Part shown: piece after piece, positions 1 to 64,000 of the stretch | Layout: each line of letters opens with the position of its first letter | Numbering within the stretch: the first letter of the stretch is position 1 | NCBI GenBank assembly: GCA_003558985.1 | Contig: PWNJ01000038.1 | Span: forward strand, 4,990 to 68,989 | Length of the DNA stretch: 64,000 nucleotides | Direction: 5' to 3' | Source of the DNA: a candidate division CSSED10-310 bacterium | Lineage (GTDB): Bacteria > CSSED10-310 | Made by a program: the position numbers and the translations under genes | The notes under the pieces: generated by a model | What the model saw: the letters and a program-made list of their open reading frames with translations, nothing else | What the model was told of the DNA's origin: nothing | Databases searched by the model: none

Positions 1-917
1 GTTATTCGGCGCTTCAGAATGTGACGATCAATCTGCCTCGAGTGGCATACCGGGCGGAAGGCAGTGATACCGAACTGTTCAAGGTATTGTCTGAACAGAT
101 TGAACTGGCGGTCAAAGCTCATATTGAAAAACGCGGGTTTATTCAGCAATTGCTGGATCAGGGTGAAACCGGGCCGCTGGCAATGCTGGCGATGAAAGCC
201 GACGGGCAACCCTATTTGCGCATGCATCGGGTCAGTTACCTGATTGGTATGGTCGGCCTGAATGAACTGGTACAGTATCACCGGGGCTGTGAAATGCATG
301 AATCGGTTGACGCATTGCGGTTTGGTCTGAAAGTTATCGCGCACATGAAACTGCTGGCAGACCGCCTGGGTAAACGGCATGATATGAACTTTGTGCTGGA
401 ACAGACTCCGGCTGAAAGCACCGCATACCGGTTTGCCAAACTGGATAGTGAGGATTTTCCGGTTCAGACACGAAAGACGGTAAAAGGCAATTTTGCGTCA
501 GGTGAAATTTATTATACCAATTCGAGTTATTTTAATGTGGCTCATGGGTCCAATCCGATTGAACGTGTCAAAAAGGAAGGCCTGTTTCATCCCATTATTG
601 AAGCCGGAGCGCTGACGCATATTTGGCTGGGTGAATCCAGACCGTCACCGGCCTCGCTGGCGAACCTGATTATCAAAATCTTCAAACAGACGCAGAATGA
701 TCAGGTTGCGTTCAGCCCGGAATTTACGACCTGTCTGGATTGCGGGCAGACCAGCCGCGGCCTGAATCAAAACTGTGTATTTTGCGATTCGACTAAAGTT
801 GAGGGGATTACCCGTATTACAGGATATTTCACCAAAATCGCCAGTTGGAACAAGGGCAAACTGGGCGAATTACGGGATCGTTTCCGGTCGCAACAGTATT
901 TTCAACCGGTTCAATAA
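1..917 (+). CDS. nrdD: Anaerobic ribonucleoside-triphosphate reductase NrdD, C-terminal part; the 5' end lies outside the window
   Basis: The frame is open from position 3. It contains a YYTNSS motif, a C-terminal Zn ribbon (CLDCG...CVFCDS) and the glycyl-radical motif TRITGYF. Confidence 0.85.
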   Translation, partial: YSALQNVTINLPRVAYRAEGSDTELFKVLSEQIELAVKAHIEKRGFIQQLLDQGETGPLAMLAMKADGQPYLRMHRVSYLIGMVGLNELVQYHRGCEMHESVDALRFGLKVIAHMKLLADRLGKRHDMNFVLEQTPAESTAYRFAKLDSEDFPVQTRKTVKGNFASGEIYYTNSSYFNVAHGSNPIERVKKEGLFHPIIEAGALTHIWLGESRPSPASLANLIIKIFKQTQNDQVAFSPEFTTCLDCGQTSRGLNQNCVFCDSTKVEGITRITGYFTKIASWNKGKLGELRDRFRSQQYFQPVQ

Positions 918-948
918 CCGTTTTTTCAGTTCTGAAGGAGGAGTGAGG

Positions 949-1191
949 ATGATTCTGTTTACCAAAACCGATTGCGGCAAATGCGATTACGTAAAAAGTC
1001 ATTTTGATTTGAATACGCTTGGTGTTCAGATTGACGAATTGTCCGATACAAATGCGGATGCTCTGGCGGATCTGGCTTTCTATGAACTGGTGGAGACCGC
1101 TGAAAAACAGTTGCCGATTCTGGTCACGAATGATGAACAGAAAATTACCGGCGCGATTAAAATCTCGCAGTTTCTTCGGTCACTGGCTTGA
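949..1191 (+). CDS. Small thioredoxin-fold, glutaredoxin/NrdH-like protein
   Basis: RBS GAAGGAGGA at 936-944 and ATG at 949. The N-terminus MILFTKTDCGKCDY carries a CxxC motif. The gene sits between nrdD and nrdG. The longer ORF start at 775 overlaps nrdD and is unlikely. Confidence 0.55.
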   Translation: MILFTKTDCGKCDYVKSHFDLNTLGVQIDELSDTNADALADLAFYELVETAEKQLPILVTNDEQKITGAIKISQFLRSLA

Positions 1192-1856
1192 ATAACACAG
1201 GACAGAATTATTACTTCAAAGGATTTATAGAAACGTCATTTATTGAATGGCCGGGCAAGATCGCATCGGTTGTGTTTCTTCCGAACTGCAATTTCCGATG
1301 TTCGTGGTGTCACAATATGCCCCTTGTCCTGCATCCTGAAACGCTGGAAGATATCCCGATAACGGATGTTATCAATCGTATAAACGAATTGTCCGACTGG
1401 GCGGATGGTGTGGTCATAACCGGCGGTGAACCAACGGTATCTGCGAATCTGCCTGAAATAATCAAAATGTTTATTCACCATAATATTCCGGTCAAACTGG
1501 ATACCAACGGTTCACGGCCGGATGTGCTGGAAGATTTGCTGACGCGAAACCTGTTGAGCGGTATATCCATGGATATCAAAGCGCCGCTGAAGACAAAAAA
1601 ATACAGTGCAGTTGCTGGTGTTCCGGTTGATATTCAGGTCATAAAACAGTCAGTGCAACTGATTATTCACTCCGGTATCTGGTATGAGTTTCGTACGACG
1701 GTTCTGGAGGATTTTCATACCGATGACGATATTGAACAAATACAGCAGTTTTTACGTGATATTGCCGGAACCACCCCGCTTCAGCGTCCGTTGAAACTCC
1801 AGCGAGGTGGCCGTTCGGCCACTGGCTGCACCGCAGCGTTCAAGGTTCAAGGTTAA
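1188..1856 (+). CDS. nrdG: Anaerobic ribonucleotide reductase activating protein NrdG (radical SAM)
   Basis: CNFRCSWCHN radical-SAM Cx3Cx2C cluster. The start overlaps the upstream gene by 4 nt. Confidence 0.8.
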   Translation: MNNTGQNYYFKGFIETSFIEWPGKIASVVFLPNCNFRCSWCHNMPLVLHPETLEDIPITDVINRINELSDWADGVVITGGEPTVSANLPEIIKMFIHHNIPVKLDTNGSRPDVLEDLLTRNLLSGISMDIKAPLKTKKYSAVAGVPVDIQVIKQSVQLIIHSGIWYEFRTTVLEDFHTDDDIEQIQQFLRDIAGTTPLQRPLKLQRGGRSATGCTAAFKVQG

Positions 1857-2548
1857 GAGGTAGGGGCGCGGCCTGACCGTGGCGTCCCGCCACGAGTGGA
1901 CGAGAAGACGAGAAGAGGAGCGGAGGATTAAAGGGTGCAAGATTCTAATGGTTAAATGGAACATTAATCGACTGCAACATGTTGCCTCCTTTCCTCTTCT
2001 CTTCCTTTCCTCCATTCTCCCCGGCGGCCGCTTCAGCTACCTGGGTTTCCGTCTTGTTAGATCAACCGATTGATTACTCTCGGCGCTTTTACCCTTTTAC
2101 CCTTGTCCGGAAAGCCCTGGGATTGATGTGTAATCCGGCAAAGACATGAAGCGAAGCCATGTCTCCGGATGGAACATCGATCTCAAGGCAATTGCACAGG
2201 TGAAGCGTGAATAATCCAGACCATTTCCGAAAAGGTGTTTGCACCTGATTCGGCGCAATTTGGTTCAAATTTGTCCGGATTCCTTTCTGAAATTCAGCCG
2301 AATTGCTGAGCGCTAGAAGAATGGACGCTTTTCGGAGAGCATCAATCTTGTAAAAACGCGTTCCAGCGGAGGTTTTCCCGGTCTTTGGAAAACCAAATTG
2401 TGGGGTTTATTCACACCTTAATTTATACGAGTAAAAGCATCCAAATTACCATTTTCGTCAGAAAACAAAGGGTTCGATGAAGCCCTCATTGGGATGATCT
2501 GTCGGACAACGAGACCGAATACGTTCGCGAACGTTTGTAGTGTAAACC

Positions 2549-2598
2549 TTGACATGCCGATGGAACTTACGTAAGATAGTATACGTAAGAAAGGAGGG
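2549..2598 (+). promoter_or_regulatory. Sigma70-like promoter (TTGACA-17 nt-TAAGAT) with a palindromic operator overlapping the -10, plus RBS
   Basis: TTGACA at 2549-2554 and TAAGAT at 2572-2577. The perfect palindrome CTTACGTAAG lies at 2566-2575 with a second TACGTAAG at 2582-2589. RBS AAGGAGGG at 2591-2598. Confidence 0.6.
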
Positions 2599-2602
2599 TG
2601 TA

Positions 2603-2860
2603 ATGGATAAAATTCTGTCGGCGCGAATAGACGAAAACATCATACTTCAAATTAACCGATTATCAAAACGGCTTCAAATTTCCAAGAAAAAGGTGATAGA
2701 AGATGCTGTCAACCAGTATGTCAAAGAAGTTGACGCGCATCAAAAAACGGATATTCTTTTGGAAACTCACGGTATATGGTCAAGGAATGAAGCGGTTGAA
2801 AGCACCATACGAAAATCGCGAAAAGCGTTTGAAAAGTCCATGAAAAGGCATTCTTTATGA
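2603..2860 (+). CDS. vapB: Ribbon-helix-helix antitoxin (VapB/CopG-like)
   Basis: Small protein whose beta-strand/helix N-terminus (SARIDENIILQINRLSKRLQISKKKVIEDAV) is RHH-like. It overlaps the downstream PIN gene by 4 nt. Confidence 0.65.
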   Translation: MDKILSARIDENIILQINRLSKRLQISKKKVIEDAVNQYVKEVDAHQKTDILLETHGIWSRNEAVESTIRKSRKAFEKSMKRHSL

Positions 2861-3261
2861 GAGCTTACATTGATTCGGATATCCTCATATGGCATCTGCG
2901 CGGGAACAAAAAAGCCACTGTTTTTTTGCGTGATATGCTGAATGACAAGCGGTATGAATGCTGGATTGGCGCGATGCAGCGAGCAGAGATTATGTTTTTT
3001 ACAAAACCTGATGAAGACACTATGACACGTTTGTTTCTTTCGCAATTTAAGACTGCCGCTGTAACGCAGCAAATAGTTGATTCCGGAGCTTTGCTTTACA
3101 AAACCTGGTATAAGAGCCATCGGATAGATATCAACGATGCATTTTTGGCAGCTACGGCGTTGCAGACGGGCGGCACGGTATTCACGCTGAATGTAAAACA
3201 TTATCCCATGCCGGACCTGTCTGTTGTCCAGGCCTGGAAGCCATCTGAAACATTACAATAA
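2857..3261 (+). CDS. vapC: PIN-domain toxin VapC
   Basis: MRAYIDSDILIWHL is a typical PIN N-terminus with its acidic residues. The protein is 134 aa and is coupled to the upstream RHH gene. Confidence 0.75.
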   Translation: MRAYIDSDILIWHLRGNKKATVFLRDMLNDKRYECWIGAMQRAEIMFFTKPDEDTMTRLFLSQFKTAAVTQQIVDSGALLYKTWYKSHRIDINDAFLAATALQTGGTVFTLNVKHYPMPDLSVVQAWKPSETLQ

Positions 3262-3272
3262 TGTCATACTTC

Positions 3273-3392
3273 AACCATCAACCTTCAACCTCTTATGCCT
3301 TCCGCCTTCAGCCTTAAGCCCTCCGCCCTGCGCCTTCAGCCCTAAGCCTTAAGCCCTAAGCCTTAAGCCCTAAGCCTTAAGCCCTAAGCCTT
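3273..3392. repeat. Tandem short-period repeat (heptamer CCYTAAG / 14-mer GCCTTAAGCCCTAA, about 12 heptamer copies, preceded by 3 copies of CAACC)
   Basis: Read directly: ...gccttcagccttaagccctccgccctgcgccttcagccctaagccttaagccctaagccttaagccctaagccttaagccctaagcctt. A TTGACA hexamer follows immediately at 3394-3399. Confidence 0.9.
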
Positions 3393-3491
3393 GTTGACAT
3401 GATCAATCTTAAAATGATACGTTTACGCGTCGATCAGGATGCATTAGTGTCTGTTGTAACAATTTTGCGATTATAAAGAGGGTTTTTGACA

Positions 3492-6449
3492 ATGGAAAAT
3501 GAAGCTGTTTGCATTAAAACCGACGGAACGCAAAAGCTCTATGCTGGCCTGCCTTTGCAGACATGGCTGTGGATAGGGCTGTTTTTGTTTGTGATATTTA
3601 CCCGATTTCATCATTTGGGAGACAAACCGTTCCATCATGACGAAAGTCTGTATGGAAAATACATCTGGAATTTTCATGTCGGTCAGGGATACAAATACGA
3701 TCCGATGCAGCATGGGCCGTTTCTGTTCTTCATCAGCCAGCCCATACTGTTTATGTTTGGCGTGTCCAATTATACAATTCGAATGGTTCCGGCTCTGACC
3801 GGTTTTTTTATTACATTTATGTGTTTTTTAATGCGGCGTCGCTTACCGTCCGGAGTTGCCCTGATGACCGGCTGGCTTTTCGCCATCAATGCCGTTGCCA
3901 TGTATTATCAGCGGTTTCTGCTTCATGATCAGTTGTTTACGCTATTTGCGGTGTTGATGATTTTTATACCATTTCTATGGTTTAAAGACCGTAAACAATG
4001 GCAGTATTACGCGTTCTGCGCTGCAACATCAATACTGTATTGTATCAAAGGCAATGCCTTTATTCATTACCTGACCATTTATCTGTTCCTGATAATGTAT
4101 GCCGTCTATTGGCTGTTCATGAAAAAGAAAAAAGTTTCAGAACTGTTTGAAACCTATCCTTTGACAACCAAAACATTCGGTACTGTAACTTTCTGGGGAA
4201 TTGCGTTTGTTATTTATGCATTGGTTAACCAGTTCTGGAGAGGATCCTTCACGAATTGGGATAAAGCATTACACACATACTGGATCGCCATATATGTGCT
4301 ATTTTTCCTTATTGTCGGATGTTTTGTGTATCTGGGTGAAGCCGTGCGGCTTAAACCACGCAAAAAAATACTGGGATTATCACCTGAGTTTTACAAGGAC
4401 AGCCATATCTTTGCTGTTGGAACGGTGATCTTTTTTGCCATTATGATATTCATGTACACCACAATGGGTCAAAACCCCAAAGGGTTCTGGGGCGCAATGT
4501 ATGAATGGTACACATACTGGCTCCATCAGCATACGATTGCACGTATATCCGGACCATTTCACTATTACCATCATCAGATGCTTATCTATGCATTTCTGCC
4601 TCTGGCGGTTACGCTTGTGGCCTTATTCGGACGTGCTCTGCGAAGAAATCCGGCAATCACCGGAGCGTATATTATCGGTTCAACTATCATGATATATGGT
4701 TTTGGGCACTTACGGAACCCATTACCATTTACAAAAGAAAACCTGTTTACCAATCAACACATGGCTATGGCAATAGCGGCTTTTGTTGGTGGAGTTCTGA
4801 TGACGTTTTCGTATATGCGGCAGAAAATGTTTTTGAAATCATTTTATGTCTGGTGGTTTGCTTTTGCCTATATTGTCTATTCATACCTTCAGGAAAAAGT
4901 ACCCTGGCTGGTAATGCATATTATCACTCCGTTGTTTCTTTATGCTGCCTGGGTGTTAATTGATGTTTTCATCGATAAAAAGCATTTCAGCAAATGGGTT
5001 AGAACTTCTGTGATTGTTTTGTTTGGTCTGATGGTCATGTATGAAACGCATACGTCATTTCAGTTAAGTTTTCATAATGAAGCAGATCCGGTTGAACAGA
5101 TGGTGTATGTTCAGACGACATATGAAATACCGATGATCATGGAAGAAATTGAGCGGATAGCATATTGGCAGAATACGCTGCATAAGAAGGAGCTTCCGAT
5201 GGTGGTAACCGGACATGCCACCTGGCCGTTTTACTGGTATTTACGGGATTGGTCCGGTATCAGTTATGGAGCTACTGTCAATCCGGACAGGCATTTGATG
5301 GTAATATGCAATTGGGAGGATCGTCATCGGTTCGCTGAACGTCTGGGTGATCGTTTTATCGTCAGACAATACGGACTGCGAGCCTGGTTCCTTCCAAAAT
5401 TTGCTGATGTTGCCCGGGACGGTAAATTCTGGCACAACGCATGGCGCTGGATGGTGTATCGGGAAAAATTCAATCCAAATCTCTATGGAGCTCAGCATAT
5501 AGCTGTGTTTACCCGTGAGGATGTGTCAATGTTTCAGAAAAGTGTTGATCTGGGTCCGGCGCCTCAACCGACACCGCGCCGCGATCCGCCGCGCCGTGAT
5601 GTGTTGCAGGGAACCAGTCTGAATACATTCGGAACATTCGGCTCTCAAAGGGGAAGATTTAACTCACCAAAAGGAGTCGCAATTGATTCACAAGGCAATA
5701 TATACGTGGCTGATCAGCGGAATAACAGAATACAAAAATTTGATCCTGCAGGTCGTCAGCTTCTGGCATGGGGGTCAAGCGGCAGCGATAACGGCCAGTT
5801 TAATCAGCCGTCGGGGGTTTTCGTCGGTCGGGGTGATCACGTATATGTGACTGATACATGGAATCATCGAATACAGAAATTTGACTCCGAAGGTAAATTT
5901 GTTTTGGCGTTTGGAGACAGCTCGATGCTCTGGGCTCCCAAAGACATTGTTGAGGATGCTGATGGGTTCCTGTATGTCGCCAACACGGGTTTTCATAACA
6001 TTATGAAATTTACCCGGGGTGGCAGCCGCGTATGGTCTGTCGGCCGAAAAGGTACTGGCGCCCGCGAGTTTACCGAACCGGTCGGGCTGGCTCTGGACAG
6101 CCAGGGAAGATTATATGTCGCCGACACTGCCAATAAACGTATCTCGGTGTACGACAGCAACGGGAATCATTTACGGCAGTTTAATGTGTATGGAATGGAA
6201 GAATATTATACGGAACCGTATATTGCCATTGATGAGCAGAACGACAGAATTTATGTCACGGATTCACGCAATAATAACATTCAGGTATTTGACATGAACG
6301 GATCATTCCAGGGTTTCTGGGGCAGGGAAGGGGCCGGCGAGGGTCAATTCAGATTGCCGACCGGTATCACTTATGCTGACGGCAGACTGATCGTAACTGA
6401 AGCACAGAATCACCGTGTTCAGGTATTTGATGCGGCTGACGTGCGCTGA
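3492..6449 (+). CDS. Large polytopic membrane protein: TIGR03663-like GT-C domain (PMT_2-like, DE and HGP motifs) fused to a C-terminal NHL-repeat beta-propeller
   Basis: HHDESLYG and MQHGPF motifs near the N-terminus, and more than 12 hydrophobic segments. From about nt 5615 there are repeated NHL units (GRFNSPKGVAIDSQGNIYVADQRNNRIQKFD, GQFNQPSGVFV...VTDTWNHRIQKFD, etc.). RBS AAGAGGG lies upstream of ATG 3492. Confidence 0.75.
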   Translation: MENEAVCIKTDGTQKLYAGLPLQTWLWIGLFLFVIFTRFHHLGDKPFHHDESLYGKYIWNFHVGQGYKYDPMQHGPFLFFISQPILFMFGVSNYTIRMVPALTGFFITFMCFLMRRRLPSGVALMTGWLFAINAVAMYYQRFLLHDQLFTLFAVLMIFIPFLWFKDRKQWQYYAFCAATSILYCIKGNAFIHYLTIYLFLIMYAVYWLFMKKKKVSELFETYPLTTKTFGTVTFWGIAFVIYALVNQFWRGSFTNWDKALHTYWIAIYVLFFLIVGCFVYLGEAVRLKPRKKILGLSPEFYKDSHIFAVGTVIFFAIMIFMYTTMGQNPKGFWGAMYEWYTYWLHQHTIARISGPFHYYHHQMLIYAFLPLAVTLVALFGRALRRNPAITGAYIIGSTIMIYGFGHLRNPLPFTKENLFTNQHMAMAIAAFVGGVLMTFSYMRQKMFLKSFYVWWFAFAYIVYSYLQEKVPWLVMHIITPLFLYAAWVLIDVFIDKKHFSKWVRTSVIVLFGLMVMYETHTSFQLSFHNEADPVEQMVYVQTTYEIPMIMEEIERIAYWQNTLHKKELPMVVTGHATWPFYWYLRDWSGISYGATVNPDRHLMVICNWEDRHRFAERLGDRFIVRQYGLRAWFLPKFADVARDGKFWHNAWRWMVYREKFNPNLYGAQHIAVFTREDVSMFQKSVDLGPAPQPTPRRDPPRRDVLQGTSLNTFGTFGSQRGRFNSPKGVAIDSQGNIYVADQRNNRIQKFDPAGRQLLAWGSSGSDNGQFNQPSGVFVGRGDHVYVTDTWNHRIQKFDSEGKFVLAFGDSSMLWAPKDIVEDADGFLYVANTGFHNIMKFTRGGSRVWSVGRKGTGAREFTEPVGLALDSQGRLYVADTANKRISVYDSNGNHLRQFNVYGMEEYYTEPYIAIDEQNDRIYVTDSRNNNIQVFDMNGSFQGFWGREGAGEGQFRLPTGITYADGRLIVTEAQNHRVQVFDAADVR

Positions 6450-6520
6450 TCAACCGGGCCGCGGCTGCATTAACAACCTGTCGTGCAATACGTGACACGA
6501 AGTAAAGGAGGACAATTCCG

Positions 6521-8890
6521 GTGGCAGAAGGTCTTTTACTGGTGTTTGTTTGGTGGTTCTGGATACAGATAATCGGCCTGGTCTCATGGCCGCTGTCGCA
6601 CCGTTTTTTTCGCAGTTTCCCCGATAACGGATATATCCTTGCAAAAGGTCTGGGACTTGTTCTTACAGGCTTTGTCAACTGGATTCTTGTTTCATTAAGA
6701 ATAATGAAATTCTCAGTCCTGTCCGTCATTACCGCCATCGTTATTATTGCCGCGTTGTCATGGTTCCTTAAAAAACAACCGCTAATAGCATTTCTACAGT
6801 TTTTAAAAGATCGAAAAAACATCGTTTTTACCACTGAAACTCTGTTTCTGGTCGCATTTATTGCTTTCGCTATCGTCCGAATGGGTAATCCCGATATCGC
6901 TCAAACAGAAAAGATGCCGGATTATGCATTCCTGACCGGTATTGTTACCAGTGATTATTTTCCGCCACGAGATCCCTGGTTTGCCGACGGCACAATCAAT
7001 TACTTCTATTACGGCCATTATCTGGTCGGAATGCTGACGAAAGTGGCCCGAACAGCCCCGGAATATGGATACAATCTGGGCGTTGCCGTAATCTTTGCTT
7101 TTACTCTGCTGAATGCCGCAGGTGTCGCGTATGCACTGATTAAAAAGCTATGGTTTGGTGTTCTTGGAGGTCTTTTTGTTGCGTTTATTGGCAATCTGGA
7201 TTGTGCGATCCAGTTTTTTTCACATCTGGGTAAATTTTTAAGTGGAGAACGACAAATTTATCCGTTTACCTGGTTTAACTGGTGGATGAGCTCACGCGTT
7301 ATTGTGCGTGAGGGTATTGATATCACAATCAACGAATTCCCATTCTGGAGCTATATACTCGGTGATTTGCACGCACACATGAATGTGGTGCCGATATCAT
7401 TGATTGTGCTGGCGATTATTCTGGAATTCTTCCGTTCATCCGGCCCCGGCCTGGATAGTGTCGGATACGGAAACGACAAATGGTTCCGTCTGGCCGTTGC
7501 TGCAATTGCTCTTGGCGCTATCCCCGCCGCCAATACATGGGATACCCCCACCTATTATGCGCTGATGGTTGCCGGACTCCTTCTGGGACGACAGTTTCTG
7601 GTCACCGGACATCTATTAAAGGCAACAAACAAAGAGGCCATATCCGTGGCCGGTGTTGTTCTGTCGCCGATTTCCGAATTTTTTAGCAGAATCAGTCGCT
7701 CCATCAGACACGGCTGGAAAAACCAGGGTTGGAGCGAATTGTTCCAATCATGGTTGGGTATTGCTGGTGTAATTATCCTGTCTTTGGTTGTGTATTTGCC
7801 ATTTCATGCAAATTTTCATCCGGCTGGAACTCAGGGACTCAGAGTGGTCAATCCGGTTCAATATACAATTGCAGGCGATTTTCTGACGATATATGGTTTT
7901 TTCTTTTACTGTATGTTTCCATTCGCTGTTGCGCTTTTATGGCCACGGTTCAGCAAACTGAATAGTCGCCTGAAACCGTTGGTCTCAATAGCTCTGGTCG
8001 CTATGTTTTTTATACTGATGCTGGCGTTTAATCGCTTTATGATACCCTTTTGCCTGTATTTTCTTGCGTTCGTACTGGCGGTTCCGTTGCAGAAAAATGA
8101 TCCTGAAATAAAGGAAAAGTTTTTTGCTCTGGCGATGTGTGTCATGGTTTTGCTGATATTGCTGGGGTGCGAGTTTTTCTATATCAAGGATGCATACGGC
8201 CGAACTCTCGAACGACAAAATACTATTTTCAAGTTTTATTACCAGGCATGGATATTTTGCGGTATTGCATCAGCATATGCGGTGTACTGGTTCAGAAAAC
8301 ACGCCAGACCGGTGTTATACTATGCATGGGAACCCGGATTTCGTATTCTGCTTGTCTGCACTTTGATGTTCCCTTTTATCGGGTCTGCAGTAAAAACAAA
8401 CCATTTCCGCTCCTTCACCAATCCATCCCGACATGCCAAACCTACTCTGGATGGTATGTTTTATATGACATGGCAACACAAAGGTGATTATGAAGCAATA
8501 ATGTGGCTTAGAAATAATGCTGATCCGGAACAACGCGTGCTGGAAGCGACCGGTCCGGCGTTTTCGCATTATGGACGAATCTCTGCCGGCACCGGTATGG
8601 CTACCATTCTGGGGTGGGGAAATCATCAGAATATATGGCGTGACGGGTCATGGAAAATGGTTAATGAACGCAGCGGACATGTCAGGCAGGCCTATACATC
8701 AACTGATCCGAATCAAATCAGGAGCATACTGGATAAATACCGTATAGATTATGTGTTTTACGGACGACTGGAACGTGAGCAGTATTCGAACTCATCACCG
8801 GATAACTTCGCGTTTCTGGAAAAGGTGATGGAAACAAGGGATAGTGATAACAGAACGGTGTATCTGTTCCGGTATGTTCCGGAGAATTAG
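6521..8890 (+). CDS. DUF2298 / Chlor_Arch_YYY (TIGR03662-like) integral membrane protein
   Basis: FPPRDPWFADGTINYFYYGHY motif. It is highly hydrophobic at 789 aa. GTG start with RBS GGAGGA. The C-terminal third is paralogous to the C-terminal part of the 2012-aa protein (FKFYYQAWIF...PTLDGMFYM...). Confidence 0.75.
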   Translation: MAEGLLLVFVWWFWIQIIGLVSWPLSHRFFRSFPDNGYILAKGLGLVLTGFVNWILVSLRIMKFSVLSVITAIVIIAALSWFLKKQPLIAFLQFLKDRKNIVFTTETLFLVAFIAFAIVRMGNPDIAQTEKMPDYAFLTGIVTSDYFPPRDPWFADGTINYFYYGHYLVGMLTKVARTAPEYGYNLGVAVIFAFTLLNAAGVAYALIKKLWFGVLGGLFVAFIGNLDCAIQFFSHLGKFLSGERQIYPFTWFNWWMSSRVIVREGIDITINEFPFWSYILGDLHAHMNVVPISLIVLAIILEFFRSSGPGLDSVGYGNDKWFRLAVAAIALGAIPAANTWDTPTYYALMVAGLLLGRQFLVTGHLLKATNKEAISVAGVVLSPISEFFSRISRSIRHGWKNQGWSELFQSWLGIAGVIILSLVVYLPFHANFHPAGTQGLRVVNPVQYTIAGDFLTIYGFFFYCMFPFAVALLWPRFSKLNSRLKPLVSIALVAMFFILMLAFNRFMIPFCLYFLAFVLAVPLQKNDPEIKEKFFALAMCVMVLLILLGCEFFYIKDAYGRTLERQNTIFKFYYQAWIFCGIASAYAVYWFRKHARPVLYYAWEPGFRILLVCTLMFPFIGSAVKTNHFRSFTNPSRHAKPTLDGMFYMTWQHKGDYEAIMWLRNNADPEQRVLEATGPAFSHYGRISAGTGMATILGWGNHQNIWRDGSWKMVNERSGHVRQAYTSTDPNQIRSILDKYRIDYVFYGRLEREQYSNSSPDNFAFLEKVMETRDSDNRTVYLFRYVPEN

Positions 8891-8907
8891 TTTTTGAAGG
8901 AGATATC

Positions 8908-11900
8908 ATGGGTTCAAAAGATCAATGGGCTGAATTGACCGTTAAAAAACGGCGTAACTGGCTCCTGTTTTTCCTGTTTTTGATAGGTCTGGGATTGCGT
9001 CTGCACGGGTATGACTGGGGCATGCCGCATCATTTTCATCCTGATGAACGGCAGATCGTTGATTTTCAGGCTCCCAAAGTCAATCTGGATGTTTTGAATC
9101 CATCCAAATCAGTACCATTGCTGGTGCGGGGCCAATGGACTGAACTTAACACCATGCTGGACGGCATGAACACCAAATTTTTTGCCTACGGCCCACTGCC
9201 GATGTACACACTGGTGATAACGGTTGAAATAAGTGACTGGATAAATTCCAACGTCAGATCATTTGCACAGAATCGGCAAAACATGTCACCGGAAACCCGT
9301 CAGAAAATCAATGAATGGTTCCCACGCGTTAAAACTCCAGGCGGCCGGGTTCTTACCGGGCGAATAATATCAGCGATATTTTCGGCCCTAACCATTCTGG
9401 TCATATTCAAAATCGGCAAATATCTGTACAATGCTAAAATCGGATATCTGGCTGCTGCATTGTTTACCTTTACAGTCCTGTCAATTCAACAGGCACATTT
9501 TCTTGTTGTTGACGGCCCACAAACAACTCTGGTGGCTCTGGCAATGTTTTTTCTTGTCCGGACGGCTATGGGTGAAAGACGGCGGGATTACTATCTGGCC
9601 GGTATTTTTATCGGTCTGGCAATGGCAACCAAATTCAGCACCGCCCCCATTGCATTGTCATATATTCTGGCACATGTTCTGTCTATGACACTTGGCCGTC
9701 GCCGTGACAAGGCTGACTGGTTTCACTGGATAGCAGGTGGTATCGTCGCAATTGTTGCCATGACAATTGTTATGCCATTCTGGATTCTGGATTCAGAAAC
9801 ATTTTTCAGGGATATCCAGGCACAAAGAAATATGGTCACCGGTGTCGCTGATCTGCCTTATACCATTCAGTTTGAAGGCACAATGCCGATGGTTTATATG
9901 ATAAAAAACATGATTTTGTGGTCACTTGGGCTCCCGCTGGGTCTGGCCGCATATATTGGACTCATTGCCGCCATCAGACGAATCTGGAAAAAACCCGAGG
10001 ATATCGGCAATATTGTTATCCTGTCGTTTGTGATTCCTCTGCTGTATCTGAACGGAACATTTCATGCCAAGTTTTTGCGTTATACATTGGTAACCATTCC
10101 GTTTTTTGTCATATTTGCCGCTCGCTGGCTTCATGGAATGAAATCCTGGACAGCGCGTCCGGTCGCACGGACCGTTACCGCAGCCGTCCTGCTGGGCACA
10201 ATCGGCTGGGCTCTGGCTTTTCAGACCATTTATACATCCCCCCATACACGTCTGCAGGCTTCCGATTGGGTGTATGAAAATATCCCGGCTGGAAAAAACA
10301 TCGTGCTCGAAAGCAGTTGGGATGATTCCATGCCGGTTACTACCGACAGGGGCAATGCCGGAAGATATACATCACGGCAGTTGGGTATCTACAGAGAACC
10401 CGATGATCATCGCCGCGCAGCAGCCATGGCTGAGATTCTGGAGTGGGGTGATGTGGTCATTCTGTCATCACGAAAACATTACGGTTCTGTTACAAGAGTG
10501 CCCAATCGATATCCGATCTCAACCAACTTTTACAAATTGTTGTTTCACGAAAGATTGGGTTATCAGCATGTAAAGACATTTGATAATCCACCATCACTTG
10601 GCAGATTGCGTTTTAGAGATGATCTGGCTGATGAAAGTTTTCGTGTATATGAACATCCGCGTGTCGATATTTTTGTTAAAGAAAGCTGTTTGACTGCCGA
10701 TCAGATTCAAGCGCTGCTGATCGCTCCCCCGCCCGAAGTTGCTGATATGACTTACAGGGAGCTTATGACGCGGCGGCCGCCAACCGAAATTGGCCCTCAT
10801 GTCAACTACCCAGTTATTCGGTGGTTAATCGCGCTTTATATATTCGGACTGATCAGCATTCCGTTTGCCTTTGTTATCTTCAGCAAATTCGATCACAAGG
10901 GATACCCGTTTACCAAAATCATCGGTCTGCTGGTAACAGCATATCTGGCGTGGCTGTTGCCCAGTATTGAATGGTTTCCGTTTTCACGGACATTGATTAT
11001 AGCTGTGATTATTGTGGTCGCATGGATCAGTCATACGCTATATCGCTATCACAAGAAAGCAATTCACACACATTTTAAACAGCGATGGTGGAGTATTGCT
11101 GGATATGAAATTCTGTTTTTAGTTGTGTTTTGTATCTTCGGTCTACTGAAAAGCTATAATCCGAACATTTATTGGAGTGAAAGCTCAATGGATTTCGGGT
11201 TCCTGAACGCTGTGGTGCGGGCAGAGACCTTTCCACCCGAAGACCCGTGGATTCAGGGACAGGGTATAAACTACTACTATTATGGCCAGTATCTGGCCGG
11301 ATATATGACAAAATTGACCGGGGTTGAACCTCACTATGGCTATAATCTGTTTTTTATAACAATACCAGCGCTGGTAGCGCTAAGTATTGCGGCTATTCTA
11401 CTGGCGCTGACCCGGCGTGTCTGGGTCGCTCTGATCGGTGTCCTGTTTTCTATTTTTATAGGTAATCTGGACGGCTTGACTCAAATGGCCAATATATGGG
11501 TACGTAATGCCAGAGGAACCGATATGTATCGGTTAGCGACCGGATTTCAGACAACAATCGGCTGGGTTTTTAATCTTGGTCGGCAAGATCCGCACTTTCG
11601 ATTTTTCAGATCAGCGCACGAATTGATTCGACCAACCGTTCATGAGTTTCCTTTCTGGAGTTATAATTTCATGGATTTGCACGCGCATACCGTGGCAACC
11701 ATGTTGACGGCGTTTTTTCTGGCGCTGCAGCTTGTTTTGCTTCGCAACTGCAAAGGCGGTCTTCGGCTATTTGGAGAAACCCGTACTCAGCAAACGGCAA
11801 CGATGGGAATTTTGTTTATCTCATATGGCGCGATGATTTCAACCAACTCGTGGGACCTGCCAACTCAGGCCATTATACTTCTGCTGGTGTCTGTCTGGGT

Positions 11901-14900
11901 TATGATCTTTGCCGGAAGACAGCCCAAATACCGTATGGAAACGGCTGAACGTATTCCCGATGACCGCACACCAGACAGTATTGAAACTCAACCTTCTGAG
12001 AGTGCAGACGAAGAGGTGGCTGACAATGGAACACACCCGGACAAAAGCAGTGTGAAGCCAAATTCAGACCAAAACGAAGCCGTAGAATCAGCAGACGAAT
12101 CCGGCACCAGTGATGACACGCGTAGGTCAATTCCACATGAGGTCAATGATGTTTCTGATGCAGAATCAAAGATGCAAGCTGATGCTGAACCACTGGCTGA
12201 CAGGAATGGCGATACAGAGCAGGATGATGTGGTTTCGGAAGAGGTTTCGAAAAAAACGGATATACCGGAAGCGCCGGAAACCAATGAAACGGACATGGAA
12301 TTTGAAACCCGGGTAGAAACCGACAAGGCTGATGAATCCGACTCAGACATTGAAGGAGCAGTAAACACCGACACTGAATTGGACAGGAAAGCAACTGCAA
12401 CAACGGATGTTCAAAAGACTGACTCCGACTCCGATTCAATGGAACAGTTGAATGAACAATCAGAAACTGAAATCGGTGTTTCAGACGATTCGAATACGAT
12501 ATTGTCCGATGATGATGTATTGGATAGGGCAGATGATATTGAAACACAAGATACGCCTGATGATAGTACACTCAAACCAAATGAGTCTGAAAAAGATACT
12601 GACAAGATAAACATCAGTTTAGTGGCCAGGATTCGTGACGGGTGTACACGATTTGTCAGGTGGTTAATACCTGAGTTGTGTGATTCCGGCTTTTTCCTGT
12701 GGCGATTGCTGTGGCCGGTAGCTTTGGTAATTATCGGCGGAATGACGTTGCATCTGCCGTATCTGAATCATTTCTACAGGCATGAAATGGGCTTGGGAAC
12801 ATTGTGGAAATACAGGCAGACAACCAATCTGGATGGTTTCCTGACAATGTTCGGCTTTTTCCTGTTCATTTTTATCACTCAGTTCATTCGCTGGTGGTGG
12901 GATGTACAGAAAGACCGGGGCCGATCACCCATGCAGGCATTGTGTCTGCTGATCGGTGTCATCACGGTTCTGATAGTTGTCTGGTACGGATTTCTGAATG
13001 TCCCGGAACGAGGAGTTGATTATTCTGTATTACTGATAAGTATATTCCTGATTTTACTGATACTTTCCATACTGATTGAGGGGTATCCATCACTGAATGA
13101 AGCATTTCCACTGCTTTTGGCGTTGTGTGCCGTGGGTATTACTGCCGGATGCGAATTGGTATTTGTTCGTGATTTTTATCAGGGAGGTGAACATCGCCGG
13201 TTTAACACGGTTTTCAAGTTCTATATTCAGGCATGGTTTATGTTCGCGATTGCTTCCGCATATTTACTGGCGGTAAGGTCACGAATACGTGTTCGCTTCT
13301 ATAAACACAATCTGACTAAAAATCTGGTTCGGACAAGCGCCTGGGTATGGAATCTGGTGTTTATTTTTCTGCTGGCCGGCACACTAATATTCACTTTCAA
13401 GGGAGTTCATGCAAGGCATCACAACCGCGATTTCCAACAGGGATGGCGACTTGCTGGTCGAACGCCAACTGCAGACATGCCACTCACACTGGATGGTTGG
13501 GCATACATGAAACTTGACTATCGGCCGGTAAACGAATACCGGGCAATACACTGGTTGCAGAATAATATAAAAGGTACTCCGGTTATTCTGGAAGCTACCG
13601 GAGCTGACTATTTGTATCAGTATGGCAATATCTCGGGTAATACCGGATTGCCAACAGTACTGGGCTGGTGGAGTCATGTCGATCAACGGGAATATCTGGT
13701 TCGCCAGGGGCGCGGCGAAGGTCAGCGAGACCGAAAGATTGATACCGGGAGAATCAGACGCGACATTGAAACCATATACAATAGTGTGGATATTCCCAAA
13801 GTTCTGTCACTGCTGGGTCAATACAGGGTGCGGTATATATTTGTCGGGCCGACGGAACGGGAAGAATATAATCCGGTTGGTTTGCAGAAATTCAAACAAA
13901 TGAGTACATTCCTGACTCCTGTTTATACCAATCCGGATGTCGTGATTTATCGAGTCAATGATTACGGTCACAGTGTTGATCTGGCGGAGACAATTCAGGA
14001 TAACCAGGCATTGATACGGTTGCGGGAAGAGATGGAAGAGCGGGAGGAGCAGGAACGGATTGCCCGGCTTGAGGCAGAAAGGGAGCGAGAACGCCGAATG
14101 ATGCAGCAGCCGGCACGCGCTTTGACTGCCGGCGGCAGAGGTCGAGCAAGAGGCATGTTCGAAGAACCGCGATCCATGACAATCGCACCCGATGGAAGCT
14201 TTTATGTCGCTGATTTCAGAAATCACCGCGTTCAGAAATTTGCTCCGGATGGTTCATGGCAGAATATGTGGGGCAGTTCAGGCAATATGCCGGGCGAGTT
14301 TAATGATATCTGCGACGTGGCTGCCAACTCAACCCATGTGTTTGTGCTGGATACGTTTAATAATAGAATTCAGAAATATACTCATGATGGACAGTTCGTG
14401 CAGCTTATTATTGCCCAGGGACAAAGTGTGTCTCATCCAAGGGGTATTGCCGTTGATGAAGAGTATATCTTTATGGCCGACACCGGAAATTCAAGAATTA
14501 TTCGAATGAATCTTGCTGGCCGCGAAACACGAGTTATCGGAAGAGCCGGCCGGGGACAGCTTCAATTTACAAACCCGGTCGGTCTGACCATCCATAATAA
14601 CGAAGTGTATATCGCAGATACCGGCAACAGACGTATTCAGGTAATGAGTCGTGACGGTGAGTTTTTGCGCGAGTATCCGACTGAGGGATGGGAAGCGGAG
14701 GTATATAACGAACCGTATCTGGCAGTGGCTGAAGACGGCACGATATATTATTCTGATCCATCTCGAGGAACGGTGCGCATGATTGATCAGCAGGGACAAC
14801 CTGTGGGACGCTTGACCGCGGCAGCTGATGGTCGAAGACTGTCACTACCGATGGGACTTGCTATTGATAATAACGGAAATGTGTATGTTGTTGACGCTGG

Positions 14901-14946
14901 CAATCACGCGGTCATGCTGCTGAAACGTGATTCCGGAATTCAATAG
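8908..14946 (+). CDS. Giant (2012 aa) fusion membrane protein: TIGR03663-like + DUF2298/YYY domain (split by an acidic insert) + coiled coil + C-terminal NHL beta-propeller
   Basis: N-terminal FHPDERQ (DE motif). FPPEDPWIQGQGINYYYYGQY at about residue 770. D/E/S/T-rich low-complexity insert at residues ~1010-1237. Resumed DUF2298 C-terminal homology (FNTVFKFYIQAW..., LTLDGWAYM). LIRLREEMEEREEQERIARLEAERERERR coiled coil. NHL repeats (FYVADFRNHRVQKF, VLDTFNNRIQKY, ADTGNSRIIRM, ADTGNRRIQVM). Confidence 0.75.
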   Translation: MGSKDQWAELTVKKRRNWLLFFLFLIGLGLRLHGYDWGMPHHFHPDERQIVDFQAPKVNLDVLNPSKSVPLLVRGQWTELNTMLDGMNTKFFAYGPLPMYTLVITVEISDWINSNVRSFAQNRQNMSPETRQKINEWFPRVKTPGGRVLTGRIISAIFSALTILVIFKIGKYLYNAKIGYLAAALFTFTVLSIQQAHFLVVDGPQTTLVALAMFFLVRTAMGERRRDYYLAGIFIGLAMATKFSTAPIALSYILAHVLSMTLGRRRDKADWFHWIAGGIVAIVAMTIVMPFWILDSETFFRDIQAQRNMVTGVADLPYTIQFEGTMPMVYMIKNMILWSLGLPLGLAAYIGLIAAIRRIWKKPEDIGNIVILSFVIPLLYLNGTFHAKFLRYTLVTIPFFVIFAARWLHGMKSWTARPVARTVTAAVLLGTIGWALAFQTIYTSPHTRLQASDWVYENIPAGKNIVLESSWDDSMPVTTDRGNAGRYTSRQLGIYREPDDHRRAAAMAEILEWGDVVILSSRKHYGSVTRVPNRYPISTNFYKLLFHERLGYQHVKTFDNPPSLGRLRFRDDLADESFRVYEHPRVDIFVKESCLTADQIQALLIAPPPEVADMTYRELMTRRPPTEIGPHVNYPVIRWLIALYIFGLISIPFAFVIFSKFDHKGYPFTKIIGLLVTAYLAWLLPSIEWFPFSRTLIIAVIIVVAWISHTLYRYHKKAIHTHFKQRWWSIAGYEILFLVVFCIFGLLKSYNPNIYWSESSMDFGFLNAVVRAETFPPEDPWIQGQGINYYYYGQYLAGYMTKLTGVEPHYGYNLFFITIPALVALSIAAILLALTRRVWVALIGVLFSIFIGNLDGLTQMANIWVRNARGTDMYRLATGFQTTIGWVFNLGRQDPHFRFFRSAHELIRPTVHEFPFWSYNFMDLHAHTVATMLTAFFLALQLVLLRNCKGGLRLFGETRTQQTATMGILFISYGAMISTNSWDLPTQAIILLLVSVWVMIFAGRQPKYRMETAERIPDDRTPDSIETQPSESADEEVADNGTHPDKSSVKPNSDQNEAVESADESGTSDDTRRSIPHEVNDVSDAESKMQADAEPLADRNGDTEQDDVVSEEVSKKTDIPEAPETNETDMEFETRVETDKADESDSDIEGAVNTDTELDRKATATTDVQKTDSDSDSMEQLNEQSETEIGVSDDSNTILSDDDVLDRADDIETQDTPDDSTLKPNESEKDTDKINISLVARIRDGCTRFVRWLIPELCDSGFFLWRLLWPVALVIIGGMTLHLPYLNHFYRHEMGLGTLWKYRQTTNLDGFLTMFGFFLFIFITQFIRWWWDVQKDRGRSPMQALCLLIGVITVLIVVWYGFLNVPERGVDYSVLLISIFLILLILSILIEGYPSLNEAFPLLLALCAVGITAGCELVFVRDFYQGGEHRRFNTVFKFYIQAWFMFAIASAYLLAVRSRIRVRFYKHNLTKNLVRTSAWVWNLVFIFLLAGTLIFTFKGVHARHHNRDFQQGWRLAGRTPTADMPLTLDGWAYMKLDYRPVNEYRAIHWLQNNIKGTPVILEATGADYLYQYGNISGNTGLPTVLGWWSHVDQREYLVRQGRGEGQRDRKIDTGRIRRDIETIYNSVDIPKVLSLLGQYRVRYIFVGPTEREEYNPVGLQKFKQMSTFLTPVYTNPDVVIYRVNDYGHSVDLAETIQDNQALIRLREEMEEREEQERIARLEAERERERRMMQQPARALTAGGRGRARGMFEEPRSMTIAPDGSFYVADFRNHRVQKFAPDGSWQNMWGSSGNMPGEFNDICDVAANSTHVFVLDTFNNRIQKYTHDGQFVQLIIAQGQSVSHPRGIAVDEEYIFMADTGNSRIIRMNLAGRETRVIGRAGRGQLQFTNPVGLTIHNNEVYIADTGNRRIQVMSRDGEFLREYPTEGWEAEVYNEPYLAVAEDGTIYYSDPSRGTVRMIDQQGQPVGRLTAAADGRRLSLPMGLAIDNNGNVYVVDAGNHAVMLLKRDSGIQ

Positions 14947-14970
14947 AAACCGCCCGCGTCGCTTCTTTGC

Positions 14971-15435
14971 TCACATCCCTCCGGCGTCGCCGGGCAACCG
15001 CCGGATAAAATCGCCATCAATTGACTGTTTATCCGTGGAACTCGTAACATCAATCAAATCAGACGGCCCTGACACATGCATCACATCGTCCGGTGACCCT
15101 TCAACCATATTTAATCGGATCGTAACGGTGCTGTATGGTCGCAGATTGACTTCTGACCGAACCAATGTTTTCATTTCCGAGCGCTCAAATTTTAAAGTAT
15201 ATTCGCCGACTGGCAGAACCGGGAAACGAAATCGACCGCGCTGATCGGTAACAACATTGCGCTCCCCCATAAGATTCGGACTGGTCACGGTGATCGTAAC
15301 ATCGGATAATGGTGTGTCATCTTCTGAGCGAACAAGGCCGGTTATGCGTCCATGATTCGGTGATGCATCCACCAAATAAACAAAGGTGAAAATAAACAAA
15401 ACTATTACACTTATTTGGATTATCTGTCTGTTCAA
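14971..15435 (-). CDS. Small secreted protein with a carboxypeptidase-regulatory-like (CarbopepD_reg) domain; possibly a truncated N-terminal fragment of a TonB-dependent receptor
   Basis: Signal/TM segment, then ITGLVRSEDDTPLSDVTITV...GEYTL (CarbopepD_reg-like), ending ...LIDVTSS...RRLPGDAGGM, which resembles the start of a plug domain. The ORF stops 25 nt from the 3' end of the giant gene. Confidence 0.45.
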   Translation of the reverse strand: MNRQIIQISVIVLFIFTFVYLVDASPNHGRITGLVRSEDDTPLSDVTITVTSPNLMGERNVVTDQRGRFRFPVLPVGEYTLKFERSEMKTLVRSEVNLRPYSTVTIRLNMVEGSPDDVMHVSGPSDLIDVTSSTDKQSIDGDFIRRLPGDAGGM

Positions 15436-15587
15436 TCATATCACCTCCTTAAAAAACAGTACATAAATGATATCAAAACCAGAAGGTGATCTCAAAAATG
15501 ATCGAAGTATATGGTAACATGACTGCTGTCTGACAGTAGTGAAAGGTGTTGACGTAATTTTTGCTGACAAGTTTGTTATGCAGGTTT

Positions 15588-18536
15588 TCACGCAGCAGAA
15601 TCAACCTTCATAACATGTATTATTGGTTCAGGCCATTCCGTGTCGGATTCCCTGTATATTGTTTTTATCGTGACATTGGGGAAAAGCTCTTTTATCTGCT
15701 GCATGATATACATATTACGGTTGTAGTGATCCAGCACAAAAGCGATTCCCTTGTCCGGTGAATGCTCCTTGTCACGAATAGCCGTGAGATTATCCTGGAT
15801 TTCTTCGTTAGTAATAAAATCCGGTTCCCGGCCGCCAGTAATGGCAAAAACATCACCTGGAATTCGGTAACAAATAAACTTGGGAGTGTCCAGAAAATGG
15901 CTGTTGCTGACATACACATGATAATCTGCCGATAATTCCAGCGCTTTGTATCCCACTTGAGTATGCAACGGAGCGTAACCGAATTGGGCATGGGGACTTC
16001 GGGCCAGAACATGAAAATACAAATGATATTCGCTGATGCCGATCCAGATCAATCCCGCTGTTAGCCAAAGAATTGCGGGAATGCTATTCAATGCTGGGAG
16101 TTTTGTTCTGGTCAGCAATTGAACGGAGAGAACAAGTCCCAATGCAATCATGATGGCCAGCGGTACGGTAAACTGTATCAGGCGAGTTGCGTCCGGCTCC
16201 GAAAGTAGTCCGGGCAAAAGTCCAAAAATAGCTGCTATAAAAACCCAGAAACAGTTTCGTTTCCCAAAGTGTCGCAGTAAATATGCCAGGCCAATCATCA
16301 TAAAAAAACCGGATATTGCGCTAATAATGGGTATGGATGGCTCAAAAAAATTTCCTACGTCAGCACGAAAATGAAAAATCTGAAGATGCCTCAGAATTGA
16401 ATCCCAAAGCGGCTGCCATGAGCCGCTAAACCGGACCAGATTACCGACAAACAGATGACCGGTACGCTCCAGAAACATTTGCGGATTGTTAATGGCGTAC
16501 AAAAACAATGGGAAAAACATCAACCATGCAAATACTTGCATTACCAGAAGCCCGTGCCAGTTTTTGCGCATAAATTTCGGTGTGGTTATCCATGTATGAA
16601 TACCGATAAGAATCATCATGAACGGGACTCCGCGAAATGAAAAATATGTATGAAGTCCCATACCGATGCTTATGCCGGAAGCCGCATAGTAAAGAAGACG
16701 TTTCCCGACTGAATGACTGTCAACAGCACGGTAAAAAAACCATCCGGTCATAACCATGAATAATGGTGCCAGAACTGCTCGATATCCAGTTCGCGCATAG
16801 GTGAGATTCCAGGCCATTACGGCATAAACAGCCGATGCCGCGAACGCAACATGCCGGTTCCATAAATCCCGGCATAAAAAAAACAGAAACACAACCGTCA
16901 GAAATCCGGCGGCTACTCCAGGTAAATACAACGAATAAACTGACGTTCCGAACAGTCTGAAACTCAGCGCTATCAAGTAAAAATAAAATGTTTCCTTGCC
17001 CCAGGCCTCCTCAGTAAACGGCGTATAGGGCTCACCATCAAGTATTCGATACGCATAGATAGCGTTCCAGGCCGCGTCATTGTTGATACCGGTTGGAACA
17101 GACTGAAGTCTGTAAAAGCGAAGGCCGATTGCTGCAATGAAAACAATAGAAACCAATACAAACGACACTGTTTTTGATCGTTCCGATGTAAGCGTGACAG
17201 ATGAAGGAAAAAGTGTTGAATTCCGAAAACTGGCCCACAAAAGAACTGCGCCGGTGATCAGCAAAACTGCTCCTGAACGAATCATGGGAGATGAAATCCG
17301 AAGCAGAATCATTCCGACCGCTACGCACAGCATTCCGATGATTATTAACCACCGACACAAAGACGGATGGTCTTGAAGATATTTTAACAAACCGGGTTTT
17401 CCCTGTTTTTGTCTGTATTTGAGATACATATATATCCAGAAGATAATAATACCAATTGCCCCAATATCTATTGGCAATCGAACAGCAAGCGGGATGTCGG
17501 GAATAAAACCTTCCTGACGTTGGACTTTCGGTAGTGGTGGAGGTAAAGGAAACTGGATAATCCGGTTATTGATTGTGTCACTGATAAACAGGCGATCGTC
17601 CTGAGTCAGGGCAATACCTGTCGGTCCGTTAAATGCATTTGCACTTGCTCCGTACTTGCCAAACCGGCTATACAGTTTGCCATCGTTTGTGTATACGATA
17701 ACCTTATGGTTGGCAGGTGATGTCACATAAATCATTCCACTATCGTGTATAGCAATATATGCTTCAGTAAACTCTCTGCCAGTCCAGTCATTCACCGGAA
17801 TAATGCGAAGAGTTTGACCATTTTGGTCCAGAACTTTGATTCGATTGTTTCCGGTGTCAGCAACATATACATTGTTGTCCGGACCAATCACAATTCCTAC
17901 AGGATTGAAAAAATGATCCGGCTCCGGCTGACCACTACCCCATGTGGCAGTCAGTTGTCCTTCCGAGTCAAAAACCATGACGGTATGGTGGGACGTGTTA
18001 GTCACATAAACCCGATCCGAAGCGTCAACGGCGATTCCTCGCGGAGCTGAAAATTGTGCTTTTGCCCAGGTCGCTTCCCATGTACCTGATTCATTACAGA
18101 AACGCTGAACACGATGATTCCAGGTATCTGCCACGTAAATATTCCTGTCGGAATCCATTGTTGCGGCTGCTGGATCTTCAAACTGACCGGGATTCTTGCC
18201 GCGGCGTCCCCAGACTCCCAAAGCAGTTCCGTCCGAAGTCAATTCCTGAATTCGGTAGTTTCGGAAATCACTGATAAGAATAGTGTCTGATGGTGTCAGA
18301 GTGACCTGTCGTGGTTCGCGAAACATTCCGGGATCGTCACCCAATCCACCGAAATGCAGATAAGCCGGGTTTTCAACAAATGAATCGGCAGAAACAAGCC
18401 CATATCCACCGGAAAATATTGCCAGAGTTGCAGAAATGACAACGATAATGCTCATGAAAACCAGAGCAAGTCGGTTAGTCTTTTGAATCACCGACATCAT
18501 AATTTTCAGTATCAAGCCTGTCGATTGTCTCTTCAA
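15588..18536 (-). CDS. Large membrane protein: N-terminal TM anchor + NHL-repeat beta-propeller + C-terminal GT-C (GT39/PMT_2/ArnT-like) polytopic glycosyltransferase domain
   Basis: NHL units (RNYRIQEL, NIYVADTWNHRVQRF, ADTGNNRIKVL, DTINNRIIQF) in residues ~70-330, followed by about 12 hydrophobic helices with a GT39-like loop (GINNDAAWNAIYAYRILDGEPYTP). An alternative start near 18500 would reduce the overlap with the upstream GT2 gene. Confidence 0.7.
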   Translation of the reverse strand: MKRQSTGLILKIMMSVIQKTNRLALVFMSIIVVISATLAIFSGGYGLVSADSFVENPAYLHFGGLGDDPGMFREPRQVTLTPSDTILISDFRNYRIQELTSDGTALGVWGRRGKNPGQFEDPAAATMDSDRNIYVADTWNHRVQRFCNESGTWEATWAKAQFSAPRGIAVDASDRVYVTNTSHHTVMVFDSEGQLTATWGSGQPEPDHFFNPVGIVIGPDNNVYVADTGNNRIKVLDQNGQTLRIIPVNDWTGREFTEAYIAIHDSGMIYVTSPANHKVIVYTNDGKLYSRFGKYGASANAFNGPTGIALTQDDRLFISDTINNRIIQFPLPPPLPKVQRQEGFIPDIPLAVRLPIDIGAIGIIIFWIYMYLKYRQKQGKPGLLKYLQDHPSLCRWLIIIGMLCVAVGMILLRISSPMIRSGAVLLITGAVLLWASFRNSTLFPSSVTLTSERSKTVSFVLVSIVFIAAIGLRFYRLQSVPTGINNDAAWNAIYAYRILDGEPYTPFTEEAWGKETFYFYLIALSFRLFGTSVYSLYLPGVAAGFLTVVFLFFLCRDLWNRHVAFAASAVYAVMAWNLTYARTGYRAVLAPLFMVMTGWFFYRAVDSHSVGKRLLYYAASGISIGMGLHTYFSFRGVPFMMILIGIHTWITTPKFMRKNWHGLLVMQVFAWLMFFPLFLYAINNPQMFLERTGHLFVGNLVRFSGSWQPLWDSILRHLQIFHFRADVGNFFEPSIPIISAISGFFMMIGLAYLLRHFGKRNCFWVFIAAIFGLLPGLLSEPDATRLIQFTVPLAIMIALGLVLSVQLLTRTKLPALNSIPAILWLTAGLIWIGISEYHLYFHVLARSPHAQFGYAPLHTQVGYKALELSADYHVYVSNSHFLDTPKFICYRIPGDVFAITGGREPDFITNEEIQDNLTAIRDKEHSPDKGIAFVLDHYNRNMYIMQQIKELFPNVTIKTIYRESDTEWPEPIIHVMKVDSAA

Positions 18537-19437
18537 GAAGATGGCGATTGACCCGTATAAGATCCGTTACTACACCAAACAAAACCAAAGAAAAACCCAG
18601 ACTCATAAACACAGAGGCAATCACGAGCGACTGAACTTTTCCGGTGGGATCCGGAAAATTGATCAGATAATAAATCAAAAACCGAAAAAACAGCAGTCCT
18701 CCTACGCCCAGACTGATTAGTCCTGAACGATTAAAAAGCTTTTCGGGACTGTAAAGCGCCCATATACGAATTATTGTGGCAGCCTGTCGTCGAATATAAT
18801 ACCAGTTACTGTGAAACAAGTGGCTCGGGCGAGTCGGTGGATTGGTGCGGACTTCAATCGAAGCCACACGCAACCCGCTTTGAGCTGCCTGGATAATTGT
18901 TTCAATCGTATAAGTAAAATCTGAAAAAACTTTCAACCGTCTGAGCGCACGTCTTGAATATGCCCGAAACCCACTTGCAACATCCCGTACATCAGCTCCG
19001 GTCAGCCATTTGATAATCTGGCTGCCCATACGTTGCAACCGTTTTTTCATCGGTGAAAAATGTCGAATGCTCTCAATAGGACGACAACCCACCACTACAT
19101 CTGCCTGATTTTCAAGAATCGGTTGCACAAGAGCATGAATGCATTCACCGACATATTGATTGTCTCCATCCGTGTTGACAAGAATGTCCGCTTGCATTCT
19201 GGATGCTTCTGCCAAACCCCGGGCAAATGCACGAGCCAGTCCCTGGTTATAAGGCAATGACACAACCCGGTCCACACCCAGATTTCGGGCAACTTCGGCT
19301 GTGCTGTCAGTTGAACCATCGTCGATAACCAATATCTCTATCCGGTCAATGCCGGGAATGGATTTTGGCAAATCCGAAAATGTCATCGGCAGTGTCTCGG
19401 CTTCATTAAAACAAGGTATTTGAATCACAAGTTTCAT
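18475..19437 (-). CDS. GT2 polyprenol-phosphate sugar synthase (Dpm1/GtrB/ArnC-like)
   Basis: MKLVIQIPCFNEAETLP...ILVIDDGSTDSTAEVA...DGDNQY contains the GT2 DxD/DGD motifs. The C-terminal hydrophobic helices are typical of Dpm1/GtrB-type enzymes. Confidence 0.75.
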   Translation of the reverse strand: MKLVIQIPCFNEAETLPMTFSDLPKSIPGIDRIEILVIDDGSTDSTAEVARNLGVDRVVSLPYNQGLARAFARGLAEASRMQADILVNTDGDNQYVGECIHALVQPILENQADVVVGCRPIESIRHFSPMKKRLQRMGSQIIKWLTGADVRDVASGFRAYSRRALRRLKVFSDFTYTIETIIQAAQSGLRVASIEVRTNPPTRPSHLFHSNWYYIRRQAATIIRIWALYSPEKLFNRSGLISLGVGGLLFFRFLIYYLINFPDPTGKVQSLVIASVFMSLGFSLVLFGVVTDLIRVNRHLLEETIDRLDTENYDVGDSKD

Positions 19438-19552
19438 ACCGGTATCTTACGGATTCTGAGCCGTTTCGCAACAAATAGCTCAAAAAAAAGTCTTTGAAAC
19501 AGTATCGTAAGCGATCATCTCGATTTGAAATCATTAACGTGATATATTTAAA

Positions 19553-20428
19553 TTGAAACCAGGGGAGGATGCTTTGGCTCATTCAGGTCATTTTTCGATA
19601 TATAAAATCGTAGTTGCAATGTTGTTGACTGGTTTGACCGGATGTTCAGAGTGGTCGCCACCATCCCGATATGACTGGTCGAATCCAGCACATCTGGATA
19701 CGGTTACCATAACGCTGGATAATGGAGTGACTCTGGAAATGGTCTATCTGGAAGGTGGAACTTTCCAAATGGGATCATCACCGGAAGATCCTGGACACTA
19801 CGGTATTGAAGCGCCTGTACGAAACATCACTCTGAGTGGGTTTTGGATAGGACGCCATCTGGTGACTCAGGCTCAGTATCTTTCTGTCATGGGTACGAAT
19901 CCGGCATTTTTTACTGGTGACAACCGTCCGGTCGAACGTGTTTCCTGGCATGATGCGATGGCCTTTTGCAGAACACTGTCTTCGTCAATTGACGGCACAT
20001 TCACACTGCCCACCGAAGCGCAATGGGAATATGCCTGTCGGGCAGGCACTCTGACATCATTCAGTTTCGGTGACTGCCTTGATACGGCTCATGCAAATTA
20101 CGACGGTCGAAGACCATTTGAGGAATGTCCTACAGGTGATTTTCGTGGTGAAACCTGGGATGTTGGTTCTGGCCAACCAAATCTATGGGGTTTGTACGAT
20201 ATGCATGGTAATCTGTGGGAATGGTGTCTGAACTGGCACGGACCATACTCGCCGGGTGATGCAGTCAATCCTGCTGGACCAGCAAGTGGGCAAATACGAA
20301 TTTTACGGGGTGGAGCATGGGACTTGCATCAACGACATTGCCGAAGTGCACACCGGACGGGTGGAGAGCCTCAGACCCGCTGGGGAAACCAGGGTTTCCG
20401 GATAGTTCGGCTTTCGGAGACGGAGTGA
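19553..20428 (+). CDS. FGE-sulfatase (SUMF1/formylglycine-generating-enzyme-like) domain lipoprotein
   Basis: Lipobox LTGLTGC. RVSWHDAMAFC...GNLWEWCLNWHGPY...RGGAW motifs of the FGE-sulfatase domain. Confidence 0.65.
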   Translation: MKPGEDALAHSGHFSIYKIVVAMLLTGLTGCSEWSPPSRYDWSNPAHLDTVTITLDNGVTLEMVYLEGGTFQMGSSPEDPGHYGIEAPVRNITLSGFWIGRHLVTQAQYLSVMGTNPAFFTGDNRPVERVSWHDAMAFCRTLSSSIDGTFTLPTEAQWEYACRAGTLTSFSFGDCLDTAHANYDGRRPFEECPTGDFRGETWDVGSGQPNLWGLYDMHGNLWEWCLNWHGPYSPGDAVNPAGPASGQIRILRGGAWDLHQRHCRSAHRTGGEPQTRWGNQGFRIVRLSETE

Positions 20429-20619
20429 TCCGGGAAGCTTTAACCATTTGCAAGGCGACTATTACTTGATTCGCGAATCTGGATATCGAAACGAAAACAG
20501 TAATGTGATACGCTAACCCGATATCGGGATGGTTGCATCCGGCAATGAATACCGTGCGGGCAATACACGTAATGTTATCAGATGAACCGTCATCAAGTTG
20601 ATTATGAAGGGAGTCGATT

Positions 20620-21609
20620 ATGTCAAACACCATTAATTTTACTATCCGTGACAGAGAAAAACCCGTTCGCGGATCACCAGCAATGATTATCTGGGGAATT
20701 GTGCTCATTGTGCTGATTATGATAGTCAGTACAATGTTTTACACTGTTCAGGCGGAATATCAGGGGATTGTTCTAAGGTTTGGGAAATACATCAAAACCG
20801 TTGAACCCGGCCTGCATTTTAAGCTGCCCATGGGCATTGACGAAGTACACCTTGTTCCGGTTCGACGACAACTGAAACAGGAGTTCGGTTTCGGGTCACC
20901 AGGCGCGACAAGCCGAACTCAATATGCATCGTCACGCGCCGAACAGGAAGGCGAACGTAACATGGTTTCGGGTGATCTGAACGCGGCTACCGTCGAATGG
21001 ATTATCCAGTTCAGAGTTATGGACCCTCAGCAGTTTTTGTTTAGAGTTCGCAATCCGGAAACGACACTCAGAAACATTTCCGAGTCCGTTATGCGCGCTG
21101 TTGTAGGCGACCGAACTGTTGATGAGGTTATCACTGTGGGTCGACAGGAAATTGAATCGGTGGCTCTGACTCAAATGCAGGAAGTCGTCAATCTGTACCA
21201 GTTGGGTCTTATTATTGACCAGGTTCAACTCAAGGATGTCAATCCACCGCGAAAAGTTCAGCCGTCGTTCAACGAGGTAAACCAGGCTCAACAAGAACGC
21301 GAACAGATGATCAACATTGCTAATGGCGAATACAATCGTGTTATTCCACGCGCCCGGGGTGAGGCTGAACAGCGTATTCAGTCTGCCGAAGGATATGCGC
21401 TTAGACGTATAAATGAAGCACAGGGTGAGGTGTCCCGCTTTAATGCTGTTCTTGCAGAATACATTAAAGCGCCTGATGTTACTCGACAACGTCTTTATCT
21501 GGAAACACTTGCAACGGTGATTCCGAATATGGGAGGAAAATACGTTATCGATCACGAAGCCACACAAATCCTGCCGTTGCTTCAGCTTCATGAAAGGGGT
21601 CAGCAATGA
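20620..21609 (+). CDS. hflK: SPFH/band-7 protein HflK
   Basis: N-terminal TM, then an SPFH domain (QAEYQGIVLRFGKY...GLHFKLP). It is followed by, and overlaps by 4 nt with, the hflC-like gene. Confidence 0.75.
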   Translation: MSNTINFTIRDREKPVRGSPAMIIWGIVLIVLIMIVSTMFYTVQAEYQGIVLRFGKYIKTVEPGLHFKLPMGIDEVHLVPVRRQLKQEFGFGSPGATSRTQYASSRAEQEGERNMVSGDLNAATVEWIIQFRVMDPQQFLFRVRNPETTLRNISESVMRAVVGDRTVDEVITVGRQEIESVALTQMQEVVNLYQLGLIIDQVQLKDVNPPRKVQPSFNEVNQAQQEREQMINIANGEYNRVIPRARGEAEQRIQSAEGYALRRINEAQGEVSRFNAVLAEYIKAPDVTRQRLYLETLATVIPNMGGKYVIDHEATQILPLLQLHERGQQ

Positions 21610-22577
21610 AAAATGTAACAACAATTATAACAGCAATTGTGATCCTTTTTGCACTTCTTATTGTTTCCGGAGTGTTCTACCGAGTGCACGAAGTGGATCA
21701 GGTCATCATCACACAATTCGGTCGCCCGATCGGAGACCCCATCTCAGATGCCGGCCTACATTTTAAAATACCGCTGATTCAGGAAGTAAACCGCTTTGAA
21801 AAACGTATTCTGGAATGGGATGGCAGACCACATGAAATGCCAACAAAAGATAAACTGTACATTATCGTTGATACTTTCGCACGCTGGCGTATTAAAGATG
21901 CAACTCAGTATTTCCTGCGCCTCCGCGATGAACGAAGCGCTCTGTCACGACTGGATGATATCCTGGGTAGCGAAACCCGAAACGCAATTGCCAGACACGA
22001 ACTGATCGAAATGATTCGCTCAACAAAAGACCGGGAAGCATACCTTGACCCGACACTTGAAACCGTCTCCGGAGACATCGGCCGCCTGTATCCGATCGAA
22101 CGCGGAAGAACGCTGATAGAACAGGATATTCTGAGTGAAGCAGCGCCCAAACTGGCCGAATTCGGCATTGATCTGCTGGATATCAGGTTCAAACGGATCA
22201 ATTACAACGAAAGTGTTCAGGAACGTATATACAGCCGTATGATTAGTGAACGCCAGCAAATTGCTCAGCGGTTTCGCTCCGAAGGCGCTGGAGAAGCCGC
22301 TCGAATTGATGGCCGCCGTGAACGTGACCTTCAGGAAATTGAATCGGAAGCTTTCAAACAGGTGCAGATAGTTCGAGGGCGGGCCGATGCCACTGCGACC
22401 GAAATTTATGCCGAAGCATACAATCAAAGCCCTACTGCGGCAGAATTCTACGCCTTTATAAAAACACTCGAAACATATGAAACCATACTGAAAAAAGATA
22501 CTACCTTGATTCTGACAACTGACAGCGATGTGTATAAATATCTGAAAAATATCGCACCACAACCCATACGCCGGTAA
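21606..22577 (+). CDS. hflC: SPFH/band-7 protein HflC
   Basis: N-terminal TM plus an SPFH domain (VDQVIITQFGRPIG...GLHFKIP). It sits in the canonical hflK-hflC arrangement. Confidence 0.75.
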   Translation: MKNVTTIITAIVILFALLIVSGVFYRVHEVDQVIITQFGRPIGDPISDAGLHFKIPLIQEVNRFEKRILEWDGRPHEMPTKDKLYIIVDTFARWRIKDATQYFLRLRDERSALSRLDDILGSETRNAIARHELIEMIRSTKDREAYLDPTLETVSGDIGRLYPIERGRTLIEQDILSEAAPKLAEFGIDLLDIRFKRINYNESVQERIYSRMISERQQIAQRFRSEGAGEAARIDGRRERDLQEIESEAFKQVQIVRGRADATATEIYAEAYNQSPTAAEFYAFIKTLETYETILKKDTTLILTTDSDVYKYLKNIAPQPIRR

Positions 22578-22611
22578 AACCAGCAACCCATTAGTCCGGA
22601 GGATACCAACG

Positions 22612-23484
22612 ATGAACAATCAGGAACCCGATGCAAAACAACGCGCGTTTTTACAGGGGGAGCTACTGGATTGTGCCGCATACGTTAAAGCATTTGAGGA
22701 TATTTCGCTGCTGAAACGGCCGGAGCTTCGCCCCGTCCGCCTCCAACTGGAACTGCTGAAACCCGAACTGGCTCAGCAGGAGCATAACATAGTCTCAACA
22801 ATTGTGGTATTCGGAAGCGCTCGAACACCACCCCCTGAAATGGCTGAACAGGAAATGGCCGAAGCAGAAGCTCTGATGGCCGCAGAACCAAATAATCCCG
22901 AATCCCGGACGGTAATGAAAAAAGCTCAGAAAAGGGCAGAACACGCACACTACTATTCGGTCGCAAGAGATTTCAGCAAAATGGTGTCATCAACCTGTCA
23001 AATCACAGGTCGCTGCGAATATGTTGTGGTTACAGGTGGAGGCCCCGGCGTTATGGAAGCTGCTAATCGGGGCGCTTATGATATTGGCGCAAAAAGTATA
23101 GGCCTGAATATTGAATTGCCGTTTGAACAGGCTCCAAACCCGTTTATTACGCCAGATTTGTGTTTTAACTTCCATTATTTTGCTATTCGAAAAATGCATT
23201 TTCTGATACGTGCCAAAGCGTTGGTGGCCTTTCCTGGAGGTTTTGGCACGCTTGATGAACTGTTTGAAGCGCTGACACTGATTCAAACTCTGAAAATTCC
23301 CCCGTTACCCGTTATTCTGGTCGGACGCCGTTTCTGGAACAGAATCATTGATTTCGATGCTCTTGTGGAAGAAGGTGTGATTTCACCAAAAGATATTGAT
23401 TTGTTTGACTACGCTGAAACACCAGAAGAAATTTGGGAACTGATCAGCGACTATACGGCCGATACTTCAAAGATTATTGATTAA
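22612..23484 (+). CDS. LOG family protein (TIGR00730; cytokinin riboside 5'-monophosphate phosphoribohydrolase-like)
   Basis: TGGGPGVMEAANRGA...PGGFGTLDELFE motifs. Confidence 0.7.
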   Translation: MNNQEPDAKQRAFLQGELLDCAAYVKAFEDISLLKRPELRPVRLQLELLKPELAQQEHNIVSTIVVFGSARTPPPEMAEQEMAEAEALMAAEPNNPESRTVMKKAQKRAEHAHYYSVARDFSKMVSSTCQITGRCEYVVVTGGGPGVMEAANRGAYDIGAKSIGLNIELPFEQAPNPFITPDLCFNFHYFAIRKMHFLIRAKALVAFPGGFGTLDELFEALTLIQTLKIPPLPVILVGRRFWNRIIDFDALVEEGVISPKDIDLFDYAETPEEIWELISDYTADTSKIID

Positions 23485-23554
23485 TTGGATTGAATAGAAA
23501 CGGCAATAATAATTCTGTTATCGTTTAAACGAATTTGAACGACCGCACAATTTG

Positions 23555-24541
23555 TTATTGTATTACATCCGGCTGAGAAAGATATAGTTCCATCACAAGC
23601 CGATAAAATTCCGAAGGTGTAGAAAGACTGAATAATCGCTTTCGAAAGCGGCTAATATGTGCAAACCCTTTCAGATACCATGCCGCATGCTTTCGAAAGA
23701 TCAAAGTTCCTTTGTGCTCACCAAAATCTTCAATTAAATAATCAAGATGTTTTGCGAATACTCGAAAACGTTCCTGAACAGATGGTTCAGAGGGCATAAT
23801 TCCGGTTTCAAGATTCATCTTTATCCGCGCGGGTAGCCAGGGATTGCCCAGTATTCCCCGTGCAACCATTACACCGTCACAGCCGGAAAGATTCAAAAAA
23901 TGTTCTGCTTGATTGGGTGTAAAAACATCGCCGTTTCCGACAACTGGTACGGAAACACGGGATTTGATTTCACCAATCGCATCCCAGTCAGCCGGCACAG
24001 ACAAACTGGTGCGGTAACGTCCATGCACAGTAATGAAGTCCACGCCCTCCGATTCCGCCATTATGGCAAAATCCGGAGCAACAAAAATGCCGGGTGTTGT
24101 TCCAAGCCGGATTTTGATGCTGACTGACCCGTCAAAGTATTTCCGAACTGCCCGGACAATAGCTGTTGCCCGAGGTAGATCATTCATTAATGACAAACCG
24201 GATGCATTGTTAAAAACCTTTTTTGCTGGGCACCCCATGTTGATGTCGATATTGTCTGGTTCCAAATGTCGTATCAAATCAATTGTTCTGACAAAATGAT
24301 CGGCTGAATAACCAAAAATCTGAACATTCAAAGGATGAATTCCCGGTTCATAACGAACAATCTTGTGTACCCCTTTGGGATGTCTTGCCAGCGCTGCCGA
24401 AGGTAACATCTCGGTGCTGATAACTGGAGCGCCGCACTGGCGCAATATTCGCTGATATGCTCGGTCAGTTACACCGGCCAGCGGCGCAGCAAATACTGCA
24501 GGATTACCGGATTTGAAAACAGTGTTAATAAACGATTTCAT
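23555..24541 (-). CDS. dus: tRNA-dihydrouridine synthase
   Basis: AAPLAGVTDRAYQRI, IDINMGCPAKKV and TVHGR motifs of the Dus family. Confidence 0.8.
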   Translation of the reverse strand: MKSFINTVFKSGNPAVFAAPLAGVTDRAYQRILRQCGAPVISTEMLPSAALARHPKGVHKIVRYEPGIHPLNVQIFGYSADHFVRTIDLIRHLEPDNIDINMGCPAKKVFNNASGLSLMNDLPRATAIVRAVRKYFDGSVSIKIRLGTTPGIFVAPDFAIMAESEGVDFITVHGRYRTSLSVPADWDAIGEIKSRVSVPVVGNGDVFTPNQAEHFLNLSGCDGVMVARGILGNPWLPARIKMNLETGIMPSEPSVQERFRVFAKHLDYLIEDFGEHKGTLIFRKHAAWYLKGFAHISRFRKRLFSLSTPSEFYRLVMELYLSQPDVIQ

Positions 24542-24560
24542 AGCAGCCAGGTAAATACTG

Positions 24561-25895
24561 CTAATTTACAAGCGATTCAATGGGTACAACTTGAATACCA
24601 TCCTGAAGGATTTCCGGTAAAACGTCTTTGACCTGATCCAGTGTGCTGTCAATTGCATGGCCAATTCCGATTGCGCTGCCATTGCGTTTGGCCATGTCAG
24701 CCAAAAGACGCATGTTAGCCCGGACATCACCTCCATCATATCCCTGATCAATGAATACGTGACGGGAGGCAGTCGGAATGCTCAATGCGCGCGCTACTTC
24801 TTCGGCAACCGAATCAGCGGTTGTCCGGCTGTCAATAAAAATAAGATTCCGTTTTTTGATCTCAGAAAGAAAAACCTGCATAGCACGTCTGTTTTCCGTC
24901 ATTTTCGATCCTGTATGATTATTGACACCGATAACTCCACGGTGATCATTCAGCATTAACACAGTTTGCTCCCGCAAAGTACTGCCATCCATCCAGGTCA
25001 TTAGATATTGATCTGCCATGTTACCCATGGCAGCCGGATTATGCGGTTCCATTGGAGCATGTAAAAATGCAGTCTGATCCGCCTGGTTTGTCATAGAAAT
25101 TATTTCATTGGAAAATGGCTGCCACGGAAGAACCGCTATGGTAATTGGAACATTCAACTCGGTAAGAAATCGGTGAGCAATAGCCTCGTTGGGACCGAAA
25201 TCATCAAAAATTAATGCTATAGAAGGTTGAAGTGAAGTATCAAAATTCTCGTCGTCAGGCTGGGGGGGCGGAGGGTCCGGATCGACTACAGGCGTTGGCA
25301 ATTCTGTGGGATAGTAATACAAATCAATTTTATGTGTTATACCGGCATGTGTACCGATGTAATAAGTCTGAAGCCATTCGCCTGGATTGCGTATGCTGTG
25401 ACGACGAAAAATGTTTACACCTTCCCGGCGGACCTGCTGGTCAAATTCTGTAACGATCTGTTCAAATGTCTTTTCATCAGAAACAGTAAATACTTGATGC
25501 ACCACATGTAATTGCTCAGTGTTACTAATAATGGTATGGCCATCATGTGTTAACACAAGAGAAGTCGAACCAATACCTTTAAGGACACGGTCCAATGAAT
25601 ATGAAACATCTTCAGTCGAAATTGCCGGGGTTATCCCAACAAGAGTTTCCCATAAACCGATATGACCACGTTTCATTGCGCGCTGATCCAGTATGACAAT
25701 GGTGGAAGCCAGAAATACAACTGCCAGTATTAAAAACATAAAAAGATAGCGGAACGATTTTGACACTTGTTTCTTACGAAGTTTTTGTGGAGGCTTTCGA
25801 TTTGTAGACCGGGATTTTGTTCGCGATGAAGCTGCGGCTCCGGTTTTCTTTTTTCGAGGTTTTGAAACCCCCTTTTTTCCATTCGAAGCAGTCAT
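24561..25895 (-). CDS. Divergent polysaccharide deacetylase (YibQ/DUF610-like) with a basic N-terminal tail and a TM anchor
   Basis: ALIFDDFGPN...IAVLPW...LHAPMEP...NHTGSKMT motifs. The N-terminus is Lys/Arg-rich and is followed by one TM. Confidence 0.55.
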   Translation of the reverse strand: MTASNGKKGVSKPRKKKTGAAASSRTKSRSTNRKPPQKLRKKQVSKSFRYLFMFLILAVVFLASTIVILDQRAMKRGHIGLWETLVGITPAISTEDVSYSLDRVLKGIGSTSLVLTHDGHTIISNTEQLHVVHQVFTVSDEKTFEQIVTEFDQQVRREGVNIFRRHSIRNPGEWLQTYYIGTHAGITHKIDLYYYPTELPTPVVDPDPPPPQPDDENFDTSLQPSIALIFDDFGPNEAIAHRFLTELNVPITIAVLPWQPFSNEIISMTNQADQTAFLHAPMEPHNPAAMGNMADQYLMTWMDGSTLREQTVLMLNDHRGVIGVNNHTGSKMTENRRAMQVFLSEIKKRNLIFIDSRTTADSVAEEVARALSIPTASRHVFIDQGYDGGDVRANMRLLADMAKRNGSAIGIGHAIDSTLDQVKDVLPEILQDGIQVVPIESLVN

Positions 25896-25911
25896 AAATC
25901 AATCTCCGATG

Positions 25912-27060
25912 TCAATCTGTTATGGTAGACTCGTGCAACTGCATTTTTGCTGTTGAAACATAGGGGTCCACATCATCCTGAGCCGGTAACATCACAGGAA
26001 CATCAGGTGTGACTCCCTGACCATGAATTGATTTACCATCAGTTGTACAAAAATAGGAAGTGACCATCATAAGCTCATAGCGATCATCAAGAGGAAGAAT
26101 TTCACGATACACAGCCCGGCCAAATGACACATCACCGGTTATTATGGCTCTTCCAGTGCTTTGAAGTGCAGCAGCAAAGGTTTCAGCAGGACCTGAACTG
26201 GTTTGGTCAATTATAACAGCTAAAGGAAAATCAGTCAGCGCACGACCATCATTCGCAATCACATAACCCATGTTGCTGCCGTCGCGAGTACAGGCATGAA
26301 GCATTATGGTTTCATCTTTAATGAAAATGTCGGCTATTCGAACTCCCAAAACTTCATCCCCCCGATTCAAACCACGTAAATCCAGTATTGCAGGCAGTGA
26401 AGCAGGCATGTCTTCTGTTAGTAACTGATACAGTTGCTCGGGCGTTGACAGGGTGGCTCTTCCTGTAAATTTTACTAATCTAATACCATCCATAGTTGAA
26501 ATCTGAATATCTGGACCAGGGTCTTCAAAAGGTTTCAACTCAATCTCAATTTCTTCCAGATTACCTTGTAAATAGCGCTGCAACAGCAATGTGATTGTGT
26601 CACCCTCATGACCGGTTAACATCCGTTCGGCGCGGTCAATCGTTAAATATGGAGTTACCTGCCCGTTTATCCGGATAATTGTATCACCCGGACGAATATC
26701 CTTTTCATCAGCAGGTGAACCCGGAATAACATCAATTACGCGAATCATGGGCTCCTTAAATCCCGGAACGATCCCGGCAGATAAAGGACCAAACGCCGGA
26801 ATCAAACCACTGTGACCTTTCACAGGAAGCAAAGCTGCATATGGACTTGACGCAAGAAGCATTCCTTCAATAGAACCTTCCGCAAGTATTACCGGGTCGG
26901 TTTCCTCAATATAACGTGACTGAATTAGTTCATAACACTGAGCAAAAAGCTCCAGATATTCCAGAGTCCCCGGTGTACTTTCGGTGGCATCAGTCAGTAA
27001 TGTCCAGCAAAGAAGACCTGTCAGTATCGGAATAATCAACAGCATTTTATGTTTTTTCAT
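25912..27060 (-). CDS. ctpA: Carboxyl-terminal processing protease (S41, PDZ-containing)
   Basis: PDZ (VIDVIPGSPADEKDIRPGDTIIRING) and the S41 core (IIDQTSSGPAETFAAALQ). The likely start is the internal MKKHKMLLIIPIL signal peptide, not the ORF-track start at 27144. Confidence 0.8.
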   Translation of the reverse strand: MKKHKMLLIIPILTGLLCWTLLTDATESTPGTLEYLELFAQCYELIQSRYIEETDPVILAEGSIEGMLLASSPYAALLPVKGHSGLIPAFGPLSAGIVPGFKEPMIRVIDVIPGSPADEKDIRPGDTIIRINGQVTPYLTIDRAERMLTGHEGDTITLLLQRYLQGNLEEIEIELKPFEDPGPDIQISTMDGIRLVKFTGRATLSTPEQLYQLLTEDMPASLPAILDLRGLNRGDEVLGVRIADIFIKDETIMLHACTRDGSNMGYVIANDGRALTDFPLAVIIDQTSSGPAETFAAALQSTGRAIITGDVSFGRAVYREILPLDDRYELMMVTSYFCTTDGKSIHGQGVTPDVPVMLPAQDDVDPYVSTAKMQLHESTITD

Positions 27061-27298
27061 GAATTTAACCTTTGACTCATTTATCTTAAACATCGGTAAA
27101 TCCTGCCTTCCTGGATTTATACTACATCGCTCGCTTGTATTCAATGAATCTGAAGATTAAACCAGGTCAAGCAAATGGACAACTTTGACTTTTTCAAAAG
27201 ATTGTGATGCAGTTTCAAATGCAGTGACGGATGGCTCACATCATGGTTCTGGATTGTAGAGCAGACATGTTTGGAGTTGCCTGGAAGGGATAAACAAG

Positions 27299-27946
27299 AT
27301 GTATAAAGGTATTATTTTTGATCTGGATGGAACATTACTGGATACAATTGATGATCTGGCTAATGCTGCTAACACCGTTTTGAAATCATCCGGCTATCCG
27401 ACTCATTCAGTTGATGCATTCAAGGAAATGATTGGTGATGGTATAAACATACTGGTTCAAAGAATGTTGCCGGTAGATAACTGGCCTGAAGACAAAATAA
27501 AAATAATGGTCCATCAAATGGAAAAGGTGTACCGGAATAGCTGGAAAAATCAAACAAAACCTTTTGTATCTGTTCCGAAATTGCTTGATGAATTGACTCA
27601 ACGAAAATTACAAATGGCAATTCTGTCGAACAAACCGGAAGAGTTTACAATTGAAATGGTTAAATCCTTGCTGCGAAAATGGACTTTCGATCCAGTATTG
27701 GGAGCCACCCCGGAACGACCCAAAAAACCAGACCCGGCTGCTGCGATTGCTATTGTTGATTATTGGAAATATCAGCCTTCAGAGTGTTTGTTTATCGGAG
27801 ATTCAGAACCGGATATACGTACAGCAAAAAACGCTGGAATAGTGTCAGTAGCTGTATCGTGGGGTTTCCGTTCGCGACAGAGACTGATTCATGAATCACC
27901 TGATTACATTATTGATTCACCTGTTGATTTGCTGAACTTGCTTTGA
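27299..27946 (+). CDS. HAD-IA hydrolase (phosphoglycolate phosphatase-like)
   Basis: IIFDLDGTLLDT motif I and downstream HAD motifs (SNKPEEF...KKPDP...GDSEPD). Confidence 0.75.
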   Translation: MYKGIIFDLDGTLLDTIDDLANAANTVLKSSGYPTHSVDAFKEMIGDGINILVQRMLPVDNWPEDKIKIMVHQMEKVYRNSWKNQTKPFVSVPKLLDELTQRKLQMAILSNKPEEFTIEMVKSLLRKWTFDPVLGATPERPKKPDPAAAIAIVDYWKYQPSECLFIGDSEPDIRTAKNAGIVSVAVSWGFRSRQRLIHESPDYIIDSPVDLLNLL

Positions 27947-28052
27947 TATTTCATTGAACTGTAATTCCGGTCAATCCAGAGTATTGCCGGTGAAAAAACT
28001 TATCTGATCGGATTATTGAAACTGAACCAAACTGTTTCCGGGAGAAAACCAA

Positions 28053-29849
28053 ATGAAAAAACTTTTTATTGTGTTGGGTGTCTTATTTGCTCTGTTAATT
28101 GTTACAGCCAGCATTCTGGTCACTGTTCTGGGTGCCAGACACATTGCGTCTGCGACACGAAAACCAACCAAACCCGTAGTTTTGCATATTGATTTTTCAC
28201 AGACTATCGTTGAATACCGCCCCGCAGACCCTTTTCAGATGCTGACAGCCCGAAGCGCAACGACACTTTTGGATTTAATTCAAGTTATTGATCATGCTGC
28301 TAACAATGATAATGTTAAGGGTATTGTCGCAGACTTGTCTCAAATTTCCATTGGTATGGCGCAAGCACAGGAAATTCGTGATGCTTTAAATCGCTTCCGT
28401 GAACAGGGAAAATGGTCCATAGCCTACGCGGATACGTATTTTGTCTCAGCTACAGGAACCGGCGTCTATTACATGGCATCTGGATTTGATGAGATATACA
28501 TGCATCCTACAGGTGATATCGGATTTACAGGATTGGCATCTGAACCACTGTTTTTCAAGAATATGCTGGAAAATTTAGGTATTGAATCATATATGGATCA
28601 AAGACACGAATATAAGCTTGTCGCAAATATGTTTAATGAAGAAGGTTATACAGAGTATCACAAGGAAGCTGATGAGAATTTGATTAACAGTATTTTCAAT
28701 CAGATATTGGAAGGTGTCGCTGTTTCCAGAAATATGACTTTGGATCACCTGAGATCACTGGTCGATCAAGCGCCATTTTTTGGCATAGAAGCTCTGAATG
28801 CAGGGCTTGTGGATGGTTTCAGATTCTGGGATCAGGTCGAAGACCTTATGGAAGAAAAAGTTGGAGAAGGAATCACTCTTGTTAGGCCAGGCAGTTATCG
28901 GAGTAAATACATGACTGCACGTCGAAGAGAAGGCGAGTATGTGGTAGGTCTGGTATATGGAGTTGGGACGGTAGTCCGGGGGAGTGGTTCAAGTGGTTTG
29001 ATGGGTGGCCAGTCAATGGCAGCCAAAACAATCTCGAACTATTTCCGTCAGATCAGAGAAGACGGTGATGTGGATATCGTCATATTCCGGGTCAACAGTC
29101 CGGGAGGATCACCTGATGCATCGGCAACAATTGACCGCGAAATACAATTGACACGCGAAGCGGGTATTCCGGTTATCGTTTCAATGGGTGATATTGCTAC
29201 ATCCGGAGGTTACTATGTTGCCATGAGCGCTGATGTGATAATGGCACAACCACTGACAATAACCGGATCAATCGGTGTAGGAGGTGGTAAATTCGTTGTT
29301 CAAGGTCTTATGGATAAATTGGGGATTACTACAGAACAAACACATGTCGGCGAAAACGCTCTAATGCTGTCATTGTACCGCCCACCAACCGAATCTCAGC
29401 ATCAAAGACTTGAATACATGATGGATAAAATTTACGAAGAGTTTACCGGAGGTGTCATGGCCGGAAGGGATTTGACTCCCGAACAAATCGATGCGGTTGC
29501 CAGAGGTAGAATCTGGATCGGCGCTGATGCCCTGGGCGTTGATTTAATCGATGACATCGGTGGATTATACGATGCTATGCTAAAAGCCCGGCAGATGATA
29601 GATGTTCCTCCCGATGAAGAGTTATCCATTCGGTTTTATCCCAGGAAAAAGACATTTCTTGAAATGATACTTGAATCCGATGGAAGATTCCTGACAAAAA
29701 CAGCTCAAACATTACAAACTTTTATCAGATTAGGCAGACTCGTGGACACAATTGCCGGAAACGAATTAAAGCAGATTGATCAGGTCCTTACAGGCGATGC
29801 TTTGACAGCGCCTGTTCATATTTATCCATTTCAGGTCGAAAACAGGTGA
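28053..29849 (+). CDS. sppA: Signal peptide peptidase SppA, 67K (long) type
   Basis: N-terminal TM. Two ClpP/crotonase-like S49 halves, with VNSPGGSPDASA and catalytic Ser/Lys regions. Confidence 0.8.
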   Translation: MKKLFIVLGVLFALLIVTASILVTVLGARHIASATRKPTKPVVLHIDFSQTIVEYRPADPFQMLTARSATTLLDLIQVIDHAANNDNVKGIVADLSQISIGMAQAQEIRDALNRFREQGKWSIAYADTYFVSATGTGVYYMASGFDEIYMHPTGDIGFTGLASEPLFFKNMLENLGIESYMDQRHEYKLVANMFNEEGYTEYHKEADENLINSIFNQILEGVAVSRNMTLDHLRSLVDQAPFFGIEALNAGLVDGFRFWDQVEDLMEEKVGEGITLVRPGSYRSKYMTARRREGEYVVGLVYGVGTVVRGSGSSGLMGGQSMAAKTISNYFRQIREDGDVDIVIFRVNSPGGSPDASATIDREIQLTREAGIPVIVSMGDIATSGGYYVAMSADVIMAQPLTITGSIGVGGGKFVVQGLMDKLGITTEQTHVGENALMLSLYRPPTESQHQRLEYMMDKIYEEFTGGVMAGRDLTPEQIDAVARGRIWIGADALGVDLIDDIGGLYDAMLKARQMIDVPPDEELSIRFYPRKKTFLEMILESDGRFLTKTAQTLQTFIRLGRLVDTIAGNELKQIDQVLTGDALTAPVHIYPFQVENR

Positions 29850-29854
29850 ATAAG

Positions 29855-30373
29855 ATGAAAGAATTTACTTTTATGGATGTCAACCGACTTAAAGAACAAA
29901 TAGTTCCTTTGTTTAGTGAGGAATGGTTTCTGCTGACTGCAGGAGACAAAAAGAAATTCAACACAATGACCTGTGCCTGGGGAGGAGTTGGATATCTTTG
30001 GAATCAACCGGTAACATTTGTTTTCGTTCGTCCACAAAGGTTCACTTATGAATTCATGGAAAAAAACGATCTGTTTACAATGTCGTTTTTTGGGGACACG
30101 AACCGGGAAAATCTTAATTTTTGCGGTACCAATTCAGGCCGTGATGTAAACAAAATTGAACAAACCGGGCTGACACCTGTATTTGATATTGAAGACACTG
30201 TGTATTTCAATCAGGCAAGGATGGTTATGATATGCAGAAAATTGTATTTTCAGGACATAAACGAATCCGGATTTGCTGATAGTCAAATGAAGAATGCAGT
30301 ATATCCGGAAAGCGATTTTCATCGAATGTATATCGGAAGAATTGAACAATTGCTGGTAAAACATGCTGGTTAA
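29855..30373 (+). CDS. Flavin reductase-like FMN-binding domain protein
   Basis: NTMTCAWGGVGYLWNQPVTFVFVRP resembles the PF01613 core. The ATG at 29855 is preferred over the GTG at 29846. Confidence 0.45.
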   Translation: MKEFTFMDVNRLKEQIVPLFSEEWFLLTAGDKKKFNTMTCAWGGVGYLWNQPVTFVFVRPQRFTYEFMEKNDLFTMSFFGDTNRENLNFCGTNSGRDVNKIEQTGLTPVFDIEDTVYFNQARMVMICRKLYFQDINESGFADSQMKNAVYPESDFHRMYIGRIEQLLVKHAG

Positions 30374-30428
30374 GAAAAATACATCCGGAATCTAAATCTG
30401 TTTCACAGTAATTGGAATCATCAAAAAA

Positions 30429-31793
30429 ATGAGGTTGTGGTTTCAATACAAAGCACTTATTGTTGCATTAATACCAGCAAGTGTCGGATTGATCGTAATG
30501 TATCCAATTGCTGAGAACTGGTTTTTTGCTGATGATTTCTATTGGATGTATTTCGGTCTAAAGGCTCTGGAATCGCCAGAATTGATAATCACGCACACAT
30601 TTTTCAACTATTATCGGCCAATTGTTAACATGATTTTTAGTCTGGAAATTCTTTGGGCGGGATTGAGTGCGATACCAAGACATGTATTAAACTTATCCAT
30701 TCACCTGGCAACATCATCACTCATTGCATTGTGGATATACAGATTGCGAAAAAACGCTGTTGCTGCAACTATATCGGCATTAATGTTTCTTGTTTCACCA
30801 AAAAGCGCGGAGACGGTCTGCTGGATTTCCGGTCGGATTGATGTTCTGGCTGCTTTTTTTCTTATGCTGAGCATCATTCTGCTTCCTGATACAAGTACGA
30901 ACGTGTTGAAAAAAATCCCGTCACTATTTTTCTTTATAACAGCAATCTTAACAAAAGAACCAGCTGTTCTGGCAATCGTTATCATATTTTTTCAGGATCG
31001 ATATTTACTGGATAATGTTGTCGGAAGACAATGGATACGCTTCCGATTACCATGGATATTGGTAAGTATAGCAGGATTGGTTTTGCATGCAGTAATTCAA
31101 CTGACTGGGCGAGTCACATTTTTATCATTTGATCAATCCATCTCCATTTTAAACTGGATGCAAAATATTATTGCCGGTACAGCGCTGAGTATTTTGGGTG
31201 CACTTCCAGCATGGTTTTCAATCGATCGTACCGGTTGGATTACAGTTCTGGTTTTACTGTTTATCTGTGGATTTAAAAAAATCAGTATGGTGCGATCAGG
31301 TTTAATTATGACAGCGTTGCTGATCATTCCTGCAGCCGCAACTCCGTTCTCATTTTTGCCGGATACACATCTGACATTCGGACGGTTTTTTTATATTCCG
31401 TTGATTGGAAGTACGTGGATATGGGCTGCATTAACACACAAAATTTCCGGATTTATCAAACATAAAACAATCGGGTTTTTGTTTACTATGGTCTTTATAT
31501 TGCCTGTTATCGGTGTTTCAGTGGTCAGTTCGTTAGAAACTATGTCTGAATGGAAAGCAATAACTACTTCGCGAAAACTCGCAATGGCACATGTACAAAA
31601 CACACTGAAATCCCTACCGGATAATGAACAGGTGATCATTGTAGTTCCAGACAATAATGAATGGCTGGAAATGTTTTACTTGTTTAGCGGAAGACCTGTC
31701 GTTGCTGTACGTTCGCTGGAAAACATTCCAGGCGACCGTGTGGTATACCTTTTTGACAGAGGACGTATTACCAGAGTAGCAGCAGAAGATTAA
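30429..31793 (+). CDS. Polytopic membrane protein, candidate GT-C-fold glycosyltransferase (ArnT/PMT-like) with a C-terminal soluble domain
   Basis: At least 11 hydrophobic helices. An acidic motif (FADDFYWMY) in the first loop. About 100 C-terminal residues are non-hydrophobic. Confidence 0.4.
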   Translation: MRLWFQYKALIVALIPASVGLIVMYPIAENWFFADDFYWMYFGLKALESPELIITHTFFNYYRPIVNMIFSLEILWAGLSAIPRHVLNLSIHLATSSLIALWIYRLRKNAVAATISALMFLVSPKSAETVCWISGRIDVLAAFFLMLSIILLPDTSTNVLKKIPSLFFFITAILTKEPAVLAIVIIFFQDRYLLDNVVGRQWIRFRLPWILVSIAGLVLHAVIQLTGRVTFLSFDQSISILNWMQNIIAGTALSILGALPAWFSIDRTGWITVLVLLFICGFKKISMVRSGLIMTALLIIPAAATPFSFLPDTHLTFGRFFYIPLIGSTWIWAALTHKISGFIKHKTIGFLFTMVFILPVIGVSVVSSLETMSEWKAITTSRKLAMAHVQNTLKSLPDNEQVIIVVPDNNEWLEMFYLFSGRPVVAVRSLENIPGDRVVYLFDRGRITRVAAED

Positions 31794-31871
31794 GAATATT
31801 AATAGCATGAAAAAACGCCGGTTGACAACCAGCGTTTTTTTGATTTTCAGTTATGTTTTTGGGCGACCCTG

Positions 31872-34469
31872 TTAAGGTGCCCATCCAAAAGTAAGATACG
31901 TGATTTCACCGACAATGTAATTCTCATCAATGTAACCTTCATTAAAGGCAGCGCACCAGAAACGTGCTCCATGATAGGCAGAATCAACATAGGGCCATTT
32001 AAATTCCAGAATTGTGAACGCTTGAGTCATTGTGGCCATATACAGACTTTTGCGATAATCAAGGTCAGGTGTCCAACTGGGCCAGAACCAAAAACTGCCC
32101 TCAACCTCTAAAAGTATAAACTGATCTATATACAATGGCGGACAGGTGTTAAATAGCCGTAATACCAACTTGAAGTTGTCGTTTGGTCTGAATGTGTCGC
32201 CCGAAAGGATTAAACGCGAATCACTCAGACAAGTCGGTGTAGCCGTCGGTAAAGGTGTGGGTGTGTTCACTGGATGATATCCGTAATGATAACCCAAATC
32301 GACAATACCGATATCACCTCTGTGGTCTGTTCGTGTTGTGAATTGATCCAGCCCAAGATCAACTGCATCCTGATTACCGGCATTAACGCAGGGACTTTGA
32401 ACACTCTGACCTGCGCCAAGTTGGGATAAGTAATAGATACCGTTGGGTCCTACGGCGAAATAGGGATCCAGACTTATGTCACCTTCACCGGGAACAGCAA
32501 TACCCCCATAGTCACCATTCGGGTTGTTCCAGACATTATTGTGAAACAAATTTGGTTTAGATGAAGCATCAAATATGAATATACCTTCACCTGTCTCCTG
32601 ATTGACGATAATGTTATTGGCTATCTCACCTTCAGAATTCATAAAATAAAGGCCACCACCGTAGTGTTCTACTGAATTGTTCGAAAACGTGTTGTTTATA
32701 AAAACAGGATTGCTGTTTGTTGAAAATGCTCCTCCACCATAACCCGACGAATTGTTTCTGATCAGATTATTGAAAATATAAGGCGCTGCGCCATCTGAGA
32801 TATATATTCCACCACCATCCAGGAAGGAATTGTTTTCCGCAATGACATTGTGCATGATGACAGGATTGCTCCCTGTGTTCCGAACTACGATTGCTCCACC
32901 ACGATGAGCTTGATTACTGCTTATTATGCAACCCTCGATAGTCGGACTGCTACCATTGCTGACAGTTATTGCTCCACCCTGAACATGATTGCTTGAATAG
33001 CCATAACCATTTATAACAGTAAAATTCTGAAGCCTTGAACTATATGATTCCCCATTTGAGAATGTAACAACACTACCATTGCTGGCACCGTTTATTATGG
33101 TTCGTGAAGCCCCGGATTCCGATTTTACCGTGATACGTTTTCCTGAAAAGTTTAACAGCTCATTATAAGTTCCCGCACCGACAAGAACCGTGTCTCCATC
33201 CCTTGCGGCATTGATGCCATGTTGAATATACGGGTAGTCTCCGGGAATACGGATTATTTGGGGTAAAGGTGTGTTGGTTGGTGTCGCGGTTGGTACTGTT
33301 GGAGTGCTGGTGGGGGTGGGTGTGTTTGTTGGAGTAAATGTCGCAGTGGGTGTTGGTGTGTTAGTGGGTCTTGGAGTGGGCGTAAAGGTTGCAGTGGGAG
33401 TTGGGGTTGCGGTTGGCAAATCTTTGATCTGGTAGTGAAATCCCATATCCACAATGCCGGAATCCTCTATCTGATCGGTTCGGGTTGTTCGGCCTGATAA
33501 TGGAAAGGATGAAGCAAGTCCTTCACCGGCATTAACACAGATACTTGTGACTTCCTGACCGGCAGCAACCTGACTCAGATAATGAGAGCCAAACGGGCCG
33601 GTTACAAATATTGGATCAGCCGTCAGACATCCATGCCCGGGAGAAGCGTTTCCGCCAAAGTTTCCGTGAGCATTGTTCCAGACATTCGTATGACGCACAT
33701 CAATGATGCCGGCAGAGTCCAATGCGACAATGCCTTTACCATTAGGACTGTTGGTTATAATACTGTTTTTAACCAGAACACCATGATCACTTCCAACAGT
33801 GATAACTCCTTGCGCTGATGGAACTGAATTGTTGTCAAATGTGCACCCGATAATTTGCGCTTCAGCCATGTCAACATATACCACACCTGATGTGTTTGCA
33901 TGATTTGATATGAAAATACAATTGAATATCTCTGGATTACTATCATCTTTTACAAATATTGCAGATCCATATTGCCCGGTGTTTCCATAAAAAATCGAAT
34001 GATGAATATCGGGAGATGCGTCAATCACATATATTCCTGCACCCCGCTGACCTCCGCTTAACCGAATCGTACAATCTATAATTGTTGGCGAAGAGTTTCT
34101 TATTGTAATTCCGCCTCCGGAAAAATTGGGCCCTCCCGAACCAAGACCTTGCTGGATGGTAATATTCTCTAAAACCGAATTCAGGGATTCTCCGGAATTG
34201 AACGTTACAAGACAGCCAGACGTGTTTCCGTCAAGAATTGTGGGATTGTGCAATGACTCACCCCTGACCGTTATTGCTTTACCAAGAAAGTTTATAAACT
34301 CATAGTATAATCCGGGAGAAACCAATACAGTATCACCATCAACAGACGCGTTAATTGCTGACTGAATTGTCCCATAATCCATTGGAACCCTTCGAATTGT
34401 TGATTCTACAGGGATAGAAAAAACAGCTATCAACAGCAGCAAACCAAACAGACTTTTTTGAGTAAACAT
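31872..34469 (-). CDS. Secreted protein with two tandem right-handed parallel beta-helix modules joined by Pro/Thr-rich linkers, plus an uncharacterised C-terminal domain
   Basis: Signal peptide. Module 1 ([32 protein letters not shown]...) and module 2 ([33 protein letters not shown]...) are clearly paralogous. The linker is [49 protein letters not shown], with a second [14 protein letters not shown] stretch. Confidence 0.7.
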
Positions 34470-34557
34470 TGAAAAAATCCTCCTTTCAAGTTCATCTGAT
34501 TAACAGGAGTCTGACACATTTGATTTTTGTGCACACAATAAAAAAAAAGTTTCTACT

Positions 34558-35856
34558 ATGAAAACTCGATCAATAAGTGGACATAAACAACGTAAATACG
34601 TTACTCTTAGCGCGACGGATCGGATTGGAGGGTGCAAAGTGGGGACACATACCAGAGTTCGAGTTGACGCGGTTATCTTTGGTGGCGGAGTGTCAGGATT
34701 ATGGACATGCAATACGTTGATATCCAGAGGACTCAACGTTATTCTTGTTGAAACACAGGCCTTGGGTCAGGATCAAACAATCACATGTCAGGGAATTCTG
34801 CACGGCGGCGTTAAATACAGTCTGGCAGGTAAACTGACAAAAGCTGCGATCAATATAAAAGAAATGCCGGGTATCTGGAAAGAACATATCCAGGGCCAAA
34901 GATTTCCTGATTTGTCAAATCTGGATATACGATCTGACTATTGTTATCTATGGGGCAAATCTGTATGGCTGCTGGGAAGCTTGCTTGGCTTGAGTATACG
35001 ACCAGGCAAAATTCAGACTAATGAGTATCCTGAAATGCTTTCCAACTATAAAGGTGATGTTTATAAACTACCGGAACAAATTATTTCACCGAAAAGCTTG
35101 CTGGAAGTTTTAAGCAAACCGGTACGAAAGTATTTGGTAAAAACACATGCTGATCAAATCAAGTTTAAACTTTATCAACCGGGACAGATAGCAGAAATTG
35201 AGTTAAAAAATCCGAATAATCAGAACTCTGCTACGATAATTCCGAATAGTGTAATTTTTACAGCGGGTGGCGGTAATAGTATTCTTCGAAAAAAAGCTGG
35301 GATGAACGAAGAGAAACAACAACAAAGACCTTTGCGTATGGTTTTAGTTAAAAGTAAAGAATTACCGGCTTTCAATGGTCACTATGTGGAAGGTACACTT
35401 CCCACGGTTACCATTACCAGTAATAAATTGAACGATGGAAATACTGTTTGGATGCTGGGCGGTAAACTGGCAGAGAATGGGACTAAATGGACGGATGAAA
35501 AAATGATTCAGGAAACACTCCGCATATTGAAAAAAGTGTTTCCCCAAACAAGTTTTGATCTGTTCGAAATGACTGTATTTAATGTTGACAGGGCAGAAGC
35601 AGATACAAGACACTGTAAAAAACCAGATGATGTATTTGTTGAAAAAGAAGGCAATGTTATAACTGCATGGCCTACAAAACTTGTACTGGCGCCAAGGTTG
35701 GCTGAAAGAATTGCAGATACTGTTCAACTGTCAAATCAAGAGAATACAAACGACGCAAATGATTGGAGTCAAAACTGGGAAAAACCAGTTATAGCTATGG
35801 AACCATGGGAGTCTGCTGATAAATGGTATACCGTAAGTTGGGGAAAACAGGGCTAA
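34558..35856 (+). CDS. FAD-dependent oxidoreductase (DAO family; GlpA/LhgO-like)
   Basis: DAVIFGGGVSGL dinucleotide-binding motif and CQGILHGGVKY (similar to the GlpA-type S..KLIHGG.RY). The start is uncertain: the motif lies 36 aa into the ORF. Confidence 0.5.
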   Translation: MKTRSISGHKQRKYVTLSATDRIGGCKVGTHTRVRVDAVIFGGGVSGLWTCNTLISRGLNVILVETQALGQDQTITCQGILHGGVKYSLAGKLTKAAINIKEMPGIWKEHIQGQRFPDLSNLDIRSDYCYLWGKSVWLLGSLLGLSIRPGKIQTNEYPEMLSNYKGDVYKLPEQIISPKSLLEVLSKPVRKYLVKTHADQIKFKLYQPGQIAEIELKNPNNQNSATIIPNSVIFTAGGGNSILRKKAGMNEEKQQQRPLRMVLVKSKELPAFNGHYVEGTLPTVTITSNKLNDGNTVWMLGGKLAENGTKWTDEKMIQETLRILKKVFPQTSFDLFEMTVFNVDRAEADTRHCKKPDDVFVEKEGNVITAWPTKLVLAPRLAERIADTVQLSNQENTNDANDWSQNWEKPVIAMEPWESADKWYTVSWGKQG

Positions 35857-36590
35857 GCGTTTCTGTAATAGGATATGGCGCATTCAAAATTGGGCGTAAT
35901 CAAAAGATTAAATATCCTGAAACATACGCATTGCCAGGTGTAAATCAGGTTAAAACATTTCTGAAAACAGTTATTGATCTTGGAATAAACTATATTGATA
36001 CAGCGCCAGCATATGGAATTAGTGAAGAGCAGATTGGGAAATGTCTTGAAGAAAACAGAAATGATCTTATATTATCTACGAAAGTTGGAGAGCAATTCAT
36101 ACATGGACGTTCAGTCTACGATTTTTCCCAAAAAGCAGTTGAAAAAAGTATTCATAACAGTCTTAAGAAATTGAAAATTGATTGTATTGATATCGTTTAT
36201 GTCCATTCCGATGGCAACGATAAACAGATAATTCAAAACAGCGCTGTCGTGGAAGTGCTTCAAAACTTTAAATCAAAAGGTATGATCAGATTTGTTGGAA
36301 TGTCTTGTAAAACAGATGAAGGAATTGTTTTAGCTATGCCATGGTCAGACGTATTGATGCTGGAGTATAATTTAAACCGGAAGCAAAATAAAAAAGAGAT
36401 TCAACAGGCATTTGAAAATGGGATTGGGGTTGTTGTAAAAAAGGGTTTGGGATCCGGGTGGCTGGCACCTGAAACAGCAATCCGTTTTGTACTGAGTCAC
36501 CAAGGCGTATCCACGTTGCTGATTGCGACTTCCAAAGTTGAGCACTTGAAAGAAAACATTGAATTTGCATGTGATTTAATCAATCAATAA
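35823..36590 (+). CDS. Aldo/keto reductase family oxidoreductase
   Basis: MVYRKLGKTGLSVSVIGYGAF is a canonical AKR N-terminus. The rest is (alpha/beta)8-like. Confidence 0.7.
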   Translation: MVYRKLGKTGLSVSVIGYGAFKIGRNQKIKYPETYALPGVNQVKTFLKTVIDLGINYIDTAPAYGISEEQIGKCLEENRNDLILSTKVGEQFIHGRSVYDFSQKAVEKSIHNSLKKLKIDCIDIVYVHSDGNDKQIIQNSAVVEVLQNFKSKGMIRFVGMSCKTDEGIVLAMPWSDVLMLEYNLNRKQNKKEIQQAFENGIGVVVKKGLGSGWLAPETAIRFVLSHQGVSTLLIATSKVEHLKENIEFACDLINQ

Positions 36591-36654
36591 CTTTCATGTG
36601 CAGTTGGGTTACCGATAAGTGTATAATCGTATTGACAAGTGAGGATTAGTAGAT

Positions 36655-37632
36655 TTGAAAGAGCGAAAAATTTTGATTGTTGGAGGTGGTTACCTTCTGG
36701 TGCAGGAAATCCTGGATAGTATCTCTGCCAGTTCACTGCCAATCGCAAAGATACAAATTGTCAGCGAAAAAGAACGTGTTGGGGAAATACACGATTTCAA
36801 TAATCAGCCTGTTCCTGTTACTGATATTGATGTTATGTATGAAGAAGGGTATGACGCAGCTATTTTATTGTCGCCGCTTAAAGATCTGAAATCATTCACC
36901 CAAACGATGGTTATGAGTAAAGTCCCTATTCTTGATATGGCAAATCTTTACAAAGCTTCGAGCGAACTGCCCGTTTTAGTACCTGATACGGAGTCATTTG
37001 CACTGAAAAATCTGCCCATGGTTGCAATTGTACCAACCAGAACAGCTCACGCTCTGACAACAATTCTGCACGAACTGACAAATTGCGCACAGTGGAGTCA
37101 CGCAACGGTGTGTTCCATTCAGGGCGCCGCCTGTCAAGGATCAAGACAGGGCTTGGATGAGTTGTTCGATCAAACACGAAGTATTCTTGGTTTCACTGAG
37201 ATTCCCAAAGATGTATTCCCTCAACAACTGGCTTTCAATGCATTCCATTCATCAAATGTTAACGATGAAAACAGGGCTATGTGCGAGCAGTCAAGATTTC
37301 TGCTACAACGAGACGATTTTGTTGTCAGCTCGGACATTCTATGGTGCGGTTTCTTTGTTGGTATTATCGGCACGGTTTGGCTTCATGCCGATTCGGAAAT
37401 CTCCATTGAACAAGTTAACAATGCGTTTATGCAATCCAAAGCAGTTACACTTCAGAACCCGCTAAACAGCATTATACAAACTGCAGGAAGTGATACTTTG
37501 GCGCTAGGGAATATAACTCTGGTTGATGACAACACTCATTGTGTAACCATTCGATTTGCAATGGATAACCTGCATCGAGGTCTTTCAACATCATTAACAA
37601 GACTCCTGAAAAAGGTATGGATCAATGCCTGA
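36655..37632 (+). CDS. Semialdehyde dehydrogenase (Asd/ArgC-like) family protein, apparently lacking the catalytic Cys
   Basis: Rossmann N-terminus ILIVGGGYLL (TTG start). At the position of the conserved N-C-S/T-T active-site motif it has a V-P-T-R-T-A segment. Length is that of the short Asd form. Confidence 0.4.
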   Translation: MKERKILIVGGGYLLVQEILDSISASSLPIAKIQIVSEKERVGEIHDFNNQPVPVTDIDVMYEEGYDAAILLSPLKDLKSFTQTMVMSKVPILDMANLYKASSELPVLVPDTESFALKNLPMVAIVPTRTAHALTTILHELTNCAQWSHATVCSIQGAACQGSRQGLDELFDQTRSILGFTEIPKDVFPQQLAFNAFHSSNVNDENRAMCEQSRFLLQRDDFVVSSDILWCGFFVGIIGTVWLHADSEISIEQVNNAFMQSKAVTLQNPLNSIIQTAGSDTLALGNITLVDDNTHCVTIRFAMDNLHRGLSTSLTRLLKKVWINA

Positions 37633-37987
37633 GCTTACTCCATCGCTAAGAAAAACATCCTTTGTTTTGAGTGTTTTTCTTTTAATTTCATCCACCGCGG
37701 GATGCGATATGATAAAAACATGGTTCGAAAAAACTGCTGAACAAACAGTCATCCAACCGATAGATAGAGCCAGCAGGACAAAACTTGCCACAGACCTTCG
37801 AACGATAAATCGCGCATTGGAAGTGTTTCACGCTCAAAATGGAAGATATCCTGATTCGTTGGATGAGCTGACAACATTTGGCGCTATAAGCTATATCCCG
37901 CGTGAACCATTTGGTGGAGATTGGATATATGACCGTTACTCCGGAACGGTTAAGAGCAGCACTTATCCGGAGGTGACCCCGCGTTAG
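37625..37987 (+). CDS. Lipoprotein with a type II secretion pseudopilin GspG-like C-terminal domain but no prepilin leader
   Basis: Lipobox LISSTAGC. LEVFHAQNGRYPDSLDEL...PREPFGGDWIYD resembles the GspG globular domain (NGRYP...DPWG..Y.Y). Confidence 0.45.
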   Translation: MPELTPSLRKTSFVLSVFLLISSTAGCDMIKTWFEKTAEQTVIQPIDRASRTKLATDLRTINRALEVFHAQNGRYPDSLDELTTFGAISYIPREPFGGDWIYDRYSGTVKSSTYPEVTPR

Positions 37988-37996
37988 GAGATATCT

Positions 37997-40102
37997 ATGA
38001 ACAAGTTTCTTAAATATGATCCGAAATATGGCATGTTTCGATTGCCAATGGGCTACTCGATGGGTGATCTTGATACTATTCGAATGATTTTTGGGAAAAA
38101 TACCGATAATGCATCTATATCCTTGCCCGTCTTACCTCCACAACTCGATAATATAAATGATAGCAACGAAAAAGGGTATCTGGTTTTTCCTCCCGAACAA
38201 ATAAGTGATGACATTGACCTGTTTGTTGAAAAAACACTTAAACATGTTCGAAAACTGAAGGAAAAAGGATACGACTATGAGCATCCTGATTTTAAAAAAT
38301 ATCTGGAAATAAGAGATGATGTCATTAATCATGTAGCTGAAAGCCTGGAAAATGTTATCGAACAGGAAAGAAGATTGGGTCTGTTCAATTTGTTCTGGCT
38401 GGTTGTAGCACAAATTTGCATCGACAGCTTAAATGATGTTATTGCCAGAGCTGATGCAAGTCTGGATACTCGATTTGCCGTTCATCCGCATATCAGAAAT
38501 ATGCTGAAACAATCCCTTGAACGAACTTACGAAAAATTGAATTATCGAGATGAATTGTTCAGACAGTCCATGCCATTTTATAAAATCACTATCCTAACGC
38601 GACTTGGGGCATCATTTAACTACAATTTCGTTAACGATATTGTCGATATTCAGCTTTGCCTGCTGGAAAACAATATACCCCCAGTAGATCCCTTGCATAT
38701 GATTAAGCATCTCCTGGTTGAAGAAAACATTCAGTACTTTATCACTTATCAGGATTATCAGAAATTCTATTTCAGCATAAAGTCACATGTTGATTCTGCT
38801 ATTGAAGGAAATGAAAACTGGATAAAAAGCATATTGACATTCTCGTTGGGAATCTCAGAAAACATGTTGCATAAAATTGATTCAAATATTGTCGTTTTTG
38901 AACCCAGATTTATTTTTACCATTCAGGACAGGCTAAAAAGGATCCCTCTAATGCTGCCGGGAAAGAATACACGAAAAAAATGTCTGATTGATGAAGTGGA
39001 TGAAAGAGCATTTGATCAAATGATTCTGGATTTCGTAACGCTTGCAAGAGAATTGCAAAAAGCTGAAATCATCAGTTATTTTCGGAAGAAAATTAAAATG
39101 TTGGGTAATCATGGTGTCACAAAAGAGAAAAACCGAAAGAAATCTGCAATGATACCAGACAGAATTACTTATAATATGGATTCAGGTACAATTGTTAAAG
39201 ACTTGAGAAGTAAAACAATAATGTTCGTTGATCTACGTGCATCAACAGAACTGGCTTCAGGTACAATATCCAGTAGTCAGCTAATAAAAACCCTATACGC
39301 TTTCTTTGATCCTGCTTTGGATATAATTGCTCATTTTGGAGGACATATTCGTTTTTTTGCTGGTGATGCGATATTGGCTACTTTCAGTAATGATCATACA
39401 GAAAACAATGCGACAATAAAAGCAGTGCAGGCAGGGGTTATGATTCAGAAAATGCTGGCACAAAAGGTCAAGCATTATACTCTGCCACTGGAAGGAGTTG
39501 GTATTGGCATCCATGTAGGAGTTCTTGAGAATGCATATATTTTCAGTGACGAAAGAGGCAAATTCAGTACCGTTATTGGGCTCTCTGCTAACGTTGCCAG
39601 CAGGCTTAGTTCAGGTAAATCTTCCAGTCGTGAACGAAGAGCGGACCCTTTGTTTAAAAGAGAAATCAACGATCTTCTTCAGGATATCCTGGAAAACACA
39701 AAGAATAGAATAAGCTCTGGTGTGCGAGATAACATCGTTAACATTTTCAATGAGTTTGTGGGCAGTGAGCCACAACAAGACAAGTATGCAAAAGCGTTTC
39801 ACAAGCTGCCGGAAGTTAAAGACAAACCAGGAATGTTAAGAGTAAATGTTGTTAATGGTGTACTCCACAATAACGGTATCGCATTATCTGATGCAGCGCT
39901 GAACGATGTCAGAAAACGGCATGTTTTGCAAGAACGGAACTGGAGGGATAATATTGAATATATATATATCAACAATGAAAAACAGGCAGAAATTGTTTTT
40001 CGGCCTGTAGGAGATGCTCATTTGAAGGGAATTCCGGAAACCACTATGGTATGGTCTGCCCAACCTTTAGAAGAAACTGGTGATGAAACTGAGAGTATAT
40101 GA
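37997..40102 (+). CDS. Class III adenylate/guanylate cyclase with a large uncharacterised N-terminal region
   Basis: The C-terminal CHD domain is IMFVDLRASTELAS...HFGGHIRFFAGDAILATF...GIGIHVG. The roughly 400 N-terminal residues carry no recognisable motif. Confidence 0.65.
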   Translation: MNKFLKYDPKYGMFRLPMGYSMGDLDTIRMIFGKNTDNASISLPVLPPQLDNINDSNEKGYLVFPPEQISDDIDLFVEKTLKHVRKLKEKGYDYEHPDFKKYLEIRDDVINHVAESLENVIEQERRLGLFNLFWLVVAQICIDSLNDVIARADASLDTRFAVHPHIRNMLKQSLERTYEKLNYRDELFRQSMPFYKITILTRLGASFNYNFVNDIVDIQLCLLENNIPPVDPLHMIKHLLVEENIQYFITYQDYQKFYFSIKSHVDSAIEGNENWIKSILTFSLGISENMLHKIDSNIVVFEPRFIFTIQDRLKRIPLMLPGKNTRKKCLIDEVDERAFDQMILDFVTLARELQKAEIISYFRKKIKMLGNHGVTKEKNRKKSAMIPDRITYNMDSGTIVKDLRSKTIMFVDLRASTELASGTISSSQLIKTLYAFFDPALDIIAHFGGHIRFFAGDAILATFSNDHTENNATIKAVQAGVMIQKMLAQKVKHYTLPLEGVGIGIHVGVLENAYIFSDERGKFSTVIGLSANVASRLSSGKSSSRERRADPLFKREINDLLQDILENTKNRISSGVRDNIVNIFNEFVGSEPQQDKYAKAFHKLPEVKDKPGMLRVNVVNGVLHNNGIALSDAALNDVRKRHVLQERNWRDNIEYIYINNEKQAEIVFRPVGDAHLKGIPETTMVWSAQPLEETGDETESI

Positions 40103-41019
40103 TGAATAAAAGTGAAATAGTTAACGAAATTAGTAAATACAAACAGAAATTGAACGCTGTAATCCTGGCACATAACTATCAGCGCCCTGAAATACAGGAA
40201 ATTGCTGATTATCTGGGCGATTCGTTGGATCTTGCCAAAAAAGCATCGCATTTGTCCTGCAAAACGATTGTTTTTTGTGGTGTACATTTTATGGCTGAAA
40301 GCGCTGCTATACTGTCGCCTGACAAGGATGTTCTTTTGCCGGTGCTGGAAGCCGGATGCCCACTGGCTGACTGTGCCACACCAGAAATGATTCTGGAAAC
40401 AAGAAAAAGGAATCCGGATGCTGTAATAGTTGCTTACATTAACACAACGGCTGCAGTAAAAGCTGAAGCAGATGTGATATGCACGTCTGCCAATGCTATG
40501 GCAATACTTAAACACTACTGTGACCAACAAAAGAAAATATGCTATCTTCCAGATAAAAATCTGGCTGCATATGCAGAAAAACAAATGGGTATTTCTATCA
40601 TTAAATGGCCGGGGCAATGCTATGTCCACGATACTCATATAACCAAAGATGCTGTTCAGTCTTTGAAACAAAAATATCCCGATGCGTTTGTTATGGCTCA
40701 TCCCGAAGCCCCGCTTAACGTTCTTGAACTGGCTGATGCTGTGATTGGTACGGGTGGCATGATTAAACTGGCAGGAAGCTCTGACCATAAATCATTTATT
40801 GTCGCAACTGAAAAAGGACTGGTATACAGGCTTCGAAAAGAGAATCCGAAAAAGCAGTTTTACGAAATCGAAAATGCTATTTGTGCACAAATGAAGGTTA
40901 CGACCCTGCAAAGCGTCCTGAATGCTTTGAAAAACTATCAGCATAAAATCACCTTACAGGAACCAATTGCAGCCAGAGCCCGCAAAGCTCTTAATAAAAT
41001 GCTGCTACTGTCACCATGA
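40099..41019 (+). CDS. nadA: Quinolinate synthase
   Basis: ILAHNYQRPEIQEIADYLGDSL, CGVHFMAES and VMAHPE motifs. Confidence 0.85.
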   Translation: MMNKSEIVNEISKYKQKLNAVILAHNYQRPEIQEIADYLGDSLDLAKKASHLSCKTIVFCGVHFMAESAAILSPDKDVLLPVLEAGCPLADCATPEMILETRKRNPDAVIVAYINTTAAVKAEADVICTSANAMAILKHYCDQQKKICYLPDKNLAAYAEKQMGISIIKWPGQCYVHDTHITKDAVQSLKQKYPDAFVMAHPEAPLNVLELADAVIGTGGMIKLAGSSDHKSFIVATEKGLVYRLRKENPKKQFYEIENAICAQMKVTTLQSVLNALKNYQHKITLQEPIAARARKALNKMLLLSP

Positions 41020-42572
41020 ATAGTGCAATACCTGTTTCAGATGTTCTGATTGTTGGATCAGGCGCTGCAGGGCTTATGTTTGCAGCGCATATATCAAAGT
41101 ATCATAATGTGTCTTTGATAACAAAAGATGCAGCAACTGAATCCAACACTCGGTATGCACAAGGAGGGATTGCAGCGGTTTTATCAATAGATGATTCATA
41201 CTCAAAACATATCAGGGATACTTTGAAAGCAGCCGATGGATATGGAAATCCAGAGGCTGTTAATACTCTGGTTAAAGAAGCTCCAGCACGAATTTTTGAT
41301 CTGATCTGTATGGGGGTGGATTTCGATCGCTTGACGGACAATGCGTTGCAGGTCACTAGGGAAGGCGGACACTCTGACAAACGGGTGATACATGTAGGTG
41401 ACATGACAGGTCAGGCAATCGAATCGGCACTGTGGAACAGTGTTAGAAAAGAAAACCTTATTGTATATGACCACGAAACCGTAACCAACCTTTTGGTTAG
41501 CAATAATGTATGCTATGGCGTCGAATCTATTGATCGATCCGGTAATGTCAGAAAACATTATGCCAAAGCAGTGTTCCTTGCAACAGGTGGAGCTGGACAA
41601 ATGTTTTCAAAAACAACCAATCCGGAAATAGCCAATGGCGATGGAATCGTTATGGCAGAATGTGCAGGCGCTGTTGTCAAAAACCTCGAATTTATTCAAT
41701 TTCATCCCACCGTGCTGGCCCTGAAAAATGCACCATGTTTTTTGATAACTGAAGCTGCCAGAGGCGAAGGAGCAAAACTGATAAATCTTCAGGGTTATCG
41801 ATTTATGCAGGATTACCACACCTCAGGGGAACTTGCAGCCCGCGACGTGGTTTCAAGAGCAATTGTATCTGAAATGGAAAAAACTTCGGCCGAATATGTC
41901 TATCTGGACATGACCCATAAAAGTAAAGATTTTATAGAAAATCGATTTCCAACAGTGACTTCAACACTATTGAAATATGATCTTCATCCAGAAAAAGACA
42001 GAATTCCAGTCGCTCCGGCAGCCCATTACTTTTGTGGAGGGGTTCACACCGATATTGATGGAAGAACGACCGTAGACGGTCTTTATGCTGGAGGGGAAGT
42101 TGCCTGTACAGGTGTTCACGGTGCAAATCGATTAGCCTCCAACTCATTACTTGAATCTGTCGTTTTCGCGTATCGGGCCGCTGTAAATGCTGACAGGCGA
42201 ATTCGATACCTGCCGAATGATTGGTTTAGAAAACTTGATCATTTAACGCAGGAAACCCCCCGCACCTGGGTAATGAATAATCAAAAGGTTGATATCATTA
42301 GGGCAATGAAAAAAGAATTGCAACGAGTTAACTGGAAATACTGCGGCATTATTCGCACTGATAAAGGATTAAGAAAAGGATTACAATTGATAGGACATAT
42401 CAGTAAACAGTTCCATCAAATTAATGGATTCAGTAATGGAGATAATGATGCGATAGCGTTGCGAAATTTGATAAAACTGTCAGAATTAGTGTACAGAGCC
42501 GCGATCGCCAGACGAGTTAATGCGGGAACTCACTATAACTGCGATTGTGTTTTAAATCATAAAAAAGACTGA
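41016..42572 (+). CDS. nadB: L-aspartate oxidase
   Basis: VLIVGSGAAGL FAD-binding N-terminus, RYAQGGIAA and HYFCGGV motifs. The start overlaps nadA. Confidence 0.85.
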   Translation: MNSAIPVSDVLIVGSGAAGLMFAAHISKYHNVSLITKDAATESNTRYAQGGIAAVLSIDDSYSKHIRDTLKAADGYGNPEAVNTLVKEAPARIFDLICMGVDFDRLTDNALQVTREGGHSDKRVIHVGDMTGQAIESALWNSVRKENLIVYDHETVTNLLVSNNVCYGVESIDRSGNVRKHYAKAVFLATGGAGQMFSKTTNPEIANGDGIVMAECAGAVVKNLEFIQFHPTVLALKNAPCFLITEAARGEGAKLINLQGYRFMQDYHTSGELAARDVVSRAIVSEMEKTSAEYVYLDMTHKSKDFIENRFPTVTSTLLKYDLHPEKDRIPVAPAAHYFCGGVHTDIDGRTTVDGLYAGGEVACTGVHGANRLASNSLLESVVFAYRAAVNADRRIRYLPNDWFRKLDHLTQETPRTWVMNNQKVDIIRAMKKELQRVNWKYCGIIRTDKGLRKGLQLIGHISKQFHQINGFSNGDNDAIALRNLIKLSELVYRAAIARRVNAGTHYNCDCVLNHKKD

Positions 42573-42592
42573 TATGCGTTTAGGAGACTTCT

Positions 42593-42787
42593 ATGGAACA
42601 TGAAATATCGTTATTCGGATCAATAATGGTACAAATTGGTTTTCTGGGATGGATCGGATGTACCATAGGGCTCATTTTTAATGGATTTACCAAAGATAAT
42701 GAACTCGTTCCTAAAAAAGCGCTTCTATGGGGTTCGCTGATTGTGTTATTTTACGCCGTCTGGATAATCGGCCTGAATATCGCTTGA
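42593..42787 (+). CDS. Small two-helix membrane protein
   Basis: 64 aa with two hydrophobic segments. No recognisable family. Confidence 0.3.
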   Translation: MEHEISLFGSIMVQIGFLGWIGCTIGLIFNGFTKDNELVPKKALLWGSLIVLFYAVWIIGLNIA

Positions 42788-42800
42788 CCGGGATGTGATT

Positions 42801-44078
42801 ATGAAAAAAAGTCTGAAAATAGGTGTCAGCCTGATTCTGAGCGTTGCTTTTTTCTACCTGTTTATCAAGGATGTTAACAAAATATACATTACTCACGATT
42901 CCGGTTTAAATCATGGAGATGGTGAACAGGCTAACAGAGTTTTATTTGTGGCAGATGTTAACAACTTTGAAATTGGAGATACTATCACTGTTTCATCGGA
43001 TAAACTTGAAAACCGAATTTCAATGAAAGTGGAAAAGTTGATAGAATACTCAGAACAGGTTCCCAATCCATATATTGTGACGAACAAACCAATTGATTAC
43101 GAGTTACGAACACAAGATAACGCATTTTTAGTTTTTCCAAGACTACAACGAGCGCTTCTTACTACAAACTACTGGTGGCTAATACCTTCATTAATGGCAA
43201 CGATTCTTGCTCTTGCAATACGTGCTTATCGCTGGAAGTTTTTTCTGAAGGATTACAAGAATATTCGTTATCAATCTTTATGGCGATCAGTTTGTGTTGG
43301 ATACATGGCGAACAATGTTCTTCCATTTAGAATAGGAGAAATTGTCCGGGCCTGGTTTTTGGCCAGAAAAGAAAATCGCAAAACATCCGAAGTTTTCGGT
43401 ACAATTGTACTGGAACGAATTTCCGATATTTTATCCATTCTGATTTTGTATGTCATTTTCGTGTTTTATTTTGCAACTCGACCCGATGTTCATTTACCGA
43501 ATGAAATGATTATAGGTGCGTGGATAATGGCGTTTATTGCACTGGCATCGCTGGCATTCCTGATTTTGCTCAATTGGAAACCTGACAGGATCCGCTCATT
43601 GGTGAATAGTGTATTGAAAATACTGCCAGAAAAAGTCTCAAAAAAACTTAACCATCTGTTTGACGCCTTTATCGAAGGGTTATGGATACTGAATAGCTGG
43701 AAATGTATTCTGATAACATTTGCTCTCTCAATGCTTGTGTGGATGATTCTGGCATTCGCATATTTATACATTTTTTATGCCGTCGGCATTGATGGAACCT
43801 TGCTGCTGGCTCTGTTCCTGATTGTTGCGCTGGCTTTTGCCGTATCAATACCATCAGCGCCGGGTTTCATTGGAACGTTTCACTGGGTGGGGCAACAAGC
43901 GCTTCTAATGATGGGAATTAAAGGAAATATAGAAGCCTATGTCCTGATAGCTCATATGCTTGCCTATGTTCCAGTCGTAGTTATTGGCTTGGTTTATTTG
44001 AGTATTGAGAATGTGTCGTGGAAAGAATTAAAAAACAGCGCTGATCAATTTACACAAAATCAAGAAGAAGTATCTTAG
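42801..44078 (+). CDS. UPF0104/YbhN-like membrane protein (lysylphosphatidylglycerol-synthase-TM-like domain) with an N-terminal extension
   Basis: WWLIPSLMATILALAIRAYRWKFFL...MANNVLPFRIGEIVRAWF is a typical LPG_synthase_TM core. Confidence 0.55.
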   Translation: MKKSLKIGVSLILSVAFFYLFIKDVNKIYITHDSGLNHGDGEQANRVLFVADVNNFEIGDTITVSSDKLENRISMKVEKLIEYSEQVPNPYIVTNKPIDYELRTQDNAFLVFPRLQRALLTTNYWWLIPSLMATILALAIRAYRWKFFLKDYKNIRYQSLWRSVCVGYMANNVLPFRIGEIVRAWFLARKENRKTSEVFGTIVLERISDILSILILYVIFVFYFATRPDVHLPNEMIIGAWIMAFIALASLAFLILLNWKPDRIRSLVNSVLKILPEKVSKKLNHLFDAFIEGLWILNSWKCILITFALSMLVWMILAFAYLYIFYAVGIDGTLLLALFLIVALAFAVSIPSAPGFIGTFHWVGQQALLMMGIKGNIEAYVLIAHMLAYVPVVVIGLVYLSIENVSWKELKNSADQFTQNQEEVS

Positions 44079-44086
44079 GACTAAAC

Positions 44087-44959
44087 ATGAAACTCGCTGC
44101 GAATCTGAACGAAATTCCCGATCCGGTGTTTAGCGTTAAAACTGATTTGGAGCAATGTGCAATTAAACCCAATCGACTGAAGGGTCAAAACTTTCTGATA
44201 TCATCACGTGTCAGAGATTACATAGCGAATGTCGCAAATCTGACAGAAACAGATTCGGTTATCGAAATAGGCCCGGGAACCGGTGTTTTGACATGGGCGC
44301 TGGCTCACAAAACGACAAACCTCACACTTGTTGAATCAGAAAGATCACTGGCGGCCCTGTTGAAAAAACGTTTTAAGATTCTTGACAAGGTTAATGTGAT
44401 TTGTGGGGATGGACTGCAATTTCTAAGAAAACTTGTTACTGAGCATAATCATCACAAGTGGAAAATTGTTAGCAATCTGCCATATTCAATATCATCACCA
44501 GTTTTGATGACAATGGCTGATAATCCCGAAATATTTGAAGGCGGTGTGCTGCTGCTTCAAAAAGAAGTTGTTGACCGGGTGACGGCTACTCCAATGGATC
44601 CGGAAAGAAGTGCAATATCAGTAATTTTACAGTTGCGGTACAGTGTCCGTAAAGTATTGAATGTTAAGTCATCCCAGTTTAGACCCGCTCCGGGGGTTGA
44701 TTCTGCAGTGTTGACACTGAACCCGGGTGGAGAATCGTTAAGCGTGCCTTGGCATTATTTGATTAGAACAGTTCAGGAAATGTTTGTCCACAGACGAAAA
44801 ACGCTTTTGAATAACTTAAAAAAATGTATGAGCAATGCAATGGCTGAGACGGTTTTGCTGGCATCCGGCATCGAAATGGACAAAAGAGCGCAGGAGCTGA
44901 CACTTAAACAGTTTGTCAAATTGGCTGAAACAAAACTGCGTGCTGAAACGGAGATATAA
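44087..44959 (+). CDS. rsmA: 16S rRNA (adenine1518/1519-N6)-dimethyltransferase
   Basis: GQNFLISSRV...VIEIGPGTGVLT SAM-binding motif and SNLPYSISSP motif. Confidence 0.85.
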   Translation: MKLAANLNEIPDPVFSVKTDLEQCAIKPNRLKGQNFLISSRVRDYIANVANLTETDSVIEIGPGTGVLTWALAHKTTNLTLVESERSLAALLKKRFKILDKVNVICGDGLQFLRKLVTEHNHHKWKIVSNLPYSISSPVLMTMADNPEIFEGGVLLLQKEVVDRVTATPMDPERSAISVILQLRYSVRKVLNVKSSQFRPAPGVDSAVLTLNPGGESLSVPWHYLIRTVQEMFVHRRKTLLNNLKKCMSNAMAETVLLASGIEMDKRAQELTLKQFVKLAETKLRAETEI

Positions 44960-45787
44960 ATGCGGGATCTGTTGTATTCCATAATACTGGGCATATTTCA
45001 GGGTATTACAGAATTTATTCCGGTATCAAGCTCCGGCCATTTGGTACTTGCAAGATCGGTTCTTCCAGGTTTCGAAGTTCCGGGTTTGATGTTTGATGTT
45101 ATTCTGCATGGAGGCTCCCTTTTGGCAGTCTTTGTTTATTTCAAAAAAGACCTGGCCTGGTTTTTTAAAGGAATAAAAGGAAACCTTTCAAATCATCATA
45201 ACACAAATGCCCAATCATGGGTAAAAGGTATCATTATTGGAACCATACCCGCTGGTTTAATAGGTGTTCTGGCTCATGACTGGTTTGAAAACCTTTTTAA
45301 ACATCCCTTAACTGTTTCATTCACATTGTGCTGCACAGGAATTATACTGATTCTGGGTGAAATTGTGCAGAAAAGAAAAAGTAACCGTGCCGATTCATCC
45401 GACTTTATCTCCGTTAAAATGGCTCTCTGGGTAGGATGTATGCAATCTCTGGCGCTTATCCCCGGTATTTCCAGATCAGGGTCAACAATTGCAGCAGGAA
45501 TGGCCGGTAACTGGTCGCGAGAAAAAGCAACGCGCTTTTCATTTCTTTTGATGATTCCAGCCGTCGCCGGTGCAGTTGCGCTGAAAGCAAAAGATGTTCC
45601 CCAGTTTATTGCCGAAGGTCATATTGATATACTGGCGCTTATAGCAGGCTTCATTGCATCATTTCTTGCAGGATATCTCTCAATAGCATTTTTACTGAAA
45701 ATTATACGAAAATATTCATTTGTCCCTTTTGGCATCTATTGTATTTTTATTGGATTGATCTCATTGCTGGTCCAGACAGCTTATTAA
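44960..45787 (+). CDS. uppP: Undecaprenyl-diphosphatase
   Basis: GITEFIPVSSSGHL and PGISRSGSTI motifs. Confidence 0.85.
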   Translation: MRDLLYSIILGIFQGITEFIPVSSSGHLVLARSVLPGFEVPGLMFDVILHGGSLLAVFVYFKKDLAWFFKGIKGNLSNHHNTNAQSWVKGIIIGTIPAGLIGVLAHDWFENLFKHPLTVSFTLCCTGIILILGEIVQKRKSNRADSSDFISVKMALWVGCMQSLALIPGISRSGSTIAAGMAGNWSREKATRFSFLLMIPAVAGAVALKAKDVPQFIAEGHIDILALIAGFIASFLAGYLSIAFLLKIIRKYSFVPFGIYCIFIGLISLLVQTAY

Positions 45788-46593
45788 AACAAGTCACAGT
45801 TAAATCTATCAAGAATATCTGCCGCGCGCCCCTTTAGAAAAACTGTTTTGCAAACTGCAGTTAAAACCGTTGGCTCAATATTAATCTCGATTAAACTAGC
45901 CCCATGATTAACCGCCATTTCAGGAAGCTCATTGACCGGATGAACCAAACCTGATGTGCCAATCAGAAGCACTACATCAGACATTCGAATGTGTTTTAAA
46001 GCCGCAAAATAACTCTCCGCAGGTATCGACTCCTCAAACAAAACCGCATCCGGCTTTAAAACACCTCCACAGTTACAAACGGGCGGAAGATCCTGACTGT
46101 CAAGCAATAAACCCTTAATATTGAATGTTTGGGAACAAACGGTACAAATTAGATTGCGAAGACTCCCATGAAGTTCAATTACGTTTTCCTGACCCGCTTT
46201 TTGATGGAGACCATCAATATTTTGAGTAATTGTACATTGAAGTTTGCCCCGCTTTTCCATTTTGGCCAAAGCAATATGACCAGCGTTTGCTCTGGCATCT
46301 ACCAGCGATTCATACAAATGTAAAAACAACTCCCATGCCTTTTGGGGATTAGAAAGAAAACCCGATCTGCTGGCATATACTTCCGGATCAAAACGTGACC
46401 ATAAACCATTTGTACCTCGAAAAGCGGGAATTCCACTCTCGGTGGATATCCCGGCGCCCGTAATTGCAATAAGATACCGGGATTGCTGTATTAGCTCAAC
46501 AGAAAATTGATAGAGCGTTTTGTCCATATTAAGTACTCCGGAAAATGCCTCATTGGTTAGGCAATAAAACAATACTTGGCATTTTAATTGCAT
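45784..46593 (-). CDS. cobB: NAD-dependent protein deacylase (Sir2 family)
   Basis: GAGISTESGIPAFRG and HG motifs, with a Cx2C...Cx2C Zn site. Confidence 0.8.
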   Translation of the reverse strand: MQLKCQVLFYCLTNEAFSGVLNMDKTLYQFSVELIQQSRYLIAITGAGISTESGIPAFRGTNGLWSRFDPEVYASRSGFLSNPQKAWELFLHLYESLVDARANAGHIALAKMEKRGKLQCTITQNIDGLHQKAGQENVIELHGSLRNLICTVCSQTFNIKGLLLDSQDLPPVCNCGGVLKPDAVLFEESIPAESYFAALKHIRMSDVVLLIGTSGLVHPVNELPEMAVNHGASLIEINIEPTVLTAVCKTVFLKGRAADILDRFNCDLF

Positions 46594-46663
46594 TCGTATA
46601 GGCTGTCATTCGGTTGTCAGATTCCTGATAATCCCAAAACATTATACCCACAGGAGCTGAATT

Positions 46664-48106
46664 GTGAAAGAACTTCTGGAAATAGCCGTAGAACAGTTAA
46701 AAAAAAGTGGAGCAGATTACGGTGATGCTCGTATAGGTTTGTATCAGTATCAGAATATTGCTTCAAGAGACATGATGGCCACCAATCTGTCAACAAATCG
46801 ATCTGAAGGCATTGGTATACAAGCTCGTGTAAACACGGGGTGGGGATTTTCCTCTACTCAAAGCCTGTCAAAAGATGGCGTAAGAAAGGCAGCACAACGG
46901 GCGGTTGCGATTGCCAAGGCAAGCTCAATTGCTGCACTGGACACTCCGTTCACAAAAGAATCAATCAAAACTGTAAAGTGGCAGGTACCATTCAAAATAG
47001 ACCCGTTCACTATTCCGGTAAAAGAAAAACTGGATTTACTGATAGCGATTAATGCAAAAATTCGCGAAAACCCGGAAATCAGTCGGGCTGTCGCCATGTT
47101 CAATTTTACAAAAGAGCACAAACTGTTTTTAAACACTGATGGCACCCATGCTGACCAAATATTGGTTCGTGTCGATGGCATGTGTTCAGCGACAGCTGTT
47201 GGAAAATCCGGATTTGAGTCCAGACACTTTATTTTGACGCCATTAAACATTGGATATGAGCATATTCTGGACACCCAATGGTTGTCTGAAGCGAAAAGAA
47301 TTGCCGATGAAGCAGTGCAGAAACTGAATGCACCTTCTTGTACTGAAAGTGTTAGCGACTTGATTATTTTGCCCTCTCACACATGTCTTGTCATTCACGA
47401 AACAATAGGGCATGCAACTGAGCTTGACAGAGTGAAAGGCTGGGAGGCTGACATGGCTGGTACAAGCTTTGCCACTACTGATAAATTGAACAATCTTGAA
47501 TATGGTTCGGAAATATTCAATGTTGTTGCAGATAGAACAATGAAGAATGGCAGATCATCAGTTCCGGTAGATGACGAAGGTGTCGAAACAGGACAGTGGC
47601 ATTTGATAAAAAATGGGGTGCTGACCGGATATAGCACAACTCGGGGAACAGCACACTACATCGGTGAAACTCAAAGTCGAGGATGTGCTTATGCAGACAG
47701 TTGGAGCAGTATGCCGATTTTACGTATGCCCAATGTGTCAATTGAACCGGGAAAAGACGGCTCTCCTTCATTGGATCAGATTGTGGAAGATACAAAAGAT
47801 GGTTACATTGTAGACGGCATGGGTAGTTTCTCCATCGACCATCAAAGAATAAACTTTCAGTTCGGTGGTGATGCTGTGTGGAAAGTAGAAAATGGTAAAA
47901 AGACACATATAGTTCGTGGATTTACATATCAATCCAGGAATCCATTATTTTGGAGATCAGTAGATGCGATCTGTCCGAAAGAGGAGTGGCGCCAGGAAGG
48001 CGTTGTTAATTGCGGCAAGGGACAACCAATGCAAACTGCTCAATTGACTCACGGAAGCGCTCCAATGCGATTGAGAAACCTGACTGTTGGAAAGGCCAGA
48101 ATATGA
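46664..48106 (+). CDS. tldD: TldD family metalloprotease
   Basis: PmbA_TldD fold with an HETIGHATELD motif. Confidence 0.75.
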   Translation: MKELLEIAVEQLKKSGADYGDARIGLYQYQNIASRDMMATNLSTNRSEGIGIQARVNTGWGFSSTQSLSKDGVRKAAQRAVAIAKASSIAALDTPFTKESIKTVKWQVPFKIDPFTIPVKEKLDLLIAINAKIRENPEISRAVAMFNFTKEHKLFLNTDGTHADQILVRVDGMCSATAVGKSGFESRHFILTPLNIGYEHILDTQWLSEAKRIADEAVQKLNAPSCTESVSDLIILPSHTCLVIHETIGHATELDRVKGWEADMAGTSFATTDKLNNLEYGSEIFNVVADRTMKNGRSSVPVDDEGVETGQWHLIKNGVLTGYSTTRGTAHYIGETQSRGCAYADSWSSMPILRMPNVSIEPGKDGSPSLDQIVEDTKDGYIVDGMGSFSIDHQRINFQFGGDAVWKVENGKKTHIVRGFTYQSRNPLFWRSVDAICPKEEWRQEGVVNCGKGQPMQTAQLTHGSAPMRLRNLTVGKARI

Positions 48107-49497
48107 GTATAGAAAATGTAAAATCAAAAGCATCCCAAATCATCGAAAAAACGCTTGCAAAGTGCAGGAGTTATGGAGCTGATGAAGCGGCTGTTTCAAT
48201 TAATGGAGGATGCAGTGGATTAACCCGATTTGCAGTCAACCGAATTATTCAAAATGTCGAGTCGGATAAACACACGCTTACTATTGCTGTATCAATTGGA
48301 CATCGTGAAGCTGCAACAACAACCAGTGTTTTGGAGGATGATTCAATTGAACAGGCGGTAAAAAATGTTGTTAACTCAGCTAAAATGTATCCCGAAAATC
48401 CAGAACATGTCAGCCCTGTCGAGCTTGCATCTATTCCTGAATCAGATTGCTACGATTCCCAAACCGCTGAATTTTCACAGATTGACAAAGCGAAAATAAT
48501 TGCACAGATATGTCAAAAAACAGACTCATCAAACCTGTTGGCGTATGGTATCCTTAAAACCGGATGGAAATATGAAGCGTACGGAAACTCAAATGGACAC
48601 TACTGTTGGCATCCAGAATCAATAGCGGACTTCTCGCTTACAGTACGTACAGAAAAGGGTGATGGCAGTTGCAGAGAAAACAGAACCTATAATCAGTTTG
48701 GAAAAATAGAATTTGATTCATTGATTGATAAATGTATCAACTGGGCAACCTTATCCAGAACTGCTGAATATATTGAACCTGGTGATTATAACGTTATTCT
48801 GACACCAACCGCTGCTATGAGTTATCTTATGTGGGCATTTTTTACTATGGATGCACGAAAAGTTGCCGAAGGACGCAGCGGATTAACGAATTACTTCAAA
48901 TGCGACGATCCAATTAACAAAAAGCTTTTCAGTTCGAATATAAGCGTTCGTAGCAGATTACAGCACCCTGAATATCCGGCTGCAGCGTTCAGTAGTGCAT
49001 TTGAAATGGACTATGGATCTCAAGGACTTGCCTCGGGTCTTTTTTCCAGAGGATTGCCGGTCGAAGACTATCCCATTATTCAAAATGGCATTCAAAAACA
49101 CTTGTTCTCATCACTATACTGGGCAAGAAAACATAACATTAAACCTCGAGCATTCCCAACAATGCTGGAATTCTCAGGTACTGACAAATCAACTAATGAT
49201 ATTATTGCCACTACCGAAAAAGCTCTCCTGATCAACAGTTTTTGGTACATTCGCTTTGTCGATCCCAATCAAATGCTGTTGACAGGTTTAACCAGAGATG
49301 GTGTGTTCATGATTGAAAACGGGAAAATAGTGCGCCCGGTGAAAAATTTGCGCTTCAACGAAAGTCCGCTTCAAAGTATGGAAAATATCCGAATTGTCGG
49401 CAAGCCTGAATTACGAAGATCATGGTTCTTTGAACTGCTCATTCCGCCAATGGTAATTGACAAATTTAGTTTTACTACGGAAACTGATGCCATTTGA
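48103..49497 (+). CDS. pmbA: PmbA/TldE family protein
   Basis: Paralogous to the upstream TldD. Its start ATG overlaps the tldD stop (ATGA). Confidence 0.7.
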   Translation: MSIENVKSKASQIIEKTLAKCRSYGADEAAVSINGGCSGLTRFAVNRIIQNVESDKHTLTIAVSIGHREAATTTSVLEDDSIEQAVKNVVNSAKMYPENPEHVSPVELASIPESDCYDSQTAEFSQIDKAKIIAQICQKTDSSNLLAYGILKTGWKYEAYGNSNGHYCWHPESIADFSLTVRTEKGDGSCRENRTYNQFGKIEFDSLIDKCINWATLSRTAEYIEPGDYNVILTPTAAMSYLMWAFFTMDARKVAEGRSGLTNYFKCDDPINKKLFSSNISVRSRLQHPEYPAAAFSSAFEMDYGSQGLASGLFSRGLPVEDYPIIQNGIQKHLFSSLYWARKHNIKPRAFPTMLEFSGTDKSTNDIIATTEKALLINSFWYIRFVDPNQMLLTGLTRDGVFMIENGKIVRPVKNLRFNESPLQSMENIRIVGKPELRRSWFFELLIPPMVIDKFSFTTETDAI

Positions 49498-49515
49498 TAC
49501 AGAAAAAGTATAACA

Positions 49516-49923
49516 CTATTGTGCATCAAAACGCTTCCATCGGACTCGGCCATTTTCAATGGCGTCCCGAACAGAACGTTCAATGGAGCTTAGACGCACT
49601 CCAGAATGTGTTTTGACCTCTACAAATAACACTTCATGAACAGAACCTTTTGCCAGACCCGAAAAAACAATGTAATCAATTGGGGTTCCAATAAAACGAG
49701 CTTCACTTCCTGAACCAGGAAATCCCGCAAGTAAAGGGGCAAACTGCTCATTGACCAAGCCGGTCATTACCGCATGAGAGCGCTTTCTGAATTTGCGGTC
49801 TCTAAGAACTTTGTAATAATAACGAGTTGCTAAACAGGCAACTGATATTGCAGTAAAAACAATAGCAATAACTGCGCTAAATGAAAAACTGAACCCCTTT
49901 AATCCAGATAACAATTCCTGCAT
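49516..49923 (-). CDS. Membrane-anchored PD-(D/E)xK nuclease-fold protein (Hjc/YraN-like)
   Basis: N-terminal TM, then GTPIDYIVF...EVLFVEVKT..G.LS..E, which resembles a PD-(D/E)xK core. The start is set at MQELL; the upstream extension is encoded by an A-rich promoter-like region. Confidence 0.35.
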   Translation of the reverse strand: MQELLSGLKGFSFSFSAVIAIVFTAISVACLATRYYYKVLRDRKFRKRSHAVMTGLVNEQFAPLLAGFPGSGSEARFIGTPIDYIVFSGLAKGSVHEVLFVEVKTHSGVRLSSIERSVRDAIENGRVRWKRFDAQ

Positions 49924-50116
49924 GATTCTTCTCTCCCAGTAAACAAAACAAAAATACTTACAAAAAAATATACAAAACTTTTCCAAAAACCAAATAAACG
50001 GGTTTATGCATAACTTTTCCAGTCAGGCTGACCTTGCTTTTTAAACATAATTCTGAAAAATAAACACAAAAAACACCGGGCGACAACCGGGAGCCCAAAA
50101 TTAAATGTAAAAATAT

Positions 50117-50165
50117 TTGACAAAAATAAAAAAACAGGATAAAATTGTATGTGTTTGGTGGAGGG
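50117..50165 (+). promoter_or_regulatory. Strong sigma70-type promoter (TTGACA-17 nt-TAAAAT) and RBS in front of the T3SS gene set
   Basis: TTGACA at 50117-50122, TAAAAT at 50140-50145, and GGTGGAGGG at 50157-50165 before ATG 50174. The region is embedded in about 180 bp of A-rich DNA. Confidence 0.6.
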
Positions 50166-50173
50166 ATTGCCTG

Positions 50174-50869
50174 ATGAATTTCGGTGAACATATTCAAAGT
50201 GAATTTATAAACCAGTTTTCAAATCTTTTACACACGTATGAAAACGCAAATATAAATGCCAATCATAAGGAATGCCAGAGGATTCGTGAGTTCACAGTTA
50301 AAACTTTGAAAATGATAGATGCATATCCTTTCTATGTAATCGAAAACATACACCCGGAATGGATTAGACAAAAACTGGAGAGTTTCAATAACTGCTGCAG
50401 GTCAAAGTTATTAAAAAGCATTGCGGAGTATGACAGCGTTAAAGTTCGCAATATAGTTAAGTCATTTCAATTTAAAACAACTGGAACTTGCATCCGTAAT
50501 TGTTGCCACAATAGCACTTTGACCAAACTTATAGATGGATGGCCGATCATGACAAGTCGAACACGGTTTTCAAACAGTTCATGGAAACAATTGCCGTTTA
50601 TGAAATGGGAACGCATTGAATATCTTGTTCAGTGTCTGAAGAAAAAGTATCCGGGCACTTCGCTAGCAGAATTGTATTACTGCGAATGGAATCAAATGAG
50701 ACAATCAGACAAAAATACAGCTCTGATATGGCTTGAACATAAGTTGATGCCTGATCAAGGTCGGCTTTTTGTCGAACAGATTAAAAGCATGCCACACATA
50801 AAAAATCGTACGAACAATTATTGTGATTCGATTCTTCAAAAAGTGATGGTAGGAGGATTCAAAAAATGA
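50174..50869 (+). CDS. Hypothetical protein, first gene of the T3SS operon (position compatible with SctK)
   Basis: 231 aa, Cys-containing, no family recognisable by eye. Gene order only. Confidence 0.3.
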   Translation: MNFGEHIQSEFINQFSNLLHTYENANINANHKECQRIREFTVKTLKMIDAYPFYVIENIHPEWIRQKLESFNNCCRSKLLKSIAEYDSVKVRNIVKSFQFKTTGTCIRNCCHNSTLTKLIDGWPIMTSRTRFSNSSWKQLPFMKWERIEYLVQCLKKKYPGTSLAELYYCEWNQMRQSDKNTALIWLEHKLMPDQGRLFVEQIKSMPHIKNRTNNYCDSILQKVMVGGFKK

Positions 50870-51480
50870 TTAATGCAGAACCAAGAATTATACTTAAAGA
50901 ATCCAGAGATGCACACAACAAGGCTGACAAGATTATTGATTCAGCTAAATCTGAAGCGCATTCAATAATCAAAAACGCTTTGGATGAAGCGGATAAAATT
51001 ACTGAAAATGCACATATCCAGGGTGTTAAATCAGCCAAGAAGGAGGCTCTTAAACATATTGTTATGGCAAATAATCATCGGCGAAATACAGAACAGGCTG
51101 TCTTGCCTGAGTTAGTTAACTTGTGCATGGATACGGTGTACTTATTTTTATCGCAGTATCAGAAAAGTCATAAAGATTGGATTGTTCTACGAGTGAAAAA
51201 AGGTTTGGAGTATTTACAGGATCAAAGAACGGTAAAAGTACTTTTGAATCCTGATGATTTATCATCACAGGTTGACAAGCTGGAGATGATTTCCAAAACG
51301 ACAGTTTTGAATGGTTCAGTAAAACTTGTTGCGGATAACAGAATCAGTAAAGGTGATTGTCTGTTTGAATCGCCGGAGGGTTCCATAAACGCGACTTTAA
51401 AAGACAGCATTGATTCGATTCGTTCAATTTTGCTTAAAAGTAAAACCAGCTTTGATACGGAAGGAGATATTTATGAGTAA
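50866..51480 (+). CDS. sctL: FliH/SctL-like stator protein of the T3SS ATPase
   Basis: N-terminal Ala/Glu/Lys helical region and a C-terminal FliH-like block (VKVLLNPDD...VADNRISKGDCLFESPEGSINATL). Confidence 0.45.
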   Translation: MINAEPRIILKESRDAHNKADKIIDSAKSEAHSIIKNALDEADKITENAHIQGVKSAKKEALKHIVMANNHRRNTEQAVLPELVNLCMDTVYLFLSQYQKSHKDWIVLRVKKGLEYLQDQRTVKVLLNPDDLSSQVDKLEMISKTTVLNGSVKLVADNRISKGDCLFESPEGSINATLKDSIDSIRSILLKSKTSFDTEGDIYE

Positions 51481-51790
51481 CAATTATATTAATTCAATTC
51501 AAACGATCAGTAATCAGTCTGGATCGGAACAGAGTCTTGCCAGCGCAGCATTACAAAAACCGGATGTGCCTGAATTTCCAATACTGGAGGACATACTTAA
51601 TACAGGAAATGCAACTTCTGTTATTCGGGAAATCAAGTCTTTGTGCTGTCTTCTGGATAATTGTCCGGTAAAACATCATGACCTTGAAACGGTTAATAGA
51701 ATTTGGTCTGCCAGGGAGGGGTTAAAAGAAACAGCAAAACTGTTTGAAAAACTCCAGGAATTGGACAACAAAAGAAAACATATCGCATGA
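51473..51790 (+). CDS. Small T3SS-associated protein (position of the YscE-like needle co-chaperone)
   Basis: 105 aa. Overlaps the upstream gene (ATG 51473 vs stop 51480). Gene order E-F-G as in the Ysc/Psc family. Confidence 0.25.
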   Translation: MSNNYINSIQTISNQSGSEQSLASAALQKPDVPEFPILEDILNTGNATSVIREIKSLCCLLDNCPVKHHDLETVNRIWSAREGLKETAKLFEKLQELDNKRKHIA

Positions 51791-51803
51791 AAGGCTGGAT
51801 AAC

Positions 51804-52148
51804 ATGATCTATATTCAAGGTACAAACAACAATCTGACACCAATGGTCAACTCGAAACCCGAACCGAATGAAGGAAAATTCTCCAGAATTTTAAATGGTC
51901 TGGGACGCTTCGTTGGCGCTACCGGAAGAGCTGCGGCGCACTTGATACCAGGCGCTTCTGTAATATGCGAGTTTTTCAGTCTTTGTGGATTGGGAGACAG
52001 TTCGCCGAATTTCGGTGGAATGATGCCGAATGACATGCTGGGAATTCAGCAGGAAATGCTGCAGGAAGCAAGAATGTATACGTTGATATCCAATATTATG
52101 CGACTTCGGCATGATGCAGCTATGAGTGCGATAAGAAATATAAAGTAG
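51804..52148 (+). CDS. Putative needle/inner-rod family subunit (SctF/SctI-like)
   Basis: 114 aa. The C-terminus ...RLRHDAAMSAIRNIK resembles the conserved needle-family C-terminal K/R-D-x5-I-x-N motif. It is followed by a TPR chaperone-like gene. Confidence 0.3.
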   Translation: MIYIQGTNNNLTPMVNSKPEPNEGKFSRILNGLGRFVGATGRAAAHLIPGASVICEFFSLCGLGDSSPNFGGMMPNDMLGIQQEMLQEARMYTLISNIMRLRHDAAMSAIRNIK

Positions 52149-52175
52149 ACAGTTTATTGAAGAAGGAGAAATGCA

Positions 52176-52616
52176 ATGGAGACTATGCAATTAACAGATG
52201 TTATGACAATGACTGCAGATGTTATGGATCGAAATGACACAAAACAATCGTTGGCCGAAATTATGATTGAAGCAGGATATATGCTTGGTTGTGCGGGACA
52301 ATACGGTAATGCTGAAAGAATTTTCCGGAGTATTATTGCTGTGTTTCCCAAACGAATAGGTGGTTGGCTGGGGTTGGGTAATGTGTTGCTAATGCAGGGT
52401 CAGATTGAGGAAAGTGAAGAAGCGTACGAAACAGTTTTGGAAAATGATCCATCCGATCCGGCAGCAAGAGCATTTTTGGGTGAATTATATTTATGCTCAG
52501 GAAGATATGAAGCAGGACGCGAAATTCTTAGCTCTGTATTCCACGATTATCCCGATATGCAGGTAGGTGCATGGGCATGGAATTTACTTCAGCTTAGTGG
52601 AGAATTACAAAAATGA
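52176..52616 (+). CDS. TPR-repeat T3SS chaperone-like protein (YscG/class II chaperone-like)
   Basis: 146 aa with 3 TPR-like helix pairs (AGYMLGCAGQYGNAERIF..., LGNVLLMQGQIEESEEAY..., LGELYLCSGRYEAGREIL). Confidence 0.45.
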   Translation: METMQLTDVMTMTADVMDRNDTKQSLAEIMIEAGYMLGCAGQYGNAERIFRSIIAVFPKRIGGWLGLGNVLLMQGQIEESEEAYETVLENDPSDPAARAFLGELYLCSGRYEAGREILSSVFHDYPDMQVGAWAWNLLQLSGELQK

Positions 52617-53011
52617 GCGCTCTTGTTGGAACATCGGGAGTAACACAGGTATCTGGCAACATTTTATCTGAAGTTAACAGAAAGCCCAAATCAAATGCTT
52701 CATCTTTTAAAGCAGTTATGAAGGAATGCCAAAATCATTCCTTGTTCCCCTCATCGATCTCAGCCAATACATCCGTTAACCTTGAATCAGCAAAACAATC
52801 TGCCATAAAAATAGTTTCCGATCTGGAAACTCAAAGCAGACAGATGAACAAAACTCTGCAAAAGCTGTTAACAGGTAATGATATGAATTCATCTGAGTTG
52901 CTGGCATTACAAGGAAAAATGCTAAACTTTCAACAGTATGTAATGGCTGTTTCCAAAACTGTTGAATCATTTGTTAACTGCATCAGAACAACTTTACAAA
53001 CACAGGTCTGA
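52613..53011 (+). CDS. Putative inner rod protein (SctI-like)
   Basis: 132 aa, immediately upstream of sctJ as yscI is in Yersinia. Predicted helical C-terminus (VMAVSKTVESFVNCIRTTLQTQV). Confidence 0.3.
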   Translation: MSALVGTSGVTQVSGNILSEVNRKPKSNASSFKAVMKECQNHSLFPSSISANTSVNLESAKQSAIKIVSDLETQSRQMNKTLQKLLTGNDMNSSELLALQGKMLNFQQYVMAVSKTVESFVNCIRTTLQTQV

Positions 53012-53013
53012 TT

Positions 53014-53802
53014 ATGCTTAGCCATATCCTGAAAGCATTAAAACAATACTCAATAATTTTGCTGCTGTTTATAATGGTAACTGGATGCAAAACCGAACTG
53101 TATCACGGTTTGACTGAATCCCAGGCCAATGAACTCATTCTGGTATTAAACAGATATGGTATCACAGCAAGAAAAAAAAGGGAGTCAGGAAGAAATGCAG
53201 AATGGGTTGTTTCTGTTTCTGAATCAGATGCTGGAAAGGCCTTAAAAGTAATTTTTGAGTACAATTTGCCCACAGAAACACCTCCAGGGTTTAATGAGTT
53301 GTTTCAAAAAGACAGTTTTTTACCAACAAATATCCAGGAACAAACCCGGTTTTTGAGCGCTTTAACCGGAGAATTGCAAAAAACTCTGGAAAAAGATGAT
53401 TCAGTTATCAAAGCAAGAGTTCATATCTATAATGGTGGCATAGAACGAAGTAACCGACGATCAACTGAAAAGAATAGGTCCGCTGCAGTTTTACTGAAAA
53501 CTGCACCTTACAGTAACCGGGCTGCTGTACTGGATGATGATGCTGTAAAATCCCTGATTGCAGCAAGTGTTGGTGCGATGTCCGAAAATGATGTAACCGT
53601 AATAAGAACTGAAGGCACCATTTGGTACAGTTCAATTACTTCCGAAGAGGACTCTCAAAGTCACGTGATAGATCGTCACGTTAAATTTGTTATAGCAATT
53701 GCTATGGGGTTGCTGGTTATTGGTATCGTTTTGGTCGGTTATGCAAAATCAGTAATGCGACAAAAAAAATCGGAGGAAAGTCAGGATGATTTGCAAAATT
53801 GA
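53014..53802 (+). CDS. sctJ: T3SS inner-membrane ring lipoprotein SctJ (YscJ/PrgK/EscJ family)
   Basis: Lipobox MVTGCKTELYHGLTESQANELILVLNRYGI closely matches the YscJ N-terminus. C-terminal TM. 262 aa. Confidence 0.75.
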   Translation: MLSHILKALKQYSIILLLFIMVTGCKTELYHGLTESQANELILVLNRYGITARKKRESGRNAEWVVSVSESDAGKALKVIFEYNLPTETPPGFNELFQKDSFLPTNIQEQTRFLSALTGELQKTLEKDDSVIKARVHIYNGGIERSNRRSTEKNRSAAVLLKTAPYSNRAAVLDDDAVKSLIAASVGAMSENDVTVIRTEGTIWYSSITSEEDSQSHVIDRHVKFVIAIAMGLLVIGIVLVGYAKSVMRQKKSEESQDDLQN

Positions 53803-55135
53803 CAATCTGAAAGATTCTTTGCAGAAGGTAAGGGATACCATTAAACAATGCAAAGTGTTTCAGTTTATTGGTCAAATTGATCATATTCAAGGTGTTACTA
53901 TGGCTGCTAAACTTCAAAATGCAAAAATAGGTGAAGTGTGCAAAATTGTTAGCAACAATGCGATCTCATATGCAGAAGTAGTCGGTTTTACCAAAAAAAC
54001 ATGTACACTTATGCCCTACACCCACACATACGGTATGCAACCTGATTCCAAAGTAATACCAACAGGTCATAGCTTCAAGCTACTGTGTCATTCCAATATG
54101 ATGGGATGTATCATAAACGGTCTGGGAAAAATTATATCATATGACGAAGACAAGTCATTTACTCCTGAAAACGCATCTTATATTACAATAAAAAACAACG
54201 CTCCAAATCCAATGACAAGAAAAATGATAACTGAAACATTACATACAGGCATTAATATTGTCGATGCTTTTACTACAATTGGTAAAGGACAAAGAATTGG
54301 CATTTTTGCAGCAGCAGGAACAGGAAAAACAACGTTGATGTCGCAGATAGTGAAATCTGTTAATGCTGATGTTATTGTGATTAATCTGCTTGGCGAACGA
54401 GGTCGGGAAGTAAAAGAATTCCTGGATAATACTCTGGATGATAAAACACGAATGAAATCTGTCGTTGTTATTACCACATCTGATCAGCCCGCAATTGTCA
54501 GATTAAAGTCTGCATATATTGCTACCACAGTTGCAGAGTATTTTCGGGATCATGGAAAAAATGTTTTGTTAATAATGGATTCAGTTACACGTTTTGCACG
54601 TGCTTTACGGGAGATTGGTCTGGCACGCGGAGAAGTACCAACACGATCCGGTTATCCACCATCTGTATTCGCAGAGTTACCTGCATTGCTTGAACGAACT
54701 GGCACAAATGATAAAGGATCGATAACAGCATTGTATACAGTTCTGGTTGCGGGTGATGATCTGAATGAACCTATTGCTGATGAGGTCATGTCGATACTGG
54801 ATGGACATATAATTCTTTCAAGAAAGCTGGCTGCTGCAAACTGTTATCCGGCTATTGATATAATGCAGTCAAAAAGTAGAATAATGAATCAAATAATCTC
54901 AAAAGAACATCGCGAATTGTCGGCTGATTTACTATCAAGCTACGCAATCAGAGCCGCTAATGAAGATGCAATCCGATTTGGCTTTTATGAACCTGGAAAT
55001 AGTATTGATCTGGATGGTGCAATACGAATTAAACCACTAATGGACAAGTTCATGTTCTCTTCGGAAAAGAAATGCCAGTCATTTGAAGATACCATTAACA
55101 TAATGAAAAAGATTGTAGAACAGAAATCAATATGA
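53786..55135 (+). CDS. sctN: T3SS ATPase SctN (FliI/YscN family)
   Basis: GQRIGIFAAAGTGKTTL Walker A, DSVTRFARALREIGLARGEVPTRSGYPPSVFAELPALLERTG (near-identical to the YscN/FliI core), and VLVAGDDLNEPIAD. Confidence 0.85.
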   Translation: MICKIDNLKDSLQKVRDTIKQCKVFQFIGQIDHIQGVTMAAKLQNAKIGEVCKIVSNNAISYAEVVGFTKKTCTLMPYTHTYGMQPDSKVIPTGHSFKLLCHSNMMGCIINGLGKIISYDEDKSFTPENASYITIKNNAPNPMTRKMITETLHTGINIVDAFTTIGKGQRIGIFAAAGTGKTTLMSQIVKSVNADVIVINLLGERGREVKEFLDNTLDDKTRMKSVVVITTSDQPAIVRLKSAYIATTVAEYFRDHGKNVLLIMDSVTRFARALREIGLARGEVPTRSGYPPSVFAELPALLERTGTNDKGSITALYTVLVAGDDLNEPIADEVMSILDGHIILSRKLAAANCYPAIDIMQSKSRIMNQIISKEHRELSADLLSSYAIRAANEDAIRFGFYEPGNSIDLDGAIRIKPLMDKFMFSSEKKCQSFEDTINIMKKIVEQKSI

Positions 55136-55605
55136 TGCACACAGAATCATACAGGTTTACGTTTGTTTTGAAGAAACTGGAAAGTGATATCTGCCAGCTT
55201 GTCAAACAAAAAAAACAGTTAAAACGAACATTGGATGAATGTGAAAGAGTAATTAAAACCCACAAAGAAGAAGCAGATAATCTGAAAAAAAAGAAGATAT
55301 TCGAAATTCATGACAAGACTGAGTTTACAACGGAAGATATGATTAAGCAATTGAATCTGATAACAGGAATCAGAGTAAAAACAAGGCAAATCCTGAACAG
55401 TGTTTCAAAAGTTGAGTTGAAACGAGCAAACTTGATCAGGAATCAAAGTATTCTGGATGGCAAAATTATAATGCTCGAAAAGGATTTGAATCGTATCAAG
55501 GCGCATAAAGAAAGCGCAGAGGATTCAGTCAAAAGATGGATTAAAAAAACAACAGAAATTAAAGAACAGGACATCACTAGTCTTTATCATAAGGAGATTT
55601 GTTAG
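55132..55605 (+). CDS. sctO: SctO/FliJ-like coiled-coil stalk protein
   Basis: 157 aa, Lys/Glu-rich and predicted all-helical. Positioned directly after the ATPase. Confidence 0.45.
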   Translation: MMHTESYRFTFVLKKLESDICQLVKQKKQLKRTLDECERVIKTHKEEADNLKKKKIFEIHDKTEFTTEDMIKQLNLITGIRVKTRQILNSVSKVELKRANLIRNQSILDGKIIMLEKDLNRIKAHKESAEDSVKRWIKKTTEIKEQDITSLYHKEIC

Positions 55606-55606
55606 G

Positions 55607-56134
55607 ATGAAGATCGTTTCAGAAAGCAAGTGTGTGAATTACCCAGATGATTGTAAAGCTAATCATAACAATCTTTATGGCAATTGTGTCCCAAATAGAT
55701 CAACCAAAGATGAAAAAAGAAGCATTACAGACTTTGCATCAATTCTTGCTGGTTTACAAAATCCAGAACGTACTCTCTTTCTTAAATTGTATACTAATCA
55801 AACAAATGAAAAGCGGAATTGTAAAGATATTCAGGTTTTACTGAAAAAGCTTCAAATTACATCGCAGGCACTGATCAGAATGCCACAATTGGATAAAAGC
55901 GTTAAAATAGAATGCCATTTTAAGAATCTTGGATTGATTGTTATAGAAGCTAAATTGAAAGACAACATCATAATGTTTAATTTGCATTGCTGTCGAAATG
56001 CGTCATTAATAATAAGAAAAAACCTTGGTGCCATCGGTAAAACTCTTCGCGAATCTACCGGACTGCCCCACGGATTCAGAATTACATCAAATAGTACTTT
56101 TCGTGATAAGTCCCAACAAGAAAAGACAAAATAA
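55607..56134 (+). CDS. Hypothetical protein at the SctP (needle-length regulator) position
   Basis: Gene order only. 175 aa, Cys-rich. Confidence 0.2.
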   Translation: MKIVSESKCVNYPDDCKANHNNLYGNCVPNRSTKDEKRSITDFASILAGLQNPERTLFLKLYTNQTNEKRNCKDIQVLLKKLQITSQALIRMPQLDKSVKIECHFKNLGLIVIEAKLKDNIIMFNLHCCRNASLIIRKNLGAIGKTLRESTGLPHGFRITSNSTFRDKSQQEKTK

Positions 56135-56142
56135 AAAAACAA

Positions 56143-57654
56143 ATGTCGGACGTGGAGTTTAAAGTGCGAATAACTAAATCTTACAATGTTCAAGAACTGG
56201 AGATTCGAACAATTCCTGAAGAATATGCAGATTGCATAAACGCCTGGACCAAATGTTTTAACAGTCAGATGTTTAAAAGACACCTTTCCGAAATTATCAA
56301 TGAGATTATAGTACTTCCGGTTTCAACGATACCTCTGTTTCAATTGACGGTAAATGCAACAGAACAGGTGAATGGCCAAATACTGAAGCCTGCTGAGCAA
56401 ATTATGGTAGGACGATCAGCGAAAGCTCAGATACAGATTAGTGAGAAAAGCGTCAGTAACAGGCATTGTCTGGTTGGTTCTGATGGTTCAGGAAGGTTTG
56501 TTGTCAGGGATCTGGGAAGCCTGAATGGAACATTTGCCGATGGACGAAAACTGACCCCGGGGAATGACTATATTTTTTATGATGGTTGCAAGATATCTGT
56601 TGGCAATGTGCCGATAGACATCGTAAAAATGTTCAGCAACACTGTCTGTGATGTGCAAACTGAGATCAAAATATGTCCTTTAGAAAAGAGTGTTTATGGT
56701 AATACCAGGATAAAATATTTACTGAAAATTGGTGATCAACAATACAGGGCCACATTATTTATAGATGAACAAAAACTATATCGAATTGCTTTGATGTATT
56801 TCGGTTTGCAGTACTGGCATGGTGGATGTGTTCCAATGTATAAACCATTATCTGATTTGATAATATCCCGCTTTTTATGCAATTTGAAAAAAACTGTTGA
56901 ATCAAAGCATTCTTTGAAACTGGAATATCAACTATATAATAATCAATTGTCAGAATACATAAATGAATGTCAAAAAAGCTATATTCTTGAAATCCAAACA
57001 CCATTTGGTCGCGATCAAATCGAGTTTAGCTTGGATGCAAGCCACTTGGCTGAAGGTTTACAAAGCGTCTTAAGCAATACCCCAAAAGATATTACAGCAA
57101 GTTTGCCTGAACATATTGGAAAAGCATCGGTTACGTTATGCTGTGTTTGTCCCCCTGTAGTTATGCCTTATAAACAGGCATTTTCGCTGAAAAAAGAAGA
57201 CGTGATACTACCCGGATTGTTGGAAGAACAAAACGATTATCAACCTGAACAGTTAAACAAGATGTTTTTGGTCACGAATACATCTCAGGATAATAGTTTG
57301 GAAATACTCTGCGATGGTAAAATATTCAACGATCGTATTGATTTAACGATTCTTGCAGTTAACGAAAGGAATAGTAACATGACACAGGATCACAATGTAA
57401 GACCGAAAAACTTACAATCAACTACGTGTGAAACAAGCTGTCTGGATATCTCAGATAGACGTTTGGTTCCAGTACAAATTGAAATAGATACTCTGGAGTT
57501 ATCAATTGCCGAGTTGTCAGAGTTGTATGTCGGACAAATTCTGAAATTGAAACGAAAGATTGATGAACCTGTTAACGTAAAAGTAAACGAAACTATGATT
57601 GCAGAAGGAAAGCTGGTGCAGGTTGGTAAAGAATTTGGTGTTGAATTGCTTTGA
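56143..57654 (+). CDS. sctQ: SctQ (FliN/SpoA C-ring) with an N-terminal FHA domain
   Basis: C-terminal SpoA block (LVPVQIEIDTLELSIAELSELYVGQILKLKRKIDEPVNVKVNETMIAEGKLVQVGKEFGVEL). The N-terminal FHA signature is IMVGRSAKAQIQI...SNRHCLV...LGSLNGTF. Confidence 0.7.
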   Translation: MSDVEFKVRITKSYNVQELEIRTIPEEYADCINAWTKCFNSQMFKRHLSEIINEIIVLPVSTIPLFQLTVNATEQVNGQILKPAEQIMVGRSAKAQIQISEKSVSNRHCLVGSDGSGRFVVRDLGSLNGTFADGRKLTPGNDYIFYDGCKISVGNVPIDIVKMFSNTVCDVQTEIKICPLEKSVYGNTRIKYLLKIGDQQYRATLFIDEQKLYRIALMYFGLQYWHGGCVPMYKPLSDLIISRFLCNLKKTVESKHSLKLEYQLYNNQLSEYINECQKSYILEIQTPFGRDQIEFSLDASHLAEGLQSVLSNTPKDITASLPEHIGKASVTLCCVCPPVVMPYKQAFSLKKEDVILPGLLEEQNDYQPEQLNKMFLVTNTSQDNSLEILCDGKIFNDRIDLTILAVNERNSNMTQDHNVRPKNLQSTTCETSCLDISDRRLVPVQIEIDTLELSIAELSELYVGQILKLKRKIDEPVNVKVNETMIAEGKLVQVGKEFGVELL

Positions 57655-57667
57655 AGGGAAAAAGAAT

Positions 57668-64000: not shown

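Follow-up and report, generated by a model that had tools for sequence, protein, structure and literature searches.

The window analysed here is a 64,000-nt stretch of DNA from an uncultured candidate division CSSED10-310 bacterium (GCA_003558985.1, PWNJ01000038.1:4990-68989), a phylum predicted to be Gram-negative (PMC8248873). It contains three plus-strand genes, g1 (3492..6449), g2 (6521..8890) and g3 (8908..14946), facing two minus-strand genes, g4 (15588..18536) and g5 (18475..19437). All five open reading frames proposed in the initial annotation were found in place, and their lengths (790-2012 aa) and HMM E-values (1e-73 to 1e-160) put them well outside what chance would give. The ATG of g1 at 3492 has the ribosome-binding site AAAGAGGG 8 nt upstream and gives a product of 985 aa, the same length as the NCBI protein P0121, which was 100% identical to g1 across 705 queried residues; the residue numbering of g1 used below starts at TTG 3486. 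Promoter and terminator scans of the locus gave nothing better than shuffled sequence. Downstream of g4 lies gX (14971..15435, minus strand), coding for a small CarboxypepD_reg-domain protein (Pfam match 7e-16), secreted or anchored, with a hydrophobic N-terminal segment (signal/TM). No counterpart of it was found by tblastn in any related locus, and gX is probably outside the conserved system.

The g1 protein is composed of a GT-C membrane module of the TIGR03663/Agl23 family with about 15 transmembrane (TM) segments (aa 1-530), an extracytoplasmic alpha/beta domain (aa 547-677) and a C-terminal six-bladed NHL beta-propeller (aa 711-985; 5616..6440, plus strand), in which five NHL repeats were detected by HMM at aa 720-985. 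Its TIGR03663 score of 247.3 bits exceeds the curated NCBIfam threshold (126.25), and the NCBIfam scan gave no match to this model for g3 or g4. The acidic motif H51-D52-E53 (3636..3644, plus strand) follows TM1 directly, in the first extracytoplasmic loop. Both this motif and H76-G77-P78 were invariant in an alignment of 60 TIGR03663 sequences, which shows that the DE and HGP motifs noticed initially are real, and on the strength of the alignment H51-D52-E53 is a candidate catalytic or donor-binding site. The topology of all proteins was deduced by a hand-made charge and parity analysis (positive-inside rule) in place of a dedicated predictor, and the K/R-rich loops of g1 alternated as expected for 15 TM segments, N-in and C-out.

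The g2 protein is a stand-alone member of the DUF2298/TIGR03662 (Chlor_Arch_YYY) family with a GT-C fold, matching PF10060 with 346 bits (4e-103) and TIGR03662 over its full length with 533.9 bits (cutoff 300.25). The conserved loop aa 130-165 (6908..7015, plus strand) contains TEK.xD, FPPxDPW and INYFYYG, in agreement with the signature first noted for DUF2298, here in the form FPPxDPW and INY(F/Y)YYG, and is proposed to be the first extracytoplasmic loop of the GT-C core. In the DUF2298 alignment E130, W153, Y161 and Y163 were invariant and K131, D134, P148, P149 and D151 at least 90% conserved, as was D282, located beside the invariant H284. The C-terminal globular domain (aa 626-789; 8396..8887, plus strand) resembles that of oligosaccharyltransferases (OST) and carries the motif G-W699-x-N-H702, with W699 and H702 invariant and G698 at least 90% conserved. 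The initial annotation had all four membrane proteins fused to NHL propellers; g2 has none, nor has any of the 120 closest DUF2298 proteins. The family comprises about 11,000 clusters at 50% identity and, to our knowledge, has no characterised member. Comparison of DUF2298 with solved GT-C enzymes in the PDB and with TIGR03663 showed no similarity at the sequence level.

The largest protein, g3 (2012 aa), consists of a PMT_2-type GT-C module (aa 1-633) followed by a DUF2298 module in two parts and, after a charged linker, an NHL propeller at the C-terminus (aa 1740-2005; 14125..14922, plus strand; HMM matches at aa 1750-2005). It scored 59 bits for PMT_2 (aa 151-287), 288 bits for PF10060 and 432.9 bits for TIGR03662 (cutoff 300.25). 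The acidic pair D46-E47, seen in this single sequence, occurs as HPD46E47R after TM1. A PMT of the GT39 type proper was not found, since in full-length scans only PMT_2 passed its cutoff and there was no MIR match; PF02366 gave 30 bits only with the N-terminal region scanned alone. Residues 636-986 match g2 residues 8-344, and residues 1271-1655 match g2 414-756. The presence of two DUF2298 copies in g3 was considered and rejected, as there is one module, split by an acidic low-complexity insert of 250 aa with 75 D/E (aa 1007-1256; 11926..12675, plus strand).

The g4 protein begins with a signal-anchor TM and an NHL propeller (aa 51-346; 17499..18386, minus strand; HMM match at aa 60-330, 1e-33), with which the NHL domain of TRIM71 aligns over aa 60-329; four TM segments, a PMT_2/ArnT-like GT-C module (PMT_2, 42 bits, aa 517-676; a weak match to the NCBIfam ArnT model NF009784) and a C-terminal domain of 150 aa follow. 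D487 is present in the first loop, again in a single sequence. The parity analysis gave the order N-in anchor, NHL, four TM, D487 loop, by which the propeller and the D487 loop are predicted to be on the same side of the membrane. The start of g4 overlaps g5 by 62 nt. The g5 protein is a GT2 enzyme (PF00535, 88 bits, 1e-24) of the DPMS/GtrB/ArnC type of polyprenyl-phosphate sugar synthases, and the Dpm1/GtrB class first given to it was confirmed by its best PDB matches, the P. furiosus Dol-P-Man synthase (DPMS; 5mlz, 3.7e-13) and ArnC (1.7e-8). It has the features of this class: a GT-A domain with DXD, closest relatives among the Pol-P-sugar synthases, and a hairpin of two C-terminal TM helices (238-261 and 267-296). 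It contains the motifs DDGSTD (D39-D40), DGDNQ (D90-G-D92-N-Q) and SGFR, and the QxxRW motif of processive synthases is absent. Its best NCBIfam models (AglJ, Dol-P-hexose transferase, PpgS, PgfS and ArnC) all fell short of their cutoffs, so that no equivalog naming the sugar was reached (AglJ, the best, 91 bits against 325; the haloarchaeal dolichyl-phosphate hexose transferase model, 57 bits against 375).

AlphaFold models (pLDDT 92-95) showed GT-C glycosyltransferase folds that could be superimposed on solved GT-C enzymes. The membrane domain of g1 superimposed best on ArnT, which was the second best match of g2, with AftA, AftB and AftD also among the g2 matches. Over the membrane domain the DUF2298 model matched AglB, STT3B, PglB and DPY19, and its extracytoplasmic C-terminal domain matched those of OST. 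Acidic first-loop motifs were found in every GT-C module, invariant or nearly so in the g1 and g2 alignments. The NHL domains are six-bladed propellers of the TRIM-NHL or PknD kind and are predicted to lie outside the cytoplasm in g1, g3 and g4. Thus much of the initial annotation was upheld: the families (TIGR03663, TIGR03662/DUF2298, PMT_2, NHL and PF00535) and the placing of NHL at the C-terminus of g1 and g3 and the N-terminus of g4 agreed with the HMM scans, the GT-C fold and its conserved acidic catalytic-type loop with the models and alignments, and the extracytoplasmic propellers with the positive-inside parity.

The g1-g2-g3 trio was kept in related loci down to 37% identity, with a variable left flank, and g1 and g2 were always adjacent. 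Clusters of DUF2298, TIGR03663 and PMT_2 genes, including a TIGR03663 gene with NHL, recur in many Chloroflexota genomes; the fusion of PMT_2 with DUF2298 recurs in that phylum too. Fusion of a PMT_2-type module with DUF2298, as in g3, occurred in 35 of the 78 loci surveyed in other lineages. Together with the adjacency of g1 and g2, this makes it probable that modules of the PMT_2 superfamily and of DUF2298 act in physical pairs. A GT2 gene followed by an NHL-PMT_2 gene forms a conserved, overlapping and co-directional pair in the related loci, with GT2 identities of 60-87%; GT2s resembling g5 at 50-55% identity elsewhere occur in unrelated contexts. Among the 78 loci outside the lineage, only 3 had a g5-like GT2 at up to 10 kb from DUF2298. 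Adjacency of the GT2 is specific to the CSSED10-310 lineage, and elsewhere this enzyme is no regular partner; therefore the donor synthase is not obligate in the DUF2298/TIGR03663 system. The replacement of TPR by NHL, taken at first as special to this locus, is already common, since 65 of the 120 best TIGR03663 matches have NHL at the C-terminus, some of them labelled Chloroflexota and Acidobacteriota. Nor is TIGR03663 a family of unknown function as was first supposed, since Haloarcula Agl23 has been studied as a lipid-linked-sugar flippase (PMC11182771). The novelty of the locus was accordingly overstated as originally framed.

ArnC/ArnT, like GtrB/GtrC, Ppm1/Pmt and archaeal AglD/AglS, pairs a polyprenol-phosphate sugar synthase with a GT-C transferase, and g5 is similar to DPMS and ArnC in sequence, motifs and C-terminal TM hairpin; immediately after it comes g4, a GT-C gene, and the two make up a conserved pair. 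However, five GT-C modules are present here instead of one, two of them DUF2298 and three with NHL propellers. Agl22/Agl23 of Haloarcula hispanica likewise combines a TIGR03663 protein with a GT2 similar to Dol-P-hexose synthases, but our organism is a bacterium, presumably using undecaprenol, and g1 has an additional external alpha/beta domain and propeller and sits with DUF2298 and PMT_2 genes. As first catalogued in Chloroflexi and Archaea, TIGR03662 and TIGR03663 also stood side by side, with stand-alone and long fused DUF2298 forms, although the extension was TPR there and is NHL here. DUF2298 resembles OST (GT66) and DPY19 in having conserved acidic and His residues in its loops and, in its C-terminal domain, an invariant motif with Trp. 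In comparison with STT3/AglB/PglB it has three extra N-terminal TM helices, and g2 has G-W-G-N-H at 698-702 in place of WWDYG and no Pfam STT3 match, even at E<=10 for its C-terminal domain. In TMTC1-4 and the PMT O-mannosyltransferases, PMT_2/PMT-superfamily GT-C modules are fused to lumenal TPR or MIR domains on the non-cytoplasmic side; here a six-bladed NHL propeller takes the place of these protein-interaction repeats, at the N-terminus in the case of g4.

We favour, with moderate confidence, the interpretation that the locus encodes an extracytoplasmic glycosylation system with five GT-C-fold modules, dependent on polyprenol-phosphate-sugar donors. A polyprenol-(pyro)phosphate-linked sugar is the putative donor, as suggested indirectly by the DPMS-type GT2 conserved next to the GT-C gene. 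From homology and operon structure, g5, anchored in the membrane, would charge undecaprenyl phosphate with a sugar taken from a nucleotide sugar on the cytoplasmic side. The lipid-linked sugar would then reach the outer leaflet; g1 may flip the donor, use it, or both, since its family is the only one here with experimental data and these point to translocation. The GT-C modules (g4, the N-terminal PMT_2 module of g3, the two DUF2298 modules in g2 and g3, and possibly g1) would move sugars to a periplasmic acceptor through their acidic first loops, a role suggested by fold and motifs. Finally, the three outward propellers may bind the acceptor or keep the enzymes attached to it, in parallel with the TPR of TMTC and the MIR of PMT O-mannosyltransferases.

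The part played by g1 could be narrower. It might be a dedicated flippase or scramblase of lipid-linked sugars supplying Und-P-sugar to g4, g3 and g2, with the NHL only docking to partners or substrate. We consider this somewhat unlikely, even though the TIGR03663 model that g1 passes is named 'flippase activity-associated protein Agl23' in NCBIfam, and the only experimental data on the family point to a flippase and not a transferase. HhAgl23 has been called a putative hexose-P-Dol flippase. It rescues yeast rft1-delta and, once purified, translocates lipid-linked oligosaccharide in proteoliposomes, flipping M5GN2-PP-Dol; Agl23 is thus linked by experiment to both Dol-P-hexose use and flipping (PMC11182771). 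Moreover, the first 26 kb of the window showed no flippase of the Wzx or GtrA type. In contrast to the reported flippase, the fold and HDE motif of g1 are transferase-like.

A further alternative concerns the acceptor. The cluster might build or decorate an envelope glycan (LPS or lipid A, exopolysaccharide or a secondary wall polymer), working like ArnC/ArnT, GtrB/GtrC or the mycobacterial Aft/Emb arabinosyltransferases, with NHL binding polysaccharide; we regard this as a possibility, though less likely than not. The structural likeness of g1 and g2 to ArnT and of g2 to the Aft enzymes, and the weak ArnT match of g4, are in its favour; several GT-C modules in series recall arabinogalactan assembly. 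In addition, the GT2/PMT_2 genes of related loci have as neighbours genes for GT4 and GT2 enzymes, a methyltransferase and a flippase similar to Wzx, a setting typical of polysaccharide clusters. However, no tie to LPS genes was seen within the window, and a GT-C module with an extracytoplasmic protein-interaction domain is known from protein O-mannosyltransferases. The likeness of DUF2298 to the peptide-directed AglB, STT3 and DPY19, including the OST-like C-terminal domain, mildly favours a peptide or protein acceptor as judged from the models, and counts weakly. By analogy with PIG-U and the GPI transamidase, the DUF2298 proteins might instead be non-catalytic GT-C-fold subunits with only the PMT_2-type modules active, which seems improbable to us.

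The cluster is probably a real, uncharacterised variant of polyprenol-phosphate-sugar/GT-C glycosylation and a widespread machine. It is tempting to speculate, unlikely as we consider it, that DUF2298 is a new OST/DPY19-like family of peptide-directed GT-C enzymes, in obligate pairing with a GT-C module like Agl23 or PMT_2 by which the lipid-linked donor is flipped or presented, the outward-facing NHL propellers selecting folded protein acceptors. If this were true, the 'flippase' Agl23 would be a GT-C-fold protein, and Chloroflexota, CSSED10-310 and some other lineages would possess an unrecognised general protein-glycosylation system.

The locus is organized as two convergent gene groups. 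On the plus strand, three co-directional genes are separated by gaps of 71 and 17 nt: g1 (3492-6449), a TIGR03663 protein (247 bits, cutoff 126) with five C-terminal NHL repeats; g2 (6521-8890), a DUF2298/TIGR03662 protein (534 bits) matched over its full length and by no other family; and g3 (8908-14946), in which PMT_2 (59 bits) and TIGR03662 (433 bits) modules are followed by NHL repeats at the C-terminus. The minus-strand unit begins with g5 (18475-19437), a family 2 glycosyltransferase (GT2, PF00535), which overlaps by 62 nt with g4 (15588-18536), where NHL repeats at the N-terminus precede a PMT_2 module (42 bits, the ArnT match being weak). Downstream of g4 lies gX (14971-15435, minus strand), a small gene for a signal/TM segment and a CarboxypepD_reg domain. 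The HMM searches confirmed the family calls of the initial annotation for g1 to g5; its statement that all four giant proteins are fused to NHL propellers holds for g1, g3 and g4, but g2 has none. Promoter and terminator scans gave nothing above shuffled controls, so that spacing and conservation are the basis for the operon boundaries.

The g1 product (985 aa) starts at ATG 3492, preceded by a good ribosome-binding site, and an NCBI protein (P0121) agrees with it in length and is 100% identical across 705 queried residues; the g1 residue numbering used here starts at TTG 3486. Just upstream, the intergenic stretch 3269-3392 holds 6.4 tandem copies of a 14-bp unit, GCCTTAAGCCCTAA (86% matches; 7-bp sub-period starting at 3269), and a TTGACA hexamer comes directly after the array, at about 3394. 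Two DUF2298 copies in g3 were considered and ruled out: the half at aa 636-986 aligns with g2 residues 8-344 and the half at aa 1271-1655 with 414-756, and together they represent a single copy split by a low-complexity insert of 250 aa (aa 1007-1256, window 11926-12675) containing 75 D/E residues. The region of this acidic insert is probably length-variable, because g3 homologues range from 1776 to 2087 aa.

AlphaFold2 models of g1 and g2, built from 60-sequence alignments, were of high confidence (pLDDT 92.4 and pTM 0.80 for g1; 94.9 and 0.95 for g2) and indicate that both DUF2298 and TIGR03663, named as families of unknown function, adopt the GT-C fold of membrane glycosyltransferases. The structural matches of the g2 model were ALG12 (15.0), ArnT (14.5), AglB (13.9), STT3B (13.8), AftA (13.7), Pmt4 (13.6), AftD (12.4) and PglB (11.4), and in Foldseek only seven matches reached E≤0.001, every one of them DPY19, AglB or AftA. 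The C-terminal globular domain of g2 (aa 626-789), taken alone, matches the C-terminal domains of oligosaccharyltransferases (OST), and the model of the g1-family membrane domain shows a complete GT-C fold resembling that of ArnT. No non-glycosyltransferase fold thus emerged from the modelled g1 and g2. Against solved structures, g2 gave nothing meaningful in a single-sequence search and spurious TIM matches alone (E>0.01) with its 60-sequence profile; hhalign detected no homology between the DUF2298 and TIGR03663 profiles (probability 1.9%), and the kinship of the two families, as judged from the models, is structural only. The isolated soluble domains (the C-terminal domains of g2 and g4, g1 aa 531-705, g3 aa 442-633 and 1503-1740) gave nothing usable in Pfam at E≤10.

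The acidic loops on which a glycosyltransferase function would depend are present in g1 to g4. In the TIGR03663 alignment with g1, H51-D52-E53, right after TM1, and H76-G77-P78 are invariant, as are R99, R143, D148, W345, R353 and E470-K471. The polar residues that are invariant or at least 90% conserved in the DUF2298 alignment fall in four clusters of g2: a long loop at aa 123-179 (E130, K131, D134, P148-P149, D151, W153, Y161, Y163), aa 259-286 (R259, E272, D282, H284, H286), aa 551-577, and the C-terminal domain (E675, R686, W699, H702, R707). Within these, the DxH-type D282-L-H284 and a G-W-x-N-H element presumably recall the metal site and WWDYG of AglB, and are taken as a lead only. g3 carries HPD46E47R after its first TM helix, and g4 carries NND487AAW after the TM helix opening its PMT_2 module.

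The topologies were derived by our own charge and parity reasoning, not by a dedicated predictor. The K/R-rich loops of g1 (RRR116-118, RK169-170, KKKK213-216, aa 290-305, RR386-387, KK498-499) follow precisely the alternation that 15 TM helices would give if the protein begins inside and ends outside. On this basis the alpha/beta domain (547-677) is predicted to lie outside the cytoplasm, along with the HDE loop and the propeller. The propeller of g4 comes after a basic N-terminus and a signal-anchor helix, and since four TM helices lie between it and the D487 loop, both are predicted to share the outer side; the NHL domains are accordingly placed outside by this reasoning, as had been proposed. 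From the strongly basic aa 84-99 of DUF2298, three additional helices are predicted at its N-terminal end, which would itself lie outside; this fits g3, where the PMT_2 module and its soluble domain come before the DUF2298 module. The window comes from the candidate phylum CSSED10-310, for which a Gram-negative envelope is predicted (PMC8248873), so that "periplasmic" is a reasonable term for this location.

The best solved relatives of g5 are the dolichol-phosphate mannose synthase (DPMS) of P. furiosus (3.7e-13) and ArnC (1.7e-8). Its top NCBIfam matches are AglJ, the haloarchaeal Dol-P-hexose transferase, PpgS, PgfS and ArnC, and it scores well under the equivalog cutoffs of all five. On account of these relatives, the motifs DDGSTD, DGDNQ and SGFR, the two C-terminal TM helices and the absence of QxxRW, g5 is a predicted polyprenol-phosphate sugar synthase, to which no sugar specificity is assigned. 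The lack of QxxRW, the presence of just two TM helices and the DPMS/ArnC relatedness rule out a processive synthase, in keeping with the donor-synthase role first suggested for it.

Inside CSSED10-310, the g1-g2-g3 trio is kept, with its propellers, in relatives as divergent as 37% identity. Ahead of g1 these relatives have folD, ClpP, trigger factor and a GTPase gene; here NrdD/NrdG and a PIN toxin take that place, which shows that the left boundary was rearranged in the window. The PIN-domain toxin gene (2857-3261) and a small upstream ORF (2549-2860) lie between NrdD/NrdG and g1. The GT2 followed by the NHL-PMT_2 gene is a conserved neighbouring pair of the lineage, often overlapping, continued by 0-3 more PMT_2 genes and convergent with g3. 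In some relatives the neighbourhood includes a Wzx-like flippase, GT4 and GT2 enzymes, a methyltransferase and sulfatase+NHL fusions. The latter (~1000 aa) adjoin the pair at L090 6758-9859 and L091 2286-5285, and hence NHL propellers look like an extracytoplasmic module that recurs among the envelope enzymes of this lineage. Two neighbours were excluded as parts or acceptors of the system: gX, which tblastn finds in no related locus, and a formylglycine-generating-enzyme (FGE-sulfatase) gene (19553-20428, plus strand) divergent from g5, which is absent from related loci. Elsewhere in the window, GC content is 0.44-0.48 over 1-26000 and 0.36-0.43 across most of 30000-64000; the ORFs 30429-31793 (454 aa) and 37997-40102 (701 aa), both on the plus strand, have no Pfam match, and a right-handed beta-helix protein of 865 aa is encoded at 31872-34469 (minus strand).

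Viewed beyond this lineage, the DUF2298 family is large (11,393 representatives of 50%-identity clusters at E≤1e-3, 5,736 at 1e-30), with stand-alone members of about 700-900 aa alongside long fusions of 1,400-2,700 aa. A peptide-pattern scan of a one-genome-per-species collection gave at least 600 stretches, the best 80 loci being mostly from Chloroflexota. Home-made HMMs were run on these best 80 of at least 600, and among the 78 outside CSSED10-310 a TIGR03663-like gene was present in 42, a PMT_2-DUF2298 fusion in 35, two or more DUF2298 genes in 27, a TIGR03663+NHL fusion in 10 and a g5-like GT2 in 3. The order [PMT_2-DUF2298][DUF2298][short TIGR03663-like][TIGR03663+NHL] recurs in Chloroflexota, at loci including L013, L015, L038, L047, L059, L064, L081 and L085. 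A C-terminal NHL propeller was found in 65 of the 120 best TIGR03663 matches and in none of the 120 best DUF2298 matches. A general co-occurrence with the GT2 was not borne out, and 3 of 78 loci (best 80 of at least 600) rules this enzyme out as a universal partner of the two families. GT2s of 50-55% identity to g5 are spread over many phyla, where their gene contexts are unrelated. At one locus of an unrelated uncultured bacterium (L058 9986-20381, MFD05684 bin), a stand-alone DUF2298, a PMT_2-DUF2298-NHL fusion and a g5-like GT2 stand in a row; among the best 80 of at least 600 it is the sole locus outside CSSED10-310 with NHL on a DUF2298 fusion.

The locus is no one-off. It elaborates, in a way specific to this lineage, a gene cluster that is widespread and catalogued though experimentally untouched, and it is a variant of polyprenol-phosphate-sugar/GT-C glycosylation; the elaborations are the NHL propellers on g3 and g4 and the dedicated GT2. 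No functional study of DUF2298 or of NHL-fused GT-C enzymes was found in the literature. The description of both families as of unknown function stands for DUF2298 but not for TIGR03663, which NCBIfam names "flippase activity-associated protein Agl23". Agl23 of Haloarcula hispanica, the one member of the family to have been studied, is described as a putative hexose-P-dolichol flippase; it rescued yeast rft1-delta and, when purified, translocated M5GN2-PP-Dol in proteoliposomes, and the paper remarks only that it is unlike Rft1, leaving its fold undiscussed and a GT-C fold unmentioned (PMC11182771). The g1 protein of the same family, however, combines in its model a GT-C fold like that of ArnT with the invariant HDE motif, which suggests either that GT-C proteins can scramble lipid donors or that Agl23 may really be a transferase. 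This bears on which proteins flip polyprenol-phosphate sugars, an open question in glycobiology.

The mechanism first put forward remains a reasonable one. We consider it moderately probable that g5 would make an Und-P-sugar, that this would be flipped, possibly by g1, and that the GT-C modules would hand the sugar to an acceptor outside the cytoplasm, the NHL propellers serving to bind that acceptor. The PMT_2-superfamily and DUF2298 modules are often fused or adjacent, which argues that they may act as a pair. As regards the acceptor, the resemblance to AglB and DPY19 and the OST-like C-terminal domain favour a protein, and the resemblance to ArnT and the Aft enzymes, with the polysaccharide-type neighbours in relatives, favours an envelope glycan. 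The genes for an LPG_synthase_TM-family membrane protein and BacA/UppP (undecaprenyl-pyrophosphate phosphatase), 25 kb downstream at 42795-45787, fit an undecaprenol-based envelope chemistry and are not cluster-specific.

DUF2298 and TIGR03663 are large, widespread families of membrane proteins with almost no functional data. The predicted GT-C folds give this "DUF" cluster a concrete glycosylation hypothesis that can be tested, since the active-site-like loops and the partnership are conserved and the lineage has a dedicated donor synthase. Little is understood of the cell envelopes in CSSED10-310 and in many Chloroflexota, and the cluster is a likely contributor to them.

Follow-up and report, generated by a model that had tools for sequence, protein, structure and literature searches.

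The window analyzed here, meaning the whole stretch of 64,000 nucleotides from a candidate division CSSED10-310 bacterium (contig PWNJ01000038.1 of assembly GCA_003558985.1), contains at positions 8908-14946 an open reading frame (ORF) for a protein of 2012 amino acids (aa), which partly resembles the two genes upstream of it. This raises the question of whether so large an ORF is a real gene, whether it is a fused copy of its two neighbors, as a sequence-only reading had proposed, and what its product might do.

The first of these questions can be answered directly. The ORF is single, intact, and ATG-initiated on the plus strand, and the sequence AAGGAG, a strong ribosome-binding site, lies 6 nt 5' of the ATG. 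At least 12 homologues (P0002-P0013; 44-81% identity) are full-length and share its layout. Since these homologues come from independent assemblies, the gene is not a chimera, and the earlier view of it as one continuous polypeptide stands. The layout is as follows, with the membrane topology taken from helix counting and from analogy with GT-C enzymes.

8908..10242, plus strand: transmembrane core of module 1, a PMT_2-type GT-C glycosyltransferase (aa 1-445), with the invariant HPDE motif (H44, P45, D46, E47)
10243..10797, plus strand: C-terminal alpha/beta globular domain of module 1 (aa ~446-630), probably periplasmic
10804..11916, plus strand: first half of module 2, a TIGR03662/DUF2298 (YYY) domain (aa 633-1003), with the motifs SESSMD, FPPEDPW, INYYYYG, HEFPFW, DLHAH, and NSWDLP
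11917..12693, plus strand: acidic insert (aa ~1004-1262), a loop between the YYY halves that is probably cytoplasmic
12694..13977, plus strand: second half of module 2 (aa 1263-1690), with transmembrane helices and an AglB-like C-terminal globular domain
13978..14118, plus strand: Glu/Arg-rich helical linker (aa ~1691-1737)
14119..14946, plus strand: NHL-repeat beta-propeller (aa 1738-2012; Pfam NHL, E 1.8e-22), followed by the stop codon

The acidic insert (29% D+E, net charge -50) is the one segment that could suggest an assembly or annotation artefact, that is, a frameshift or chimeric join at about 11.9-12.7 kb that merged two genes, given that a low-complexity stretch falls exactly between two conserved halves. 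Yet both of its flanks are halves of one YYY domain, which are contiguous in the upstream gene 2, and an in-frame insert occurs at this site in nine homologues that we aligned, which stem from separate assemblies. In these nine homologues, the insert is 171-286 aa long and has a net charge of -19 to -74, while its sequence is not conserved; fusions from KSB3 do not have it. Within the 11.9-12.7 kb segment, we found no tandem repeat and no break in GC composition. We therefore regard an artefact as vanishingly improbable. The linker shows a similar pattern, in that its charged character, but not its sequence, is kept in the alignment of homologues. It had been described as a coiled coil; a helical segment of ~40 residues rich in Glu and Arg is indeed present, but by eye, it does not sustain a hydrophobic heptad. 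The propeller that follows scores 78.6 bits with Pfam NHL (cutoff 20), and a strict pattern resolves five blades at aa 1765-2002. Altogether, the ORF is a genuine gene that encodes two GT-C-fold membrane modules in series and an NHL propeller, which we place in the periplasm by inference.

The two upstream genes, from which the proposed fusion would have been copied, are the following.

3486..6449, plus strand: gene 1, a TIGR03663 (Agl23 family) membrane domain with an NHL propeller (TIGR03663, 247-250 bits against a cutoff of 126)
6521..8890, plus strand: gene 2, a stand-alone YYY/DUF2298 protein with a GT-C fold

A database homologue of gene 1 (P0241) is 100% identical, has 985 aa, and starts at the ATG at 3492. 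The proposed kinship with gene 2 is well borne out. Module 2 is recognized by TIGR03662 in two stretches that flank the insert (432.9 bits against a cutoff of 300.25) and by PF10060 (DUF2298; E 2.7e-85, cutoff 27.8 bits). BLASTP aligns aa 636-986 with residues 8-344 of gene 2 (33% identity, E 4e-50) and aa 1271-1655 with residues 414-756 (30% identity, E 3e-33). The motifs first quoted for this likeness (FPP(R/E)DPW, INY(F/Y)YYG, FKFY.QAW, TLDG, and LEATG) lie inside the aligned blocks, and an alignment check showed that the paralogy spans polar conserved motifs, beyond hydrophobic stretches. In the large protein, FPPEDPW starts at 775, INYYYYG at 787, HEFPFW at 912, DLHAH at 923, and RRFNTVFKFY at 1430; the second half also bears LTLDG, LEATG, GWWSHVDQRE, and VGPTERE. 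The likeness of the C-terminal propeller to that of gene 1 is equally clear (36% identity over 271 aa, BLASTP E 7e-44), and the order of modules (GT-C, YYY, NHL) is that of genes 1 and 2.

The N-terminal third, which had also been likened to gene 1, behaves differently, and here only a remote relationship remains. BLASTP of this third against gene 1 gave no match, and the TIGR03663 HMM gave none in aa 1-630 even at E ≤ 10; gene 1 reaches 249.8 bits (curated cutoff, 126.25 bits). A profile-profile comparison (hhalign) did align module 1 with the membrane domain of gene 1 (98.5% probability, E 2.3e-15, 409 columns), with a large insertion in gene 1 and with FHPDER of module 1 opposite FHHDES of gene 1. 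The resemblance of these two motifs is true homology, but at the level of the GT-C superfamily only. Module 1 scores above the Pfam gathering cutoff for PMT_2 (PF13231) and has the GT-C fold. In all 66 fusion proteins compared, H44, P45, D46, and E47 are invariant; they lie in the first extracytoplasmic loop and contain the canonical GT-C acidic motif, with a putative catalytic role. A search of PDB sequences with module 1 returned no relatives. The TIGR03663/Agl23 family, known from Haloarcula hispanica as a "flippase activity-associated protein", thus shares with module 1 the GT-C membrane domain and the aligned first-loop acidic motif, but the two are only 13% identical, and the family member in the window is gene 1, not the large protein. 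Judged from these profiles, module 1 belongs to a family other than TIGR03663, and the two are kin only remotely, through the GT-C superfamily.

The sequence-only reading had further assigned the YYY protein a place next to the GT-C unit, as its partner or scaffold. A passive role of this kind is at odds with both the fold and the conservation of the domain. Across 77 solo YYY proteins, E130, D151, E272, H284, R565, K571, R717, and E751 are invariant, and D134, D282, H286, E551, E675, and H702 are kept in at least 90%; the large protein has the motifs that bear these conserved residues. The YYY profile is a remote homologue of the module 1 profile (hhalign 91.8%, E 7e-7), and the YYY module is structurally similar to solved GT-C enzymes, as shown on gene 2 (30-33% identity) and not on the large protein itself. 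PDB sequences searched with the YYY profile contained no detectably similar solved structure. The C-terminal domain of YYY shares its fold with STT3/AglB/PglB. In contrast to those proteins, the large protein has no STT3 Pfam match and lacks WWDYG; it has GWWSHVD instead, located in this domain (gene 2, GWGNH), and only G-W..H of this Trp-containing motif is conserved across YYY proteins. Its identity to Pmt1/2/4, ArnT, and other GT-C_A enzymes is 8-17%, and it differs from Pmt in having no MIR domain, in joining both cores in one chain rather than in a non-covalent Pmt1-Pmt2 dimer, and in using an NHL propeller as its accessory domain. The invariant Asp, Glu, His, Arg, and Lys residues, together with neighboring GT2 genes, suggest that the YYY module is a putative polyprenyl-phosphate-sugar-dependent transferase. 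Our literature search turned up no work on the function of DUF2298, TIGR03662, TIGR03663, PF10060, or Chlor_Arch_YYY.

The age of the duplication bears on the same proposal. The 25 nearest neighbors of the YYY in the fusion are without exception fusion-type, and the 25 of gene 2 are without exception solo-type. Because the nearest neighbors split in this way, the two copies fall into distinct old subfamilies, and the duplication of YYY predates the phylum. A fused duplicate of genes 1 and 2 with a non-catalytic YYY would agree with the shared domain order, with the clear paralogy of the NHL and YYY parts, and with the conserved adjacency of the genes. It does not agree with a YYY of GT-C enzyme fold carrying invariant acidic, His, Arg, and Lys residues, with a module 1 outside TIGR03663, with a fusion YYY that groups with the fusion-type YYY of other phyla while gene 2 groups with the solo-type, or with the occurrence of the same N-type module in fusions of KSB3, Chloroflexota, and other phyla. 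We consider this proposal very unlikely; the module 1 HMM result, the YYY fold, and the YYY neighbors have already largely refuted it. We thus see in the large gene an ancient relative of genes 1 and 2, not a fused copy of the pair.

The large protein instead belongs to a widespread family of PMT_2-YYY fusions, an architecture that databases already list and that is functionally unstudied. There are hundreds of such fusions in Chloroflexota, KSB3/Moduliflexus, and other phyla, in which an N-type PMT_2 module precedes a complete YYY and the HPDE and YYY motifs are invariant; they are annotated as "YYY domain-containing protein", "DUF2298 domain-containing protein", "glycosyltransferase family 39 protein", or "phospholipid carrier-dependent glycosyltransferase". 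The CSSED10-310 clade differs from the others in its acidic YYY loop of 171-286 extra residues and in the Glu/Arg-rich helix before the NHL propeller. All 120 best matches of the large protein combine the N-type module with YYY, 34 of the 120 end in an NHL propeller, and 18 have a second YYY copy (some of these with TPR repeats instead of NHL). Solo YYY genes show a corresponding linkage: of seven sampled, five have a gene for PMT_2, either by itself or fused to YYY, within 6 kb. Outside this cluster, the neighbors of solo YYY genes include PMT_2, GT2, and LPG_synthase_TM and, in the case of Devosia, additionally GLF and UbiA.

These counts narrow the earlier argument that the fusion indicates cooperation between the two families. 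Cooperation is supported for a PMT_2-like module with YYY but finds little general support for TIGR03663 with DUF2298, since none of the 120 best TIGR03663 homologues contains DUF2298 and none of three sampled TIGR03663 neighborhoods contains a YYY gene. A search of 1.84 billion representatives yielded, among the 150 top-scoring matches, one cluster with a TIGR03663-YYY fusion (P0221/P0361, Ca. Magnetoovum), whose gene is directly followed by a GT2 gene. True fusions of this type are thus nearly absent, and a general rule of TIGR03663-YYY neighborhood was rejected on the same three neighborhoods and single fusion cluster.

What the product might do is best approached through the gene cluster, which continues on the opposite strand.

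15588..18536, minus strand: convergent gene with an N-terminal membrane anchor, an NHL propeller, and a third PMT_2-type GT-C domain (Pfam NHL and PMT_2)
18475..19437, minus strand: GT2 glycosyltransferase resembling polyprenyl-phosphate sugar synthases (Glycos_transf_2, E 1e-24)

The convergent gene has a weak match to the ArnT family (NCBIfam). Its GT-C domain is about equally distant from module 1 and from gene 1 (hhalign E 2.4e-13 and 2.2e-11). Given that all three PMT_2-like domains of the cluster are about equally distant, module 1 is no near paralogue of this third domain; a close paralogy was considered and rejected, with BLASTP giving only E 9e-4 over 102 aa. The best NCBIfam matches of the GT2 (AglJ, dolichyl-phosphate hexose transferase, PpgS, ArnC, and PgfS) are all below their cutoffs. 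The cluster order (TIGR03663-NHL, solo YYY, and PMT_2-YYY-NHL, with NHL-PMT_2 and GT2 on the opposite strand) is conserved in the phylum CSSED10-310, and synteny of the cluster holds at 41-78% identity in loci L001-L009. The third GT-C gene is kept in L001-L003 and L006-L008, and the GT2 stands beside it in six loci. A scan for promoters and terminators gave the same counts as shuffled sequence and is uninformative on operon boundaries; the window has no tRNA and no Rfam family.

A known three-component logic combines a GT2 synthase, a flippase, and a GT-C enzyme (PMC11127046). Compared with such systems (Gtr, ArnC/ArnT, and GT136), the cluster has a syntenic synthase-like GT2 (below all NCBIfam cutoffs, as noted), several GT-C modules, and, by analogy with Agl23, a flippase candidate in gene 1. 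It differs from them in that they have one GT-C, whereas the cluster has four GT-C-fold modules; gene 1 adds its GT-C-related domain of the Agl23 family, and the NHL propellers number three and the YYY domains two. We propose that the most likely function of the large protein is periplasmic glycosylation from lipid-linked sugars. The best explanation, which we hold to be probable, is a single chain of tandem GT-C modules (PMT_2/GT39-like and YYY/DUF2298), each with an AglB-like globular domain, to which the NHL propeller is tethered by the charged helix. In this mechanism, the GT2 would put a sugar onto polyprenyl phosphate at the cytoplasmic face, and the lipid-linked sugar would then reach the periplasmic face, possibly via the Agl23-family product of gene 1. 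The GT-C modules, both presumed to be catalytic, would pass the sugar(s) from the lipid carrier to an acceptor held by the NHL propeller; as linked modules, they might act consecutively on one acceptor or form an obligate pair like Pmt1-Pmt2 or EmbA-EmbB.

The role of the PMT_2-like module can also be read otherwise. Purified Agl23, of the TIGR03663 family, translocates a lipid-linked glycan in liposomes (PMC11182771). Since this nearest characterized relative of gene 1 is reported to be a flippase and not a transferase, the PMT_2-like modules here may be non-catalytic. The large protein would then couple a flippase to a transferase, with the PMT_2-like module (module 1, or TIGR03663 in gene 1) translocating the polyprenyl-phosphate-linked donor and passing it on to the adjacent YYY, the sole transferase. 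The description of H. hispanica Agl23, the only characterized TIGR03663 member, as a Dol-P-hexose flippase (PMC11182771) favors such a coupling, as do the 1:1 pairing of PMT_2-like modules with YYY in hundreds of fusions and the GT2 gene directly after the one true TIGR03663-YYY fusion. A Pfam scan of the cluster genes likewise revealed no other flippase-type gene (no GtrA-, MATE-, or Wzx-type flippase). However, module 1 falls outside the TIGR03663 family, it retains the canonical first-loop acidic motif and many invariant polar residues, and its nearest structural relatives are all transferases. Moreover, solo YYY genes elsewhere often adjoin a separate flippase-like LPG_synthase_TM gene, and the flippase role of Agl23 comes from two studies. 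We consider this coupling unlikely. A bolder form of it, which strikes us as distinctly unlikely, would make YYY/DUF2298 an unrecognized GT-C family that needs a PMT_2-like or Agl23-like module beside it, as its dedicated translocator of the lipid-linked sugar, in order to work, so that the fusion would be a covalent flippase-transferase in which NHL or TPR domains select protein acceptors; if true, this would be a new protein glycosylation system of bacteria and archaea, parallel to PMT/TMTC and OST.

The implications extend beyond this locus. DUF2298/YYY is a large and widely distributed membrane family, and a PMT_2-like module nearly always accompanies it, fused or as a neighbor; a GT2 synthase is often present as well. 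This linkage, together with the GT-C fold, the OST-like C-terminal domain, and the invariant charged residues, makes of a giant anonymous ORF a testable hypothesis, namely, that CSSED10-310, an uncultured phylum, and organisms beyond it possess a multi-enzyme machine for periplasmic glycosylation. The locus also bears on what Agl23-type proteins do, as flippases, as transferases, or in both roles: one of them stands here in a conserved, operon-like array with YYY proteins.

The 2012-aa protein is encoded by one ATG-initiated ORF (8908-14946, plus strand, in the ORF listing), with a ribosome-binding-type AAGGAG 6 nt 5' of the ATG, 17 nt between the gene 2 stop codon and that ATG, and a GC content that is continuous throughout the gene. 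Tandem repeats were sought in its acidic region, and none were found. NCBI contains the exact protein (P0001), and the homologues P0002-P0013 (44-81% identity, 1776-2129 aa) all have its architecture. When nine of these were aligned, the flanks of the acidic insert proved strongly conserved on both sides; they are the halves of a single domain, which gene 2 has uninterrupted. Given this shared architecture and these conserved flanks, we rejected an artefactual origin of the fusion gene. The features considered here are as follows.

Fusion protein, aa ~146-292: PMT_2 (E 1.6e-16) and PMT (Pfam)
Fusion protein, two stretches: TIGR03662 Chlor_Arch_YYY / DUF2298, 432.9 bits with the cutoff at 300.25 (Pfam, NCBIfam)
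Fusion protein, C-terminus: NHL repeats (Pfam)
3486-6449, plus strand: gene 1, a true TIGR03663 protein (250 bits; cutoff 126) that also has an NHL propeller
6521-8890, plus strand: gene 2, a full solo YYY domain (534 bits)
15588-19437, minus strand: third GT-C protein (membrane anchor, NHL propeller, PMT_2) and a polyprenyl-P-sugar-synthase-like GT2, convergent with the fusion gene and syntenic in six related genomes

The fusion protein is laid out as two divergent GT-C units in tandem, each a core plus a globular domain. The YYY halves are separated by the acidic insert of ~260 residues (aa ~1004-1262, window 11917-12693; 29% Asp+Glu, net charge -50). Across the nine aligned homologues, the insert is acidic throughout (171-286 aa, net charge -19 to -74) and its sequence is not conserved; it is confined to the CSSED10-310 clade, and KSB3 fusions are without it. 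A Glu/Arg-rich segment of ~40 residues connects the YYY domain to the NHL propeller. The sequence-only reading had placed a coiled coil in the protein; the charged segment is there, but because no sustained hydrophobic heptad was seen in it, it is probably a helix.

The same reading had described the gene as a fused paralogue of genes 1 and 2. The parallel to gene 2 is borne out by two BLASTP blocks (33% identity, E 4e-50, and 30% identity, E 3e-33), which include all the motifs it had listed, and that between the propeller and gene 1 by a third match (36% identity, E 7e-44). For the first 630 residues (module 1), however, BLASTP gave no match to gene 1, and the TIGR03663 model gave none at E<=10. 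Using domain profiles of 121 sequences each, hhalign matched module 1 to the TIGR03663 domain (98.5% probability, E 2.3e-15, 13% identity, 409 columns), pairing FHPDER with FHHDES. As a control, the PMT_2 domain of the third GT-C gene (15588-18536, minus strand) was about equally far from the module 1 and gene 1 domains (E 2.4e-13 and 2.2e-11). Altogether, the BLASTP and HMM blanks, the remote hhalign match and the equidistant control indicate that the N-terminal third is related to gene 1 at the level of the GT-C superfamily and lies outside gene 1's family, for which the current NCBI name is 'flippase activity-associated protein Agl23'.

The age of the paralogy was examined by neighbour joining of 250 YYY domains. 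The fusion's YYY has only fusion-type domains among its 25 nearest neighbours and gene 2 only solo-type ones among its own 25, and the two are separated by a distance of 0.64. By this split, the two systems are old paralogues lying side by side and did not arise by a recent duplication and fusion on the spot.

The 120 best matches of the fusion protein all combine an N-type module with YYY; an NHL propeller is present in 34, and YYY occurs twice in 18, TPR repeats accompanying it in some of these. Their source names are YYY/DUF2298 domain-containing protein, GT family 39 protein and phospholipid carrier-dependent glycosyltransferase. A long class that has an additional N-terminal region is already part of how TIGR03662 is described. 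The fusion gene is another instance of a catalogued yet uncharacterised architecture. Among the best 120 TIGR03663 homologues, 64 have an NHL propeller and none has DUF2298. A true TIGR03663 (277 bits) joined to YYY (289 bits) does occur in a 1160-aa protein of Ca. Magnetoovum (Nitrospirota; P0221/P0361, locus L024 8001-12171), followed by an overlapping GT2 gene; its YYY is closest to the solo, gene-2 type in the neighbour-joining analysis. A HMMER search with this protein against 1.84 billion representatives returned no second such fusion among its best 150 matches, the others each covering one half only.

Loci L001-L009, all from candidate phylum CSSED10-310, preserve gene 1, gene 2 and the fusion gene in this order, head to tail, at 48-78% identity; more distant related loci belong to Auribacterota, Chlamydiota and KSB3/Moduliflexus, the KSB3 fusions being without NHL propeller and without the neighbouring cluster genes. 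L001-L003 and L006-L008 also retain the convergent genes, NHL-PMT_2 at 41-52% identity and GT2 at 58-72%. With the third GT-C gene, the NHL propellers of the cluster therefore number three and its GT-C-type membrane domains five, the Agl23-family domain of gene 1 included. The best NCBIfam matches of the GT2 are polyprenyl-phosphate sugar synthases (AglJ, Dol-P-hexose transferase, PpgS, ArnC, PgfS), every score being below cutoff.

A small CarboxypepD_reg-domain protein (14971-15435, minus strand) is encoded between the fusion gene and the third GT-C gene; at the thresholds applied, it had no match of at least 70 bits in the related loci. In some relatives, an extra PMT_2-like gene absent from the window stands between the fusion and NHL-PMT_2 genes (L001-L003, about 20.3-22.2 kb in locus coordinates; weak match to the third GT-C gene, 26-28% identity). 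An LPG_synthase_TM protein (42795-44078) and a BacA/UppP undecaprenyl-diphosphatase (44960-45787), not adjacent to the cluster but about 28 kb further downstream, are possibly tied to lipid-carrier metabolism. Elsewhere, the window encodes a right-handed beta-helix protein (31872-34469, minus strand, 865 aa) and a 701-aa ORF with no Pfam match (37997-40102, plus strand). Its GC content is about 0.46 over 1-26 kb, down to 0.36-0.42 over 30-64 kb, and tRNA, rRNA and Rfam matches were absent from the 64 kb.

In other phyla, we also sampled the neighbourhoods of seven solo YYY genes. A PMT_2 or PMT_2-YYY fusion gene lies within 6 kb of five, an LPG_synthase_TM (PF03706) gene near three and a GT2 gene near two. 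Solo YYY repeatedly adjoins LPG_synthase_TM plus PMT_2 genes (L022, Devosia; L025, on a 2.6 Mb contig; L026, Solirubrobacteraceae). The Devosia cluster also includes GLF and UbiA genes, a gene content that suggests furanose or other lipid-linked sugar pathways. Around TIGR03663 genes, three neighbourhoods were sampled, two from archaea and one from KSB3, and none had a YYY gene.

No solved structure related to YYY was detectable by sequence search, and no functional literature on DUF2298 was found.

YYY comparison, values by protein
Pmt4, 18.2
STT3B, 17.9
Pmt2, 17.4
ALG12, 16.9
ArnT, 14.8
AftA, 14.4
AglB, 13.8
PglB, 12.6

In 77 solo YYY proteins, E130, D151, Y161, E272, H284, R565, T568, K571, R717 and E751 are invariant and D134, R259, D282, H286, E551, E675, W699 and H702 nearly so; the motifs with these residues also occur in the fusion protein. 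This conservation pattern fits an enzyme and not a scaffold. The sequence-only reading is largely right in what it observed. Its interpretation holds in that a GT-C unit and YYY are functionally coupled, and was wrong on the N-terminal module's identity, YYY as scaffold and fusion of the local gene pair.

The C-terminal domain of AglB and PglB is extracytoplasmic. Counting helices in the gene 2 model backwards from this domain, we infer that the conserved loops E130-Y163, R259-H286 and R565-K571 lie outside the cytoplasm and that the insert-bearing loop is probably cytoplasmic; a GRQPKYR stretch directly after the helix preceding that loop is consistent with inside placement. Since no helix intervenes after the outside-facing domain, the NHL propeller should be periplasmic. 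In the third GT-C protein, an N-terminal anchor precedes the propeller.

The best-supported function is lipid-linked-sugar glycosylation at the outer face of the cytoplasmic membrane. Specifically, GT2 would produce a polyprenyl-phosphate sugar, translocated possibly via the Agl23-family gene 1, and the GT-C modules would pass the sugar on to an acceptor, which the NHL propeller would hold. Synthase, flippase and GT-C form an established general scheme (PMC11127046), and purified H. hispanica Agl23 flipped a lipid-linked glycan in liposomes (PMC11182771). The main rival casts the PMT_2-like module as a translocator serving the YYY transferase. The acceptors may be proteins, a hint taken from the NHL and TPR accessory domains, which bind proteins in most cases. 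The main value of the fusion gene is as a way into the function of the DUF2298 family.

Follow-up and report, generated by a model that had tools for sequence, protein, structure and literature searches.

Two overlapping genes of an uncultured bacterium from the candidate phylum CSSED10-310 probably constitute a two-gene operon for extracytoplasmic glycosylation by way of a lipid-linked monosaccharide. The first gene encodes a GT2 protein and the second one a protein in which an NHL propeller is fused to a GT-C membrane core. A donor-synthase/transferase model of this pair is supported by the sequence analysis of the 64-kb stretch of DNA in which it lies, referred to here as the window. The system is most likely of a known kind, but with a domain arrangement not described before, NHL-GT-C fusions being absent from the papers found in a literature search; none of the results shows it to be protein O-mannosylation in particular.

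Layout and conservation of the gene pair

The two minus-strand genes are arranged in tandem, the GT2 gene (18475..19437, 320 aa, TAA stop codon at 18477-18475) being upstream of the NHL-GT-C gene (15588..18500, 970 aa counted from the ATG at 18500). The GT2 start can be fixed at 19437 since family members share the N-terminus MKLVIQIPCxNE. An earlier note on this DNA had described a convergent operon, a term that applies only with respect to the plus-strand gene at 8908..14946; the overlaps that it gave were confirmed in the sequence. They amount to 62 nt for the longest NHL-GT-C open reading frame (15588..18536, minus strand, 982 aa), which starts at the first TTG, and to 26 nt for the first codon of the tandem ATG ATG at 18500/18497. 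The second codon of this tandem gives 23 nt, and with a third in-frame ATG, at 18455, the genes would be 19 nt apart. The most plausible start is the ATG at 18500/18497, because the protein then begins with a K/R n-region that leads into a hydrophobic core and because the closest relative, L020 (protein 78% identical), has an ATG in the corresponding position and the same 26-nt overlap (18475..18500, minus strand, in the window). The database entry of the protein, P0001 (969 aa), begins at the second ATG.

A block of about 34 nt (18503..18537, minus strand), located within the GT2 coding region and immediately 5' of the NHL-GT-C start codon, is 100% identical to L020 in a pairwise DNA alignment, synonymous sites included. 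This comparison of two sequences is suggestive of what is possibly a translation-initiation or coupling element. No terminator-like site was found between the two genes, and a Shine-Dalgarno sequence is absent ahead of the NHL-GT-C ATG. The overlap and this absence fit co-transcription and possibly translational coupling. An internal promoter may exist just 5' of the NHL-GT-C start, where a sigma-70-like match (TCGACA-17-TATGAT) is found at 18524-18496, but matches of this type are common in this DNA (19 observed versus 9.2 expected).

The same arrangement can be observed well beyond this organism. A GT2 ortholog stands immediately 5' of the GT-C gene in 10 further distinct loci (GT-C identity 41-83%), a count made on the related loci with enough upstream DNA, all of which were positive. 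A same-strand GT2 gene lies directly upstream in the window, L020, L001/L012, L002, L003/L015, L004, L010, L011, L014, L016, L017 and L019. The junction ranges from -26 to about +10 nt and the flanking genes vary. The GT2 stop and the first conserved NHL motif ([EQ]PR) are 147-157 nt apart in 13/13 measured loci, so that the NHL-GT-C start can lie only between about -26 and +10 nt from this stop. On this comparative evidence the pairing is more than chance, and the co-transcription proposed in the earlier note gains from the tight junction, the lack of a terminator-like site between the genes and the adjacency kept over about 9 lineages.

The association is nevertheless lineage-specific and not obligatory, as GT2 relatives from other phyla (50-55% identity) do not always have a GT-C neighbor and related NHL/PA14 GT-C genes of other lineages occur without an adjoining GT2. 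This separation would suit an adjacency reflecting only shared regulation or history, with the GT2 acting in another pathway and the NHL-GT-C protein drawing its donor from elsewhere or not being a transferase at all; a Glu-to-Ala change in the first GT-C loop, described below, could likewise mean an altered or lost activity. Such an interpretation is very improbable given a near-constant junction retained down to 41% identity among changing neighbors, and the invariant D475, RTGYR, GLxTYFxFR and VGNFF residues of the GT-C domain argue for a constrained enzyme.

Family assignment of the two proteins

The GT2 protein is predicted to be a polyprenyl-phosphate sugar synthase whose GT-A domain lies in the cytoplasm and whose C-terminal part carries two transmembrane helices (aa 241-259 and 272-290; 18568..18717, minus strand; hydropathy scan). 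It matches Pfam Glycos_transf_2 (9.7e-25), and a profile of its family (26 members) retrieves PfDPMS (2.3e-21), ArnC (5e-17, residues 2-295) and GtrB (sll0501; 2.8e-14, residues 3-294). The last two alignments are full-length and run through the C-terminal transmembrane region, whereas that with DPMS covers the GT-A domain only; at full length the profile matches only polyprenyl-phosphate glycosyltransferases. The Dpm1-like character put forward in the earlier note is in this sense borne out, and neither of the contrary signs that it had named, a grouping with processive synthases or a terminator between the genes, was found. The catalytic Asp residues expected of a Dpm1-like enzyme are present as well: the DxD motif D90-G-D92 (19162..19170, minus strand) and the following Q94 align with D111/D113/Q115 of PfDPMS (5mlz) and are invariant among the 26 relatives.

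The choice of mannose as the sugar is not supported. Among PDB sequences the GT2 is matched best by the archaeal Dol-P-Man synthase 5mlz (3.7e-13 on its own; 2.3e-21 by profile), yet the profile lies at much the same distance from enzymes for Man, Ara4FN and Glc. The top NCBIfam matches are AglJ, Dol-P-hexose transferase, PpgS, PgfS and ArnC, with all scores far below the equivalog cut-offs, none of which is approached.

In the second protein, Pfam detects NHL (1.1e-33) and PMT_2 (1.4e-10). PMT_2 (PF13231) is the sole match of the GT-C domain (42 bits, cut-off 26); PF02366 (PMT) gives none at E <= 0.01. It is also matched by 9/50 of the nearest relatives. A GT-C sequence profile finds no solved structure even at E = 10, so the fold assignment rests on a predicted model. 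The AF2 model of the GT-C domain alone (pLDDT 86.6, pTM 0.87) was submitted to Foldseek, which returned as best matches ArnT 5f15/5ezm (E about 2e-9, TM 0.54-0.56). Among solved structures ArnT (GT83) is followed by oligosaccharyltransferases, with Pmt4 in 18th position (E 6e-6), and the best matches are all lipid-linked-donor GT-C enzymes (ArnT, AglB/STT3/PglB, Pmt4, ALG9, Emb). The first extracytoplasmic loop contains the motif P-T-G-I-N-N-D475-A-A-W-N (17064..17096, minus strand) with the putative catalytic Asp. In an alignment of 22 orthologs no variation is seen at its P, G, I, N, N, D, A (476), W and N, nor at many other GT-C residues, among them RTGYR, GLxTYFxFR and VGNFF. D475 aligns with the invariant Asp of PxGxxxDEAxNG in 50-60 more distant relatives, so that the loop reads D-A where the wider family has D-E. 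Orthologs are named 'glycosyltransferase family 39 protein' by NCBI and ArnT-like by JGI/COG.

These observations bear directly on the pairing advanced in the earlier note, namely a Ppm1/Dpm1 polyprenol-phosphate-mannose synthase serving a GT39 protein O-mannosyltransferase whose NHL domain would select Ser/Thr protein substrates. The 5mlz match, the NCBI name, the significant Pmt4 fold match and the PF02366 hits of some relatives are in its favor, and bacterial protein O-glycosylation by GT2 and GT-C pairs has a precedent (PMC12041528). It is however unlikely: the GT2 falls far under all equivalog cut-offs and aligns with ArnC and GtrB over its full length, with DPMS over one domain only. The "GT39" label itself is unsupported, since the window protein has PMT_2 only and no PF02366 match, a fold closer to ArnT and the oligosaccharyltransferases than to Pmt4, D-A in place of D-E and an ArnT-like JGI/COG name.

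The NHL propeller and the wider gene cluster

About 24 full-length orthologs of the NHL-GT-C protein (41-78% identical) were compared, and the AF2 model of the whole protein has a mean pLDDT of 81.7. Coordinates below are on the minus strand; those of the propeller, like those of the DxD and loop-1 motifs, were checked by translation. Hydropathy indicates a signal peptide or signal anchor (aa 1-30; 18411..18500), where most orthologs carry a lipobox-like G-C that reads G-G-Y in the window protein and in P0002. A six-bladed NHL beta-propeller, predicted to be periplasmic, follows (aa 45-320; 17541..18368), modeled by AF2 as repeated beta-strand blades with a pLDDT around 90. The chain continues with a three-helix transmembrane linker (aa 335-427; 17220..17498), delimited by AF2 helices 335-366, 379-402 and 406-427 and by hydropathy. 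The K/R-rich loop of this linker (about aa 357-384) suggests a cytoplasmic location by the positive-inside rule, and the linker is predicted to return the chain to the cytoplasm ahead of GT-C TM1. The ArnT-like GT-C membrane core identified by AF2 and Foldseek (aa 440-856; 15933..17183) precedes a C-terminal alpha/beta soluble domain (aa 857-970; 15591..15932), predicted by AF2 to be periplasmic with alternating strands and helices, and containing a conserved DTPKF motif.

In the resulting order (signal peptide, NHL, three helices, GT-C TM1, loop 1), the propeller and the catalytic loop are predicted to face the same periplasmic side, which makes an acceptor-recognition role of NHL, as proposed in the earlier note, topologically plausible. 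Its description as unusual does not hold within this GT-C subfamily, NHL being present in 20/50 of the nearest GT-C relatives at the N-terminus, the C-terminus or both. PA14, a lectin-like carbohydrate-binding domain, is found in 31/50 of these relatives, which points at least as much to glycan as to protein acceptors and weakens further the case for O-mannosylation. The propeller could also be catalytic itself (lactonase-, lyase- or PAL-like) or be a glycosylated substrate, in line with low-scoring Pfam hits for propellers of the SGL, Vgb_lyase and Arylesterase types and with the grouping of three NHL-bearing proteins in the cluster described below. There is little chance of this, as by far the strongest phmmer matches are the non-catalytic NHL repeats of Thin, TRIM71 and Brat (1e-18 down to 1.4e-37), while the matches to enzyme families are mostly under or near their cut-offs and expected of any six-bladed propeller.

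The pair is part of a larger conserved cluster with three more GT-C-type proteins (3486-14946), all on the plus strand. The largest gene (8908..14946, 2012 aa) combines PMT_2, DUF2298 (chlor_Arch_YYY, TIGR03662, presumably a family of Archaea and Chloroflexi), an acidic insert and a C-terminal NHL domain by Pfam and NCBIfam; its ortholog is convergent to the pair in L001, L002, L014, L016, L017 and L020. Its neighbor (6521..8890) encodes a 789-aa DUF2298 membrane protein (4.2e-103), with orthologs beside the giant gene in L002, L016, L017 and L020. The third gene (3486..6449, 987 aa), whose ortholog is present in L020, encodes a weak PMT_2-like membrane domain (2e-4, under the gathering score) and a C-terminal NHL propeller (3.3e-44).

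The glycosylation operon proposed here could, more specifically, build or decorate a cell-envelope glycan, a sub-case in which the acceptor is specified and which is put forward only tentatively. One lipid-phosphate-monosaccharide donor would feed several GT-C enzymes, in the manner of the mycobacterial Emb, Aft, Mpt and PimE and of the Gtr and Rgt systems; these enzymes would lengthen a polysaccharide or glycolipid, or add branches to it, on the outer side of the membrane, with NHL, or PA14 in relatives, holding the growing glycan. In the window, a single GT2 stands beside four proteins with five GT-C-type modules, which are too divergent for redundancy and have no mutual BLASTP similarity. 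L001, L003 and L004 have more PMT_2 genes after the pair, and the frequency of PA14, the first rank of ArnT, whose acceptor is a lipid, and the presence of Emb among the fold matches point in the same direction. On the other hand, no nucleotide-sugar, Wzx/Wzy or ABC-exporter genes were found near the cluster within the window, and protein or RNA binding is what NHL propellers are best known for.

Proposed mechanism and comparison with known systems

By homology, the GT2, held in the membrane by its two C-terminal helices with the GT-A domain in the cytoplasm, would take a single sugar from a nucleotide sugar and load it onto polyprenyl (undecaprenyl) phosphate. The lipid-phosphate-sugar would then have to be flipped across the cytoplasmic membrane to its outer side. 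The fold, the conserved motif and the topology suggest that the ArnT-like GT-C would finally pass the sugar to a periplasmic or cell-envelope acceptor using the invariant Asp475. The propeller, exported by the N-terminal signal and joined to the GT-C core by the three-helix linker, would thereby sit on the active-site side. Its most likely role is to bind or position the acceptor (glycan, glycoprotein or protein); alternatively, it might serve for docking onto the cluster's other NHL-bearing GT-C proteins. The single GT2 is probably also the donor source for the other GT-C-type proteins of the cluster.

A close parallel is ArnC/ArnT (GT2 and GT83), an undecaprenyl-phosphate-Ara4FN synthase and a lipid A Ara4N transferase, which likewise associates a GT2 bearing two C-terminal transmembrane helices with a periplasmic-face GT-C using a lipid-phosphate-sugar; the full-length ArnC alignment, the top fold rank and the JGI name agree with it. 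ArnT differs by the lack of a propeller and by 12-13% identity in the fold alignment, the ArnT and ArnC NCBIfam models are scored at 27 and 44 bits versus cut-offs of 567 and 529, and no ArnA/B/D/E/F-type families were seen among the scanned neighboring ORFs of the window. In the experimentally established three-component systems, such as GtrA/GtrB/Gtr* (PMC11127046), a GT2 similarly forms the Und-P-monosaccharide that a GT-C then uses for transfer outside the membrane, with a comparable operon organization and a GtrB related over its full length. The window differs by its 280-aa propeller and linker, by the clustering of one GT2 with several GT-C-type proteins and by the lack of a GtrA-like flippase gene, FliP being the only small multi-TM ORF in its 64 kb. 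Pairs of GT2 and GT-C have been established experimentally with the streptococcal GtrB/PgtC2 and PgfS/PgfM1/PgfM2, in which a GtrB-type GT2 and GT-C enzymes achieve extracytoplasmic O-glycosylation of Ser/Thr-rich disordered regions of proteins (PMC12041528). The PgfS NCBIfam model matches the window GT2 at full length (2.1e-12), with 47 bits versus a cut-off of 500, and the streptococcal GT-Cs have no propeller.

Dpm1/Ppm1 and PMT (GT39) of eukaryotes and Actinobacteria share the logic of donor synthase and GT-C transferase, with PfDPMS as the best GT2 sequence match and Pmt4 as a significant fold match, and differ by the PF02366, loop-1 and fold features given above. Archaea have the Dol-P-hexose synthases AglJ and AglD together with AglS, a GT-C that depends on Dol-P-Man and acts on S-layer glycans. 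The chlor_Arch_YYY domain of the cluster is presumably a further feature shared with Archaea. Of the NCBIfam models, AglJ matches the GT2 best (8.8e-26, residues 4-296), but with 91 bits versus a cut-off of 325, in a bacterial host and in a window cluster devoid of an oligosaccharyltransferase gene. Built-in acceptor-binding modules are known in the GT-C enzymes TMTC1-4 (TPR repeats), PMT (the extra luminal MIR domain of the eukaryotic enzymes) and EmbC (C-terminal carbohydrate-binding module). The window protein resembles them by the fusion of a GT-C core to a soluble domain on the active-site side, predicted here to engage the acceptor, and differs from them by the nature of this module, an N-terminal NHL propeller placed before an extra three-helix linker.

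Arrangement and conservation of the gene pair

The two genes are located in tandem on the minus strand, where the GT2 frame (18475..19437, 320 aa) is followed by a frame whose longest version covers 15588..18536 (982 aa, from the first TTG). The convergent operon announced in the earlier note is thus not an adequate description of the pair itself, which is tandem with GT2 upstream; the term applies only with respect to the plus-strand gene ending at 14946. The overlap claimed in the same note is confirmed by the junction sequence. The GT2 stop codon TAA occupies 18477-18475, the downstream frame offers tandem ATGs at 18500 and 18497, and the overlap amounts to 62 nt from the TTG at 18536 and to 26 or 23 nt from the ATGs. 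It disappears if the in-frame ATG at 18455 is taken as the start. Initiation at ATG 18500/18497 fits the available comparisons: P0002, the 78% identical ortholog found in L020 (the locus most closely related to the window pair), retains an ATG at the position of 18500 and is called with a 26-nt overlap, and P0001, the database copy of the window protein (969 aa), begins at the second ATG. Translation from ATG 18500 gives a normal signal sequence, MMSVIQKTNR and then a hydrophobic stretch. Two other candidates were set aside. The TTG at 18536 is simply the earliest possible start in the frame, and its use would put 12 extra residues before the ATG annotated for P0001 and P0002, and ATG 18455 is less likely because the signal peptide would have no charged n-region.

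The start of the GT2 gene is placed at 19437 because the N-terminus MKLVIQIPCxNE is conserved in the family; its database copy P0122 (303 aa), which begins at M18, appears to be annotated 17 residues too late (19387-19437, minus strand). No Shine-Dalgarno sequence precedes either the GT2 or the NHL-GT-C gene, and such a sequence is used elsewhere in the genome (AAGGAGGTGA, 8 nt before TTG 15435). Just upstream of the ATG, about 34 nt (18537-18503) are identical in the window and L020, synonymous sites included, with flanks that vary at many third positions. This comparison of two sequences gives at most a hint of an embedded initiation element.

About 24 full-length orthologs of the NHL-GT-C protein were recovered by protein search. 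They are 41-78% identical, about 970 aa long and all composed of NHL then PMT_2, and those that carry a source name all belong to candidate division CSSED10-310, a rare uncultured phylum (PMC8248873). Loci were gathered from contig look-ups, a scan of species-representative genomes and tblastn against the resulting loci. A GT2 ortholog (57-87% identical) is found directly upstream on the same strand in every ortholog locus with enough upstream DNA (L020, L001=L012, L002, L003=L015, L004, L010, L011, L014, L016, L017 and L019), and, counted at below 85% identity, these loci amount to about nine lineages. In 13 of the 13 loci measured, 147-157 nt separate the final base of the GT2 stop codon from the first conserved motif of the propeller ([EQ]PR). 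About 50 codons for signal peptide and linker must be accommodated in this interval, which confines the starts compatible with a signal peptide to -26 to about +10 nt relative to that stop.

The genes flanking the pair are variable: Dus in L004, a sulfatase-NHL fusion and GT4 genes in L003, succinate dehydrogenase in L001. HflK/C flanks the pair in L020 and is located in the window beyond an inserted FGE-sulfatase (formylglycine-generating enzyme-like) gene at 19553-20428 (+), between GT2 and hflK. This gene is absent at the matching position of L020, where hflK directly abuts the GT2 promoter region. A terminator scan revealed no hairpin between GT2 and the NHL-GT-C gene. The promoter scan returned a single sigma-70-like site, at 18524-18496, which is a consensus match only, and matches of this kind occur here at about double their frequency in shuffled sequence; this site might conceivably act as an internal promoter of the NHL-GT-C gene. 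Co-transcription, as proposed in the earlier note, is supported by a tight tandem junction kept in all orthologous loci with enough upstream DNA amid varying flanks, with no terminator in between. The pairing of GT2 and GT-C is not conserved outside the clade, and three of the three GT-C relatives examined had no adjacent GT2. The operon is genuine and conserved, and it combines a known type of mechanism with a domain arrangement so far undescribed.

Assignment of the two glycosyltransferases

Pfam detects Glycos_transf_2 alone in GT2. The best NCBIfam matches are AglJ, haloarchaeal Dol-P-hexose transferase, PpgS, PgfS and ArnC, all of them polyprenyl-phosphate sugar synthases, and all score far under the equivalog cut-offs (91 vs 325 bits for AglJ, the best). 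Against solved structures, the single sequence matches the Pyrococcus furiosus Dol-P-Man synthase (PfDPMS, 3.7e-13) and ArnC, and a profile of 26 family members matches PfDPMS (2.3e-21), ArnC (5e-17) and GtrB (2.8e-14), with scores that differ by no more than about 25 bits among the three. The ArnC and GtrB alignments cover residues 2-295, membrane anchor included. Chondroitin and heparosan synthases align with the profile only over the first 50-110 residues, and cellulose, chitin and hyaluronan synthases gave zero matches in this search against solved structures. A processive enzyme of the cellulose/chitin synthase type, the outcome that the earlier note had set against its donor-synthase proposal, is ruled out by this profile search, and the proposal holds. 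In GT-A domains, the DxD motif and the following Gln bind metal and nucleotide sugar. D90-G-D92 and Q94 of GT2 align with the DxD/Q motif of PfDPMS and are invariant in the 26 relatives. Hydropathy places two C-terminal transmembrane helices at 241-259 and 272-290, as in the membrane anchor of GtrB and ArnC. The prediction of GT2 as a polyprenyl-phosphate glycosyltransferase of the DPMS/Dpm1, GtrB or ArnC type, its product being assigned by homology, stands.

The partner protein is less easily classified by sequence. At E <= 0.01, Pfam reports PMT_2 (PF13231) alone, with 42.1 bits vs a cut-off of 26.1 over residues 517-676 of the 982-aa ORF, and lists neither PF02366 (PMT) nor PMT_4TMC. A weak NCBIfam match to ArnT was obtained (1.2e-6), and the orthologs are named 'ArnT-like' by JGI and 'family 39' by NCBI. 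A phmmer search of the whole protein against the PDB retrieved NHL domains only, and a profile of five GT-C sequences found no solved structure there, even at E = 10; the fold assignment relies therefore on AF2 and Foldseek. The GT-C-only AF2 model (pLDDT 86.6, pTM 0.87) has a multi-TM GT-C architecture with a C-terminal soluble domain. Foldseek matches it to 33 GT-C chains of the PDB with a probability of 1.00 and a TM of about 0.5: ArnT occupies ranks 1-2 (E ~2e-9, TM 0.54-0.56), AglB/STT3/PglB ranks 3-17 and Pmt4 rank 18 (6e-6), followed by ALG9 and Emb, and identity is 10-16% across all of these matches. The model thus places the domain among GT-C enzymes of the ArnT/OST/PMT structural class.

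The first transmembrane segment of the GT-C domain (aa 440-462) is followed by a loop containing the invariant P-x-G-I-N-N-D475-A-A-W-N. Across 50-60 relatives that are more distant, PxGxxxDEAxNG stands at the aligned position and its Asp is invariant, which identifies D475 as the loop-1 acidic residue of GT-C enzymes. The residue after D475 is an invariant Ala in 22 orthologs, and the Glu of the D-E motif is replaced by Ala throughout the CSSED10-310 clade. The GT39 assignment of the earlier note is not supported, given this D-A in place of D-E, the missing PF02366 match and a nearest solved fold that is ArnT, Pmt4 coming at rank 18. The database label 'glycosyltransferase family 39', when read as O-mannosylation, is not supported either, and the pair corrects it. 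The specific O-mannosylation reading of the pair appears quite improbable.

The GT-C domain is preceded by a six-bladed NHL propeller (aa 45-320), recognized by phmmer with values down to 1.4e-37 (Thin, TRIM71, Brat) and modelled by AF2 with a pLDDT of about 90, and then by linker helices that AF2 places at aa 335-366, 379-402 and 406-427, with a K/R-rich loop after the first. The N-terminal hydrophobic segment ends in a lipobox-like G-C in most orthologs and in G-G-Y in the window protein and P0002; the propeller is predicted to be exported in both cases. The signal peptide or anchor, the three linker helices and the positive-inside rule would place both the propeller and loop 1 with D475 in the periplasm.

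When the GT-C domain was searched exhaustively with phmmer against 1.84 billion representatives, 7136 matches were obtained at E <= 1e-3 and 132 at E <= 1e-30. The 50 nearest relatives outside the orthologous group contain PMT_2 (49/50), PA14 (31/50), NHL (20/50) and PF02366 (9/50), in architectures that include PMT_2-PA14, PMT_2-PA14-NHL and NHL-PMT_2-NHL; where a source is named, it is Caldilineae or Anaerolineae. Lectin-like or propeller soluble modules are therefore recurrent in this GT-C subfamily, and the idea that an NHL fusion is in itself unusual was over-specified. The feature that sets the CSSED10-310 clade apart is that its propeller is N-terminal and is combined with a tightly coupled GT2. 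No description of NHL-GT-C fusions was found in the literature.

The surrounding GT-C cluster

The pair faces three plus-strand genes, which encode a weak PMT_2-like membrane domain with a C-terminal NHL propeller (3486-6449), a DUF2298 protein (6521-8890) and a giant 2012-aa protein combining PMT_2, DUF2298 (TIGR03662, chlor_Arch_YYY) and a C-terminal NHL (8908-14946). The entire arrangement is conserved in L020. The block spanning 3486-14946 (+), PMT_2-NHL, DUF2298 and PMT_2-DUF2298-NHL, also adjoins the pair in L002, L016 and L017, and the giant gene is convergent to the pair in L001, L002, L014, L016, L017 and L020. Additional PMT_2 genes follow the pair in L001, L003 and L004. Pairwise identity among the three window propellers is 32-36%, which does not exceed their identity to unrelated bacterial NHL proteins, and BLASTP found no similarity among the GT-C modules of the window.

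The DUF2298 (chlor_Arch_YYY) domain is marked by the motif INY[FY]YYG; the two papers found to name DUF2298 do not appear, by title and abstract, to deal with its function. Between DUF2298 transmembrane helices 984-1002 and 1263-1281, the giant protein contains an acidic low-complexity insert of about 230 aa (~1005-1235) rich in Ser, Thr, Asp and Glu. Disordered Ser/Thr-rich segments are O-glycosylated in streptococci (PMC12041528), and the insert is a segment of the same kind.

Similar proteins were observed in other lineages. The MAG loci L005 and L006, outside CSSED10-310, encode PMT_2 proteins of about 860 aa with a C-terminal NHL, similar to the protein of 3486-6449; P0068 is labelled Deltaproteobacteria by NCBI. 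In L006, the neighbours of one such protein are a DUF2298 gene and a 1613-aa PMT_2-DUF2298-NHL protein. The association of NHL, DUF2298 and GT-C therefore crosses phylum boundaries. L018 (Candidatus Gottesmanbacteria, a CPR genome) contains a DUF2298 gene and, at a distance of about 4.5 kb, a GT-C that shares 25% identity with the window domain and has neither NHL nor an adjacent GT2. Directly upstream of GT2 in L003 (5803-8904, = L015), a 1033-aa Sulfatase-NHL fusion provides another NHL propeller on an envelope-modifying enzyme, adjoined by GT4 genes, a methyltransferase and a Wzx-like (Polysacc_synt) gene.

Several smaller features of the window were recorded. A 154-aa ORF at 14971-15435 (-) combines a signal peptide, CarboxypepD_reg, a strong Shine-Dalgarno sequence and a promoter-like site, and stops where a TonB-dependent-receptor plug would begin. 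It is absent from L020, which has just 111 nt there, and probably represents a lineage-specific insertion or a gene fragment. The GT-C cluster is immediately preceded by two overlapping small ORFs at 2549-3261 (+), one of the ribbon-helix-helix type (RHH_1, 1.9e-4) and one with a PIN domain (1.4e-8), which form a VapBC-like toxin-antitoxin pair. A FliP gene (57939-58634, +; 5e-62) shows that the lineage encodes an export apparatus of the flagellar or type III kind. The G+C content is ~0.44-0.48 in the first 26 kb vs ~0.36-0.44 beyond 30 kb, and cumulative GC skew climbs almost monotonically over the window. Outside the cluster, the window resembles ordinary chromosomal housekeeping.

A probable two-step model and the proposed role of the propeller

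GT2 and GT-C pairs are the general route for the addition of single sugars to extracytoplasmic proteins, lipids and glycans, as in ArnC/ArnT, GtrA/B/*, RgtE/RgtA-D and Ppm1/Pmt. The streptococcal GtrB/PgtC2 and PgfS/PgfM are further known two-step systems (PMC12041528; PMC11127046). The operon described here probably follows the same standard scheme, in which the GtrB/ArnC/Dpm1-type GT2 would load a monosaccharide onto polyprenyl phosphate and the ArnT-like GT-C would transfer the sugar outside the membrane. The donor and transferase idea of the earlier note survives in this outline, its family (GT39), its sugar (mannose) and the uniqueness of the NHL fusion being over-specified. Of the possible acceptors (protein, glycan or lipid), a glycan, or the glycan of a glycoprotein, is slightly favoured by the PA14 domains of the relatives and by the fact that each GT2 is accompanied by several divergent GT-Cs; this sub-case of the general model is a reasonable possibility, held with somewhat less than even confidence.

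A much broader reading is speculative and rather doubtful. The pair, together with PMT_2-NHL, DUF2298 and PMT_2-DUF2298-NHL, would constitute an undescribed, phylum-wide machine for extracytoplasmic glycosylation, in which propellers mounted on several unrelated GT-Cs capture acceptors, one lipid-P-sugar synthase feeds all of them, and the D-A clade represents a new glycosyltransferase family with a new acceptor class. If this were true, the propellers would do in bacteria what TPR domains do in TMTC or MIR domains in PMT.

Acceptor selection is the least understood step of GT2 and GT-C glycosylation. A conserved operon with a well-folded propeller, predicted to lie on the active-site side, offers a tractable case for acceptor recognition, and the relatives carrying NHL and/or PA14 in several arrangements widen the material for study. 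The pair also gives a first handle on envelope glycosylation in the uncultured CSSED10-310 and on the co-travelling DUF2298 proteins.

With the Gtr-type three-component system, the two-step model for the pair shares the joint encoding of GT2 and GT-C. The GtrA flippase is the point of difference: no GtrA-like gene is found in the window, where a hydropathy scan of all 80-260 aa ORFs gave FliP only, and a flippase of this type may be encoded elsewhere in the genome. Built-in acceptor modules are present in several GT-C enzymes: TMTC has its TPR, PMT its MIR and EmbC its CBM. Analogy with these three modules makes acceptor engagement or docking the most plausible role of the NHL propeller.

Follow-up and report, generated by a model that had tools for sequence, protein, structure and literature searches.

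The gene between sctP and sctR in the 64-kb window (the whole stretch of DNA analysed here) encodes a genuine SctQ that is extended at its N-terminus by a canonical FHA domain. SctQ and FHA domains themselves are already known; their natural fusion appears to be new. The same collinear architecture of FHA and SpoA domains, ~500 aa in length, recurs in at least 12 divergent proteins of 20-35% identity from three lineages, and the conservation of this fusion suggests an injection apparatus that is docked or switched through protein phosphorylation.

How the sorting platform attaches to the injectisome basal body, and exchanges with it, is an active question, and to our knowledge the pods of all studied systems are linked through SctD (by its FHA-like domain), SctK and SctQ. 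The FHA-like domain of SctD has lost phosphopeptide binding, and its descent from a signalling module has been puzzling since 2005. An SctQ with an intact predicted phosphothreonine (pThr) site at its membrane-proximal end is a candidate for phosphorylation-controlled pod docking, and may also illustrate the route by which FHA domains came into the T3SS architecture. Furthermore, the fusion draws attention to a T3SS, conserved and inherited vertically, of an unclassified bacterial lineage and of planctomycete-like genomes; the mixture of flagellar-like and injectisome features in this system bears on models of injectisome evolution.

An SctQ with an N-terminal FHA domain

FHA-SctQ is encoded by a single unbroken reading frame (Table 1) starting either at ATG 56143 (503 aa) or at GTG 56164 (496 aa), the latter being the start of NCBI's call (P0001); both domains are unaffected by this choice. 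That the frame encodes SctQ had been proposed from the sequence-only reading and is upheld by its position, the homology of its body and its SpoA1-SpoA2 tail. In a profile-profile alignment (hhalign) with seven canonical SctQ proteins, residues 189-503 matched aa 41-322 of a 324-aa SctQ with 99.3% probability (E=2.5e-20). Because these residues already account for a complete canonical SctQ, the first ~188 residues, namely two helices followed by the canonical FHA domain, represent an add-on. The body is composed of an N-terminal alpha/beta domain (~aa 174-312), a SpoA1-like domain, a disordered linker and SpoA2. Its end, previously read as a SpoA/FliN block, indeed matched PF01052 (FliMN_C) at aa 442-502 with E=2.2e-15 and 56.8 bits against a cutoff of 23.8, as well as PDB profiles of FliN, YscQ-C (3uep), HrcQ2 and SpaO, and the tandem SpoA1-SpoA2 pair superposes on FliM(SpoA)::FliN in the AF2 model. 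NCBIfam likewise placed the C-terminus on SctQ (TIGR02551, SpaO_YscQ) and FliN; the TIGR02551 score of 57 bits, limited to the last 61 residues, lies under the trusted cutoff of 100.8, a shortfall that we ascribe to divergence and that is outweighed by the profile-profile result. In addition, precomputed matches to PF28396 (SepQ_C) exist for members of the FHA-SctQ family.

The FHA signature noticed earlier at the start of the frame was recovered by Pfam (PF00498 at aa 88-154, E=1.7e-16, 60.8 bits against a cutoff of 20.7), with its residues located at G90-R91, S105-x-x-H108 and N128-G129-T130. Throughout the alignment of 11 family members, G90, R91, S105, N128, G129 and T130 do not vary at all, and ten of the sequences have H108. 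The predicted pThr-binding residues R91, S105, H108 and N128 are found again at the aligned positions of the phosphopeptide-bound DgcB FHA domain, and occupy the loops in which pThr contacts are expected (Arg in beta3-4, Ser and His in beta4-5, Asn in beta6-7) of a beta-sandwich with the FHA fold. An AF2 model calculated from a 2-sequence alignment had a pLDDT of 32; the 11-sequence alignment gave a usable model of moderate quality, with unreliable inter-domain geometry, whose pLDDT is ~90 within the FHA domain and 71.4 for the whole protein. In the planctomycete-like homologue L097, Thr replaces the phosphate-binding Ser and Met replaces the Asn of the FHA domain, and given these substitutions pThr binding may not be universal across the family.

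We strongly infer from sequence conservation that the gene yields two products, full-length FHA-SctQ and a 91-aa SctQ-C starting at M413, an internal start of the kind for which a check had been advised. M413 lies within a linker (aa 409-435) that is disordered in the AF2 model, and none of the 11 aligned family members lacks it. Moreover, a Shine-Dalgarno-like motif occupies the homologous position in 6/6 genes examined, compared to 7.3% of codons generally, and the residues encoded near the internal start vary among the genes. A precedent for this computationally predicted product is YscQ-C, which is essential in Yersinia (PMC4295842). The same linker harbours a C-E-T-x-x-hydrophobic-D motif, of which C429 and T431 are each found in ten of the 11 family sequences. 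Speculatively, T431, with its hydrophobic residue at +3, is a candidate pThr ligand; a survey of partner-protein tails for conserved Thr motifs produced none that was convincing except this motif of SctQ.

The gene cluster and its relatives

In the window, FHA-sctQ is embedded in the order sctN, sctO-like, sctP-like, FHA-sctQ, fliO-like, sctR, sctS, sctT, downstream of further T3SS genes (Table 1). The cluster holds an injectisome-type gene set (SctJ, SctI, needle, SctL, SctN and SctQRST) and is devoid of flagellar rod, hook and motor genes, and in a rough neighbour-joining tree its SctN clusters with the injectisome ATPases. Among the NCBIfam models, SctR clears the yscR cutoff; for SctS and SctT, the flagellar models FliQ and FliR give slightly higher scores. 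The C-terminal half of the needle-like protein is conserved in all three lineages, its profile matches the 43-residue chain 7y6c_F of a T3SS needle/co-chaperone entry (E=2.8e-5), and its L086 homologues have a weak PF09392 match. The C-terminus of the SctI-like protein (...TLQTQV) is also found in an L086 gene upstream of sctJ, and the TPR chaperone was scored by NCBIfam as LcrH_SycD (E=3.9e-9) and CdsG (E=1.3e-8), both under cutoff. The gene at the SctP position matches Flg_hook/FliK in L097 (E=4.3e-9) and weakly in L086, and the fliO-like gene is also present in related loci. The SctK candidate, ORF 50117, gave no Pfam, NCBIfam or PDB match, and has orthologues at the equivalent position in seven genomes. 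The FHA-SctQ cluster is a deep-branching, non-flagellar T3SS with FliO and an extended needle protein.

Table 1. Positions of the FHA-SctQ gene, its domains and the neighbouring T3SS genes in the window
Feature	Position	Strand	Basis
Conserved 250-aa protein directly upstream of sctL	50117-50869	+	SctK candidate by position only
SctL (stator, FliH/YscL family)	50866-51480	+	Pfam FliH E=6.6e-12; NCBIfam HrpE/YscL E=6.4e-19
Small conserved protein, ~105 aa	51473-51790	+	orthologues in L001, L083, L089, L170; no family match
Needle-like protein with N-terminal extension	51744-52148	+	SctF-like C-terminus ...RHDAAMSAIRNIK
TPR class-II-type T3SS chaperone (LcrH/SycD/CdsG-like)	52176-52616	+	Pfam TPR_19 E=2.8e-19
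SctI-like inner rod protein	52613-53011	+	weak Pfam T3SS_basalb_I E=0.0017
SctJ lipoprotein (inner-membrane ring)	53014-53802	+	Pfam YscJ_FliF E=3.9e-21; NCBIfam SctJ E=6.5e-39; lipobox ...VTGC
SctN ATPase	53786-55135	+	NCBIfam SctN 517.6 bits
SctO-like coiled-coil stalk protein	55132-55605	+	by position N-O-P-Q; orthologues found; no family match
SctP-like protein	55607-56134	+	by position
FHA-SctQ, full-length ORF	56143-57654	+	ORF listing; Pfam FHA and FliMN_C; conserved full-length family
FHA domain	56326-56640	+	fold aa 62-166; Pfam core aa 88-154 = nt 56404-56604
SctQ-homologous body, aa 189-503	56707-57651	+	hhalign against canonical SctQ; AF2 secondary structure
SpoA1-like beta domain, aa 329-408	57127-57366	+	
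Shine-Dalgarno-like AAGGA	57366-57370	+	8 nt upstream of internal ATG (nt 57379)
Predicted SctQ-C, M413-L503, 91 aa	57379-57654	+	conserved Met and SD motif; YscQ-C precedent
C-E-T-x-x-hydrophobic-D motif, C429-D435	57427-57447	+	disordered linker, low pLDDT
SpoA2 / FliN-type domain, aa 442-502	57466-57648	+	Pfam FliMN_C; PDB profile matches
FliO-like small membrane protein, 101 aa from ATG 57668	57668-57973	+	between sctQ and sctR; Pfam FliO E=2e-5, passes cutoff
Export-gate genes	57939-59673	+	sctR 57939-58634, sctS 58655-58921, sctT 58852-59673

None of sctC (secretin), sctD, sctU and sctV is present in the window, and no translocon or tip protein was recognised in it. The absence of sctU, sctV and the secretin from the window implies that at least one further T3SS locus must exist, and this locus could encode SctD; a metagenome scan with the SctV of L086 did not find a second T3SS locus of the window lineage. 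Two related clusters, L086 and L097, contain sctU as well as sctV. No SctD-like gene was found in any of ~11 related clusters, including L086, in which sctU and sctV share the cluster with FHA-sctQ, and L097 encodes a minimal 166-aa protein with an FHA domain and a TM segment instead of a full SctD. The earlier statement that SctD is lacking thus holds throughout the window and in all related clusters seen, but does not extend to the whole genome, as sctU, sctV and sctC are missing from the window as well.

The fusion is carried by an unclassified "bacterium" lineage (nine genomes with identical synteny), by a lineage of 58% GC, and by the planctomycete-like contig, L097, whose 470-aa homologue was found in the metagenome scan with L086 SctV. 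The closest collinear full-length homologue with both domains, P0002, has 35% identity, and nine others (P0019, P0020, P0021, P0022, P0024, P0025, P0027, P0034, P0083) are likewise full-length with both domains at 20-23% identity. A sequencing or assembly frameshift that joined an FHA gene to sctQ, against which a check had been proposed, is so improbable as to be negligible: at least 12 sequences, assembled independently (NCBI, JGI, ENA and Logan sources) and ranging from 35% down to 20% identity, share the fused, collinear form, and the junction region is aligned throughout, which rules out such an artefact. Other searches added no carriers. A genome-contig scan with a 2-sequence FHA-SctQ alignment retrieved no relatives, its patterns being too lineage-specific, an SctN scan of genome contigs collected 80 T3SS/flagellar loci (at most 49% identity) with an FHA-SpoA fusion in none, and a search with the 11-sequence profile returned the same candidates as the first-sequence search and no new members. 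In the literature, our search for an FHA-SctQ or FHA-FliN fusion found no description.

The carriers of the fusion form a small group of uncultured bacteria. The closest named matches of the window ClpX are annotated "[bacterium]" (68-85% identity), followed by Thermodesulfobacteria and Nitrospirae at ~62%.

Possible roles of the FHA domain

With moderate confidence, we lean towards FHA-SctQ being a pod protein whose FHA domain, by reading phosphothreonine, docks the sorting platform or gates it. Full-length FHA-SctQ and SctQ-C would assemble as in YscQ/SpaO, with SpoA heterodimers binding SctL. As SctQ probably forms the membrane-proximal end of the pod with its N-terminus, the FHA domain would then be located where the sorting platform meets the basal body; in SpaO, the N-terminal domain is oriented toward the membrane and the C-terminus binds OrgB (PMC9907115). 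There, it might bind a phosphothreonine on a component of the membrane ring or export gate, on an SctK-like adaptor, or on T431 in the linker of SctQ or SctQ-C, and a Ser/Thr kinase and a phosphatase, encoded elsewhere in the genome, would thereby control the docking of pods, their exchange or the loading of substrates. The sequence-only reading had offered either a rewired interface or phospho-dependent regulation. Of these, the phospho-dependent option fits better, because the pThr residues are invariant or nearly so in the 11 family members and missing in SctD FHA domains, the cytoplasmic FHAs of SctD being without the pThr-binding Arg and Ser (10.1101/2020.09.22.308627; PMC9907115). The kinase invoked along with it did not appear, however: neither Pfam annotation of the window ORFs nor a scan for Hanks-kinase motifs in the window and the related loci detected a Ser/Thr kinase or phosphatase.

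Alternatively, the FHA domain might act as a phospho-independent adaptor that replaces the FHA-like domain of SctD, and perhaps SctK, tying the pods to an SctD-less basal body. We consider such a structural rewiring possible, if rather unlikely. It would agree with the lack of an SctD-like gene in the related clusters, with the 166-aa protein that L097 offers in its place, with the loss of Ser and Asn from the pThr site of the L097 SctQ, with the situation of the FHA domain at the membrane-proximal N-terminus of SctQ (AF2 model; PMC9907115), and with the additional Pfam matches of several family members to Yop-YscD_cpl. However, invariant pThr residues in lineages A and B at ~20% overall identity are unexpected for a purely structural FHA domain, and the fold resembles canonical FHAs far more closely than it does YscD or PrgH. 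YscD, PrgH, MxiG and PscD gave no sequence match to FHA-SctQ even at E<=10, a gene is still present at the SctK position, and with sctU, sctV and sctC outside the window too, SctD may reside in a locus not seen here.

A further explanation concerns the role of the whole system: this might be a T3SS-like apparatus for export, atypical or partial, that does not target hosts, its FHA domain linking to contact or predation signalling as in Kil/Tad and T6SS. This is distinctly improbable in our judgement, yet several features speak for it, such as the flagellar leaning of SctS and SctT, the lack of a recognised secretin, translocon and tip protein in the window, and the presence of FliO, which among non-flagellar T3SS has been reported in Myxococcota and several Pseudomonadota orders (PMC12248157). 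Furthermore, the cluster is vertically inherited at a fixed chromosomal site adjoining clpX and type IV pilus genes in nine genomes, resembling the Myxo systems, for which vertical inheritance has been described (PMC3459982). Unlike the needle-less Myxococcus T3SS*, however, it encodes a needle-like protein, an SctI-like rod and LcrH-type TPR chaperones, and the grouping of its SctN argues for an injectisome; moreover, such a role would be compatible with phospho-docking by FHA-SctQ. Returning to phosphothreonine reading, its most extended version would be an as yet undescribed, early-branching injectisome family, characterized by FliO, a needle extended at its N-terminus and flagellar-like SctS/SctT, in which the SctD-SctK-SctQ interface has been replaced, and in which a pThr-reading pod protein docks on a phosphorylated basal-body or export-gate component, or on T431, so that a Ser/Thr kinase switches assembly. 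Taken as a whole, we regard this picture as unlikely.

Comparison with known systems

FHA-SctQ shares with canonical SctQ proteins (YscQ, SpaO, Spa33, EscQ/SepQ, HrcQ) the sctP-sctR position, the body of ~315 residues matched from end to end, the SpoA1-SpoA2 tail, and the conserved internal start in the linker before SpoA2 that predicts SctQ-C. It differs by the extra N-terminal module of ~188 residues with its canonical FHA domain and by the fliO-like gene that follows it; we know of no characterised SctQ with an FHA domain. In T3SS, an FHA or FHA-like domain is normally found on the inner-membrane ring protein SctD (YscD, PrgH, MxiG, EscD, PscD) or on chlamydial CdsD (CT664). In contrast, the FHA domain described here is joined to SctQ rather than to a membrane ring protein, has neither a transmembrane segment nor periplasmic ring-building domains beside it, and is followed by a soluble SctQ body. 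Pfam scored Yop-YscD_cpl at 23.1 bits, under the cutoff of 33.2, and gave no periplasmic-domain match. Whereas YscD, PrgH, MxiG and PscD lack the pThr-binding Arg, Ser, His and Asn, FHA-SctQ retains them, and its FHA belongs, by sequence and fold, among the generic pThr-binding FHAs and beside chlamydial CdsD rather than with YscD, PrgH or MxiG. Judged by sequence and model, the domain does not obviously derive from SctD.

FHA domains also serve other secretion machines. In T6SS, Fha1/TagH together with PpkA-PppA provides control by threonine phosphorylation through an FHA scaffold. The Kil/Tad system of Myxococcus likewise has FHA proteins (PMC10433427). As in these systems, an FHA domain is built into a cytoplasmic secretion apparatus, here as a putative assembly or activation switch; the machine is a different one, though, and here the FHA domain is a covalent part of a core subunit, with no cognate kinase or phosphatase gene nearby.

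The flagellar C-ring offers another parallel, as FliY and FliM carry a signalling domain (a CheC-like phosphatase or a CheY-P-binding peptide) fused upstream of SpoA/FliN. FHA-SctQ resembles them in that a phospho-signal module stands N-terminal to a SpoA C-ring protein whose SpoA pair superposes on FliM::FliN. However, its module is an FHA pThr reader instead of a CheC-like domain, and it belongs to a non-flagellar system equipped with an SctJ lipoprotein, an SctI-like rod, a needle-like protein and LcrH-type chaperones.

FHA-SctQ and its family

FHA-SctQ is encoded by a single unbroken frame of 503 aa, and the sequence-only reading of this ORF, which had an FHA domain at its start and a SpoA/FliN block at its end, was borne out by Pfam, with the FHA domain at aa 88-154 (E=1.7e-16) and FliMN_C/SpoA at aa 442-502 (E=2.2e-15), both far over the gathering cutoff. 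Independently, NCBIfam models for SctQ and FliN matched the C-terminus, and those for FHA proteins matched the N-terminal part. The FHA signature consists of G90-R91 (G-R), S105-H108 (S-x-x-H), and N128-T130 (N-G-T); the NCBI gene call, P0001, is 496 aa long with a GTG start at 56164, leaving both domains unaffected. Furthermore, when the family profile was compared with that of seven canonical SctQ proteins (99.3% probability, E=2.5e-20), residues 189-503 aligned to positions 41-322 of an enterobacterial SctQ of 324 aa. The SctQ body is therefore complete, with ~188 additional residues in front of it. The domains listed in the table are those of an AlphaFold2 model from an 11-sequence alignment (mean pLDDT 71.4).

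A word-indexed search of 5.8 billion proteins returned only FHA-SctQ itself and one relative (507 aa, 35% identical) with both domains and a collinear alignment over the full length, and exhaustive HMMER against 1.84 billion cluster representatives added nine more full-length relatives (~500-518 aa, 20-23% identity). The FHA domain, the SpoA domain and the junction between them are aligned throughout the 11 sequences. This conserved collinear family, with a further case on locus L097, rules out a frameshift artefact.

Lineage A comprises nine genomes (the window, L001, L083, L088, L089, L170, L171, L172 (GCA_016931515.1), and L173) with one chromosomal arrangement: two PmbA/TldD genes, a Holliday-resolvase-like endonuclease gene, the T3SS cluster (50117-59673 in the window), clpX, pilBTC, and pilSR. 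ClpX identity among its members, labelled at NCBI only "[bacterium]", is 68-85%, and lineage A appears to be vertically inherited. Lineage B is represented by P0083 on L086, a 58%-GC contig with a different, more compact T3SS cluster. Lineage C is L097, which came from scanning metagenomes with the L086 SctV as seed. Here a 470-aa FHA-SpoA protein (FHA E=1.4e-15, FliMN_C E=3.3e-21) is encoded within a T3SS cluster; the contig is 186 kb long, has 67% GC and carries planctomycete marker families. Since the family is conserved in lineages A-C and the fusion occurs in 0 of 80 loci, T3SS or flagellar, in GTDB species representatives, it is real, old, but rare.

The T3SS cluster and its missing partners

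The cluster genes are all on the + strand and tightly packed, in the order SctK-position protein, SctL, small conserved protein, needle-like protein, TPR chaperone, SctI-like, SctJ, SctN, SctO-like, SctP-like, FHA-SctQ, FliO-like, SctR, SctS, SctT, and clpX. The SctK-position protein has no sequence match in Pfam, NCBIfam or the PDB. The needle-like protein of the window is unrecognised by Pfam and NCBIfam; its family profile matches PDB 7y6c_F, a chain of a T3SS needle/co-chaperone crystal entry (E=2.8e-5), and the window, L086, and L097 share an SctF-resembling C-terminus (...RHDAAMSAIRNIK / ...RHDAAM(S/N)AIRN(I/M)K). The FliO-like gene is kept in all related loci; FliO within non-flagellar T3SS clusters was described for Myxococcota and several Pseudomonadota orders in a 2025 preprint (PMC12248157).

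Features of FHA-SctQ and of the cluster genes (nucleotide positions refer to the window unless a locus is named)
Feature	Position	Strand	Remarks
FHA-SctQ	56143-57654	+
Two helices	aa 26-55		AlphaFold2 model
FHA beta-sandwich	aa 62-166		AlphaFold2 model, pLDDT ~90
Alpha/beta domain	aa 174-312		AlphaFold2 model
Beta domain	aa 329-408		AlphaFold2 model
Disordered linker	aa 409-435		AlphaFold2 model
SpoA domain	aa 441-502		AlphaFold2 model
Conserved 250-aa protein, SctK position	50117-50869	+	Invariant P71, H79-P80, P143, R150, W164, Y187, W205, K209
Needle-like protein	51744-52148	+	N-terminal extension ~60-130 residues in the three needle-like proteins
Needle-like protein, L086	11800-12372
Needle-like protein, L097	12536-12895
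LcrH/SycD-type TPR chaperone		+	Between needle-like and SctI-like genes
SctJ		+	Lipoprotein; between SctI-like and SctN
SctN	53786-55135
FliO-like protein	57668-57973	+	101 aa from ATG 57668; Pfam FliO E=2e-5; between sctQ and sctR
SctS, SctT	58655-59673
FHA-TM protein, L097	13680-14180	+	166 aa

SctN scored nearly equally on the NCBIfam models for SctN (517.6 bits) and FliI (493 bits), SctS and SctT scored slightly higher on FliQ and FliR than on SctS and SctT, and SctR was over the yscR cutoff. The intermediate scores of SctN, SctS, and SctT, between flagellar and injectisome, are consistent with a deep-branching T3SS, and a rough neighbour-joining tree places the lineage-A ATPases next to canonical injectisome ATPases, on a long branch. 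The cluster appears to represent a non-flagellar T3SS family that branches deeply and has not been described. Unlike the Myxococcus T3SS*, which has no needle (PMC3459982; PMC10433427), the clusters here have needle-like and rod-like genes.

G+C is ~45-48% over the first 24 kb of the window and drops to ~36-41% over the last 30 kb (37.3% in the T3SS cluster versus 43.5% in the upstream part), and despite this drop the cluster appears to be vertically inherited. Elsewhere, very large membrane proteins (3486-6449, 6521-8890, and 8908-14946 on the + strand, 15588-18536 on the - strand; one of 2012 aa) combine DUF2298, PMT_2 (glycosyltransferase family 39-like), and NHL beta-propeller repeats, and adjoin a GT2 glycosyltransferase gene. 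At 37625-40102 (+), a 701-aa ORF without a Pfam match follows a T2SS-G-like pseudopilin (weak, E=4e-4), the pair being flanked by a semialdehyde-dehydrogenase-like gene and nadA.

The 64-kb window encodes no SctD, secretin (sctC), SctU or SctV, and its only FHA domain is that on SctQ. Because SctU and SctV are indispensable, a second T3SS locus must exist, so the claim that SctD is missing holds for the window but says little beyond it. It also holds for the L086 cluster, where the absence is more telling: one uninterrupted run comprises sctI, J, N, O, P, Q, fliO, R, S, T, U, the needle gene, and sctV, with unrelated genes at both ends, and SctD, the secretin, and also SctL are lacking. L097 has a single SctD-like element, the FHA-TM protein, in which a canonical FHA domain (residues kept) is joined by a Pro-rich linker to a TM helix at the C-terminus; it resembles an SctD-type cytoplasmic module reduced to the minimum, with no periplasmic domain.

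Possible phosphothreonine reading or structural rewiring

R91, S105, H108, and N128 are the phosphothreonine-contacting positions of FHA domains; despite ~20% overall identity, R91, S105, and N128 are invariant in the family and H108 is kept in 10/11 members. SctD cytoplasmic domains of published structures lack these residues and bind SctK without phosphate (10.1101/2020.09.22.308627; PMC9907115). PDB sequence searches matched only the phosphopeptide-binding FHA domains of DgcB, Rv0020c/FhaA, GarA/OdhI, Rv1747, and ArnA, and as sole T3SS protein chlamydial CT664/CdsD, with no match to YscD, PrgH, MxiG or EscD even at E<=10. By sequence, the FHA domain of FHA-SctQ is canonical and not SctD-like.

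The internal translation start suggested by the sequence-only reading is present as a candidate, ATG 57379 (M413), in the disordered linker directly before SpoA2 and 8 nt downstream of AAGGA. M413 is kept in 11/11 aligned proteins, and in all six genes examined at the DNA level a suitably spaced Shine-Dalgarno-like motif precedes the start (GGAGGAG, GGAGAAGGAA, AGGAGG, AAGGAGG, GGGAGG, AAGGA), while the amino acids encoded there vary from gene to gene. A comparable motif precedes only 7.3% of codons in the same genes, giving a naive probability of ~1.6e-7 for six of six, in genes that are related. This start predicts a 91-aa SctQ-C, reminiscent of the internally initiated YscQ-C, without which Yersinia does not assemble pods (PMC4295842).

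In SpaO the N-terminal domain is turned towards the membrane, while the SpoA end of SctQ binds OrgB/SctL (PMC9907115). A functional FHA domain upstream of the SctQ N-terminal domain would thus place a phosphothreonine reader at the pod/basal-body junction. On balance, we lean towards a model in which FHA-SctQ and SctQ-C would assemble pods in the usual way, the FHA domain would bind phosphothreonine on a partner, and docking, exchange or cargo loading would depend on a Ser/Thr kinase and a phosphatase encoded elsewhere; no fusion-carrying locus contains a Hanks-kinase motif. Rather unlikely, in our estimation, is its main rival, a phospho-independent structural rewiring in which the FHA domain of SctQ replaces the SctD cytoplasmic domain: the persistent absence of SctD would fit it, as would the degenerate FHA domain of the L097 SctQ (Ser to Thr and Asn to Met at the phosphothreonine site), but the strict conservation of this site in lineages A and B speaks against it.

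For the phosphothreonine-reading model, a speculative ligand or contact element is the C-E-T431-x-x-hydrophobic-D motif (57427-57447, aa 429-435), in which C429 and T431 are each found in 10/11 sequences. It lies in the linker, predicted to be disordered, that connects SpoA1 to SpoA2 and would also form the N-terminal tail of SctQ-C. Many FHA domains favour the pT-x-x-hydrophobic form, and binding to it would permit an inter-subunit or auto-inhibitory contact, for which GarA/OdhI and DgcB serve as models.

Relation to known FHA-containing machines

The fusion is a solid observation and the mechanism a testable hypothesis, in organisms that are uncultured. Full-text searches of the literature turned up no account of an FHA domain fused to SctQ or FliN. 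Within T3SS, FHA domains are already known on SctD and CdsD, and T6SS and Tad-like machines are controlled by FHA scaffolds, so the kind of element is familiar; on SctQ it appears to take a new form, within an apparently undescribed T3SS family.
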